From NCBI GenBank assembly GCA_050613775.1, contig JBODTK010000128.1, positions 248,001-312,000 of the forward strand: a stretch of DNA of 64,000 nt, in the 5' to 3' direction. A program made the position numbers and the translations under genes. This DNA comes from Neocallimastix sp. 'constans' (taxonomy: Eukaryota). The first letter of the stretch is position 1. Each line of letters opens with the position of its first letter. The notes below the pieces were generated by a model. The model ran no database searches. It saw only the letters and a program-made list of their open reading frames with translations, and had not been told where the DNA came from. Shown one piece after another: positions 1-64,000 of the stretch.

Positions 1-183
<183 letters not shown>

Positions 184-1011
184 TGTATTTAATCCGACAA
201 ACCAATGAATTAATATTAATAAAAAAATTTTTTTTATTTATATAGATACCTTTAGAAGCCGTCACAAATTATTATTTAACTCAACAAAAATTAAAAGAAA
301 AAGAAAAAGAAAAAAAAAGAAAAGAAATAAAAGAAAAAAGTCATCATATAACAATATAAAATAATTAATCAAAAAAAATATATGAAAATAAATAAATCTA
401 TTATATATACCATCATTATTATATTATCAACCTAATAAATTAGAGGAAAAGAAAAAAAAAAAAATCAAGAGTGAAATAATTATTAATCCTTTTTTTTTTT
501 TTTATTTTTTTTATACTTTTTGTGTATTATACTATATATATATATATATTTGTTCAGAGTCAAGGAATTTAGGGTTTATAATTATGTCAACTTTTTAAAT
601 ATATTTTGTAATAAAGAGTTACTTGTATTTAATTATTCTAAATTAAATGCTTTTATATTAATATATTGTGGATTATACATAAATTATATTTTATAATATT
701 ATGTTTCAATCCATTTGAAGCTTATTTTTTTTCATGTATTTCCCATATTCTAATATTCCCCTTTAAACCTAGTTATTCTATAACGAATAAATTGGTTTAC
801 TGGTGAATAGGCACTGGTGAATATGTGTATATAAAAAATTATCCTCCTATTTTATAATATTAACTTGGATATTATTAAAACAATTAGTTATTTTTATTCT
901 AAATTAATTTTTTAATTTTTCTATGAATAAAATAATAATCTTTTTACATTATAACTAACTCTTTTTAATTCGATTGAAGTATTTCAAATATAAAAAAAAT
1001 ACCTCAAAATT

Positions 1012-1051
1012 CCCACTGCCCTGTCTGTAACGTAGGGTGGGTACACACCAG
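1012..1051 (+). mobile_element. Probable degenerate Helitron 3' terminus
   Basis: GC-rich imperfect hairpin CTGCCCTG...TAGGGTGG followed by GTACACA-CCAG (CTAG-like end) in an AT-rich background. The 5' end was not located. Confidence 0.45.
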
Positions 1052-1074
1052 AATAAAAAAAAAATTTTTTTCTT

Positions 1075-1329
1075 TTAACTATTATAAAATAGAGTATTAT
1101 TTTTTATATTAATTATTTCACTTGATTATTAATAAATTTTAGAGATATGTACATGAACATTAAAAGTATTAAATATTTACATAGAAATATGTATTAATAT
1201 AAATAATATTATTAATTTACATGATTTAAATTTTATTTTTACATAAATATTTATGTAAAAAGTTTTTTTATAAAATTTAATTTTTTTTATATTACTAGAT
1301 TATTTAATATTGTTTTTAATACTTTAATA
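1075..1329 (-). mobile_element. Diverged partial solo LTR related to the copia LTR at 18048/23875
   Basis: Collinear matches to that LTR: ATTATTTCAC, AGAGAT..TACATG, TATGTATTAA.ATAAATAAT, TTTTTACATAAATATTTATG and terminal TTTAATACTTTAA. Confidence 0.65.
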
Positions 1330-1881
1330 ATTAAAAAAATAAATAAATAAAAAAATAAATAATAATTAAATAATTAAATAATAAATAATAAATAATAAAT
1401 AATTGAATAATAAATAATAAATAAATAATAAATAATAAATAATAAATAATAAATAATAAATAATAAATAATAATAAAAATCTTATATTTATAAAGATTTT
1501 TATTATTATTTATAAGTGTAAAAATTTTTACTATATTAAAAATTATTTAATAAACATTCTTTAAATAAATATTTTTTTTATACTTGTGTTTATTATTTTT
1601 CGAATTTTTAATATTATATTTATATTTTTATTATTATTGTATTTAAGATTTGATATTTATTAATCAAATAATAAAATATAAATATTTTTTAAATTAAGAA
1701 ATTAAACAATTAAAAAAAAAAAAAAATTAAAAAAAATAATAAAAGGTTATAAATTTATTTCTAACTGTCTACTAGTTATGGTATTTATATCTTAATACAA
1801 ATTAAAACAAATAATAAATTTAAAAAGTAGTATTAAAAATTATTATAAAATACTAAATTTATAATAATATATATTTATCAT

Positions 1882-1914
<33 letters not shown>

Positions 1915-2737
1915 TTTTTTTTTAAATTTTTTTCAATTCTTGTTTATAATACAAACAATTACCATTATAAATAAATTTTGTATTATATATATATTTATTA
2001 TTTTTCCTTAAAAATTATTTAACCTGTTAAAAAATTGTGTATACATTTCATAAATTGTAAAATACAATTAAAAAGATTTAAATAATAATTTTTTATTACT
2101 AGGGAAAATAAAATAAAATAAAATAAAAAACAACAAAATATTAATATATATATATATATATATATAAAAGGGAAAATAAATAAATAAAAAAAAAAATTAT
2201 ATATATAATTAGAAAAGCTTAGACTTATTCATTTTATTAAATTTTCAATAAGTTTATTTGCAGGTAAGAATAATTATATAATAAACCTATTTTTCTTCTT
2301 TTTTATTTAACTACTAACTTATTATTTAAAATAATATATATATATATATAAATATTTAAAAATTTCATATCAAAAGAATAAATTAATGAGAAATAAATAA
2401 ATATATATATATATATATATAAATAATATTAAAAAATAATTTAAAATAGATATAAATACAAATATAAAGATAGATAGAAAAATTGATTTTATAGTATACA
2501 CTATTTTATTTATTACAATTTTTTATTTAAAATACGGGAAATATTAAAAATAGATAACTATATAGATACAATCATACATAAGTATATTTATATTAAAAAA
2601 AAATAATTGGAAATTTATTATAATAAATTCACAAAGAAATCAAAAATTTCATATATTGTAAAAAAAAAAGACCTAGTATTATCTTTTTTTTTTTTTTTAT
2701 TTTTTAGTATTAAATAAAATCAAAAATTAAAGTTAAA

Positions 2738-3337
2738 ATGTCAAACGATTTCTATTCTCCAGCTATTATTAAGACTCATTATCTTGCTTTTAAAGAATTC
2801 TTAGAAAGTCAAGACAATGGTAAACTAAATATTTAAATTATATAATATGATATAAAAATATATATATCTTTGATGACTGTCTATTTATCTATGTATAAAT
2901 GATAACTGAATAAATAATAATATATGTATAACAATTATTACAATATAAAAGATGCTAAGAGACAAAGAGGTGCTAAGGAAAAACTTATAAAATTAACAAA
3001 TCAACAATTTCAAGAATTATCTACTGATGTTTATGATGAATTAATTAGAAGAACATTTAATTCTAGAGGTATTTTTATTTTGTTTTATTTTTATAAACAT
3101 GTATATATATTTATATATATACATATTTATAAAAATCATAATAATTATAATGAAATATATATACAAAAAAATTAAAATAAATAAAAATGTTTATTGTTTT
3201 AATTTTAACAATTAAAGATACAGAATGTTTACAAAGTCAATCTGAATTTCAACCAAAAAGAAACGAAGCTCGTGCTAAATTAGCAGCTCTTTCCCATACT
3301 AGATACAGAGTAATTAAAAATAAAGAATAAAACAAAA

Positions 3338-3389
<52 letters not shown>

Positions 3390-4250
3390 AATAGAATAAA
3401 ATTTATTATTTTAATATTCATTATTAATAAATTATTAATTCAAATAAATTTATATATAAAATATTTTATATTTTACATTTTAATAATACATAATATCAAA
3501 TTATAATTATATATATATATAAAAGGATTTATCACAAGATATTTATAATGAAATTCAAAGACGTTTTCCTAATATTGTTACTGAAGCTGAAAATGTTAGC
3601 ATATTAACTCTATTTTTCATTTAAAAATATAAAGATAATATAATAAAAATAATAATAATAATAATAATAAAGTGCAGTAGTTTATATATATATATATATA
3701 CTAAATTTATTCATTTAAATAAAATATTAATAAATAGAATATCGATAATCCAGCTGACAACGCTTATAATAACATGTCACCTGTAAATAAAAGTAATTGA
3801 CGATATTTAAGGATATTTGATTTTTCTCATTCTTATTATTATTATTTATTTATTTATTTATTGAAATAAATTTAATTTTAAGAGAATGAGAGTTAAGATA
3901 TATAATAAATTATTTTATTCTTCATACACGCACACACACACACTCTCTCTCTCTCTATCTCTCTTTATATATATATATTGATATATTAAATATTAAAATA
4001 TAAAATTTTTTTATTTTATTTATTTATTTATTTAATTTAGATAATGGTATTAGTAGCCCAAAACCAATTCAAAATGATGGAGCTAATCAAGCTCAACATC
4101 AAAAAATTAATCTTGCTCCATTAGATGATGTTATGGCTAATATAAAGGAATTAACTAATAAAAATGAGAATGAAGATTCAAATACTGCTGAAGTAATTTT
4201 TATAATATATATATATATATATTATCATATAGTTTCTTTACATATTGATA

Positions 4251-4297
<47 letters not shown>

Positions 4298-4729
4298 AAT
4301 AAATAAATAAACATATTCACTAAAACCCATTTATTTTGATTATTATAAATAAGGCAAGAAATGTTAATGAAGCTGAAGTTGCAGAATTAAAAAAGGCCAA
4401 TACTCTTTTAAAATCAAAGTTAGATTCTTTAACTGAGAAATACAACGTAAATTATTATATTTATTATTTATATAATTATTAAATAATAACAATAATAATA
4501 TTCATAGTAAAAATAAAATAAAAAAAAAAAAAAAAAAAAAAAAAGATTAAATATAAAAAATATAAAAGTTATATCTTATTGTAAACTAATAAATATAAAT
4601 AATATTTAAATATTTAATACAAATAAACAACAACAACAACAACAAAAAAAAAAAAAAAAATTAGAATGAAAAACTCAGATTAGAAAAAGAAATAGAAAGT
4701 ATTCAAGAAACTCTTACTAATCGTGTTAA

Positions 4730-4790
<61 letters not shown>

Positions 4791-6271
4791 ACCAAATGTA
4801 AATTTATTGAAAAGAAAAATAATAATAAAATAATGAAATTAAATATAAAAAAAAAATCTTTTTTTTTTTTATTTATTTATTTATTATTAAAACAGATTAA
4901 TGAGGAACAAGCAGTTGAATATTCAAAATTATACAACAATTACACTCAATTACAAAGTGATATTAAAACCCTTCGTAGTCAAACTGAAGTTAATGAAAAA
5001 ATTACTGATGAACTTCGTCAAGAAAATGATAATCAAATTGAAAGAGTTAATGAATTAACTAAAAAGAATGAACAATTAGAAAATGAAAATAAGAGTTTAA
5101 AGGAAGAAATTGAAAAGGTAAAGAAAGAATTAAATGAAGAAATTGAAAATTTAAAGAAGGAATTGAAGGAAGAAAAAGAAAAGAAGAGTGAAGGTAAATA
5201 AATGCAATATATATATGGAATAAATATTAAATATCAAATATTAATAATATATTGATTTATGATATCATTATTATTTTTTTTATATATGAAGTTGAAAAAA
5301 CTACTTCATCTCCAGCTCCAGCTAATAAACAAGAAGAAAAGGCTGCTCCTCCAGTAGAAAGTGAAGCTAAACCAGAAAATCCAAAGAAATCTCCAGAAAC
5401 TCCTCCAAAGGAAGATATCAAATCTCCATCTGGTCCAAAAGGAGTTCCAGAGGAACCAAAAGAACCTGTCGTTAAAGATTGTATTAATCCAGAAAGATTC
5501 AATCATTATAGAGAAGCTGTTAATGAATTACTTGAAGCTTCCAAGTAAAGTTTTTTTTTTTTTTTTTTAATTTAACATTTAATAATAATATAATTTAAAA
5601 ATGATAAAAAAAAAAAAAAAAAAAAAAAAAATAGATTATAAAATATATATATATTTAAAAGATATTTAATTATTAATTAATTAAATAAATCTTTTCTTTT
5701 TTTTTTCCATAATTCAATAGATTTATATAAATCTATTATTATTTAACAAATAGCTTTTTTTTTTTTTTCTTTTTTTTTTTTTAATATTTAATAAAATTAT
5801 TTATTAATTTTTTAATTTTAATTTTAATTTTTTATTTTTATTTTTATTATTATTTTCTTTTATTATATAGGAGTGAAAATCCAGCTGATGTTTTAGTAGC
5901 TATGAAATCTATTGTTATTACATGTAAGAATATTACTGAAGAATCTGATGAATATGAAAGATTAAATGAAAATACCTTTACTGGTGAAGAACAAGATAAA
6001 TTAATTGAAATTAAGAATAATCTTTCAGTTGCTCTTACTAATTTAATGAGTGTAACTAAAAATCATGCTACCAACTATCCAAATGTATCACCATCCTATA
6101 TTGAAAATGCTACTTCTGACCTTTCTGTTACTATTGTCTCATTAGTTCGTACTTTGAAAGAACATCAAAGTAGATTATTGAATCAAGGTTCAGCTTCATC
6201 ATTACAACATCCACCAATTAATCCGGGTATATTTTAAATTAAATAATTTTAATTATTAAAAAAGAAAAAAA

Positions 6272-6313
<42 letters not shown>

Positions 6314-7312
6314 TTGTATTTTATTAAATTTTTATTCTTTTTATATATAAATTTTAATTAATTGGAAACCAAATATTAATAATATTATTAAAAAAATAAT
6401 TTTTTATAAAACAAAAAAAAAATTATAAAACTAATAAAATTATATTTATAAAGCTACTATGAATATGGGTGAATACACACCAAACAATGAACAAATTTAT
6501 AACGTTCAAGAATTAAAGGTATGAAAATAAAGAGATTTATTTTTTTTTTTTTTAAAAAAAAAGAATAAAAATAAAAAAAAGATATATAAAATTATTTGAA
6601 TAATAATAATAATAATAATAATAAAATCAATTTAAAAAAATAAAATAATAAAAAATTTCTATATAATAAATTAATATATATATATATATTTTATTTTTCT
6701 TAATAAATTTTTAAAATATATATATATAATAGCATTTCCTAGAGGAAAAAACTGATTTAATTGTTCAAGGTATTCAATCTCTCTTACAAAAGATTCAACA
6801 ACCAAATGCCTCTAATGATGAATTAAATGGTGATATTCTTCGCATTACTAATATTGTTGACAATGTTATTGGTGCTTCCCAAAATACTTTTTCAAGTCAA
6901 GCTGGTATTTACTTATATGATAATGGAGGTAATTACCTAATATTTAATTATAATAATAAAAAAGATATTATATTATATATATATATAATGGTATAATGAT
7001 ATATATATAATGGTTTTTGAATTTATATCAAATCATCATCATATATTAAAATAAAAAAAAAAAAAAAAAAAATTTATAATTAATGATTATTAATTATTAA
7101 TATATATATATATATTTAAATTAATCAAAAATATTTTTTTAACTTAATTATTATCATTATTATTATTATTTAATAAATAATTAATATAATAATAAAATAT
7201 AATAATATAATAATAATATTATTATTAATAACTTTTTAGAACCAATCCTTCAAGACTTAAAGATGGGGTAAATACTTAATCCTCTTTATTAATATATATA
7301 TATATATATATG

Positions 7313-7357
<45 letters not shown>

Positions 7358-7631
7358 AATTAACATAAAATTAATTAATAATAATTTTTTTTTTCTTGTT
7401 TTATATTATTTATATTATTTTTACATTTTATTATTTTTATATTTTATTATAATTTTTTTTATTATAATAAATATATAATATATATATAAAAGTAATCAAC
7501 GCTTAAAGGAAATGGGCTTAGATATGCAAAACAAAACAGAACAAGAAATTAAGGCTTCAAAACCAAGTTTGGCTTCAGCATCTTATGAAATTGCAGTATA
7601 CGTTCGTGATTTACTTGAATTATTAGGTTAA
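2738..7631 (+). CDS. SPA2: Spa2/GIT-family polarity scaffold (multi-exon)
   Basis: ATG 2738. Spliced exons give two Spa2-homology repeats (AKEKLIKLTNQQFQELSTDVYDELIRR; PKRNEARAKLAALSHTRYRDLSQDIYNEIQRRFP), a coiled coil at 4.9-5.2 kb, and a GIT1_C-like end LASASYEIAVYVRDLLELLG*, with TAA at 7629-7631. Probable 5'UTR intron 2264-2707. Confidence 0.85.
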
Positions 7632-7775
7632 GAAAAATAAAAACAAAAACAAACAAAAAATATATATATATATATATAAAAAATAAAAAAATAAAAAAAA
7701 AAGTAAAATAAAATATAATAAAATATATCAAAATTCTTCCTCCCCTTCAAATAATTAGCAAAATAATTTTTTTTG

Positions 7776-7808
<33 letters not shown>

Positions 7809-7877
7809 GATTAGAAATATTTAAAAATTTACTTAAAAAATTTTTTTCTTTTCTCTCATTTTTATCTTTAAAATAAA

Positions 7878-7912
<35 letters not shown>

Positions 7913-7982
7913 AAAGAAAAATTAAAATCAAAATAATCTATTTAATTTCTTCTTATTATTTTTTTTTATATTAGTATATTAA

Positions 7983-8014
<32 letters not shown>

Positions 8015-8808
8015 AAAGAGTAAAGAAATATTTAAAAAAAAAAAAAAAGATTTTTTTTAAAAAAAAAATAATAATATATAGTATATAGTATATAATGTAT
8101 ATTTCTTTGCTTTTTCTCTCTTTCTATATACAATGTTGAAAAAAAAAAAAAAAAAATTCTTGTAAAAAAAAAAAAAATAATAATAATAATAATAATTTAA
8201 ACTACTCTAAAACAAATAAAAAAAAAAATTAAGAATATAAAATAAATATATAAATAAAATAAAATAAAATAAAATTAAAAAGATTAATATTTATAATATT
8301 AATATATATATATATATATATTTAAACTTATAAAAGGAAATATACCAAAAAATGAATTAAAATGAAAAAAACTTTTTTTTTTTTTTTTTTTTTACAATAT
8401 GAAATAATAAAATATAAAATGATATAAAGTATAAATGATATTAAAATAATAAATCATTAAAAAAATAATAATAATAAATAATAATAATAATAATAATAAT
8501 AATTTTATAATATGATATATATTTTAATTTAAATATTTTTATTTGCCATTCATTTATATTTTTGTATAAATAATAATAATAATAATAATAAAAAGTAAAA
8601 ATAGTAAATCTAATAAATAATAAAATAATTATTATTTTAAATTTTAAAAATATATATATATATAAATATAAATATATATTTCAAAAAGATTATATTTTTT
8701 GAAAAAAATTTAAAAGATTAAAGTTTTTTAAATGAATCATAATTTAATAAATTTATGGATAAATGTTAAAAATTATAAATATAAATATCATTAGCCTATA
8801 TAATTATC

Positions 8809-8839
<31 letters not shown>

Positions 8840-9419
8840 AAATCATATTAAATGATTTATATATTATATTTTATTATTTTTATTTTATTATTTTTATTTC
8901 ATTATTATTATTATATTATTATTAATTATTAATTATTATTACTATTCTTTTTTTTTTTTTTTTAACTTATATATCATGATTCTCTTTAGTTATTATTATT
9001 ATTTCATTGCCTTTTTAAAATAATATATAAAACTTCAAATATTACTTAATTTTTATAAAAATAAAATTATGATATATATATATAAATTAACCAAAATCTT
9101 AAAATTTATTAAAAAAAAAAAAAAATTATTTTAAAGTTAATGAAAAATATTATTTAATTTTTATTAAAATGTTAAATTATGATATAACATTAAATGTATA
9201 TATATAAATTAACCAAAATCTTAAATTTTATTAAAAAAAAAATGTATATATATATTTTAAAGTTCATGAAAAATAAGAGATATATAATAATCATTAAAAT
9301 TTAAAAATGATTGTTTTAATTTATTGAAATATTACGAATAATAATTGTTATAAATATTTAATTATCTTTAATTAATAAATACTACCAAGTTTTTATTTTT
9401 TTTTATATATTTATTTATT

Positions 9420-9455
<36 letters not shown>

Positions 9456-9573
9456 TATTTTTTTTTTATTATTTTTAATTTCTGTTCTTCATTTCAATAA
9501 AAAAAAAAATTAAAAGTTTATTTTCTTATTTTATTTTTTTTTTTTTTCATTTAAAAAAAAAGTAATATTAAAA

Positions 9574-9734
9574 ATGGCTAATACAAAAGGTATTAACTAA
9601 CCATATATTTATATAAAATTAAAAACAATAGGAATAAATTTCATTAATATTATATATCTATTGTTTCTCAAAACAAAATAGAAATAAAAAAATAATAATA
9701 TTATTAATAAAAATTTTTTATCAATTCCTCTTTC

Positions 9735-9765
<31 letters not shown>

Positions 9766-10168
9766 TTACTTTTTCTATATATTCTATTTTATCTATCTAT
9801 CTATATATTTATATATCATTTTTTCTATATATGTAAACATACAAATAAATTTCATCTATCTCTATTGATATAATGACAATAAAAATAATATATAATATAA
9901 ATAATTATTATTCATTATGGATAAAAAAATTTATATATATATATATATATATTTTGTTAATGAAAAATCATTAAATATTTTAAATATAAATGGAAACCAA
10001 CATTTTATATATGTGATATGATATATATATAATAATATTAAAAATGTTTGTTTTAATCATTTAATCCTTATAATTTTGATTATAATTATATTATGTTTAT
10101 TATATTTATTTAATAATAATCAACCAAAAAACAAACATTACAATAACAATAATCATACTTAACAACAA

Positions 10169-10212
<44 letters not shown>

Positions 10213-11977
10213 AAAAAAAAATTAAAAATTAAATAAAAAGATGATGAATATACTAATATGAGAGATAGGTTTAATAAACTTGGTTTGGATAATTCCTCTA
10301 ATACTAGAAATACGGATCCATTTAGTACGGCATCCATGCCAAGTCAATCAAATAAACAAGATAGAAGACAACCTTACGGTTTCAGAAATGAAGAAGAAGA
10401 GGAGCAAAATGATGATGAAACCGATCCCAATAAAAAACCTAAAAGAAAATTAGAACTTTATCGTATGGATCCTATTCTTATTCCAGGATATACTGGAGAA
10501 GATAATGGAAATAAAATAAGCACTCCTGAACAAGAAATTATGAATCAAATTAAAGATACCGATTTGGAATGTCACTACTGTCAACAACCGATTCAAAGTT
10601 CAGACGAAAAAATTATGATAGGTCAAAACTTTTATCATACCGATCATGTTCAATGTAATAAATGTGGTAAACCTTTAGATCCTGATAAGATTTTAGAATT
10701 AGGAGATGATATTTACTGTGAAGTATGTTTTGAAAGTGAATGTGATTTAGGTAAAAACCTTTGTGGCTATTGTAATGAGGAAATCTTTGGGGTAAAAAAT
10801 TAAAATAAGAAATAAAATTAAAATAAAATTAGAAAAATTAGAAAAAAAAAATTATTTATTAATTTTAATATTTAAAATTTTATTTTTTTATTTAATTTTA
10901 TTTTATTTATAATATATATATATATAATATAATATTTTATTATAATCAATTATTATTATGATATTATTATGATAATAATTTTGAAATACATCAAAAATTC
11001 CTCCAAAATAGGATTTATATATTAAAGCTTTAGATAAAGTTTGGGTAAAATAGATAATTTCTATATTAAAATCAATATATATTAATACCTTTAAAAAAAA
11101 ACTAATAATAACAATAAAATAGATAAACATATGAACATAATAAAATATTAAAAAATAATTGTACATTATACATTTTAAAATATTAATATATTAAATATAT
11201 ATATATATATATTTAATATATATATATATTTATATTTATATTTATATTTATATTTTTTTTTTTTTAATTTAAATATTTGATATATATGAAAAGCATCCAA
11301 ATCATTTCTTCTGTTCCTATTGTGGATGTAAATTTGATGAAGATACACCCTTCTTTGATATTGATGGTAAACCATATTGTGAGGAAGATTATAAAAGATT
11401 ATATAGTAGAATTTGTAAAGGTTGTAATGAAATCATTGAAGATGATTTTATGTCTGCTATGGAAATGTGTTGGCATCCAGAATGCTTTAAATGTCATGTA
11501 AGTTGAACAGTCACAAATATATATATTTATATATATTGTGGTAGTAGTTGCTTACATAATTTAAAATAATATTTTCTAATATATACATATATTTTATTTA
11601 AATTTTTATTTTTATTATATATACTTTTTTTTTTTTTTTTTCTTTTAAAAATTAATCATAATCACATATTCAAAAACAACAATAATAATAATAATAATAA
11701 ACATTAGATATGTAATAAATCTTTATGTGAGGATCCATTCTATTGTGTTGATTGTGAACTCTATTGTGAATTTCATTATCAAGAAAAGGAAAACTTATTA
11801 TGTGAATATTGTAAGAAACCTGTAGATAAACGTTACGTCATGGCCTTAAATAAAAAATGGCATCCAAATCATTTCTTCTGTAGTTTCTGTAAAAACGTTC
11901 TCTATACCGATATTGGTTTTAAGGAACATGATAATAAACCCTACTGTAAAGATTGTTTCATTCGATTATATGGTTAA
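9574..11977 (+). CDS. Paxillin-like protein with four C-terminal LIM domains (5 exons)
   Basis: Exons about 9574-9589, 10241-10791, 11012-11044, 11295-11497 and 11709-11977 splice in frame. LIM motifs CHYC..HTDHVQCNKC, CGYC..WHPNHFFCSYC, CKGC..WHPECFKC and CEYC..WHPNHFFCSFC..KPYCKDCFIRLYG*. Confidence 0.85.
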
Positions 11978-12136
11978 ATTCTTATTAAAGGAATAAAAAT
12001 ATAAATATTCAAAAAAAAAAAAAAAAAAAAAGAGTAATTTGTTAAAATTATTCAACTAATAAAATACCAATATATCCAATGCTAATATATAGTATAAAAC
12101 TATATATAAGCTTTGATATCCTTTGATATCTTAATA

Positions 12137-12176
<40 letters not shown>

Positions 12177-12772
12177 ATTTTTTTAAATATAATAAAATAA
12201 AAATAAAAACATTATTATTATTATATTTAATATTTAATAATAAAAGTTAAAAGTATTATTTAATTTTATAATATATTAAACTAATACTTGAAAATTTTAA
12301 TAATAATAATTAAATAATTAAACTATAACGAAAAATAATAAAATAAAAATTTATAATAGTTATAATATATAATATCTAATTATCACATTAATTTATATAA
12401 TACCTATTTAGATTTTTATTAACTTCATTTTGTACTATATTATAATATTCTTTTATTATTATTATTATTATTATTATATTATTATTATTATTATAATTAT
12501 TATAATTATTATATTTCTCTTCGCCACTATAGTTAGGATAATATCATTAAAACTTTTGATTTTTTTTTTTTTTTTTATATATTTAAACTTTTGATTTTTT
12601 TTAGTTCAAAAATAAAAATTAATAAATTAAATATAATATGAAAGTTTACATTATTATTATATTGTATATTGTTTTAATTTATACATTTTAATTATATAAT
12701 ATTAATATGTCTGAACAATTTTATACTAAAATAAACAAATATATATTTATATAATAATAATTATAATATTAA

Positions 12773-12814
<42 letters not shown>

Positions 12815-13277
12815 ATTTTTAAAAATGGATTTTATTTTAATTTTTATTTAAATTTATTAACATTTAAAAGTTAACAAGCAAAAAAAAAAAGTTATAACTT
12901 TTTTATTTTTTTTTTTTTTTTTTTTTTGATTTATTAGTAAAATTATTTACATCTAAAATTGTTGAAGTTCTTTTTTGTTATTATGATTTTGTTGCATTGT
13001 TTAATGGAAATTTTTTATGTATATTAATAATAAATTGATTAATTTTTTTTTCTAATAAAATTTATTTTATTTATATATATATATATATATATACGTAGGA
13101 AAATCTGTAAATATTTTTAATATATAAATAGTTTTTTTTTTTTTTTTTAGATAGATACTTTTTTTAGATTAAATGAAAATAAATTATTTTCAATTTTTTT
13201 TTCTCTAATTTTTTCTTTTTAAAATTACTATTATAATAATTATTTTTTTATTTTATTTCATTTTATTTCATTTTATT

Positions 13278-13654
13278 TTAATGAGCTGCGGTTGCTGGTG
13301 CAGCAGTATTTGGTTGATCAGTGGCCTCACCATTTTCCTCAGTGACTTCAGCGTTTTCTTCATCTTGTTTCTCCACAATTGATTTTCCTGGAGTTACTGC
13401 AGGTAGAGTAAGACCATTAGTATAGGTATCGAAGATTTGTTTGCGTTTCAAATTTCTTGGATCAAATTGATTAAGATTAATATGTGGGAAACTTAATAAT
13501 TTTTTGGGTGATTCTTCTGCTTCACATTCATCATATGCTGGTAATAAATATCTTTCAATAGCCTTTATAGATTAATTTTTTTTGTTTTGTTTTGTTTTGT
13601 TTTGTTTTATTAGTTTAAAATTAATTTAATTAATTTTTTTCAATAATTAATTTT

Positions 13655-13691
<37 letters not shown>

Positions 13692-14482
13692 ATTATAATT
13701 TCGATGGTATCATTGGGATTAATAGAAATCAACATTACAACAAATATAATTATAGATAAAAATTAAATTTAATTTATTAACATGATGTTATTTTAATGAA
13801 AATTTAAAGAAAAAATTTAAAGAGAAAAAAAAAAAAAAAAAAAAAAAATTAGTAAAATGTATCTTTATTAATTCAATATCTTATACAGTTATTTTTAATA
13901 TAATAATTTCATTGATATAATTATAATAAAAATTTAATATATTAACCTTTTCATTGGCTAAGCATTTACCAAAGGCTTCTAAAAGTAAATTATCTTTTTC
14001 AATAGTAGTATACCAATCCATTTCTGAAACTCTTCCATCATGATCGATATCCATTTTTTTTAAAATAATTTCTACCAATTCTTTGACACCATCTTCATCC
14101 TCTTCAACAACCTAATTAAAAATATTAATAATTATTTTTATTTAATTTATTAATATGAATATTTATTTTATTAATAAAAAAAAATTAAAGATATAAAATT
14201 ATTAATTTAAAAAAAAAAATTAAAAAAAAAAAAAAATAAAAAAAAAAGTAACAATATATATATATATATATATTATTATTATTGTTGTTGTTGTTATATT
14301 ATTGTTATTATATTGTTATTATTATTATTATTATTATATTAATTTAAAATATATTATTTACTCGAATTAAAGTATTTTTTAACATTTGGTACATTTCTTC
14401 TTTTGAAATATAGTTATCACCATTTAAATCATATACTCTGAAACAGACTTTATTTTAAGAAAATAATAATAATAATTTTAAT

Positions 14483-14526
<44 letters not shown>

Positions 14527-15364
14527 ATGAGTATTAGGTTAATATATACTTTTTTTTTTTTTGATTATAAATATTTATATATACTGATTAGTATATTTAA
14601 ATAAATATATACTTTTGTAATAATTTAATTTTCTATTAATTTAATTAATATAATATTTATGTATATTTATATTTACTTACATTTCATTTTTTCTTCAATT
14701 GTTCCCTTTAATAGAATAGACATTCCTCTCATAAATTCATCATGATTAATATAATTATCTGAATCAAGATCTAAACATCTGAAAACTTTTTATGATGTTA
14801 TTATTTATCGAATTAAATTTATATATATATATATAATTTACATCAATAAGATATGTTATAGTACGTTAAAAATATAATATTTATTAATTAATCTATGTAT
14901 ATATATATATTACCTCTATCCATAAGTAAGGAATCATCAATTTCAAAATCATCAGTTAATAAATCTCTAAAACGTGTTCTATCAATTTTTTCATTGGAGC
15001 CAGCTAATTGATAAAAATTTCTATTGAGATAATCAATCTCATTTTTTGTGACTTTGATATTATAAAAATAAAAAATAAAAAAATAAATAAATAAAAAAAA
15101 ATAAATAAATAAATAAATAAAAAAAAAAGAAAAACAATAATAATAATAATAAATATTATATTATTATTATTATTATTATTATTATTTATGGATATTAAAT
15201 GATAATTTTAGTAATGATTATACATTTTTTTTTTATGTTTATTATTCATTATTATTATTATTATTACTATTTTTTTTTATTCAGTTAAAATAATATATAT
15301 TTAAAATATTAATTTGCATACAATTACATTTATTATCCTCACTTGGACTCATTCTTCTTGACAT
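13278..15364 (-). CDS. CLXN: Calaxin / EFCAB1 (EF-hand, outer dynein arm-associated Ca2+ sensor), multi-exon
   Basis: Spliced translation contains IDRTRFRDLLTDDFEIDDSLLMDRVF, GMSILLKGTIEEKM, FRVYDLNGDNYISKEEMYQMLKNTL and DGVKELVEIILKKMDIDHDGRVSEMDW..LLLEAFGKCL, collinear with recalled EFCAB1 motifs. Confidence 0.85.
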
Positions 15365-16806
15365 TTTAATTTAAAATAATTTTTTCTTTTATTTGTTTGA
15401 TCCTATATACTATATTATTATATTATAATGAACTACAAAAATATATTTGAATGCTTTCTTTTTTTTTTTTTTATGATATTATATGATAAAGTAATGATAA
15501 AATTATTTTATATAATTTTCCAAGTTACAATTAATTAAATTTTAGTGATATAAAATATATACAAAAAATGAATTGAAATAAATAACACTATTAAAAAATG
15601 GTTGAAATTTTTGTTATACACAATTGATTTAAAATAAAAATAGTAACAAGATCAGTTTGCATAAATATTTTGAAAATGAAAATGTTGTCTTTTTTTTTAA
15701 AAAAAAAAATAAAAATAAAAATAAAAAATTAAAATGAAAAAAAGAGAAAGAATTTTAGAAAAAAAAAATAATAATACTAAAACAATATTAAATTTAAATG
15801 AATATTTTTTAGTTAATATTAAGTAATATATATATGACCTTTATTTTATATATAAATAAAGTTTAGCTAAAGTTTATATCAAAAAAAAAAAAAAAAAAAA
15901 ATCTATTTATTTATTTATTATAGAAATAAAGGTCTATAAAATCTTTTTTTTTTTTTTTTTTTCTTTTTTTTTATGTTTTGTTTTTTAAAAATAGTTTTAG
16001 GATTAATGCTATTTTAATAGTATATAAATTCATGACCTCTTTGTAATAAATATTCTTATTTTTTTTATATAATAATTAGTTTTGATATAAATTTTTTGAT
16101 GTAGATTATATTTTTATCATTTCATATCTTTTAATAGAAATAAGTTTAAATATTTTTTAAATCTTTTTTTATAATATTGTTTTTGTCTCCTCTTTTTTTA
16201 TCTTTATTTTTTTTTTAATTAAATTTTATAAAATATCCCTAATTTTTTTTATAAAATAATAATTTTATACTTTTTTTTTTTTTTTTATTAAAGAAATTAT
16301 CTTATTAATATGATTTTTTTATTTTAATTAGATAATATAATATATTAAATAGATTAGAATAATTTGTTAAAAAAAATAATAAATATTATTTTTTTTTAAT
16401 AAATAAAACTATTTTTTAATACTACAAAGCAGTTTATGTTAAAGAATAATAAATTTGTTAATTTAAAATTTTTACAATCTTATCAGATATAATTTTAAAC
16501 TTTAAATCTACAATATATATAATTTATATTTTTTATTTTTATTTATTATTTTTATTTTTAAATTTTAATTTTTAGCTTTTGTCTTAATTATTTTTTTTTT
16601 TTTAAATTTTCAATTTTTAATTTTAGAATAAGATTGCCTCCACTTACTTAAATTAAAATGGAGACACTCTGTATATTATATTATAAAAATATATTAAAAT
16701 CAATTAGAATCACAAATTTTAAATTATGAAACCTTTTTGAAAATTTTAAAAAAAAATAAAGTTGAAAATGAGATAAATTTTTATTCATAGAAAAGTAAAA
16801 AAAAAA

Positions 16807-16837
<31 letters not shown>

Positions 16838-17751
16838 CTAAATTTTTATTTTTAAAATATATAAAAATAGTTTTTTTTTTTTTTTTATTTTTATTTTTTA
16901 TTTTTTCTGTTTTATAAAGAGAAATAAAAATAATAAAGATATTTTGTTTATCCATTTTACTTATCATTGCTATATTAAATACAATTTATTATTATATATT
17001 TATATATATAGGATTTTACTTTTCCATGCCATAACCTATAAAAATAAAACTATATAGATTTATAATATATCAAATATAATAAAATTTATATTTTTGTAGT
17101 GTTATATTTAAAATTAGTATTTCTCATATGAGAGTAAATATGTTATAATTCTTAAATATCAAATTTCAAATTTCAAATAATAAATAATAATTAATAATTA
17201 ATAATTAATAATTAAATAATTAAATAATAAATAATAAATGAGTAATAAATATTAAATATTAAATAATAATAAATAATAAATAATAAATAATAATAAATAA
17301 TAATAAATAATAGACAATAAATAGTAAATAATTAAAAAATAAATAATAAATAATAAATAATAAATAATAAATAATAAATAAGTAAATATAATAAATAAAT
17401 AATAGTGTAAATATATTCTAGTATATTATTGGTTGATTAAAACATTATGTAAACTATTACATTAATATTTTTTTTTTTTGTAAAAAAAAAAAAATATAAA
17501 AAAAGGCTAAAAATTTATGCTGATATATAAATAATATATATTTTGTTTTATTTTCAGATTTTAGTTTTTTACAATAATAAATAGACTGGCCCTGTATTAT
17601 TGATATTGTTGAGGTTCTCCATTCCTCAGCAAGAAATATAACCTTTATATCTTTTTTTATATTATTTCTTATTTATTTTTCAAAATAATTTAAAAAGAAC
17701 AATAAGCAATAAAATAATATATTGAAATCATTCTGTTAACTTTAAAAAATT

Positions 17752-18387
<636 letters not shown>

Positions 18388-18399
18388 CTCCCCCTCAAA

Positions 18400-21300
18400 T
18401 CAGTTTTCATTTGTAATGAAAATTTGATTTGCAAAGGTTGTCATTTTAGTACCATTTACACATTTTGTTAATGTGTCAGCTAGCATTTTATCAGTACTGA
18501 TATATTTTAATTTAATTAAATTTTTCTCAATATTGTCTCTATTAAAGTGATATTTAATTGAAATATGTTTTAATTTTGGATTTAATTCTCCATTTTCCAT
18601 TGAAATTTTACTTGCATTATTGTCTGTGAATAATGTTAGTGGTTTATTAAATTTGAGTAATTCGTATAATATATTTTTAATTCTTAATAATTTCTTGATA
18701 CATACTGACGCACTTATGTATTCAGCTTCTGCTGTTGATGTGGCGACAACTGACTGTTTTTTCGAGGTCCAGGATATTGGATTATTTCCCATTAAGATAA
18801 TATTACCAGATGTTGATTTTCTGTCAGTAACGTCACCAGCGAAGTCTGAATCTGTGTAACCTACAATGTTACCAGTGCCATCATATTTAATTTTGTAATT
18901 TTTGGTATTTTTTAAATATTGTAATATTGCAATAACTTTGTGCCAGTCAGATACTGTTGGATTTTCTGAATTTCTGGCAGCTTTGTTGACTGAAAATGCA
19001 ATGTCGGGTCTGGTACATTTTGATAAATAAATTAACATACCAATTGCACTTTTATATTTTGTTTTGTTGAATGGTTGGTTATTTTCTGATATTGTATTAT
19101 CACCAACACATGGTGTTTTTCTTAGTCTTTTGTTATTGATATTAAATGTTTTTAAAATATTTTCTATAAATTGTGTTTGAGATAATGTATAAGTGTTATT
19201 TCTATTTTCAACTTTAATTCCCAATAAGTAGTCTATTGGACCAGATTTTGAGATCTTGAATTTGTTTTTAATTTTATTGAAGATTTTGTTAATTTCTTCC
19301 TTTTCTCCAGTAACAATCATATCGTCTACGTATAAGCCAATTATACAGACTAATTTTCCATTTACGATTTTCTTAAAAACGCAACTTTCAGATTTTAGTT
19401 GCTCCATTCCTTGTTCAATTAAAAATTTAGAGATGGTATTATACCATTGTCGGCCAGATTGTTTTAAACCGTATAATGCTTTGTTCAATTTCCAATATCC
19501 CCTCCCAAAGTTAGGATCTCCAGGGGGAATTTTGACATAGATATCTTTGTCTAAATCCGCGTTGAGATACGCAGCTTTGATATCTAATTGGAGAATGTCC
19601 CATATAAATTTAGCAGCTAAGGAGATAAGAAGTTTTAAACAATCGATATTAAGGGTAGGAGAGAAAGTCAACTCATAATCAATGCCATATTTTTGAGAGA
19701 AACCTTTAGCGACAAAACGAGCTTTATGTTTAATAATATGGCCAAGACCATCAGTCTTAAGAGCGTAGACCCATTTGGAAGGAATGGGTTTCTTACCATC
19801 TGGAATATTGTTCACAAAAGTCATAATTTTATTAGTATAAAGATTATCCAGTTCGTTATCCATAGCTTTTTCCCATAGAACGTGGTCTTTACAATTTGTG
19901 GCTTGGAAAAATGATTGGGGCACAAAATTATCCAAAGTAGCAATAATTTTTGAATTAAAGTTTGATCTACGAAATTTTTGTGATTGGGAAGGTGTTAAAT
20001 CGTCCGAAAGTGACCTTCCGTGTTTTTTAAAATTAAACTGTTTTTTAATATGTAAATAATTATTTTTCTTAATTTTAAAAGGATTATTTGAAAATAAATA
20101 ATCAATATTTCCATTTTCAAAATTTTTATTATTTTTGAAATGAAAATTGCTCCTATGATGAGGTAAATTAATTCTATTGAATGGATTTGTATTAAAAGAA
20201 TTTTGGTTATCTATATGTAGTTCTTTAACACTTCTTCTGCCATTAAAAGGGAACTTTTTGTCGATGTAAGAAGAGATAATATTATTTCTATTAAACATAG
20301 TATTTTCTTGAGAAGAAGAAGGAAAATTATAATAATTTGGGTTTGAAAAATTTTTGGATTTAGATATATTATCAGTAGTACTGGTAGATATATTATTTTT
20401 AATATTTGTTTCAGAAAAATTTTTATTAAAATTTTCTTTAATTATATTAGATTTATTTGAAGACATATTGGTTTGTTCATTAACTTTTCCTTGATTATTG
20501 GATTTCTTATTAAATAAGGTTTTGTCGTTAATATTAAAAAATTTTTCTTCATCAGTAATTTTATTATTATTTTGAGTTTTAGAATTTTTAACCTTATTTA
20601 TATTTGAATTTTCAGAAAAATTTTTCTCTTGATTAGAATTATTATTCGATAAGGTTTCATTAAAATTTTTGTTTTTGTTTATTGAATTTTCTTCATTTTT
20701 TGAAAAATTTTTATTATCAGAAAAATTTTCATCAGAATGATTTTTGAAATTTTCTTGATTTTTGTAGTTTTGGGTCTCTTCTTCTGCGATTTTTATTTCT
20801 TTGTCCTTACCAATATTATTATTGATATTGGTATCGTTAGAATCCTCAGTCTCTGGGCTTTTCCCTTTATCTCTTTTAGGGGAATTGGCCTTATTTAAAT
20901 TTTCTTGTAAATCATCATTGTTTGTGATAGGTAATGATGAATAATTTTCTTTGGTATTTTTGCTATTTTCTTTGTTGTTGTTATTAAATTTATTTTCAGA
21001 AGGTTTACTACTATGGTTACCAGCTTTATGATTTTCTCCACCAGATGAGTCTGGTAAATTCTTCGAAAAATAAAAATCAAAAGTAAGAAATTCCTGATCA
21101 CCATATTGATTTGATTTATTGTTTGCTAATTTTACATTAGCAGGAGTATCTTCTAAACAGTAAATTTCTCTACAATAATGAATTGAATTATCATTGAAAT
21201 CCATAATAATATAGCTATTAGTTTTTTCACTAAATCCAAGAAAAATTCCTTTCTTAGAATTAGGTGAAAATTTGGATTTATTTTGGCTTCTGTCAATATA

Positions 21301-23688
21301 GAAGGTGATACAACCGAATACCTTGATGTGATTAATTTTTACTTTGTTTTTGTAGAATATTTCATCTGGAATTTTGTTATGAATTCCAGAATGAGGAACT
21401 TTGTTGTATATATAGTTAGCGTATAATATCGCAAAGTCCCAGAAGTTTTCACTAAGTCCACTCCAATATAACAAGGTTTTCGCGCAGGAAACAATAGTAA
21501 GATTAAATCTTTCACATAGTCCATTATTTTCAGGATTATACGGAGGAGAGAATACTTTTTCAATTCCATTTTCATTGCAAAAGGAATCAATTTTCTTGTT
21601 TTTATATTCCTTTGCGTTATCCGATTTAAAAACTTTAATTTTATGATCCTTATATTTATTATTAAGCATTCTTAAGGTATTGATAATAATATCAGTAGCT
21701 TCTGATTTACTCTTCATTATAAAAACCCATGATTTTCTAGAAGCTTCATCTAAGATAGTAAGAATGAACCTTTTTCCAGTATAAGATGTGTTAATAGGAC
21801 CAATAATATCTGAATGTATAACTTCTAAGATCTCTTTAGCTCTAGGAGGAGTTTTATTGTGTGGATTGCGTTTCATTTTCGCAATTTTGCAATCATCACA
21901 CTTATCTAAGTTAATTTCATGATTATTTAGATAATTCTTCAAATCTTCTTGGTAGAAATGACCAAGCCGTCGATGCCAAGTTAACTCTTCAGCATTCCGA
22001 AAATTTTGGATTGCCATAAGATTATTTTTATTATTTCTTTCATTTTCAATATTGAAATGAGTAACTACAATTTTAACTTCATTGTTATTATTAGCTTGGA
22101 ATGTGGCAATAATATTATAATTGTTATCTAAAATTCTGAGGATAATATTATTGTGTTTATCCTTTTCTGTCAAGGTTTTAACATCTTGTTTTGCCCATTC
22201 TATTCCACTAATAATATTTTTAGCTACTTCTTTTGAATATAATACTTTGTTAAATTTAAAATGATAATTATTAATAGTAAATTCAAATTCACCATGGCCT
22301 TCAAAATAGCAATAAGTATTATTTGCACATCTTAACTTTATTTTTTCTTTTTTAAAATTTTTAAGCAGACTTAGATCATTAGTTATATGTTCACCAGCAC
22401 CTGAATCATATAACCATTCTGATGTTTCTTTTTTATTGTAATTAATATTAAAAATTTCATTTGTATTATTTGTATTTATTTCCTTTTTATTAATATTATT
22501 TATAAAAATTTCTTTAGCTAAATTTAATTTATTTTCTACTCGTGTTATTATATTATTTTTAATTAAAACTTCATTTTTAACGTCTTCTTTATCATAATTT
22601 ATGAAACAATTTGATTTTTCAGATTCTTGATATTCATCTGAATCATCATCATCATTATTCTCATATTTTCCTTTTCCTTTAGGATCATAGTATTTATAAA
22701 ACATTGGCTTTATATCATCATAAGATATATTTTCATTATATTCATCATTTAAATTAATATATCTTATGGGTCTTCCATTATGCCAATTATTATGAGTGTG
22801 ATAATTATTTAATTTTTGTTCATCTTGAATGTAGTATTTATTGTATAATCCATTTGGGTTTCTTGGATTATACCTACATTCTTTGGTAGAATGACCCCTC
22901 CTTTCACAGATTTCGCAGTATTTATTATTATTGTTATATTTATTATTATTAAATTTTTCTTTGTTGTTTTGTTTACTTGGATTTCCTTTTTTGGAAAAAT
23001 TTTTATTATTGTTCTTGTTTTTTAAATTTTTCCTATTCTTGTATCCAAGTTTCCCAGCATAGTCGATGTCCATTGGATCATATGGTCGTTGGTCTTTATC
23101 TGTTTGTTCATCGACATATAACCAGGTGTTTATATCTTTTACTATAGTTGTTTTTAATTCTTCGGCTGTTTCATTACCATTTAAAGTTAATTTCATTTTA
23201 TAACTTTTTGGTAATGTTCTTAATAAATATTTTACTTTTTCTTTTTCGGAGATAATATTTCCGGAGGAGTTCATGCCATTAAATAATTTAAAGATTTCCT
23301 TAATAGCTGAAGGTATTTCTGTTTCCTTTTCAGCTTTGACATTTTTAAGTTTACTAATCCATTGAGTCATGTCATTCTCACTTAATTTGTATTCTTCTCT
23401 TAGATAATTTATTATGGCATATGGAGTGTTCATGCCAATAATATCTTCATGGATTTTGGAATTTATGGTATTTTTAATAATATAACGGACTTTTGTGTTC
23501 GTTTTCTTGATTTCCTTTATTTCTTCTTCCTTTTTGGTATTGTCCCTTTTGGCTTCTTCCAATATATCTTTAGTTAGATATTCAGCTAAGTCATCTTTCT
23601 CCAATATGTCCGTTAAATTATCATACCATATATTAAAATTTTTGCCATTCAATATGGCTTCCTTTTTGAACGGGATAAAATCACTCAT
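18400..23688 (-). CDS. Copia Gag-Pol polyprotein (1762 aa)
   Basis: Zn knuckle CEICERRGHSTKEC, protease WLYDSGA, GAG-pre-integrase WHRRLGH..CDDC, integrase D,D(35)E (HSDIIGP/KSDNAKEY/GLCER), RT YVDDM and RNase H YTDSDFAG, in copia order PR-IN-RT-RH. Confidence 0.97.
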   Translation of the reverse strand: MSDFIPFKKEAILNGKNFNIWYDNLTDILEKDDLAEYLTKDILEEAKRDNTKKEEEIKEIKKTNTKVRYIIKNTINSKIHEDIIGMNTPYAIINYLREEYKLSENDMTQWISKLKNVKAEKETEIPSAIKEIFKLFNGMNSSGNIISEKEKVKYLLRTLPKSYKMKLTLNGNETAEELKTTIVKDINTWLYVDEQTDKDQRPYDPMDIDYAGKLGYKNRKNLKNKNNNKNFSKKGNPSKQNNKEKFNNNKYNNNNKYCEICERRGHSTKECRYNPRNPNGLYNKYYIQDEQKLNNYHTHNNWHNGRPIRYINLNDEYNENISYDDIKPMFYKYYDPKGKGKYENNDDDDSDEYQESEKSNCFINYDKEDVKNEVLIKNNIITRVENKLNLAKEIFINNINKKEINTNNTNEIFNINYNKKETSEWLYDSGAGEHITNDLSLLKNFKKEKIKLRCANNTYCYFEGHGEFEFTINNYHFKFNKVLYSKEVAKNIISGIEWAKQDVKTLTEKDKHNNIILRILDNNYNIIATFQANNNNEVKIVVTHFNIENERNNKNNLMAIQNFRNAEELTWHRRLGHFYQEDLKNYLNNHEINLDKCDDCKIAKMKRNPHNKTPPRAKEILEVIHSDIIGPINTSYTGKRFILTILDEASRKSWVFIMKSKSEATDIIINTLRMLNNKYKDHKIKVFKSDNAKEYKNKKIDSFCNENGIEKVFSPPYNPENNGLCERFNLTIVSCAKTLLYWSGLSENFWDFAILYANYIYNKVPHSGIHNKIPDEIFYKNKVKINHIKVFGCITFYIDRSQNKSKFSPNSKKGIFLGFSEKTNSYIIMDFNDNSIHYCREIYCLEDTPANVKLANNKSNQYGDQEFLTFDFYFSKNLPDSSGGENHKAGNHSSKPSENKFNNNNKENSKNTKENYSSLPITNNDDLQENLNKANSPKRDKGKSPETEDSNDTNINNNIGKDKEIKIAEEETQNYKNQENFKNHSDENFSDNKNFSKNEENSINKNKNFNETLSNNNSNQEKNFSENSNINKVKNSKTQNNNKITDEEKFFNINDKTLFNKKSNNQGKVNEQTNMSSNKSNIIKENFNKNFSETNIKNNISTSTTDNISKSKNFSNPNYYNFPSSSQENTMFNRNNIISSYIDKKFPFNGRRSVKELHIDNQNSFNTNPFNRINLPHHRSNFHFKNNKNFENGNIDYLFSNNPFKIKKNNYLHIKKQFNFKKHGRSLSDDLTPSQSQKFRRSNFNSKIIATLDNFVPQSFFQATNCKDHVLWEKAMDNELDNLYTNKIMTFVNNIPDGKKPIPSKWVYALKTDGLGHIIKHKARFVAKGFSQKYGIDYELTFSPTLNIDCLKLLISLAAKFIWDILQLDIKAAYLNADLDKDIYVKIPPGDPNFGRGYWKLNKALYGLKQSGRQWYNTISKFLIEQGMEQLKSESCVFKKIVNGKLVCIIGLYVDDMIVTGEKEEINKIFNKIKNKFKISKSGPIDYLLGIKVENRNNTYTLSQTQFIENILKTFNINNKRLRKTPCVGDNTISENNQPFNKTKYKSAIGMLIYLSKCTRPDIAFSVNKAARNSENPTVSDWHKVIAILQYLKNTKNYKIKYDGTGNIVGYTDSDFAGDVTDRKSTSGNIILMGNNPISWTSKKQSVVATSTAEAEYISASVCIKKLLRIKNILYELLKFNKPLTLFTDNNASKISMENGELNPKLKHISIKYHFNRDNIEKNLIKLKYISTDKMLADTLTKCVNGTKMTTFANQIFITNEN

Positions 23689-23859
23689 TTAATTGATTTT
23701 TAATTTAATAATTAATATTATTATATATTTGGGTTTAAGAAGATTATTTTGTGTTTTTATTATGTAATTTTATTAATATTTTATTTAATTAATATTTTAT
23801 TTTAATAAAGATATTTTATATTATTTTATCAATATTATATGAGAATGTTAAGAGTACAG

Positions 23860-23874
23860 ATGAGACTCTTAATC
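23860..23874 (-). promoter_or_regulatory. Copia primer-binding site complementary to the anticodon arm of tRNA-Lys(CUU)
   Basis: The plus strand reads ATGAGACTCTTAATC directly against the 5' LTR and matches the recalled eukaryotic tRNA-Lys-CTT anticodon stem-loop. There is no TGG-type PBS. Confidence 0.75.
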
Positions 23875-24214
23875 TATTAAAGTAATTTATTTAGTTATTA
23901 ATAATTTATACATTTATTTATTTATTATAAAATTACTTATTGACGAAAGTCGCAAATTTTTGTCTATAAAATAAACAATTATTTTTATATAAACTATATT
24001 ATTATTTCACGTGAATAAACAAGAATAAAGAGATTATTTACATGCGCATGATAAATTTAATGATTTACATTTAATTATGTATTAACATAAATAATGTTAA
24101 TTTACATTTTAAGTTTAGTTTTTTACATAAATATTTATGATTTATATTTTCTATTATTTAATTATAAACCTAAATTATTAAGTTTATTTATTTATATTAT
24201 TTAATACTTTAACA
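23875..24214 (-). repeat. Copia 5' LTR
   Basis: Matches 18048-18387. Confidence 0.95.
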
Positions 24215-24253
<39 letters not shown>

Positions 24254-24356
24254 TTCATATGAAAATATAAAACTTTTAATTTTAATTTTTTTTTTTAATT
24301 AAATCAAATAACATGTTTTTTATTTATTTATTTATTTATTATTTATTTATTGATTT

Positions 24357-24472
<116 letters not shown>

Positions 24473-25129
24473 TAAAAATTTATGTTTTATATATGTATTT
24501 ATAATTTATAAAACTTATTTATTTTATTTCACCTCTTATTAAAATCTAAAAAATATTTTTATTATAATTAATTAATAAATAAAAAAACTTTTTTTTTACT
24601 TCCTATAAAAGTTATTGAACAAAATCAGAAGTTTTTTCTTTTTTATCTTCTTATTCAAATATATATTTAATTATTTTTCTATATGATATAATTTATGATG
24701 ATGGTTTTATTTGATAAAAGAAATAATATCATAAATTATTTTATGGTATGATATATAAAATTTAAAGAAAGAAACCATTTTATAATGAATAAATTATAGT
24801 ATTAATATAATTTATATACAGAATTATTGTAATTAAAATAATTATTTACTATTTACTATTTATTTATTTATTATTTACTATTTATTTATTTATTTATTAT
24901 TTACTATTTATTTATTTATTTATTATTTACTATTTATTTATTTATTTATTTATTATTTACTATTTATTTATTTATTATTTACTATTTATTTATTTATTAT
25001 TTATTATTTATTTATTATTTACTATTTATTTATTTATTATTTATTTATTTATTATTTACTATTTATTTATTTATTATTTATTATTTATTATTTATTATTT
25101 ATTATTTATTATTTATTTATTTATTATTT

Positions 25130-25165
<36 letters not shown>

Positions 25166-27429
25166 CAATAAAATAATATATAATTTTTTTTTTAAATTTT
25201 ATTTTACAAGATAGTGGAATTTTTTTTTTAAAAAGAAAAGAGGACAATAAAAAAATTAATGATTCATTATTAATATTAAATCTCAAACTAAAAATTTTAG
25301 TTAATAATAAAAAAACTAGCAAGGCTTATCCTTTATCTCTGATTTTATAAGTTCTTTTTTTTTTTTTTTGATGAAATAAAATACTATGCAATAATTAATT
25401 CCATAAAATTAAAAATAAATATAAAATTATATTTATATAAAATAAATAATAAATAATAATAAATAATACATAATTAATAATTGAATAATAAATAATTGAA
25501 AATAATAAGTAATTGAATATTAAATAATAAATAATAAATAAAAAATAATGAAATAATAAATAATTAATAATAAATGATAAATGATAAATAATGAATATTA
25601 AATATTAAATAAAAAATAATAAATAAGAAATAAGAAATAAGAAATAAGAAATAAGAAATGTACTTTTCACTTACATGTATTTTTTATAATAAAATTAATA
25701 AAGTTATGAAGTGTATTCTCTTCCCCGTCTAAAAAAAAATAAAAATAAAAATAAATAAGAAATAAGAAATAAGAAATAATAAAATAATAAATAATAAATA
25801 ATAAATAATAAATAATTAAATAATAAATAATAAATAATAAATAATAAATAATAAATAATAAATAATAAATAATAAATAATAAATAAAAAATAAGAAATAA
25901 GAAATAAGAAATAAGAAATAATAATAAATGAGTAATAAATAATAAATAATAAATAATAAATAATAAATAATAAATAATAATATTTATAAATTAATATATA
26001 CACTATATAATATTATTATTAAATAATAAATAATGTAAATTCAAAGAAATTATACAGAATTATATCATATTTGAATTTTATCGAACAAAAATAAATAAAA
26101 TAAAATAAAATAAAAAAAATAATATAATAATAGATAAAATATTTTATATTTTTATCATCATCATTTATTATATTTATATTATTATATATTATAAGAATTT
26201 TTATCATAACAAATAAATGGAATACAATTCTCCATACATTTAATAATATATAATATTAAATTAAATTCTTTTTTTTTTTATTTATTTATTTATTTATTGA
26301 ATTGAATCAAATTGTACACTATATATTTTTTGTTGATTCACTAATAAACTAATAATATACTATAATATTAAAATATTAATATATTTTAAATGTGATTGAA
26401 TATATTTTATTTATTTAGAGATTAACTTTATATAATCTTAATTTTATTGACCTATAATATCACAGTTGGAATAAATGGAATTATTATTTGAAATTCAAAT
26501 TAAAGATAATATATTATGATATATACTATTAGCAATATTTAATTTATTTACCAATATATTATTACAATTAACAAATATATTATTAATATGGATTAAACAA
26601 CTTTATCTATGTAAAAAAAAAATAAATGAATGAATAGAAAATAATAGATAAATCAATTAATTAATATTTAATGAATAAATATAATAATAAACAAATAAAT
26701 AAATTTATTCTTATTCCATAAGTTCTAATTATAATTTATTAAATTTTATAAACTATTTATTCATTTATTTATATATAATTATTATTGATTTATTTGTTGT
26801 TGTGTCTATTCATTTATATATATCTATTTATTTAGTTATTCATTAAATTTCAATTTTAACGAAATAAAAAATTTATATAATTATAAAAACTTATTATTTT
26901 CTTTCCTTTTCACACACACAAAAAAAAAAGAAAAAAGAAAAAATTAGACTTTTAGTTTTATTTTTTTTTTTAAATTAAAACATAAATATATTTATTTATT
27001 ACTATTTTTTTTAAAATAAAAAAATAATTATAATTATTTAATTACTGTAGTTCTTTTTTTTTTTTTTTTTTTTATAATAATTTATTTTTATTCAATTATA
27101 ATATAAAATAAAATATTTGTATTAAAAAAAAAAAAAAAAAAGTAAAGAAAAAAACAAATAAATTTTAATAAATATTTGTAATAAAAATTAGAATAAAATC
27201 TTAAATTATATTAAAATAAAATTTGTAATAATAGCAGTTTTATTTTATTTTAATCTGTACTTTATTAAATATTTAATAATTATTTTATACCTAAGTTTAC
27301 ATTCTTGTTAGTATATTTAAGTTCTTGTAGTATACAAAAAAAAAAGGTAAAAGTAATAACTAAAATATGAATTATTTATTGTATATATATAATAATGAAA
27401 AAACTAATACCAAGAGAAGAAATAATAAA

Positions 27430-27463
<34 letters not shown>

Positions 27464-27627
27464 AAAAGAAAAAAATTTACACAATAATATGAATAAATAT
27501 TCAAAAGCGACTGCTTTAAAAATCATAACAGTAAAATAATTATAAATAATTTTCATTGACAAATCGATTGGAATAATATAATAAATAATTCATATTGAAA
27601 TGTTATATTAAATAAATAAATATTATG

Positions 27628-27680
<53 letters not shown>

Positions 27681-27892
27681 CTTTTTTATTCTTATTGTAT
27701 TTTAAAACAAACGAAGAAAAAATAAAATAAATAGATTTCTTAATATTTTTTTATTGAACAAAATTAATAAAATATAAAGATATATAAAGCATAAATAGAA
27801 AATAAAAAATAAAACAGATAGCATTGATATTCTTTTTAAGAAATAGTATTTATAGTATGAAATAAGTTGGATTTTTAAAGATTTTATTATAT

Positions 27893-27935
<43 letters not shown>

Positions 27936-28213
27936 ATTTTTATTAACAAATACTTACTTTTTAATTATTTATTATTATATTAATTATTAATTTATAACTA
28001 CATTAAATAATTTATATATATATATTTACATTTATATATTTTAATTTATATTTAATATTTTTATTTATTTATATAATATTATATAAATTTATATTTATAA
28101 TTGTATATAAATATCTTAATTTCTATTTCTTTTCCTTTATATGTAATATATATATATATATAAATAATATATATTCTTTGATAATAAAATCATACAATAT
28201 AGAAATATTAAAA

Positions 28214-29518
28214 ATGGCAAAGAAAAATAATAACAATAATAACCTCAAAAACAGAAAAAAAAATACAGTTGAAGAATCAGAGGAAAACATTAATGTTATC
28301 CAAAAAGAGGAAGAAAAACCAAAAAAAGAAGAAAAAACTGTTTTATTAGCTGAACAACCAAAGAGTCAAAAATGGATTAATTGGAGAATTCGTACTATTT
28401 GGACTTTTGTTATGATTTTCGCTTTCTTCTTTATTATTTTTTCTGGTCATCTTTGTATTATTTTATTAGTTCTAGTTCTACAAATTTTAATTTTCAAAGA
28501 AATTATTGCTATCGCTCACTATCCATCTCAAGAGAAAAAACTGCCCTGGTTTAGAATTATTAATTGGTATTTCTTATTCGTTGGTATTTACTACTTATAT
28601 GGTGAAGGAATTATGGACTACTTTAAATTCAAATTCATGAAATATGAGTTATTCCAAATTTTATTGAATAATCACAAGTTCATTACTTTCTGTCTTTACA
28701 CTTTTGGCTTTGTTATCTTTATCATGAGTTTAAGAAAAGGTTTCTACCAATTCCAATTTATTCAATTTGCATGGACTCACTTAATCTTACTTTTCGTTGT
28801 CTTCCAAGCTCACTTCCTTATCAATAACATTTTACAAGGTATTATCTGGTTCTTCCTTCCAGTTAGTCAAATTATTGTAAATGATATTGCGGCTTATGTA
28901 TGTGGATTTTTCTGGGGACGTACTCCTTTAATTCAATTAAGTCCAAAGAAGACTTGGGAAGGTTTCATTGGTGCATTTTTCCTTACAGGTATATGGGGTA
29001 TTTTCTTCTCTCTTCTTTTAGCACAATTCAGCTACTTCACTTGCCCAGCTACTAATTTGCATACAAATGTTCTTAGTCATGTAACATGTGAACCACATCC
29101 AGTCTTTATTCCAACAGCCTATAATATTCCAACCATTATTGTCGATGTCTTCTCTATCTTTGGTATTAAACTCTCTACCGTCACTATTATTCCAATTGTA
29201 TTACATAGTATTGTTTTATCTGCCTTTGCTTCAATTATTGCTCCATTCGGTGGTTTCTTCGCTAGTGGTCTTAAACGTGCCTTTAAGATTAAGGACTTTG
29301 GTGATACTATCCCAGGTCATGGTGGTGTTACCGATCGTTTCGATTGCCAACTTTTAATGGCTGCTTTCTCTTCACTCTACTACATGACCTTCATTAAAAC
29401 TCCAGAAACTACTGTTAGTTTTCTTATGAATCAAATTATAACTTTAGATGCTGAACAACGTTTAGAATTATATAATAAATTTAAAGATTTTATGGTTGAT
29501 AATAATTTACTTAAATAA
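28214..29518 (+). CDS. CDS1: Phosphatidate cytidylyltransferase (CDP-diacylglycerol synthase), intronless CDS
   Basis: Motifs LSPKKTWEGF and SGLKRAFKIKDFGDTIPGHGGVTDRFDCQ, multiple TM segments, and first ATG in aaaATG context at 28214. Confidence 0.96.
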   Translation: MAKKNNNNNNLKNRKKNTVEESEENINVIQKEEEKPKKEEKTVLLAEQPKSQKWINWRIRTIWTFVMIFAFFFIIFSGHLCIILLVLVLQILIFKEIIAIAHYPSQEKKLPWFRIINWYFLFVGIYYLYGEGIMDYFKFKFMKYELFQILLNNHKFITFCLYTFGFVIFIMSLRKGFYQFQFIQFAWTHLILLFVVFQAHFLINNILQGIIWFFLPVSQIIVNDIAAYVCGFFWGRTPLIQLSPKKTWEGFIGAFFLTGIWGIFFSLLLAQFSYFTCPATNLHTNVLSHVTCEPHPVFIPTAYNIPTIIVDVFSIFGIKLSTVTIIPIVLHSIVLSAFASIIAPFGGFFASGLKRAFKIKDFGDTIPGHGGVTDRFDCQLLMAAFSSLYYMTFIKTPETTVSFLMNQIITLDAEQRLELYNKFKDFMVDNNLLK

Positions 29519-30169
29519 GAATAATTATCAAATAATAATAATAAAATAATAATAGTAAAAAAAAATAATAATAAAAATAGTATAGAAAAGAAAAAAGTTA
29601 AAAAAAAAAAAAAATTAAAAAAATACATTTAAAAAAAATAATAATAATAAAGAATAAATAAAAAAAAAAATAAAAAATAAAAAATAGTAATAAAAAAAAA
29701 CTTTTACTAAAGTAATTTTTTTAATTAATTTTATATAAAAATAATAAATTTTAACTTTTTTTTTTTTTTACTTTCAATTTTTTTTATTTTAAATTTTTAA
29801 TTAATTATTCATACACTTATTTCGATATATATAATATATATTTAATTTTTAAATAACAATAATAAAAATTCTGAAATTAGTAGAATCAAAATAAAATAAA
29901 ATATTTTTTTTATATAACATACCATTAAAAAAAATAATCAATGATTATTAAATTTCATAAATTTAATTTAATTTTTGTTTAATCTATTTTATATATTAAT
30001 TTTTCTCTAATTGTTCAACAAGAAATCATTGAACATTCCTAATGAAAATTAGTTTAACAAAATTAAATATATATATATATATATATATTTTAAAAACTAA
30101 CTACCAAAATAAATATAATATACAAATAAAAATAAATAAAAAAAAAAATTTTTTTTTTTATTAATAAAA

Positions 30170-31420
<1,251 letters not shown>

Positions 31421-31478
31421 TTATTATCTAATATTAATTTAAAAAAAAAAAAAAAATTTCATTTATTTTATTTCTATG

Positions 31479-31518
<40 letters not shown>

Positions 31519-31700
31519 AATAAATAAAATTTATTTTTGATCTAAAAATAAAAAAAAAAAAAAAAAAAATATTATAATTATTATTATTATTTTCATTATT
31601 ATTGTTATAATTATTATTAAACAAAATAGTTAATGGTTTTATATATAAATATTTTATTTTATTTTTTATTTTCTTTTTCTTTTTATTTTATTTTTTTTTT

Positions 31701-31736
<36 letters not shown>

Positions 31737-31984
31737 TTTAACATCTTTTCATAATTAATTTAATTAATTTAGTAAATAAAAATATTTATAATTTTAACTA
31801 TAATAATAATAATAATTTATTTATTTATAAATATATATTTATTATTTTCCTTTTATTTTCTTTTATTATATTATTTATTATTATTATTATAAAAATATAC
31901 AGATGTACGTACGATATAGTATTTTATATATATATATATATAAAAAGATAATAGCCATGATAATGATAGATTAGATAAAATAAA

Positions 31985-32025
<41 letters not shown>

Positions 32026-32231
32026 GGTATAATATAACAAAAAAATAATAATAATAATAATAATGGCTAGATTATAATTTGTTTAAATTAGTTACGATGA
32101 ATGAGTATAAATGACAATAAGAATTTAATTTTTTAATTTCTTAATTTTTTAATTTTTTTTTTTTTTTTTTTTTAAAAAAAAATAAAAAAAGATATATAAA
32201 AATAAAAAAAAATAAAATAAAATAAAATAAA

Positions 32232-34042
32232 TTAGAATGCTATATCATCTAAAAATGTATCTATTCCTCCTTCTTCACCATCAATAGAAGAAAGAGATTG
32301 GTCACCAAGATCTCCTATGCCGGGTATTGTTGGATCATTGATATGAATGGTTAACGCAGAAGGATCAGCTAAATTCACATTTTCATATTGATATTCCTCT
32401 ACCACAGGTTCTCTTGTGGTATTTCTTGTATTAGCTGGTGTTGCTACAGTAATAATATTATTCTTTTCTTGTTCCTTCACTTGTTCAGGATATTCAATTC
32501 CTTCTTCCTTTTTAACAGGTTTTAGAGGTACTAAATACGATTGTTGATGTTGATTTTGTTTTTGCTTTGGTTTTTGTTCCTGATCTTTTTCTTTTATTGG
32601 TATATTATTTTTTTTATCCTCTTTTTCATTATTCCTTATTTTATTCTTATTTTTATTTTTATTATCCATATTTCCATTGATAGTTTGAATTTTATGATGA
32701 TTATTAATATTATTATTGATATTGATGTTATTACTATTATTGTTATTGATATTATTAATATTGTTATTGTTATTGTTATTGTTATTATTTTTAGCTTTAA
32801 TTTTGATATTTTGTTTATTTTTATTTATTTCTTTATCTTTCAATTGACCAGTCTCTATTTTAGATTTTTTAGAGGATGATGTCGTTGAAACAGATTGGGT
32901 ATTGGTCGTATTGGATATAGCTGTTGTATTTAAGGATGGGGTTATCAAAGATGATGATGATGATGATGGTAGTAGTGGCGGTGGTGGTTGAAGTGATGGA
33001 TTTTTTATAGTTTTCAATTTTGATTTTGAATTTGAGTTTTCCTTTACAGTAGATAAGGACTCTGGATTTTTTGGTGATACAAAAGTACTTGTTTCCTTTG
33101 CCATGGATTGGGAAAAACTTGCCTTGTTAGTACTGAAAGAGGGTAAAATTTTTGATTTCACTTCATAAGTAGTTGTATTGTTGGTATTTGTCATATTCAT
33201 ATTAGTTGTTAAATTCTGATTAATTAGGGTATTATTTATGGTATGATTATAATTTGAATTTTTTTGGATTATATCTATTGATGTTTCTTGCTTAATATTT
33301 ATTTCGTTGTTTGATAAATTTTCTTTTTCTTCTTGAAGCGATGAAGGAGATGACACTATAATACGAGATGTAATCTTTGATTTTGTTGGACTTTGCATTG
33401 CATTAATTGACTGAAGTTGTTCATCTATTTCAACATGAATAGGTTCATTATCATTATTTTTATTATTACTTATAATATTCATATTAACATTATTGGTAAT
33501 ATTAACCTTTTCTTTTTCATTTATCATATTTGTAGTTGTTTCTGTTGTTATAGGATTATTTATAATGGTATTATTACTACTACCTTTTGAATTTTGTATA
33601 CCATTAGTATCAGAGGTATTTGAAGAAATGGATAATGATGTTAATGCTTTATTACTATTATTACTATTATTATTATTATTATCAAGGTTGTGATTAGAAG
33701 GATTAGATAGAGGTTTCTTTTTAAATTTTTGCAATATTTCATTTAAATCTTTACTTTTACGAGCAAAATTTTCAAAGATTTCACGTTTTTCTTCATCTTC
33801 TTCATCATCTGAAAAATAGAATTTTCTTTTTTGGGGTAATTTTATAGAAAATAGATTAGTTTTTTTATAATCATTATTAAGTGTAAGCAAAGGAATACGT
33901 GAATGAGTTCTTGCTGACATTGGGTAATTTTTAGTAAGATGATTTTGACTTGGAGTCATGGGTATTCTTGAAGTTGTATATAATAATTTTTGAGCATCAA
34001 ATAAAATTCGATTTGTCTTAGGGGTTTCTAAGGTATTATTAC

Positions 34043-34091
<49 letters not shown>

Positions 34092-35130
34092 TGAAATTGT
34101 ATTAGATTTTTTAGGTGATTTTGTCATTTCTCCATTATTACTTATTTCATTACGACGATTTTCTTTCTTTTCATTTGCTTCATTACTATTAGTTCTTTGT
34201 CTTTTAACTTTTTTTTCTTGTATTTTTTTTTTAGGTGTTTTTAGTATTGTTTTCTTATGAGGCTTATGAGGGGTATAAATGTTTGTAGGTGAATTTTTCT
34301 CTGAAGAATAATTTTTGGTTTGTGATTTCTTAATTATTAAGTTGTTTATAAATTAAATTAATTAAATTAAATATATAATAATTTAATATTTAACATTATA
34401 TAATTAAATATATATTAATTATATCAATATCATAAATTTTTTAATTTTTGTAATTTTTTTAATTATTTAACATTATATATATTTACTTACAGGTTTATGT
34501 TTTTCTTTTTCATTCATAACTAATTTTGTTACTTCATCATCTAATGTCCTGATTGAATCTAAATATCTTTTTCCATAGATAGTGAATGGTTTATCTATAA
34601 TAAACATTTAATTAATATAAATGACATTGACATTTAAACAATTTTCTAATGATAAATAAAATAATAAAAATAAATAAATAAATAAATAAATAAAATATAA
34701 TTACTATTTTGAATTTCCCAATCTGATAAGATTTTTATTAATTCTTTTTCCAACTAAAATTATTCATATATTTACATATAATAATTTTTAATTAATTTTA
34801 TAATTAATATTACATTTATTTATATAATATTTATTACTTGTTATAACATGAATTAAAATATAAATCACCTTTGGTCTTTCCCTTGCAATTCTTTTTCTAA
34901 ATTTTTCTTCTCTTAATAATCTACCTGGATCTCTTTTACCTTTTTGGAATAATCGAGTTTGATCAGCGCACGAAATCTTTTATTTTTTTTTTTTTTTTTT
35001 TTTTTTTTTGGTTTGTTTTGTTTATTTGTTCGTTTATTTGTTTGTTTGTTTGTTGTTATTAATATAATATAATAATTATAATAATTAATATAATATAATA
35101 TGTTTTTAATAAACCTCATTTTTAATTATA

Positions 35131-35188
<58 letters not shown>

Positions 35189-37803
35189 TTTATACCTCGA
35201 AATTTTTAACTTCTTCTACTAATTTTATATGTTTTCCTACTAATTCTAAAACATCTTTTGCTTCATCATATAATTTTTCCATCCTTACAATTTCTTTTTC
35301 ATAAGCAGCTAATATTTCTTCATCAGAATAATTTTTTGATTTTAGATAAGATTTCTTTTTTTTTATTATTTTTTCTTGAGAATTTTTATTTTGTTGATTG
35401 TCACTGACTGACTGATTATTATTGGTATCACTAATGCAAGAATTTTTATTAATGTCTATAGTTGAAATAATTTCTTCTATTTTATTATCATCATCTCGTG
35501 AATTTTCGTCATTTGCATTAGATTCACCTTCACTTTCAATAGAATTTATGTTTGATTCTTCAAAATCAATAAAATTATACTTATTATAAAATTGTTGTTT
35601 CTGTTCCTTTGAAAAATACAATTTTTTCCAATAACTTTCCAATTCCATTTTACATTTTAAAATAAATGATTTCATATATTTCTTTTTCATTTTATTTAAT
35701 CTAATTAATTCATTCTCATACTATTTTTTAATTAATGTAATTATTATGAATATATATATATGTATATGTATATATATGAAGTATTTAATATAATTATAAA
35801 TTAATATTAAATATATATTTCTATAATAAAATAATAAATAAATATAAAATATATATAATAAAATATAATTAATATTAAATAAAAAAATATAAAAAAAAAT
35901 TCTTACTTTTCTAATTGTATTTATATGATAGCCTGATAAACTTTCAATTTCTTGTCTTTCTTCATTACTGATTTGCATTTTATCCCATAATACATTAATC
36001 ATTTTTAGTAATAATTCAACCTTTAGTTTTCTATTACTTCTCTCTTCCTCAAGCTAAAAATTGTATTGTAAATAATTATAATTATATATATTAATATATT
36101 AATATTTAAAATAACTTTAAAAAATTATATGTATATAAATAACAAACAAAAGTTTTTATTAGTATAAATTTTAAATTCATATATATTAACCTTTTCACAT
36201 TTAAGGCGTAAAGCTTCCATATTTGCAGTGGTTACTAAAAATTTATTTCTATTAAAACTTTCAATTGAATTGTCAAATTCATCTTGAGGCTTTATTCCAA
36301 GTTCATCCCATAAATTTAATATAGTATTTCTTAATTCACAAGCAATAACTAATCTACTTTCCTTTAAAATTTTAATAATATTTTTATTTATTAATAGTAA
36401 TATAAATAAAATAATAATGTAAATATATATATATATATTTTTTTTTTTTGATTCATGAATATATTTCGTAGTTATTTTATTAATTTTTTTATAATAATAT
36501 TATCTATTTATCTAAATATTGGTTGTACCTTAACTTCTATAAATTTTTTTACATATAAAGTTAAATTTTGAATACGTTTTGTTGAAATAATTTCATCATC
36601 ATTTTCATTAAAAGATTCTATATTTATTAATTCATTACCAAGATGTTTCTTACATTCTTCTATTTTTTCATATATATCTTTTATCATATTTACTCTTAAT
36701 TGATATTTCTTATACATTTAATTTAAATATATATATAATATAAATGTATATATTAATATAATTTAAATTTTTAAATAATTTTTAATTACTTTTAATATTT
36801 TTAATTAAAAATAATGTAATATGTACTTTTAAAACATATTCATTTATTGTCTTTAAACGTTCAAGTTTTGGTATCAAACCAATATCTAATTGTTTCAATA
36901 AATTTACCAAATCAATTGATATTTTAATATATATGTATTTTAAGTTAATAATTATAATACATTAACACTTATTAATTATTAATTATTATTTAATTATTAT
37001 TTAATTATTATTTAATTATTATTATTATTTAATTATTATTTAAATAATTATTTATTATTTTAATTACTATTATTATTATTATTATTATTTAAATAATTAT
37101 TTATTATTTTAATTACTATTATTATTTTTATTTTTATTATTTATTATTTATTATTTGTTATTTATTATTTATTATTTATTATTTTAATAACTATTATTAT
37201 TATTATTATTATTTAAATAATTATTTATTATTTTAATTACTATTATTATTATTATTTTTATTATTTATTATTTATTATTTGTTATTTATTATTTATTATT
37301 TATTATTTATTATTATTTAATTACTGTCACTAGATGTTAATGAATATTGCATTTGTCTTAATTCTAAAAATATTTCATCTCTTTTATTTTCTTCATCATC
37401 TTCGCCTCCCATTAAGCCAATATATCTTTGGGTTTCTGCTTGAATATCCATAATTCTTTGTAATATATTTTGTTTCCTTGTTCTTAACAATGCAATATGA
37501 TTTTCTAATAAATTTATAATTTTAGTTCTAAGTGTTGAGGTTTCAACTTTTATTAAAAGTACAATAAAAAAAATGATTACATTATGATAAAAAATTAAAA
37601 CAATATATATTAATTATATTAAAAATTATTTCAATTCCTTAATTCAAAATTTTTGTTTCTTATTATTCGATTTATTTTAAAATTATATTTCAATAAAAGA
37701 TAATCTAAGAACCTTGATATTCCTGCTGATCTTCTGACAGTTCAGTGTATAATGCATCAATTTCTTTTGATAATTTTGCAATAATACCTATATCAACAAT
37801 CAT
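32232..37803 (-). CDS. ASE1: Ase1/PRC1/MAP65 microtubule-bundling protein (multi-exon, long low-complexity C-terminal exon)
   Basis: ATG 37803. Motifs LWDELGI, VLWDKMQI, ELESYWKKLYFS, EIVRMEKLY and DQTRLFQKGKRDPGRLLREEKFRKRIARERPK. Confidence 0.85.
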
Positions 37804-39103
37804 TTTGATATATCATAATTTATTATATTGTGGAAAAAAATACTATTTAAGGTGAAAATTTAATAAATTTTTCTAATGAAAATTGTCATATTTTTCGAGT
37901 AATAATATTATTATTTATTGCTGAAGAATTAAAGCCGAAATTTGAAGAAAAAAAATTATATATATATTAATAATAAATATATAAAATAAATTGAAATTTA
38001 TTTTTATTATTAATATAATATTTTTTTATATTTTAATAAGACATAATATTATATAAAAGTTATTTTTTAAAAAAAATTATATTTTAATAAATAATAAAAA
38101 AAAAAAAAAGACTTTTATCTAAATTAATATTAATATTTATTAATATTGAAAATTATAAAGTTGAAATCTTACTTCTATCCGATAAAAATAAAATATTATA
38201 ACAGGATTTTTGAATTAATTGTCGAATATATTATATACAACTTAAATAATAATAATTTATTAGAAAAAATATTTAATACTTTAAAATGTAAATATATGTG
38301 TATGTTTTAATATTTATGAAAATAATTTTATATGAAATATGAAATTGATTCTCCTTTTATTATAAAATGTATGCAAATGTAAACTAATTTTATTATTAAA
38401 AAAAATAAAAATAGTTTATGAAAAATTTTAAATAAAAAATTAATAAACTATTACTATAATTAAAAATTTCATTACTAATTATAAAAAATCTTCATTATGG
38501 CCCATAATGTGCCATAATTACAATATAATTAAAAAATTTTAATATTTAAAAAAATATATTATTAAATTATTATTAAATTTTGAATTATATAAAAGTTTTA
38601 TTTAAATATTAAAATATTAATTATTAATAAATATATTAATATAAATATATTAAAATATTTAATTAATAAAATTAAACCCTTTCAAAAAAAAAAAAAAAAA
38701 AAAAAACACAATCATTAAAATAGATATACCTACATTTTATTTAATTCTTTTGAATTTATTTATTTATTATTTATTTATTTATTATTTATTTGTTTATTTA
38801 TTTATTTATATTTGCAAATTAATATTAATTACATATTTTAAAAGAAAAAATTTTAATAAATTTTTTTTATTATAATAAAAAAATTAGGTGTATAATTAAA
38901 TTTTTAAATAAATTATCTTTTTTTTTTTTTTTTTTTTTTTTGGTTTGTTTGTTTGTTTGTTTATTTGTTTGTTTGTTTTTGTTTTTATATTGATTTGATT
39001 AATGATTGCTGTTATTATTTTTATTCTTTTTTATATTTCTTTCTTAAATAATTATCAAATATTTCCTTCTAAGTATTATCCTTATTATTATTATTATTAT
39101 TAC

Positions 39104-39140
<37 letters not shown>

Positions 39141-39150
39141 ATTATTATTA

Positions 39151-39185
<35 letters not shown>

Positions 39186-39262
39186 TGGATAATAATTTAT
39201 TATCATTAAAGTAATTAATAAATGGATAATTTTGATTTATAAATAATTTGTTAATATTAAAT

Positions 39263-40402
39263 TTATTGTGGAAGTCCTGGAGCTTTTAATGCTATTATTA
39301 ATTAATATATGATGAAAAAATATTTTTATAATAATAATTATTAATATTAAAAAAAAAGTTAAATAATATTAAATATAATTTAATTATAATTTTTTTGTAT
39401 TAATAAAATTGCTTACAACTTCTACCAGCTCTTAACATTTCATCAACTAATAATAAATTACTAGCAATAACAGATGAAGAGTGGATCATATTTCTTAATA
39501 CACGGTAACCATCCCAAATACCTTCAGCGACAGGATCAAATGGTTCTCCAGTTTCTAAGTCACAACCAACAATATGACCATCAGCAAATTCTTCTTGTAA
39601 TTGAACAATCATATCTTGAGAATCGAAACCAGCATTTTGAGTTAAAACCTTTGGAATAATAAGCATTGCTTCAGCATAAGCATGGACACCCATCTTAGAA
39701 CGACCTTTAATAGTTTTCATATATTTCATAAGATGATCATGTAAAGCAATTTGGAAAGCACCAGCACCTGGAACAAGGCACTTGTCTTCAATGGCGTTCT
39801 TGACTGATCTTAAACCATCACGAATAGCATCATTAATTTGTGTAAGAGTATGATTGTTTGGACCACGAATAAGAATAGTTACTGATTGTGGGTGATCAAC
39901 TTCTTCAACAAAAGTGAATTTATCTTCACCCAAAACATATTCGTAAACTAAACCAGCATGACCAAGTACATCTGGAGTTAAATCATCAACAGAATTTTGA
40001 GCAACACCCCCACAGCAGAGTTGTAATCTTTCCATATTTCTTCTCTTAGCACGACGAAGAGCTAAAATATTATTCTTAGCTAAAACATCTAAAGATAAAG
40101 GATCAATACCCTTTTGATTAATAATAACAAATCCCTTGTCAGTTCCATCACAAACACTTTTCTTAAATTCAACAATCTTAGCAAGCTTAGCATCAACGAA
40201 TTTACGTTCAGATTCAACAAGCTTTTCACGTTGTTCAGCACTACTGTAGAAAAAACCTGAATTAATTTCACTATTATTATTTTTTTGAAATTATAAAAAA
40301 AAATAATATAATTAATAATTATATTCTCTTAAATAAATAAAAAAAAATTTTTTTTTTTCAATTTCTCTTAGTATAATAAAATTTATAAATAATTTAAATT
40401 AT

Positions 40403-40464
<62 letters not shown>

Positions 40465-42123
40465 ACCTCTTTTCATATTCTAAAGAAACATTTAAAGTTA
40501 AAATATAAGCATCTTTAACCTTCTTTGGCATATCTGGATGACGGGCACCGTGATCTAATACTAAACCCTTAACAAGTCTAGTATCAGTATCATTTTTATT
40601 CATCATTTTCATAATTTCAACCATATGAAGATCGATTGGGCTGTCTGGTTTGCGAATACTTAATACAGCATCAACAACTGCTTCAGTAAGGGTATCGGCT
40701 AATTCTTGACGAACCTTAGTACGTAATGATGCACGTGCAACATTTAATAAAGTTTCACGATCCATTTCTTTTTCAATTTTAAATTTATCTAAAAACTTTT
40801 ATATTACATTTATTTTAAATCACATTTCACAAATGTGAATAATTATAATTTATTAATTTTATAAAATTTTAATTTATTATTAATTTCTGATTAATTTTTT
40901 TTTTTTTTTTTTTTTTTTTGAAATAAATTCATTTATTCAATATAAATTTCATTTAATCAAATTAAATAAATGTGCGTTAAATATATAATTGTTAATAAAA
41001 ATATTTATTATAAAAAAAATTTTGCTACTTACACTTAAAGCTTCCTTCTTGGCAAGATCAAAACCTTCAGTAATAATTCTTGGATGTAAACCTTCAGAGA
41101 TGAAATGTTCTGCTTGTTTTAATAATTCACCAACAATTAAAACATTAGAAGTAGTACCGTCACCAGTAATATCATCTTGAGCAGTAGCTGCTCTTGCAAT
41201 CATTGCTGCTGTTGGATTTTGAATTTGCTATAACAAATATTAATTTATTTTTTAAATGAATAACCTTTCTCCTTAAATCATTTAATTGTAATTACTTTTT
41301 TAAAAAAAAAAAAAAAAAAAATATTACCATTTCATGAAGTAAAACTTTTCCATCCTTAGTTAATTTTATATCACCAGCACCACCAACTAACCTTTATTTT
41401 TACATATTTAAATATAATAATTAAATTAACATCTATTAAAATTGTATTAAATAATATACTTTATAGTATTATATATTTAAAATATATATTTTACATACAT
41501 TTTAATAGTACCCTTTGGACCTAAATTGGTTTTTAAAACATCTTGAAGACCTAAAGCCGCTGAAATATTAATTTGTAAAGCTTGTCCTCTTCTAGCAACT
41601 TCAGAATTTGGATTAATTAATTTAACTGCTGCTGAAGCCCTATTTTTCATTAAGGTTATATAAATTTAAATTTATACATTTTAATTTTTCACATTCCTTT
41701 TACAATATAAATAATATTAATTATACAATTTTTTATATGACTATTTTCTATTATATTTACAATCACATATATATATATATATTTTTTAGTTCTTTTTTCT
41801 ATAAGTAAATTTTTAAGCTATTATTAATCTTTATATATAACATATAAAGTATAAATGAATAATATTCTATTAGTAAACTTTAACGAATTAAATATGAATT
41901 TTTTGTATATCAATCGAAATTTTAAATGTCATCATTTATTAAAAAAATGCTTCAATATTATATTAAATATTAAAATTTTTCTATTTCTACATATTCTCTT
42001 TGTTCATAAGATTATTAAAAATATCTATATATATATATATATATAATTCAATATAATTATTATAATTATTTTTTTTTGAATCTATTATTTAAATTATTTA
42101 TACACATTAGTTTACTCTTACAT
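39263..42123 (-). CDS. CCT6: T-complex protein 1 subunit zeta (multi-exon)
   Basis: Motifs [35 protein letters not shown] and VPGAGAF. The final exon 39263-39291 gives ...[14 protein letters not shown]. The start codon is probably split AT|G by intron 41640-42121 (5' exon less certain). Confidence 0.93.
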
Positions 42124-42339
42124 TTTATTTAATTTATTATATTAAAACTTTTCGTAAATAATAAAAGAAATCCTTTTTATATAATTTTTTTAAAATATTT
42201 TACTTCAAAAATCAAAATTTAAAATGAATTACTCTTTTTAAAATTATTGAGATATAAAAAAAAATTAATTATTAAATTAAATATGAAAAAATAAATTAAA
42301 TAAAGTTATTCTCTTATTCTAAAAAAAAAAAAAAAAAGA

Positions 42340-43322
42340 AAAAAGATATTTTATATGGAATGTATATCACGTAGATATATATTACATATACAAGTTACAC
42401 AAAATATTTAAAAGGATAATTAACATAAATTTATATAACATAAAATAATCTATATATCTAATTTATATCAAACATAAATATAAGAAAATATGAATAAATA
42501 ATTAGTATAATTATTTAGCAGTTTTTATTTCTTCTCAAATGAGATTTTTGTATAAAAATATTATTTGTAAATTTTAGTATTTTTGCATCACTTGAATCTT
42601 TTGCTAACATGTCAGCTAGCATGTTTTTATTGTCTGCAAACTTTATATTTATTCTTTTCTTTAATATGTTATCATAATTGAATTGGTATCCGACATCTAT
42701 ATTTTTTAATTTAGTATTAATTTCACTAATTATACATCTACTTGTTTGATTATATTTATAAATTGTTAAATCTGATTTCTTATTTAATATTTCTTAAATA
42801 ATAATCTTTAACTATAGTATTTTTTTACACTTTCTGAAGTACTTATATATTCAGCTTCTTTTGTATAAGTAGCAGCACATGATTGCTTTTTAGATATCCA
42901 ACATATAGTAACGATGCATTATTGTTTATAATTACTTGTACAGCATTGTTGTTTTGAAAGGGAGCAGGTCTATCGGTTTTTAAATAGTTCTTTTGAATAT
43001 TAGAATGTAATCAAATGAAGCTCTTAATCTGATATATTTTATTTATTTATTTATTTAGTTAATATAATTATACATAAGTATTATGGTTAACAAGAAGAGA
43101 AGTGGACTGAACATTCATAATATTTTATATAGAACATACATCACATGAATGCATTTGTTACATACATACAAGTTAAACAAAATATTTAGAAGGATTATGA
43201 ACATAAATTTATGCAACATAAAATAAACATAAAACATAATTATAAATACCCTTTAATAAATAGCATGATAAATAAATGTATAAAATAATATGAATAAATA
43301 TATGATATAATTATTGTTATCA
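42340..43322 (-). mobile_element. Degenerate, internally deleted copia remnant (RNase H fragment between two diverged LTR-like repeats)
   Basis: 42530-42910 translates to WISKKQSCAATYTKEAEYISTS.. and NMLADMLAK. Diverged direct repeats lie at about 42350-42520 and 43125-43322 (CATA.ACAAGTTA.ACAAAATATTTA.AAGGAT). Confidence 0.65.
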
Positions 43323-43639
43323 AATATTTTTATTATTTTTATTATTATTATTAGTAGTAGTAGTAGTAGTATTATTAGAATATATAAACGTGAGATTAAT
43401 GTAATAAAGTAATAAATATGTATTATATTTAATATTAAAGTTTCATTGCAAGAAAAACATTTAATTATGTACCAGTAACTCTTTATTATAAAATAAATTA
43501 ATAAAGTTGCCACAATATAAACCATAAATAATGAATAAAATTAGCATAAATTAGCTTACGAGAAGAAATTTATTGAAATATTGAATCTTAATTATGAAAC
43601 AATTTACATTATTTACTAATAAGTTTAAATGGTTAGAAT

Positions 43640-44940
43640 AATATAATTAGTTATCGATGTAATTGTAATACCCCAAGATTATGATTTATCACGCAGCTGA
43701 AATATATTTAACAATTTATATTAACGATAATCATTAAAATTACTGAAAAAGAAAATATATAAAAGTTTATGCTAACTCCAAATGGAATTATAATAGAAAG
43801 TGATGTAAAACTAAATATATAAGAGTTATTAATACAAATTGAGATGGTATAATATTACTTTTCAAAAAAAAAAAAAAGTTTTCTATCATATAAATGTTAT
43901 ATATAAACCATATATTATATAAGATATCTTAGATACATTCAATATGTTAAATTAAAAGTTAATTTAAAATAGAAATAACAAATAATAATTTAGTAATATC
44001 AAGTGGACATTATTAAATAGGACAATTTTATTCATTATAGAATAACTAAGTTTAAGTAGGAATGTTAGAATATGTATATATAATTCTATAATATATGAAT
44101 TTGTGATTAATAAAAAGTAATGTAATATGAAAGGGTTAGTGTTATAATTAACACTAACCCTATTATAGTAATCTATAGAAACTTCGTCAAAGGCCATTGG
44201 ATACTGAATAAGGTATTATAAGTAAAAATTTCGAAATTATTAATATTGTTTAAAGAGTTAAAGAAAATTTAAGTATTGAAAAGTAGATTTGTTGACTTTA
44301 CATTAGGAATAGAAAGAGAAGATAATGGGGTGTGGGGCATTTCGCCAAATTGCATTTCGCCAGATTGCATTTAGCCAGTTTTTTTGAAAGCATGTGGCGT
44401 ATTAAAAAATGTGGCATTTCGCCAAATTGCAATTCGCCAAGTTGCATTTCGCCAAATTTGAAAATTATTAAATAAATAAATAAATCAATAAATAAAATTA
44501 ATTATTATTAATATCGCATAAAAACAATTTTAAAAAAAATATATTTTGAATTAATATTTATTTATTTATTCATTTATTTATATCAATACTCTACTTGTCG
44601 AAATGCAACCTGGCGAAAAGCAACTTGGGGAAATGCAATATTTTAATACTACGCCACTTTGCGAAATGCAACCTGGAGAAAAGCAATTTGGGGAAATGCA
44701 ACTCTCCCAAGATAATGACATTTATATTTCACAAGAAGCCGACTGGAGAAAAATCTATTCAAATATTAAAATACTTAACAAAACATTTTAAAATAAAATA
44801 TGACTGGAAAGGTAAAATAAATGTACTAGTTAGTGTTAATTACTATTTTAATGATGAAAATATATTAATTAAAAATATTCAAAAATATTCAATTGAAATA
44901 TATTAAAACAATATCACAATAAAAAATATAATTTGAGGGA
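43640..44940 (+). pseudogene. Highly decayed copia pol remnant (RT/RNase H pieces plus PPT), interrupted by a MITE
   Basis: VDFTLGIEREDN|DIYISQ reads across the MITE. IQILKYLTKHFKIKYDWKG and KNIQLKYIKT resemble the intact copia (ILQYLKNTKNYKIKYDGTG, NLIKLKYIST). PPT-like TTTGAGGGA at 44932-44940. The 5' boundary is approximate. Confidence 0.6.
44328..44708. mobile_element. Non-autonomous Mutator/Foldback-type MITE (381 bp)
   Basis: 9-bp TSD AAGATAATG (44319-44327, 44709-44717). Imperfect TIRs GGG..GCATTTCGCCAAATTGC are built from about 15-bp TTGCATTTCGCCA repeats. Confidence 0.85.
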
Positions 44941-45074
44941 ATAGGCTAGAATAACTTTATTTTATAAAGTTATTCTAGCCTATTATATATAAAATATTAA
45001 ATTAAATTATATATTTTGTAAATGTTAATTAAATATAAATTTCTAAATGTATAACAAGCCACAATTGAATATAA

Positions 45075-45320
45075 TTGAATATAAAAATATGTAATTTTGT
45101 CTGCACTAAAAATCTTGATTATCCCTTTATTTATATTTTATTAACTTGGAAAAAAAAGCAAAAAATATTTAGTGCAACTGATGAAATTAAAATTTTAATT
45201 GAAAATTACAAAAGTAAGGAAATAAATTTATTTTATAATGGATGCAACAGAAATGAATTAGTTAAATTATGGAAAGATTGTTTAATTGATTTAAACGATA
45301 TAAATATTAATTTAAAATAA
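45075..45320 (+). pseudogene. Possible MULE transposase fragment
   Basis: YPFIYILLTWKK weakly resembles the MULE PlvyaLLxxK motif, and MULE TIR elements are nearby. Weak support. Confidence 0.25.
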
Positions 45321-45750
45321 ATAATCTTAATTTAAAAAAAATGCTAGAAAAATACAAATTTATTTATTTTAAATTTATATTTATAATTGTTTAAATAATA
45401 ATTAAATAATCTTAATTTAAAAAAATGCTAGAAAAATACAAATTTACTTATTGTAAATTTATATTTATAATAGTTTAAATAATAATTAAATAATCTTAAT
45501 TTAAAAAAATGCTAGAAAAATACAAATTTATTTACCTATTGTGTTTATTTAATAATATTAATAGAAATTATCTTTTAGTTATTTTTATTAAGTAATTTAT
45601 AACTAAAAATAATAGTTTAAATAATAATTAAATAATCTTAATTTAAAAAAATGCTAGAAAAATACAAATTTATTTACCTATTGTGTTTATTTAATAATAT
45701 TAATAGAAATTATCTTTTAGTTATTTTTATTAAGTAATTTATAACTAAAA
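45318..45750. repeat. Local tandem duplications (four copies of AATAATCTTAATTTAAAAAAATGCTAGAAAAATACAAATTT; periods about 84 and 143 bp)
   Basis: Copies near 45321, 45404, 45489 and 45631. Confidence 0.85.
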
Positions 45751-45879
45751 CCAATTTATTTGATACTAGTTAAAATTTTATTAATATCAATATCAATATT
45801 ATATAATTATAAATTTTATTAATATCAATATCAATATTATATTATTATTATTTACTTTTCATTTAAATTTTTTTATTTA

Positions 45880-47360
45880 CTATAATAAAATATAATAATT
45901 AAAAGACAAACGTTATTATAACTAAATTTTTTTTTTTTTAGAAAAATAAATGAAATAAAATTAAAATATATAAGATTCCTATATATATAAAATAATTATA
46001 TTTTTTTTATTTTATTTTATTTTATATTTATTATATTTATTTCACCTATATACTTTATTATTTAATATTTTTATATATGTTAAACTTATATATATTTATA
46101 TGGCTTATATATTATCTTAATTTTTAAAAAAATAATATTTAGTTTAATAATAAATTTAAAATTAATCTATAAAAAATCTATTTTTTATTTATTTAACCAC
46201 GCCAACACCAACCATATTCAGTAAGACAGTATTTACCAACTATATCATAAACACGAGCATCACGATTAACATAAAATGCTACTATGAACAGTAGAGAAAT
46301 TAGATAATCAATGTATTCGAAATACAGCAAGGGAAGATTAGGTCATTTTTATCAAAGTAATTTTTTTTTTACCTAAATACCTAGACTTACCGTAATATAA
46401 AAAAAAAAAAAAAAAAAAAATATTCCATACATAGAACCTCTCCATGAAAATCCACCTCTTGTGTTATTTGGTGTGTAATAACATCCATTTTTGGTACTTA
46501 TATGTCTAGTAATCCATTTATATTTATCTGGATTTTTATATTGTGTATCTCTAAGATATGCTCCAACAGGGATTTCTCTATAATTAACTACTGAATTATG
46601 GAGGAAACAGTCAGTTAATAATTTTTTAAACATTTTAATTTATAAAATGAATACTTTAATATAATATTATATATATTTATTTTTTTTTTTTAATTATTCA
46701 ATTATGTAATTACGTATGTAATTCTGTTGATAATATAAACAAGGTATTAATAACAATTAATAATATTTAAAATAAAATAAAAAAAAATATAATAATTATT
46801 TTATATATGTAGTAATTATATATATATTTTTTTTATTTAATTTTCTAAAAAAAGATTTTTTAGTCATAATAAACATTGGTCTTAATTATTTTTATTATCA
46901 TTTAAAAATTTATTTATTCATTTATAATTTATTTATTCATTTATTTATTTATTACATTATAATACGCCATGTTTTCCGAAATGCACTACAACAAAAGGGG
47001 GTGTCATTTCGAAAATTTTTATTACATAAATTTGTATTTTGTTGTAGTGCATTTCGGAAAACAGGGCGTATTATAATGTAATGAATAAATAAATGAATAA
47101 ATAAATTATAAATGAATAAATAAATTTTTAAATAATAATAAAAATAATTAAGACAAACGTTTATTATGAAAAAAATCTTTGAGAATTGTAATTTTATTTA
47201 TTTAATTAATTAATTATTATTCATTAAATTTTTAATAAAAATAAGTGGCTTAAAATTAAAATTATTTAAGCCATACAACAAAATACAAATTTATGTAATA
47301 AAAATTTTCGAAATGCACACTCACCACAACAAAATACAAATTTATGTAATAAAAATTTCC
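45880..47360. mobile_element. Older MULE-like element with long diverged inverted repeats enclosing a coding-like fragment
   Basis: About 45880-46020 is the diverged reverse complement of about 46765-46900. The right TIR continues to 46996 and resumes at 47335-47360 after a nested MITE. Confidence 0.55.
46997..47325. mobile_element. MULE-type MITE (329 bp) nested in the TIR of a same-family element
   Basis: 9-bp TSD ACAACAAAA (46988-46996, 47326-47334). About 50-bp TIRs GG..CATTTCGAAAATTTTTATTACATAAATTTGTATTTTGTTGTA. Confidence 0.85.
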
Positions 47361-47634
47361 AGTTTTAACATGTAAAAATAATTTTAAAGAAATATTTAGA
47401 AATATGTTTGTAATAATTAATAATGTAAAGTTTCTAGAATATAGATTTTAATTGATGAAAATGAATCTTATCAAAAAAGAATAAAATAATTTATATAATA
47501 AGAATTTCTAAATTCATTTCGGTTGAATTACGAACCGAAAGAATCTTTAACTTTCTATAATTTTATACAGAAAGAATATTCAAGAAGATATTATTAATAA
47601 TTAATAAAATAATTAATAAAATAATTATTTATGC

Positions 47635-47711
47635 AAAATGGGTTGAAGTGTGAGTCGAATCCATGAAGTATTGATCATGGTCAATGTAACTAACCATTGA
47701 ACCAAGGTTCT
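47635..47711 (-). ncRNA. tRNA-like/tRNA-derived Pol III element (pseudo-tRNA or SINE head)
   Basis: Minus strand has A-box-like TGGTTCAATGG, stem ATTGA-CCATGA-TCAAT, B-box-like GGATTCGACTC at tRNA spacing (about 45 nt), then CCA-TTTT. The acceptor and T stems do not pair well. Confidence 0.5.
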
Positions 47712-47725
47712 AATTTTAATAACTG

Positions 47726-48776
47726 TGATAAAGAATGAAGTAATAAATTGATTCTTATTAAAAACCTTTTAATATAGTCAAGGTGATTTTTAAAATATTA
47801 ATAAATTTATGTATTCTTTACATTAATAATTTTACTATATTATTTGATCTGAAAATTTAAGTTTATACATAAAATTTAATTTAAATTTATGTTCATTCCT
47901 TATAAAGGTAAATTAAATTTATGAGAGTTTAGCAATAACATAGTACTAATTACTTTTAGTATTATTTTTCTAAATAAGGAATAATTCCTGTATATAAACA
48001 ACTTAAATAACTTTATCAATATTTCTGTCTTTCGAATTAATAAATAATTGAAATGAAAGAAATAAATAAAATAAAATTTTCTGTATTTAAAATTGTAAAA
48101 GATTTTTCATATATTAATAAATGTATTTTATTTTCTATTATGTCATTCAAATTAATATATAAGATTACATATTAAATTAGTATCAAAATTAAGTTAAAGT
48201 ATTCAATTTTATTGTAATACTGCTTCTCTTTTTTTTTTTGTTTAATTCTTATCTATAATGCATCTTTTATATTATAGATTTATTTTGGATAATTTGAATA
48301 TTAGGAAATAATAAAATTTCTATTTATTACAATAAGGAAATAATCAATAAGATTTAAAAATCTATTGTTTTTCCATCTCTTCAACTACTTCCAGAGGCTT
48401 TGCTACTTTTATATCTTCAAAAAGATATAAATTGACTACCTTGGAACCCCTTTTTAGGGGGGAGAGAGAAAAAAAAAAAAAAAGAAAAAAAAAAAAAAAA
48501 ATAGAAATAATAAAAATAAATAAATAAAAAAAAATAATAAATAAAAATAAATAAAAATAATAATAAAAATAAAATAAAAATAAAATAAATAAATAAAAAT
48601 AATAATAAAAATAAAATAAAAATAAAATAAATAAATAAAAATAATAATAATAATAAAATAAAAATTAAAATAAAAATATAATAAATAAATAAAAATTATT
48701 GTGAAAGAATAAAATTTTTTTTTGTGTTTTAATATTATATAAATTTTTTTTTTTTTGAATTCCTCGAACCATAACA
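47726..48776 (+). repeat. Gypsy-1 5' LTR
   Basis: TGATAAAG...CATAACA, matching 55538-56589. Confidence 0.95.
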
Positions 48777-49673
48777 TAAAGTTTGGTGGAGATATCGGGG
48801 ATTTCAAAATTAAAAACTAATATTAAAACATACACAATAATTTTATTTAATTAAAAAAAAAAAAAAAAAAATTTTTTTTTACAATAATATAGAAATATAA
48901 TATATACATAAATAAATATTAATAATTTAAAGTAGCACCTACGTCCTTACTATATTAGTTGGATAAATAATTTCATACAACAAAGTTGTTATATTTCTGT
49001 TTGTGCAAGAGAAACAGTGTGATATAAAACTTTGAAATATTTATTCCTGTCAAGTACTAATTAGTAAGAATAATAATTTAATTATATTATACATTTATTC
49101 ATTAATATAAGAATACTTTTATACAATTTATAACTTATTGTAATCGGCGGCTGTTGGATGAAAAACTCCTTAGCTTAAGGCTTTGTTACAATTAAGTGTA
49201 TATAGTAATTCGTATTTATATTATCGACTAAATTATATTATAATTGAAATTATAAATTCAAATTTATAAATATATACATATATATAGTATCTATATATTG
49301 ATACCAAGACTGTTGATATATATAGATATAAAAATTAGACGTTTATATTAGAGAATAGGAGAAGGATTGCTTTACACATAGGGAGGTAGTAGAGCATTAT
49401 TGAATAAGGTTTAGTGATACAAGTGATAACAGAATAGAAAAAGTGGTAAGGTCCCGTGTTCGTACAGGCACACACTACTCTGTTATATTCACTATTCTGA
49501 CGGTTCAATAGTGGAGGTCGAACGGCCCTGTAAAGAATCTGCGGATTCGAAAATAATATAAAGCTAATAATATATATATAAGAAATATTTATAAATTTTC
49601 CATATTAATTTTTTTTAATTTAGCAATTAATTTATTCCGTGCTACATATAAGAAATTCTAGTGTACTGAATTC

Positions 49674-49709
<36 letters not shown>

Positions 49710-49795
49710 TTGTTTACTGTTCTTACTCTGTGGTTAAGTGAAATTGAGCCAAAGAAGAAAAACTACTATATTTTTTTTTACTACCTGTTTAATTT

Positions 49796-49999
49796 GGTTG
49801 TCGAGGTGTATCTTGAACCAAATAATTATCATTATAAGTGGTCGAAGTGTCATTCGAGCTTATAACCTTAATATAATTATATCTTCTATTGGTGATCGAA
49901 AGGTATTCGAACCAATAATATAAAATTTCCTTAGGTGGTCGAGTGTTATTCGAACCTAAAAATATATTTCTTGTAGGTGGTCGAAGTGTATTTCGAACC
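49796..49999. repeat. Array of five 23-24 bp imperfect palindromes (consensus GGTGGTCGAAGTGTATTCGAACC) with 17-30 bp unique AT-rich spacers
   Basis: Copies at 49796-49819, 49837-49860, 49891-49913, 49934-49956 and 49976-49999. Confidence 0.85.
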
Positions 50000-50092
50000 T
50001 CATATAAATAACTATAAAGATATAATTTAATAAACAATAATTATAAAATATTTTAATCTTGGATATCAAAATAAAACAAAACAAAACAAAAC

Positions 50093-50127
<35 letters not shown>

Positions 50128-50255
50128 TATTTTTTTTTTTATCTCTGAAGTGTTTGTAAACTTACCTATTTTTTTTTTCTAATCTCTGAAGTGTTTGTAA
50201 ACTTATAAATTCTAATACTATATTATATATATCTATAACATACTCACACACACAA

Positions 50256-50297
<42 letters not shown>

Positions 50298-50358
50298 TAT
50301 TATTATTTTTATTTTGAATATTTTACCTATATTACTGTATAATTTCTACTCAAGAAAT

Positions 50359-51318
50359 ATGGCTTCAGTTACTAATGATACTACTAATGTTCTTTCATTT
50401 AAAGATCTTAAAAAGGAACTAAAATATGTTGATAAATTAAACAAGGACCATTTGGATATAAAATCTTGGGCTTCTGAAATTGAGTTATGGATCCAATTAC
50501 AAAATATCACTGATCCAAAAACTATTTTTGTTGCATGCCTATTAACGTCTACTGGTGAACCAAGACAAATTATCCAAGAATTAGAACTACCTGCTACTAC
50601 AGCAGAAGAAGATGTAGAATTGAATGGTTCCACTGATACTGGTGAGATGTCAGGATCTAGCACCAGTAGCTCTACTAGTTCAAGTAGTTCTAGTAATGAT
50701 AGTGTTAGAACTAACCGTTATCCTTCTTTTGTCGAGATCGTCAACGCTCTTGAAGTATTCTATGGGGCAAAGGAAGATCAGAATACCTTATTAAGGGAAT
50801 TGCGTGCTCTTAAAATTGGTAGAAATGAAAAAGTAAGGGATTTTAATAAAAGATATCGGACATTATATTTAAAATTAGATAAAACTCACAAAAAACAAAT
50901 CAGTATCTTGGACTATGCTGATGCACTTGAGAATAATATTGAGGCCTGGAAAAGAGTAACTTTAATTGATGATATACCACTTTCAAAGGCTTATGAAATT
51001 GCAGAAAAAGTGGATAGACTTGCTGTGAGGTTACATCGTGTACCAAGTCCTAATAGAAATGTTTCCAACAATAATAATAATAATTATAATAAGAGTCGTA
51101 GTTCACCACCAAGAAATACTTATGAAAACAGGGACAATAGAAAAGTTTCTGATGAAAGTGAAAGGGAGAACCTTACACGTGGACCAAGAAACTCTACCGT
51201 CAAAACCTGTTTCTTCTGTAAGGAACCTGGACATTATCAACAACATTGTCCCAAACTACAAGCCATTATAGAAGAAAATAAGAAACAGATTTTTTCCAAA
51301 GGACCTTTAAACCAGTAG
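50359..51318 (+). CDS. Gypsy-1 Gag
   Basis: Capsid-like EKVRDFNKRY, Zn knuckle CFFCKEPGHYQQHC, first ATG at 50359. Confidence 0.9.
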   Translation: MASVTNDTTNVLSFKDLKKELKYVDKLNKDHLDIKSWASEIELWIQLQNITDPKTIFVACLLTSTGEPRQIIQELELPATTAEEDVELNGSTDTGEMSGSSTSSSTSSSSSSNDSVRTNRYPSFVEIVNALEVFYGAKEDQNTLLRELRALKIGRNEKVRDFNKRYRTLYLKLDKTHKKQISILDYADALENNIEAWKRVTLIDDIPLSKAYEIAEKVDRLAVRLHRVPSPNRNVSNNNNNNYNKSRSSPPRNTYENRDNRKVSDESERENLTRGPRNSTVKTCFFCKEPGHYQQHCPKLQAIIEENKKQIFSKGPLNQ

Positions 51319-54300
51319 AAGGGAGAGGAAGCACTCCCATCAAAAAAATAGCTTCATTAAAATATACTTCCAATTCTTCTGATGCAGAAAGTAAAGACTA
51401 CAGAGTGGATTATACTATCAAAAGTCATGATCAGGTAGGAGAATATTTTGTCGGTGCGGCAAAAAGAAAACTTGATGAAAGTGATGTTGAGTTAGATAAT
51501 GGAAAAGGAAGGAAAATTCATAAAAGCCTACGTGATAATCCACGACCTATAAACACTCCTGCATTAAGAAAAAGAAAAGAAAGAGAATTGGAAACTGAAG
51601 AGGTGATACCTCATAAGAAACAGTTGCAAACATCAATAATTATGCAACCAAATATCAATAAAGAAAAGAAAATTGAAAAAGCAATACGTGATAAAGAAAG
51701 ATTTTTGAAATCTAGTACTAATTCTAAAGAATTCGAAACTGCATCATCCAGTCAGTCTAATGTAAACTTAATTACTAATAAAGAGGAAATAACTTCAAAA
51801 GTTGATAATGTAGAAGCTCCAAGGGAAATTAACCAAACTAGAGAAAGAAAAAAAGACAAAAATAATAATAATAATACTAGTAATCCTAATAATAGTAACA
51901 ACGGAACTATTAGAAAAACCCCAGTCGTAAATGATATTAATAATAATAATACTATTAATATTAATAATAATGAAACTATTATCGATAATAATCATTTAAC
52001 GAATAATAAAAATATATTAAATAAATTAATTAATACAGATGGTATTAATAATAATAATAATAATGATAATAATAATAGTATGAAAATACCTCGGGTAAAT
52101 CGAATTATTAAAATGCTTTCTAATTATAAGGAATATGATGTATGGGATGATTTAAGCAATACCAAGTGTAATATTACCTTTGGACAGCTTTGGAATGCTG
52201 CGCCTAAAATAAGGAGTCAAGTTTCCCAAGGTTTAAAACTAGTAAAAGCCACCACTAATGTTGTTGGCGCTATTAATAATGTAGTTGCTACTACAACATT
52301 AGTTAATAATGTTGATCATAACTATAAAAGTAAAAGTACAGAAATAACAGAGGAGGATATTGCAATGGTAGATGCCTCTGTTGATGGTGTATCTGGAAAA
52401 TTACTTATTGATACGTGTAGTAATTTAAATATTATGTCACAAAAATATTATAATTCTCTACCATACCAATATACCGTTGTTGGTCATAGTTGTGGTAGAA
52501 TAATGCTTGCCACTAGAGACGATGAATACTCTGAAGGAATAGTCGTTAGGATACCTGTGAAAATTAATGAGCTTTCATTGTTAATTGATTTCCGAATTGT
52601 AGAAAAAGAGGAACCATTTTATGACATGCTAATTAATTTAAAAACTATAGTTGATAATAGATTATTTATTAATCCCTTAAATAATTGCTTATGTAAATAT
52701 AACATGGATGGTACTATCAGTTCTATTACACCAATAAATAATTCTGCAATTGACGAAAAATATATTTGTAGTGTTAACAAATTACTTGAGGATAATAGTA
52801 AGGAAAAATATGCTGGTGGGGAATTAAAGAAATTAGAAGGATTACCACCTATGGAATATATACATAATACAATATTTATGAATACTCTAAATGAAAAATA
52901 TAGAACTGATATAATACACCTATTAGAGGACAATATAGAAATTGTTGCTACGTCGTCTGAGGAATTAACACCATCATTGCTTTCACCACACAAAATAAAT
53001 CTAAAAGCTGGTACCAAACCTATAAAACAAAGAGCTTATCGGCTAACAAAATTAAAGACAGATATTTTAAAGGAAGAATTAACTAAGTTAATTAATAAAA
53101 AGTTAATTGAGCCTTCAAATTCTGAATGGTCTTCGCCTATTGTTCTAGTACCAAAGCCTAATGGGAAATGGCGTATGTGTGTAGATTATAGGAAGGTTAA
53201 TGATTCTACTATAAAGGATTCTTATTCTATACCATACATTGATGAAATTTTTGATAGTCTCAATGGTGCAACTATCTTCACTACCATTGACTTATACTCT
53301 GGATATCACCAAATTTTAATGGAGGAAGAAAGTATTGGTATAACAACTTTCACCACTAAGTTTGGTAACTACCAATTTAAAGTTATGCCATTTGGTTTAA
53401 CCAACGCTCCTGCAACCTTTCAAAGAGAAATGAATAGAATCCTATTTCCTTTAATAGGAAAGTGTGTTTATAATTTTATCGATGATATACTTATATACTC
53501 TAAAACAGTTGAAGAACACCTCCAACATATTCAACAAGTTTTATCCATACTCAAAGAAAATAGATTAAAACTTAATATTGAAAAGTGTCACTTCATGAAA
53601 ACAGAAGTGAATGTTTTGGGGCATAGATTAACCACTAAAGGCTTAAAACCTCTTGATAGTAAAATCGAGGTTATCAGAGATTGGAAACCCCCTCAGGACA
53701 TCCATGAATTACGTTCATTTTTAGGAGCTGTTGGATACTATAGAAATTTCATCGATAAATATTCACAAATTACTGCGTGTTTGTGTAAATTATTAAGGAA
53801 AGGTGTGAAGTATGTTTGGACTAGTGAACACCAAAAATCGTTTGAAGTACTGAAAGAAAAACTAATAAATGCACCCATATTAAGTTTCCCTCAGTTTGAT
53901 AAAGAATTTATTATACGTACCGATGCTTCTTATGATGGAATAGGAGGTGTGTTATTACAAAAAGATAATGAAACTGGAAAAGAACACCCTATTCACTTTA
54001 TTAGTAGAAGTTTGACCAGAGCAGAAAAGCATTATGGTATAACGGACCTAGAAGGTGCTGCCCTATATTATTGTATAACTAAATTAAAACCGTATATAGA
54101 TGGAAATCCAATACCAACTATTGTATATACGGACCATAAACCGTTACTAGGGTTGTTCAAAAATAAGGAACCACATAATGCAAGGCAAACTAGATGGTGT
54201 TTGACAGCTAGTATGCTTGGTGTAGACATTAGATATGAAACCGGTAAAAAGAATGTGCTTGCTGATGCCCTATCCCGAATGAAAAATAATAAAGAAAATG

Positions 54301-55514
54301 TAGTTTTAGCTACGAAAATAATTAACCATGATATTACGAATGATGAAAATGAAGCCTTATTATCCAAAGTAATACATGATTTTATCAATGAAAAATTCAC
54401 CACTATTGATGGTATTGACTACTTTATTGATGGTAACAATTATAGAAAATTAGTAACCGATCTTAATGAAAGAATAAAATTAATATTAGAGGCTCATAAT
54501 ATTGGACACGATGGTTATTATAAGACTTATCAACGTTTACGTAAGAGTTATTATTGGAACGACATGGTGAATGATGTTAAACGTGTTGTCAGTGAGTGTG
54601 AAAAATGTCAATTAAATCGACCACAACCTTATCCAGAGCCTACAGAAAATCTACCTACTAAAGTGGAAGGACCTTTTGTACATCTTGGTTTGGACATTAT
54701 CGGTCCACTGGTTAAAACTAGAAGTAATAATCAATATATAATAGTAGCTGTTGATTATTTCACTAAGTGGGTAGAAGCAGAACCCACTGAAAATATCACT
54801 TCTAAAGACGTAATTAAGTTCCTTATTAACGTATTTTCTCGTCATGGAGTTCCCCAAGTAATTACCACCGATAATGGTGCCCAATTTACATCAGATATGA
54901 CTAAAATATTTTTAGATCTATATGATGTATATATAAAATTTGTTACAACATATCATCCCGAATCTAATGGACTTACGGAAAATCGTAATAAAGAAATTGG
55001 TAAACTCCTTAGATTGCTTGGGACGAAAAATAAAGATTGGGATGAGGTATTACCCTCTGCTCTCTGGGCTTTAAGAACTGTTAAAAATAGTACCACTAAC
55101 CATTCTAGTTTTGAATTAGTTTATGGTCGTGAAGACCAACAACCTTTTGATATAGCTGCAAGACCGACTAAAGGTATAAATAAATCTTCTGATGAAATTC
55201 TATTGGAAAAGTTTATATCTCATTATAGATGGACCATAGAAGCATCAGAAAATGTGAAAAATGCAAATAAATATTGGGCTGTTAGACGAGAAGAAAAACA
55301 AAGTATGAATCAGGCTAAGGAAATCAAGGAGGGAGATTTAGTCCTAGTTAGAAACTTTAGTAGAACTAAACTAGAACCTTATTTTAATGGACCTTTAAAA
55401 GTAATCAAGAAAAAGTTTAATACAGTTACGTTAGCTGATCCAAATTCAGGAATATTATTAAATCGGAATGTACACCTCAAAAATATAGTAAAATATAACT
55501 CAGCTACAATATAG
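51306..55514 (+). CDS. Gypsy-1 Pol (PR-RT-RNase H-IN), expressed by -1 frameshift
   Basis: The frame is open from the slippery site TTTAAAC. Motifs LIDTCS, WRMCVDYRKVN, MPFGLTNAPATFQ, FIDD, RTDAS, YTDHKP, ITTDNG and GPLKV; no chromodomain. Confidence 0.93.
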   Translation, partial: FKPVEGRGSTPIKKIASLKYTSNSSDAESKDYRVDYTIKSHDQVGEYFVGAAKRKLDESDVELDNGKGRKIHKSLRDNPRPINTPALRKRKERELETEEVIPHKKQLQTSIIMQPNINKEKKIEKAIRDKERFLKSSTNSKEFETASSSQSNVNLITNKEEITSKVDNVEAPREINQTRERKKDKNNNNNTSNPNNSNNGTIRKTPVVNDINNNNTININNNETIIDNNHLTNNKNILNKLINTDGINNNNNNDNNNSMKIPRVNRIIKMLSNYKEYDVWDDLSNTKCNITFGQLWNAAPKIRSQVSQGLKLVKATTNVVGAINNVVATTTLVNNVDHNYKSKSTEITEEDIAMVDASVDGVSGKLLIDTCSNLNIMSQKYYNSLPYQYTVVGHSCGRIMLATRDDEYSEGIVVRIPVKINELSLLIDFRIVEKEEPFYDMLINLKTIVDNRLFINPLNNCLCKYNMDGTISSITPINNSAIDEKYICSVNKLLEDNSKEKYAGGELKKLEGLPPMEYIHNTIFMNTLNEKYRTDIIHLLEDNIEIVATSSEELTPSLLSPHKINLKAGTKPIKQRAYRLTKLKTDILKEELTKLINKKLIEPSNSEWSSPIVLVPKPNGKWRMCVDYRKVNDSTIKDSYSIPYIDEIFDSLNGATIFTTIDLYSGYHQILMEEESIGITTFTTKFGNYQFKVMPFGLTNAPATFQREMNRILFPLIGKCVYNFIDDILIYSKTVEEHLQHIQQVLSILKENRLKLNIEKCHFMKTEVNVLGHRLTTKGLKPLDSKIEVIRDWKPPQDIHELRSFLGAVGYYRNFIDKYSQITACLCKLLRKGVKYVWTSEHQKSFEVLKEKLINAPILSFPQFDKEFIIRTDASYDGIGGVLLQKDNETGKEHPIHFISRSLTRAEKHYGITDLEGAALYYCITKLKPYIDGNPIPTIVYTDHKPLLGLFKNKEPHNARQTRWCLTASMLGVDIRYETGKKNVLADALSRMKNNKENVVLATKIINHDITNDENEALLSKVIHDFINEKFTTIDGIDYFIDGNNYRKLVTDLNERIKLILEAHNIGHDGYYKTYQRLRKSYYWNDMVNDVKRVVSECEKCQLNRPQPYPEPTENLPTKVEGPFVHLGLDIIGPLVKTRSNNQYIIVAVDYFTKWVEAEPTENITSKDVIKFLINVFSRHGVPQVITTDNGAQFTSDMTKIFLDLYDVYIKFVTTYHPESNGLTENRNKEIGKLLRLLGTKNKDWDEVLPSALWALRTVKNSTTNHSSFELVYGREDQQPFDIAARPTKGINKSSDEILLEKFISHYRWTIEASENVKNANKYWAVRREEKQSMNQAKEIKEGDLVLVRNFSRTKLEPYFNGPLKVIKKKFNTVTLADPNSGILLNRNVHLKNIVKYNSATI

Positions 55515-55537
55515 CTTGAGTCTTAGCGGGGGCATCG

Positions 55538-56589
55538 TGATAAAGAATGAAGTAATAAATTGATTCTTATTAAAAACCTTTTAATATAGTCAAGGTGATT
55601 TTTAAAATATTAATAAATTTATGTATTCTTTACATTAATAATTTTACTATATTATTTGATCTGAAAATTTAAGTTTATACATAAAATTTAATTTAAATTT
55701 ATGTTCATTCCTTATAAAGGTAAATTAAATTTATGAGAGTTTAGCAATAACATAGTACTAATTACTTTTAGTATTATTTTTCTAAATAAGGAATAATTCC
55801 TGTATATAAACAACTTAAATAACTTTATCAATATTTCTGTCTTTCGAATTAATAAATAATTGAAATGAAAGAAATAAATAAAATAAAATTTTCTGTATTT
55901 AAAATTGTAAAAGATTTTTCATATATTAATAAATGTATTTTATTTTCTATTATGTCATTCAAATTAATATATAAGATTACATATTAAATTAGTATCAAAA
56001 TTAAGTTAAAGTATTCAATTTTATTGTAATACTGCTTCTCTTTTTTTTTTTGTTTAATTCTTATCTATAATGCATCTTTTATATTATAGATTTATTTTGG
56101 ATAATTTGAATATTAGGAAATAATAAAATTTCTATTTATTACAATAAGGAAATAATCAATAAGATTTAAAAATCTATTGTTTTTCCATCTCTTCAACTAC
56201 TTCCAGAGGCTTTGCTACTTTTATATCTTCAAAAAGATATAAATTGACTACCTTGGAACCCCTTTTTAGGGGGGAGAGAGAAAAAAAAAAAAAAAGAAAA
56301 AAAAAAAAAAAAAATAGAAATAATAAAAATAAATAAATAAAAAAAAATAATAAATAAAAATAAATAAAAATAATAATAAAAATAAAATAAAAATAAAATA
56401 AATAAATAAAAATAATAATAAAAATAAAATAAAAATAAAATAAATAAATAAAAATAATAATAATAATAAAATAAAAATTAAAATAAAAATATAATAAATA
56501 AATAAAAATTATTGTGAAAGAATAAAATTTTTTTTTGTGTTTTAATATTATATAAATTTTTTTTTTTTTGAATTCCTCGAACCATAACA
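55538..56589 (+). repeat. Gypsy-1 3' LTR
   Basis: Matches 47726-48776. Confidence 0.95.
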
Positions 56590-56593
56590 ACTG

Positions 56594-57152
56594 TGGTACG
56601 TTACTCACTAAAATAGAATAAATTATTAAAAATATAAGAAAATAAATAATTCTTTAGTTATTTTATTATAATAGGTATAAGGTTTAATTAGTATATAAAA
56701 TTATAATATTAATAAAAATAATTTTAATTAATAGATAACCAATAAGAATTAAGATAAATTATAGTATAAAAATAAGTGAAAGATAAAATATTAACAAAGG
56801 AGGAACTTTATAATTTAATATCTTTAAAGAATATAATAGTTAGAATAGGAATTATAAAATATTTATTCGGGTGAATAAATATTTAGGATATTTTGGTTAA
56901 TATTATTATTAAAATATAAATTTAAAGATATAATAAAGTTATAATAAATTTAAATGTACTTATTTAAAGAACAAAACTTATAAATAAAATAAAGACTTAA
57001 AAGTAACACATTATTATTTATTAAAATTTATTATTAATTTTGTGTTATAATTTTTTTATTTATTTCTTTTATTAGAATATATTATTTTATAGTTTTACAA
57101 CTTGCTTTCCCCAAATCATATAAAAGGTACAATATATAAAAATAACGTACCA
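56594..57152 (+). repeat. Gypsy-2 5' LTR
   Basis: Matches 63393-63951. Confidence 0.95.
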
Positions 57153-57307
57153 AAATTGGTGGAGAATCCGGGGGGAAGCAAGATTTAATAAAGAAGTATG
57201 AAAATAATAAGGAAATAATAATTACAAATAAATTATTTAATAATAAACCATAATTTTATAATTTTTTTTATATAATCATTACCATTAAAAATTACAAAAA
57301 TCTTAAA

Positions 57308-58633
57308 ATGTTTGATGCAGCTAAATTGCAAAGAATCTTACCATTGTTAATCAATTATGGTAAAGATGTGGAAAGTTGGATAACAGATTTTTCCAAAACG
57401 ATGGAACTTTATGATATAATGGAACCTCGACGCATTTTTACATGGGCTAAAGAGGCCGTGGAAGAAGATATTCAAGGCGCATTAAATTCATTAGTAAAAG
57501 GAAGAGGTGACTCAATCAGATATCCTACATTAAAGGAGATTCAAGATACAATAGAAGAACATTTACATATAACTGAGAATGATAAATGTTCTGTTCTTAA
57601 ATCTTTAAAAATTAATGAAGACGAGTCGTTAAAAAAGTTTAATTACAAATATAAAAAATTATATAATAAACTCAGTTTGGAATATAGAAGACTTATTTCG
57701 GTCAAAGATTATACAAATGCTATTAGTTCTCGAGTATTTCCCTGTTCAAGAGTTATGATAGCGGAATGTGAAACAATAAATGAAGCATTTAAAATAGCTG
57801 AAGTAGCTGAAGAAGCTGAAAAAGAAATATCCAATGCAAATCAAAGGAGCAAAATTAATAATAATATGGGAACAAACATCATGTTTACTCAAAACCATAC
57901 TAATAATAATGTATTATTGAATCACCCTTTTTACGAAAATCTTCACTCAAGACAACTACCAATGAATCAAGATGGAAATAATACCTTTATTGGAGAAAAC
58001 AATTGGAATTTTAGAGCTAGCTCATGGAACAATAATAACTCTAGGAATCCAAATTATTCGAATCATGCGGTAAATTTAAGAAATCATATGAATTATTATT
58101 CAAATAACAGTAATAATTACGTTAATAGAATGCCAAGAAGGAATTCAATAAATGGATATAATAATAAAATCAATTATGATTGGTATTCGAACAATAACAA
58201 AATCAACAATCATTATATGAATTTTAATATGATGAATAATACGAACAAAATGAGTAATAATCAATTACTCAATGAAGGAGAAGATAACCAAAATAATATT
58301 GATTTAAAAAATATAAATAATAATATGATGACTAATAATAATAAAGAATATAACAATCAAATGACTAATGGTAACACAATTAACACTAATAATATGACTC
58401 AATCTTTTAGCTACCAAAATAGGAAAAAATATCATAGTAGAACAGAAAACAACAATGTCATTAATACCTTAGTAACCAAAAATAATAATAAACTTAATGA
58501 TGACAACAATTATCATGTGAATTGTTATCGTTGTACAATGGAGGGACATAGAGCTTCAGAATGTCCGTACACATTTAAACAATTGGCTGAAATGGAAGAA
58601 CAGGGTTTGATTAATAAACCTTTAAACCAATAA
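57308..58633 (+). CDS. Gypsy-2 Gag (Asn-rich central region)
   Basis: ESLKKFNYKY, Zn knuckle CYRCTMEGHRASEC; ends in PLNQ* as does Gypsy-1 Gag. Confidence 0.9.
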   Translation: MFDAAKLQRILPLLINYGKDVESWITDFSKTMELYDIMEPRRIFTWAKEAVEEDIQGALNSLVKGRGDSIRYPTLKEIQDTIEEHLHITENDKCSVLKSLKINEDESLKKFNYKYKKLYNKLSLEYRRLISVKDYTNAISSRVFPCSRVMIAECETINEAFKIAEVAEEAEKEISNANQRSKINNNMGTNIMFTQNHTNNNVLLNHPFYENLHSRQLPMNQDGNNTFIGENNWNFRASSWNNNNSRNPNYSNHAVNLRNHMNYYSNNSNNYVNRMPRRNSINGYNNKINYDWYSNNNKINNHYMNFNMMNNTNKMSNNQLLNEGEDNQNNIDLKNINNNMMTNNNKEYNNQMTNGNTINTNNMTQSFSYQNRKKYHSRTENNNVINTLVTKNNNKLNDDNNYHVNCYRCTMEGHRASECPYTFKQLAEMEEQGLINKPLNQ

Positions 58634-61600
58634 ATGGGAGAAGGATAACTTCCATTAACCAAACCAAAAAAATAATGTTCAAAAATAATGACTCATGTAA
58701 CAATAAAAATAATATAATGACAATGGTAGATGATCAAACAATACTACCTATAATTAATAATAGTGTTAATGAAAAACAAAATTGTAATTACCTTAATATA
58801 AACAATAATAGTAATACTACACAAAATATATTAAATAGACCAATTGAAATTGTAGCAGCAGCTACTCGAAATTCAAGAAATAATATTAGCAAATATAATG
58901 AAAAGCCATATAATAGAAAGGAAGTGAGATTTAATTTAAAAGACAATCCAAAACCAATACAAACGGCAGCTATGAGTCATAATAATAGTAATAAGAATAA
59001 TAATAGTATTAATAATTATAATATTAAAAATAAAAATAATACCAATTATAGTAATACAAATGTTAATAATAATTATAACAATATTAATAATCATAATAAT
59101 AATAGGAATAATGATCATGAAAATAAAAATATGAATAATAATAATAATAAAATTAATTATAATATAGATAATAATAATGACAATAATAACGACAATAATA
59201 ATGAAGAAAATAATATTTATAATACCTTTAAAGAAAATATTGACATAAATAATGATGATTATATTACTAATAATATAAACACTAGTCAAACAGTTGAATC
59301 AGGAAGTATAGAATCTAATGAAGATGTAATCATGATAGAAGAATCTGAAAATGATGAAAACAATGTTGATGTTGATGAAAGTAATAATATTAAAAATCAT
59401 AATAAGTCCTTACCTGATAATGAAGAGAATTCCATTAGAGCAAATAATACAAATAAGAATGAAACTCCTAATAAAAAAAATTGTAATACCCAAAAACTAG
59501 AGTATCTTGATCCTTCTTTTATCACAGAAAAAAATATTAGAAAAGTTAAAAACAAAAATAAAGAGGAGAGAATTAAAGATATAAAAAATAAAATGAAAGA
59601 AATGAATACCAATACCAAGACAAGTGAAACTCCAATGGAACAACCTGAAAAACACATCAAACTTATGGAGAAATTTGGTGATTATTATATTCAAGATTTG
59701 ATAAAAGAAATTGCATCAACTGATGTAATAACAAAATTGGTCTACCTTTTAGATCTCTTCCCAAAATTTCGAACAGAATTCTTAAAAGCTTTAAAATTAA
59801 CACCTAAACAAACAATAACAAATGTAATGACAGTTATTACAAAACATAAAATAATTAAAGTTAATGGAAAAGTAGAGAATAATGATTGTGAAATATTTTT
59901 AGATACTTGCGCCAGTGTCAATGTTATTACACGTTCCGCTTTGAATAAATTAAAAATCAACAAATCTTCTATTGGTAGAATCTCTGAAACAATATTTCAA
60001 GCGTACTCAAATTCCTCAATAGATAGTGATATCTATGATTTACAAGTCTCTATTGGTAGCAGAACTTTTAATGAATATTTTAGGGTAATCGAAAAAGATG
60101 ATATTTTTGATATCTTGATTGGTGTTGATTCTCTAAAGAATAATAGATTTGATATTAACTTAGTAGATGATACTTTATATTATATTGATGAAAATAATAA
60201 TTACATTAAACTAGCAGATCTATTTTATGACATTAATCTTAATAATACTTACAAGGATGATGAAGAAATAGAAAAACATCAAACTTCCAAATCTGAACCT
60301 TTTTTATTATCAATTACAGTTACCAATGATAACGAAATTACGAATACTAATGAATTACCTAACACGAAAGAACATTTAATTAATGAAATAATATCTTCTG
60401 TTCCTGATAATTTTAAAAATGAAATTAGTAAAATATTTTCAAAATTTAAAAATGTAATAGCAATCAAAACAGATGACTTAGGAAAATCAAAATTGTTACC
60501 TCATAAAATTGATTTAATTCCTCAGTCTACACCGATAAAATTAAAAGCTTACCGGTTATCTAAAGCACAAACAAAGGCTCTTAAGAAAATCTTGATTAAG
60601 CTAATAGAAAACAAATTAATAGAACCATCCTATTCTTCATGGGCATTTCCAGTAGTACTAGTTCCGAAGAAAAACGGCGACTGGAGAATGTGTGTCGACT
60701 TTAGGGCTTTAAACAATATAACTATTAAGGATTCATATGCTTTACCCTTAATTGATGACATATTAATGTTTATTGGAAAGAACGCAAAAATACTCTCTAC
60801 TATTGATCTTTTTTCTGGTTATCATCAGGTTCCAATGAATCCTGATGATAAAGATAAAACAACATTCACTACCATGTTTGGAAACTACAAATTCTGTGTA
60901 ATGCCGTTCGGTTTATGTAACGCACCGGCTACTTTTCAACGTGAAATGAACCGGATTTTTTTTGATTTGATTGGTGTATGTTTGTTCGTTTACATTGATG
61001 ATTTAGTTATATTTTCAGATTCTATTGAATCACACATTAAACATCTCACGATGGTATTTCAAATTTTAGCTGATAATGGTTTAAAGTTAAATTTAGAGAA
61101 ATGCTCATTTTTTAAAACAAAGGTAACGCTACTCGGACACACTTTATCGACACAAGGTATTTCACCCATTCCAGATAAGGTAAAAGTTATTGTGAATTAG
61201 CTCCTTTCCTACTATTGTTTATACAGACCATAAACCCCTGGTTAGTATATTTGCTAATAGAGAACCGTCAAATAATCGCCACCTTAAATGGGTTACAGAA
61301 CTATCAATATTAAATGTTAAAGTTCAATTTCAAGAGGGGAAGAGGAACGTTATTGCCGATGCTTTATCCAGATTACCTACAAAAGAAATAAATGAAAATA
61401 AAGAAATATTAAATGCATTAGTAAATAATAACGTTTCTTCCAATAATAATAACGACAGTATAAATAAATTTATGAATGAATTTATAAATAAAAGAATTAT
61501 AAATATTGATGGTATTGAATACTATAAGCAAGGAGAAAATATAAGGAAAATAATTAAGAATAAAACAAAACAGTTTGAATTAATCAAAGATGCACATCAA

Positions 61601-62626
61601 ATTGGCCATGAAGGTATTTATAAAACATACAATAGGTTAAAACGTGATTATTACTGGAAATCAATGAAGAATGATGTGCACAATTTTATTAAAAGCTGTC
61701 ATCGCTGTCAAATATACAGACCTCAATCGCTTAACAAAAATGTGGAAAGTATCGCTACACCTCCTGGTTATCCATTCTCTAGAGTTGGGTTAGATATCAT
61801 TGGACCACTGCCACCTACAAGAAATAATAATAAATATATAATCGTATTAGTAGATTATCTAACAAAGTGGGTAGAAGCGGAACCATTGAAAACGGTTGAA
61901 GCAGAAGATGTTATAAAATTTTTAAAATCGGTATTTTCTCGTCATGGAATACCAGAAATACTTATTACAGATAATGGTCCACAATTCATCGCGGATAAAA
62001 CCAAAGCTTTTCTTGACCTTCATGATATATATGTACATTATATAACAACTTACCATCCAGCATCAAATGGAGAAGTAGAGAATCGAAATAAAGAGATAAG
62101 TAAATACCTACGATTACTTGGAAAATCTACCGATACTTGGGATGAAACTCTATACAGCGCTTTATGGGCTTTAAGAACCTGTAAGAATGAGGTTACAAAA
62201 TATAGTAGCTTTGAATTATTATATGGAAGAAGAGACTTACAACCCTTTGAATTAACTTTAAATATAGAAAGAAGAAATGAAATGGAAAGTGAAGAAGAAT
62301 ATTGGTTAAGAAAATTTATTACTCACGATAAATGGATCAAAGAAGCCATTAATAATATAGAAACAGCTAACAAATTATGGGAAGATCGTAGAAAACAAAT
62401 TAAAAGATTGCGGGCTTGCTACAAACCTGGAGATTTAGTTTTAGTAAAAGTATTTAATAGACGGAAGTTGGATCCTTTTTTTACTGGACCGTTAAAAATT
62501 GTTAAACAAGAATTGAATACAGTCACAGTATGCGATCCAATTACAGGAGAAATAGCCAATCGTAATATTCATCTGAAAAACGTTATTCCTTACTTCACTG
62601 AAATAAATTTGGAAGAAGAAGAATAA
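58621..62626 (+). pseudogene. Gypsy-2 Pol, disrupted by a stop and an internal deletion at about 61200
   Basis: FLDTCAS and RT YIDD, then TAG at 61198-61200 where Gypsy-1 has Trp. The frame then jumps to PTIVYTDHKP, so the connection and N-terminal RNase H are missing. The integrase reading frame is intact to 62626. Confidence 0.9.
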
Positions 62627-62847
62627 ATCAGATAGTTATAACGATAGTTATAAATAAACATTATAATAATATATATAATATAATTATATATATATAAAAA
62701 AAAAAAACGCGTTTGAATTTCAACTTACAAAAATAAACATTTAGCTATTGTTGAAAAGTTTAATAAATTAATTCACATTTCTAATCCAGTAATTTCTTTT
62801 ATTAGATATAAATAATAAAATATAATAAAAATATAATAATAGATTAT

Positions 62848-63034
62848 AATAGTAAAATATAATAGTAAAATATAATAGTAAAAAAAATAATAGTAAAATA
62901 TAATAGTTAAATATAATAGTAAAATATAATAGTAAAATAGAATAGTAAAATATAATAGTAAAATAGAATAGTAAAATAGAATAGTAAAATAGAATAGTAA
63001 AATAGAATAGTAAAATAGAATAGTAAAATATAAT
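62848..63034. repeat. 13-bp minisatellite AATAGTAAAATA(T/G) in the Gypsy-2 3' UTR
   Basis: About 14 tandem units visible. Confidence 0.85.
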
Positions 63035-63392
63035 ATTAAAATATACAAAGATATATAGACAGAATATATATAAATTAAATTTTAAATTAGTAAACAAGTA
63101 TATAATTTTATAAAATTTTATAAACAATATAACATAATTTTACAATTTACTTACCTAAAAAAAAATGTATATATATATATATGCATATACAATATAGTAT
63201 AAATTACATATATGTAATGTATACATGTACATTATTGTATGAAATTGTATATATATAATATAAAAAAAAAAAAAAAAAAAAAAATTTAAAGAATATAATA
63301 ACATTTTTTTTTAATTTTTATAAAAATTTTTATTCATTATATCCATAAACCACGACTTCAAGGGACGAAGTCTAGACAAAGTGGGGGCGTCT

Positions 63393-63951
63393 TGGTACGT
63401 TACTCACTAAAATAGAATAAATTATTAAAAATATAAGAAAATAAATAATTCTTTAGTTATTTTATTATAATAGGTATAAGGTTTAATTAGTATATAAAAT
63501 TATAATATTAATAAAAATAATTTTAATTAATAGATAACCAATAAGAATTAAGATAAATTATAGTATAAAAATAAGTGAAAGATAAAATATTAACAAAGGA
63601 GGAACTTTATAATTTAATATCTTTAAAGAATATAATAGTTAGAATAGGAATTATAAAATATTTATTCGGGTGAATAAATATTTAGGATATTTTGGTTAAT
63701 ATTATTATTAAAATATAAATTTAAAGATATAATAAAGTTATAATAAATTTAAATGTACTTATTTAAAGAACAAAACTTATAAATAAAATAAAGACTTAAA
63801 AGTAACACATTATTATTTATTAAAATTTATTATTAATTTTGTGTTATAATTTTTTTATTTATTTCTTTTATTAGAATATATTATTTTATAGTTTTACAAC
63901 TTGCTTTCCCCAAATCATATAAAAGGTACAATATATAAAAATAACGTACCA
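63393..63951 (+). repeat. Gypsy-2 3' LTR
   Basis: Matches 56594-57152. Confidence 0.95.
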
Positions 63952-64000
63952 ACTGAGGATTGTAATAATTTAATTAAAAAATTATAATTAAATTATTAAT

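What the first reader, a model, noticed from the sequence alone, without database searches (positions are those of the whole stretch)
47635..63955. Two different gypsy elements stacked at one nucleotide beside a tRNA-like promoter: candidate site-specific, Pol III-targeted integration system
Seen in sequence: ACTG(47722-25)-Gypsy-1-ACTG(56590-93)-Gypsy-2-ACTG(63952-55). The two elements have unrelated LTRs and the same orientation, and share one 4-bp TSD copy, so both integrated at the identical site. That site is 11-14 bp upstream of the predicted position 1 of a minus-strand tRNA-like A-box/B-box element. Established: yeast Ty3 and Dictyostelium DGLT-A are gypsy elements that integrate just upstream of Pol III genes, which for Ty3 occurs via TFIIIB. 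Inference: this chromodomain-less family is anchored by the Pol III complex on the left, so each new copy lands at the left ACTG and pushes older ones away. This fits the intact element being proximal and the damaged one distal. I do not know of such targeting being described in zoosporic fungi.
Basis: partly seen in the sequence, partly recalled or inferred. Interest (0 to 1): 0.9.

Follow-up and report, generated by a model that had tools for sequence, protein, structure and literature searches.

The report
Retrotransposons stacked at Pol III repeat
Two different jumping genes of a probable gut fungus sit one behind the other on the same four bases, inside a short many-copy repeat that carries tRNA-type promoter boxes but is not a tRNA gene, so they likely home in on RNA polymerase III start sites, as yeast Ty3 does.

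Summary
The stack is real: ACTG-Gypsy-1-ACTG-Gypsy-2-ACTG, unrelated LTRs, same orientation. The neighbour is not a tRNA gene: ARAGORN, Rfam and a tRNA covariance model do not call it, and 9 of 21 cloverleaf pairs form. Public contigs show it is one copy of a repeat of roughly 160 copies. Nearly all copies keep the A box and a canonical B box, and the repeat continues past the insertion. It looks like a Helenus-type solo LTR or a SINE. The duplicated bases cover its predicted Pol III start (-14 to -11). Three more LTR|4 bp|LTR junctions (ATTG, ATTA, TTGT) appear in other runs, so stacking recurs and is not tied to ACTG. Best reading (0.68): a chromodomain-less gut-fungal gypsy clade integrates at Pol III start sites, here in another mobile element's promoter. 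Not shown: the flanks of other copies, and the insertion order (both LTR pairs have 0 substitutions). This copy's B box is mutated. The scan noted a similar stack at a tRNA-Leu gene in another genome (e1-8067551, unchecked). New variant of a known kind.

The parts
47489..47493 (.). ATTTA, candidate left 5-bp TSD of the host repeat (ATTTA also stands at 47627-31, before a TG at 47632, an alternative left end)
   Evidence: chance of a fixed 5-mer match 1.4%; diverged copies start aligning at 47494-98
47494..47725 (-). Main part of a ~244-bp high-copy repeat with Pol III promoter boxes (Helenus-like solo LTR or SINE); the integration target
   Evidence: depth about 160x single copy in X1 and X12 (rough); contigs X1#5 and X12#11 link the hairpin part to the tRNA-like part
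47517..47540 (-). Hairpin in the repeat's 3' part
   Evidence: fold; paired change 47523 T>C with 47534 A>G in other copies
47639..47711 (-). tRNA-derived module, cloverleaf decayed (9 of 21 pairs)
   Evidence: (6.2 bits)
47652..47660 (-). B box; this copy has A at G53, most copies have G
   Evidence: 47660 T>C in 7186 of 7278 depth (X1) and 15635 of 15999 (X12)
47694..47704 (-). A box, nearly invariant in the family
47722..47725 (.). TSD copy 1 (ACTG); on the minus strand CAGT, whose C and A lie at -14 and -13, the predicted Pol III start
   Evidence: yeast start motif from PMC6673722
47726..48776 (+). Gypsy-1 5' LTR
48784..48800 (+). Gypsy-1 PBS, 7 nt after the LTR (tRNA-Ala-like; identity recalled, not tested)
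49788..50007 (+). Five leader hairpins at ~42-bp period with compensatory pairs; likely packaging signals
50359..51318 (+). Gypsy-1 gag; predicted -1 slippery site TTTAAAC at 51306-12
51282..55514 (+). Gypsy-1 pol (PR-RT-RH-IN), open frame, no chromodomain
55538..56589 (+). Gypsy-1 3' LTR (PPT at about 55525-32)
56590..56593 (.). TSD copy 2 (ACTG), shared by both elements
56594..57152 (+). Gypsy-2 5' LTR (10-bp terminal inverted repeat)
57157..57174 (+). Gypsy-2 PBS, same type as Gypsy-1
57308..58633 (+). Gypsy-2 gag; TTTAAAC at 58621-27
58618..62626 (+). Gypsy-2 pol, broken at about 61196-61200 by one deletion of about 140 codons (RT end and most of RNase H)
   Evidence: against P0121 (99% identical on both sides)
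63393..63951 (+). Gypsy-2 3' LTR
63952..63955 (.). TSD copy 3 (ACTG)
63956..63967 (-). Displaced 5' end of the host repeat
   Evidence: resembles the letters that follow ACTG in uninterrupted copies (loose ends after 47725 in X12 and X14)
63968..63972 (.). ATTTA, candidate right TSD of the host repeat (extendable to a 9-bp duplication, 47485-93 / 63964-72)

Best explanation
Two related but distinct gypsy retrotransposons integrated one after the other at the same four bases inside a short high-copy repeat with tRNA-type A and B boxes, likely because their integration complex is positioned by the RNA polymerase III initiation machinery at the predicted transcription start. Shown: the three TSD copies, two LTR types, recent insertion, the repeat nature of the target, its conserved boxes, and further 4-bp-spaced stacks. 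Inferred: TFIIIC binds the boxes inside the repeat and places TFIIIB upstream regardless of sequence; the intasome docks there and cuts 4 bp apart across -14..-11. The first insertion leaves boxes and start site intact, so the next cDNA would cut the same promoter-proximal ACTG and push the earlier element away (Gypsy-2 first, Gypsy-1 second). The clade lacks Ty3's C-terminal chromodomain, so the tether is more likely DGLT-A-like (RNase H or IN N-terminus to TFIIIC) or new; this is untested. The target is probably a Helenus-like solo LTR (about 0.6) or a SINE (about 0.3), so one mobile element's Pol III promoter would serve as landing pad for another.
For: Stack and TSDs. Target family keeps A box and canonical B box while the cloverleaf decayed. 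The TSD covers a CA at -14/-13; the yeast Pol III start motif is ttCAan with the start A near -13, and Ty3 inserts there (PMC6673722). LTR edge is 14 bp from position 1; DGLT-A has 18 of 20 copies at 13-18 bp (PMC6101501). Ty3 also uses a tRNA relic gene, ZOD1 (PMC5911963). No tRNA-like box lies in the 45 bp visible on the right. Other stacks: LTR2|TTGT|LTR2 at single-copy depth in X3, LTR1|ATTG|LTR2 and LTR1|ATTA|LTR2 in X12 and X14. TTGT is not a transition variant of ACTG.
Against: One locus with known flanks; I could not read the flanks of the other ~60-100 LTR copies per family. This copy's B box has A at G53, and with 0 substitutions in 1610 bp of LTR pairs the change almost certainly predates the insertions, so the promoter was imperfect when hit. 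ATTG and ATTA can be decayed ACTG, so two of the three extra stacks may lie in the same repeat family and do not separate position from sequence. The TTGT joint is one contig of a metagenome. The TSD overlaps the predicted start, 3-4 bp closer to the gene than Ty3's. No transcript seen: RNA run X24 (19% read, not shown to be the same species) has no reads on 47633-47790. The window's exact junction was not seen in X1, X3 or X12.
Confidence: 0.68

Rival explanations
1. Sequence- or structure-specific targeting of the repeat: the integrases recognise the conserved DNA left of ACTG in this ~160-copy family, without Pol III factors. Re-insertion recurs because the left half of the site survives.
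For: The target sequence is shared by many copies up to and past the ACTG; ATTG and ATTA could be decayed ACTG; the hit copy has a mutated B box.
Against: TTGT spacer in X3; two integrases only about 50% identical use the same bases; the site coincides with the predicted Pol III start; gypsy integrases usually have weak sequence preference (own knowledge).
Confidence: 0.17
2. Self-targeting: a first insertion lands anywhere, and later elements insert flush against an existing LTR end, re-using its TSD; the Pol III repeat is incidental.
For: LTR|4 bp|LTR junctions recur; double insertion with a TSD in the junction is documented for many TEs (10.1101/158386).
Against: It needs the first hit to fall on the predicted start of a Pol III repeat by chance (about 1e-5); LTR1 and LTR2 ends share little sequence.
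Confidence: 0.07
3. Looser targeting: the clade prefers open or protein-bound sites in repeat-rich intergenic DNA, and this repeat offers a hot, bendable spot by some factor other than the Pol III machinery.
For: The site lies in a region with a MITE and other relics; no protein contact was tested.
Against: Base-precise re-use and the -14..-11 position fit a fixed ruler better than a region preference.
Confidence: 0.05
4. Assembly artefact joining two separate insertions.
For: The ACTG junction at 56590-93 was not found in X1, X3 or X12 and only weakly in X14 (8.6 of 59.8 depth keeps C at 56591); no long reads were available.
Against: Three matching TSD copies (about 2e-6 by chance); the two outer flanks are the two halves of one repeat copy; like junctions occur in other runs; the runs differ from the window at fixed LTR2 positions, so they are other strains.
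Confidence: 0.03

Closest known systems
DGLT-A of Dictyostelium discoideum (PMC5006619, PMC6101501; passages read)
   Same: Ty3/gypsy element without chromodomain or IN C-terminal extension; inserts about 15 bp upstream of tRNA coding regions; offset PBS after the LTR.
   Different: DGLT-A has one ORF, these have gag and pol with a predicted -1 shift; host lineage; target here is a mobile Pol III repeat, not a tRNA gene; Tfc4 binding untested; relatedness to DGLT-A not tested (sequence not at hand).
Ty3 of Saccharomyces cerevisiae (PMC5911963, PMC6673722, 10.1101/2021.07.27.453949; passages read)
   Same: Insertion at the Pol III start; can use a tRNA relic (ZOD1).
   Different: Ty3 has a 5-bp TSD, +1 frameshift and a C-terminal chromodomain that binds Brf1. 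Here the TSD is 4 bp, and the IN alignment to Ty3 ends at 1438 of 1547 with only 11 residues left in the query.
Tj1 (S. japonicus), Tyl3/Tyl6/Ylt1 (Yarrowia), Tca8 (Candida) (PMC4600332, PMC5911963 Table 1; passages read)
   Same: Fungal gypsy elements just upstream of Pol III genes; Tj1 with fixed orientation.
   Different: All ascomycete; Tj1 self-primes and points the same way as the gene, whereas both elements here point away from the promoter boxes.
Helenus / TRIMp3 (Kojima 2024, PMC10886601; parts 1-4 of 6 and supplement passages read), for the target repeat
   Same: tRNA-derived A/B boxes conserved without a working cloverleaf; TG start; candidate 5-bp TSD; hundreds of copies; A box 36 nt from the TG, as in short Helenus LTRs (about 31-40 nt by my count).
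   Different: No two-LTR copy, PBS or PPT seen; about 145 bp with a hairpin follow the tRNA-like part, whereas the fungal Helenus LTRs I saw end shortly after it; not reported from Neocallimastigomycota in that paper (0 occurrences in the main text); a SINE is not excluded.
Double insertion with shared TSD (McGurk and Barbash, 10.1101/158386; passages read)
   Same: Tandem junction keeps one copy of the target site.
   Different: That paper ascribes LTR-element tandems to LTR recombination with shared LTRs; here two unrelated LTRs abut across a TSD.

Membership tests
Ty3/gypsy (Metaviridae-type) LTR retrotransposon | gag, then PR-RT-RH-IN, between LTRs with PBS, PPT and TSD | tested here: met
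Chromovirus / Ty3-type integrase | Chromodomain or C-terminal extension after the IN CTD | tested here: not met
   no Pfam chromodomain; 0 of 96 clade integrases that reach the C-terminus extend more than 21 aa beyond Gypsy-1's end
Pol III-targeted gypsy elements (Ty3, Tj1, DGLT-A mode) | Insertion 10-20 bp upstream of an A/B-box unit, at the start site | tested here: met
   two events at this locus, 14 bp from inferred position 1
Pol III-targeted gypsy elements (Ty3, Tj1, DGLT-A mode) | Most genomic copies lie at Pol III genes | tested here: inconclusive
   no genome; scans gave no usable flanks; contig lays show few loose ends
Pol III-targeted gypsy elements (Ty3, Tj1, DGLT-A mode) | Independence of target sequence | tested here: inconclusive
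   spacers ACTG, ATTG, ATTA, TTGT; only TTGT is clearly unrelated
Pol III-targeted gypsy elements (Ty3, Tj1, DGLT-A mode) | Contact of element proteins with TFIIIB or TFIIIC; need for intact A/B boxes | not testable with these tools
   no host factor sequence at hand; needs experiment
tRNA gene (the neighbour) | Cloverleaf and covariance-model score | tested here: not met
   own model from 79 phage/prokaryote tRNAs gives 6.2 bits, below the 10 best background hits of the window; 9 of 21 pairs
Helenus / TRIMp3 (the neighbour) | tRNA-derived A/B boxes conserved in a multicopy element | tested here: met
Helenus / TRIMp3 (the neighbour) | TG..CA ends with 5-bp TSD | tested here: inconclusive
   TG start seen in the X14 loose-end consensus (5 contigs, agreement 0.81); window copy reads TA at both proposed ends; ATTTA on both sides, chance 1.4% at fixed ends; left end ambiguous (47494 or 47632)
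Helenus / TRIMp3 (the neighbour) | Two LTRs with PBS and PPT between them | not testable with these tools
   only one copy is readable in full and it has no internal region
tRNA-derived SINE (the neighbour) | tRNA head at the 5' end, 3' stem-loop and tail, variable TSD | tested here: inconclusive
   3' hairpin with a compensatory pair and a possible 9-bp duplication (chance 6.7% with free ends); but conserved sequence runs about 28 nt upstream of position 1 and no clear tail

The most novel reading that the evidence does not exclude
A large gypsy clade of anaerobic gut fungi (109 RT rows in one branch) evolved Pol III start-site targeting on its own, with an integrase lacking Ty3's targeting chromodomain, and uses the promoters of a ~160-copy tRNA-derived mobile repeat as a self-multiplying set of landing pads; different families queue at the same base. 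The repeat would spread safe harbours for its own parasites.
Probability: 0.4. Interest if true: 0.75.

Novelty: new variant of a known kind. Interest (0 to 1): 0.58.

Why it matters
Pol III-start targeting by gypsy elements is listed for ascomycete yeasts and dictyostelids (PMC5911963 Table 1). A case in zoosporic gut fungi with a short integrase would add a further lineage and a test of which protein surface does the tethering. The target being a mobile Pol III repeat, not a tRNA gene, makes a direct test of 'promoter occupancy, not gene identity'. An intact, recently inserted, site-directed element (Gypsy-1) could also serve as an integration tool in fungi that lack genetic tools. If the family proves untargeted, what remains is an ordinary double insertion in a new Helenus-like repeat.

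Tried and rejected
Whole genome: none held. LTR2-terminus motif in metagenome contigs: 4 hits, none similar to the window, no tRNA; in viral contigs 0; A-box and LTR1 motifs in viral contigs 0. Integrase scans: 1 distant viral locus; 19 loci in prokaryote genomes, one at 61% (L162) without flanks; its MAG holds no further LTR copy or repeat. ARAGORN at lowered thresholds calls up to 182 spurious genes and is uninformative. A tRNA HMM ranks the A box 2nd of 4 hits at E 7.4. Idea that the 'tRNA-like' stretch is a relic of Gypsy-1's leader hairpin array: the motifs resemble each other (rank 2 among non-leader tiles, score 18.4 against 18.0 next), but the leader model does not pick the flank at E<=10 and the flank proved to be an independent high-copy family; rejected, resemblance left unexplained. 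RNA run X24 gave no reads on the boxes; mRNA library, 19% read, so no evidence either way. Age order by LTR divergence: no signal. 2-LTR circle as source of the TTGT joint: letters do not match the bases beside either LTR end and depth is single-copy. No complex or structure prediction was run: no host TFIIIB/TFIIIC sequence was available. Navaratna et al. 2024 (LTR elements of anaerobic fungi, cited in PMC13728883) is not held and may bear on novelty. Earlier-findings look-ups by place and sequence returned nothing.
Full report
Host. The window is 19% GC with intron-broken eukaryotic genes. Its DNA is held by feces metagenomes and isolate runs (20 of 24 listed runs hold part of it). The elements' RT falls in a branch with three 'Orpsp1' proteins. 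I infer an anaerobic gut fungus (Neocallimastigomycota); no whole genome is held.

The observation. ACTG stands at 47722-25, 56590-93 and 63952-55. Gypsy-1 has LTRs at 47726-48776 and 55538-56589 (0 substitutions, 1 indel); Gypsy-2 at 56594-57152 and 63393-63951 (identical). The LTR types are unrelated. Both carry gag and PR-RT-RH-IN, the same PBS type and a TTTAAAC at the gag-pol overlap, a predicted -1 shift. With ACTG at 0.0013 per base the triple is not chance. Gypsy-2's pol is 99% identical to an intact relative, P0121, on both sides of one deletion of about 140 codons. That is no sign of age, so the sequence does not order the two insertions.

The clade. In a quick RT tree (137 rows: 135 of 141 fetched proteins with at least 185 aligned residues, plus the two window rows; the careful search did not finish) both elements lie in one branch of 109 rows with SH-aLRT 99, apart from four of the five chromodomain-bearing hits, which group with plant elements; the fifth lies further out. 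Of 108 integrases at least 40% identical to Gypsy-1's, 96 reach its C-terminus and none extends more than 21 residues beyond it. Against Ty3 (PDB 7Q5B) the alignment ends at 1438 of 1547 with 11 query residues left, so the chromodomain by which Ty3 binds Brf1 (10.1101/2021.07.27.453949, passages) is absent. Ty3 and DGLT-A were not in the tree.

The neighbour is not a tRNA gene. ARAGORN finds 0 genes in the window; Rfam has no tRNA match at E<=10 in 3001 or 171 bases. A covariance model from 79 phage or prokaryote tRNAs (79 of 104 candidate references, from 247 genes) gives it 6.2 bits, below the 10 best background hits of the window; the model is prokaryotic, which lowers scores somewhat. In the A-box register 9 of 21 pairs form: acceptor 1 of 7, D 1 of 4, anticodon 5 of 5, T 2 of 5.

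It is a copy of a high-copy Pol III-type repeat. Laying contigs of three DNA runs on 47490-47790 gave depth 3789 (X1) and 7980 (X12) at 47647, against single-copy contigs near 24 and 51: about 160 and 157 copies, with LTR1 at about 80-100 and LTR2 at about 63-68. The tool warns that summed depth is no copy number, so these are rough, but two runs agree. Nearly all laid depth differs from the window at 47647, 47660 and 47674. The change at 47660 turns the window's A at tRNA position 53 into the canonical G of the B box (7186 of 7278 in X1, 15635 of 15999 in X12, 837 of 924 in X14); no change is listed in the A box. A hairpin at 47517-40 shows a paired change (47523 with 47534) in X1. Diverged copies align from 47494-98 and up to 47718-25. 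Uninterrupted copies continue after ACTG with letters resembling the window's right flank 63956-67 and ending, on the minus strand, in a TG start (X14: 5 contigs, agreement 0.81; X12: 2 contigs, 10 letters only). ATTTA flanks the unit on both sides (47489-93, 63968-72; chance 1.4% at fixed ends, but 77% with free ends; the 9-bp extension 6.7%). So the gypsy pair sits inside a ~244-bp element, 12 bp from its 5' end. Conserved boxes, decayed cloverleaf, TG end and 5-bp duplication fit Helenus/TRIMp3 (PMC10886601: main-text parts 1-4 of 6 and 8 supplement passages read). The long 3' part with a hairpin also fits a SINE. An alternative left end at 47632 (TG, also preceded by ATTTA) would give a 106-bp LTR; contigs that link both parts favour the longer unit.

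Geometry. With T8 at 47704 the TSD reads CAGT on the transcribed strand, C at -14 and A at -13. In yeast the preferred start is an A near -13 in a ttCAan motif, and Ty3's TSD abuts it (PMC6673722, passages). [quoted passage not shown] Ty3 also inserts at the tRNA relic ZOD1 (PMC5911963, passages). Here the LTR edge is 14 bp from position 1.

Stacking recurs. Laying four runs on 56505-57260 showed a joint from LTR2's last base to its first with TTGT between (X3, depth 31), and LTR1-to-LTR2 junctions reading ATTG and ATTA (X12: 2 contigs, 107.7 of 107.7 depth with T at 56591; X14: 51.2 of 59.8). The window's own ACTG junction is not covered in X1 or X3 and not seen in X12. The runs differ from the window at fixed LTR2 positions, so they are other strains. 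ATTG and ATTA could be decayed ACTG in the same repeat family; TTGT cannot. Most rows were not shown (548 loose ends, 168), so the flanks of other copies stay unread.

Mechanism. Most likely (0.68) the Pol III complex on the internal boxes positions the intasome; insertion leaves boxes and start intact, so the site is re-used and older elements move outward. Against it: one locus with flanks; the hit copy's B box was almost certainly mutated before the insertions (0 substitutions in the LTR pairs against 3 in about 94 bp of repeat); the TSD lies 3-4 bp closer than Ty3's; no transcript or protein contact shown. The main rival (0.17) is recognition of the repeat's sequence. LTR-end self-targeting, loose hot spots and misassembly are less likely. 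Double insertion with a shared TSD is known in general (10.1101/158386, passages); plant LTR tandems share LTRs instead (PMC11899658, passages).

Novelty. Ten literature searches (listings read) returned no paper on Pol III-targeted gypsy elements in zoosporic fungi, or on gypsy elements targeting a Helenus or SINE promoter. The library lacks most subscription papers, among them Navaratna et al. 2024 on LTR elements of these fungi (not seen). PMC4600332, PMC6883316 and PMC13728883 were seen as passages only. An earlier, unchecked note of this scan (e1-8067551) describes a like stack 16 bp upstream of a tRNA-Leu gene in another AT-rich fungal genome; it is a lead, not support. Verdict: observation confirmed, interpretation partly supported and redirected; new variant of a known kind; interest 0.58.

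Noticed in passing
window 49788-50007: Five hairpins in the Gypsy-1 leader at ~42-bp period with a 2-nt 5' bulge; 47 of 48 cells pair and 3 pairs show changes on both sides (five related copies, structure taken from them). Likely packaging signals. Their reverse strand resembles the B box and 3' part of the target repeat; unexplained.
   Followed up: partly
window 49502-49550: A second GGTTCAAT...GGATTCGA pair in the Gypsy-1 leader, + strand, with the same 41-nt spacing as the A and B boxes of the target repeat.
   Followed up: no
window 57157-57192 in runs X1, X3, X12: Variants of the Gypsy-2 family: a different PBS (tRNA-Lys-like, recalled) joined to the same internal sequence, and a different LTR end before the same PBS; possible primer switch or recombinant.
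   Followed up: no
window 17911-24214: Copia element, minus strand, open 1762-codon frame, LTRs only 91% alike, inserted in a (TTA)n microsatellite, with no TGG-type PBS visible after the 5' LTR.
   Followed up: partly
window 46851-47180 and 47257-47360: Palindromic MITE-like element and a nearby relic of the same sequence.
   Followed up: no
window 44320-44720: Cluster of GC-richer GCATTTCGCC / GAAATGC repeats in inverted arrangement, probably another foldback element.
   Followed up: no
L162 1-4405: A relative (61% over the integrase) on a contig of a prokaryote MAG, probably fungal contamination; its LTR is followed by the same PBS type.
   Followed up: partly
window 51306-51312 and 58621-58627: Both elements share a TTTAAAC slippery heptamer just before the gag stop, predicting a -1 shift, unlike Ty3's +1.
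   Followed up: no
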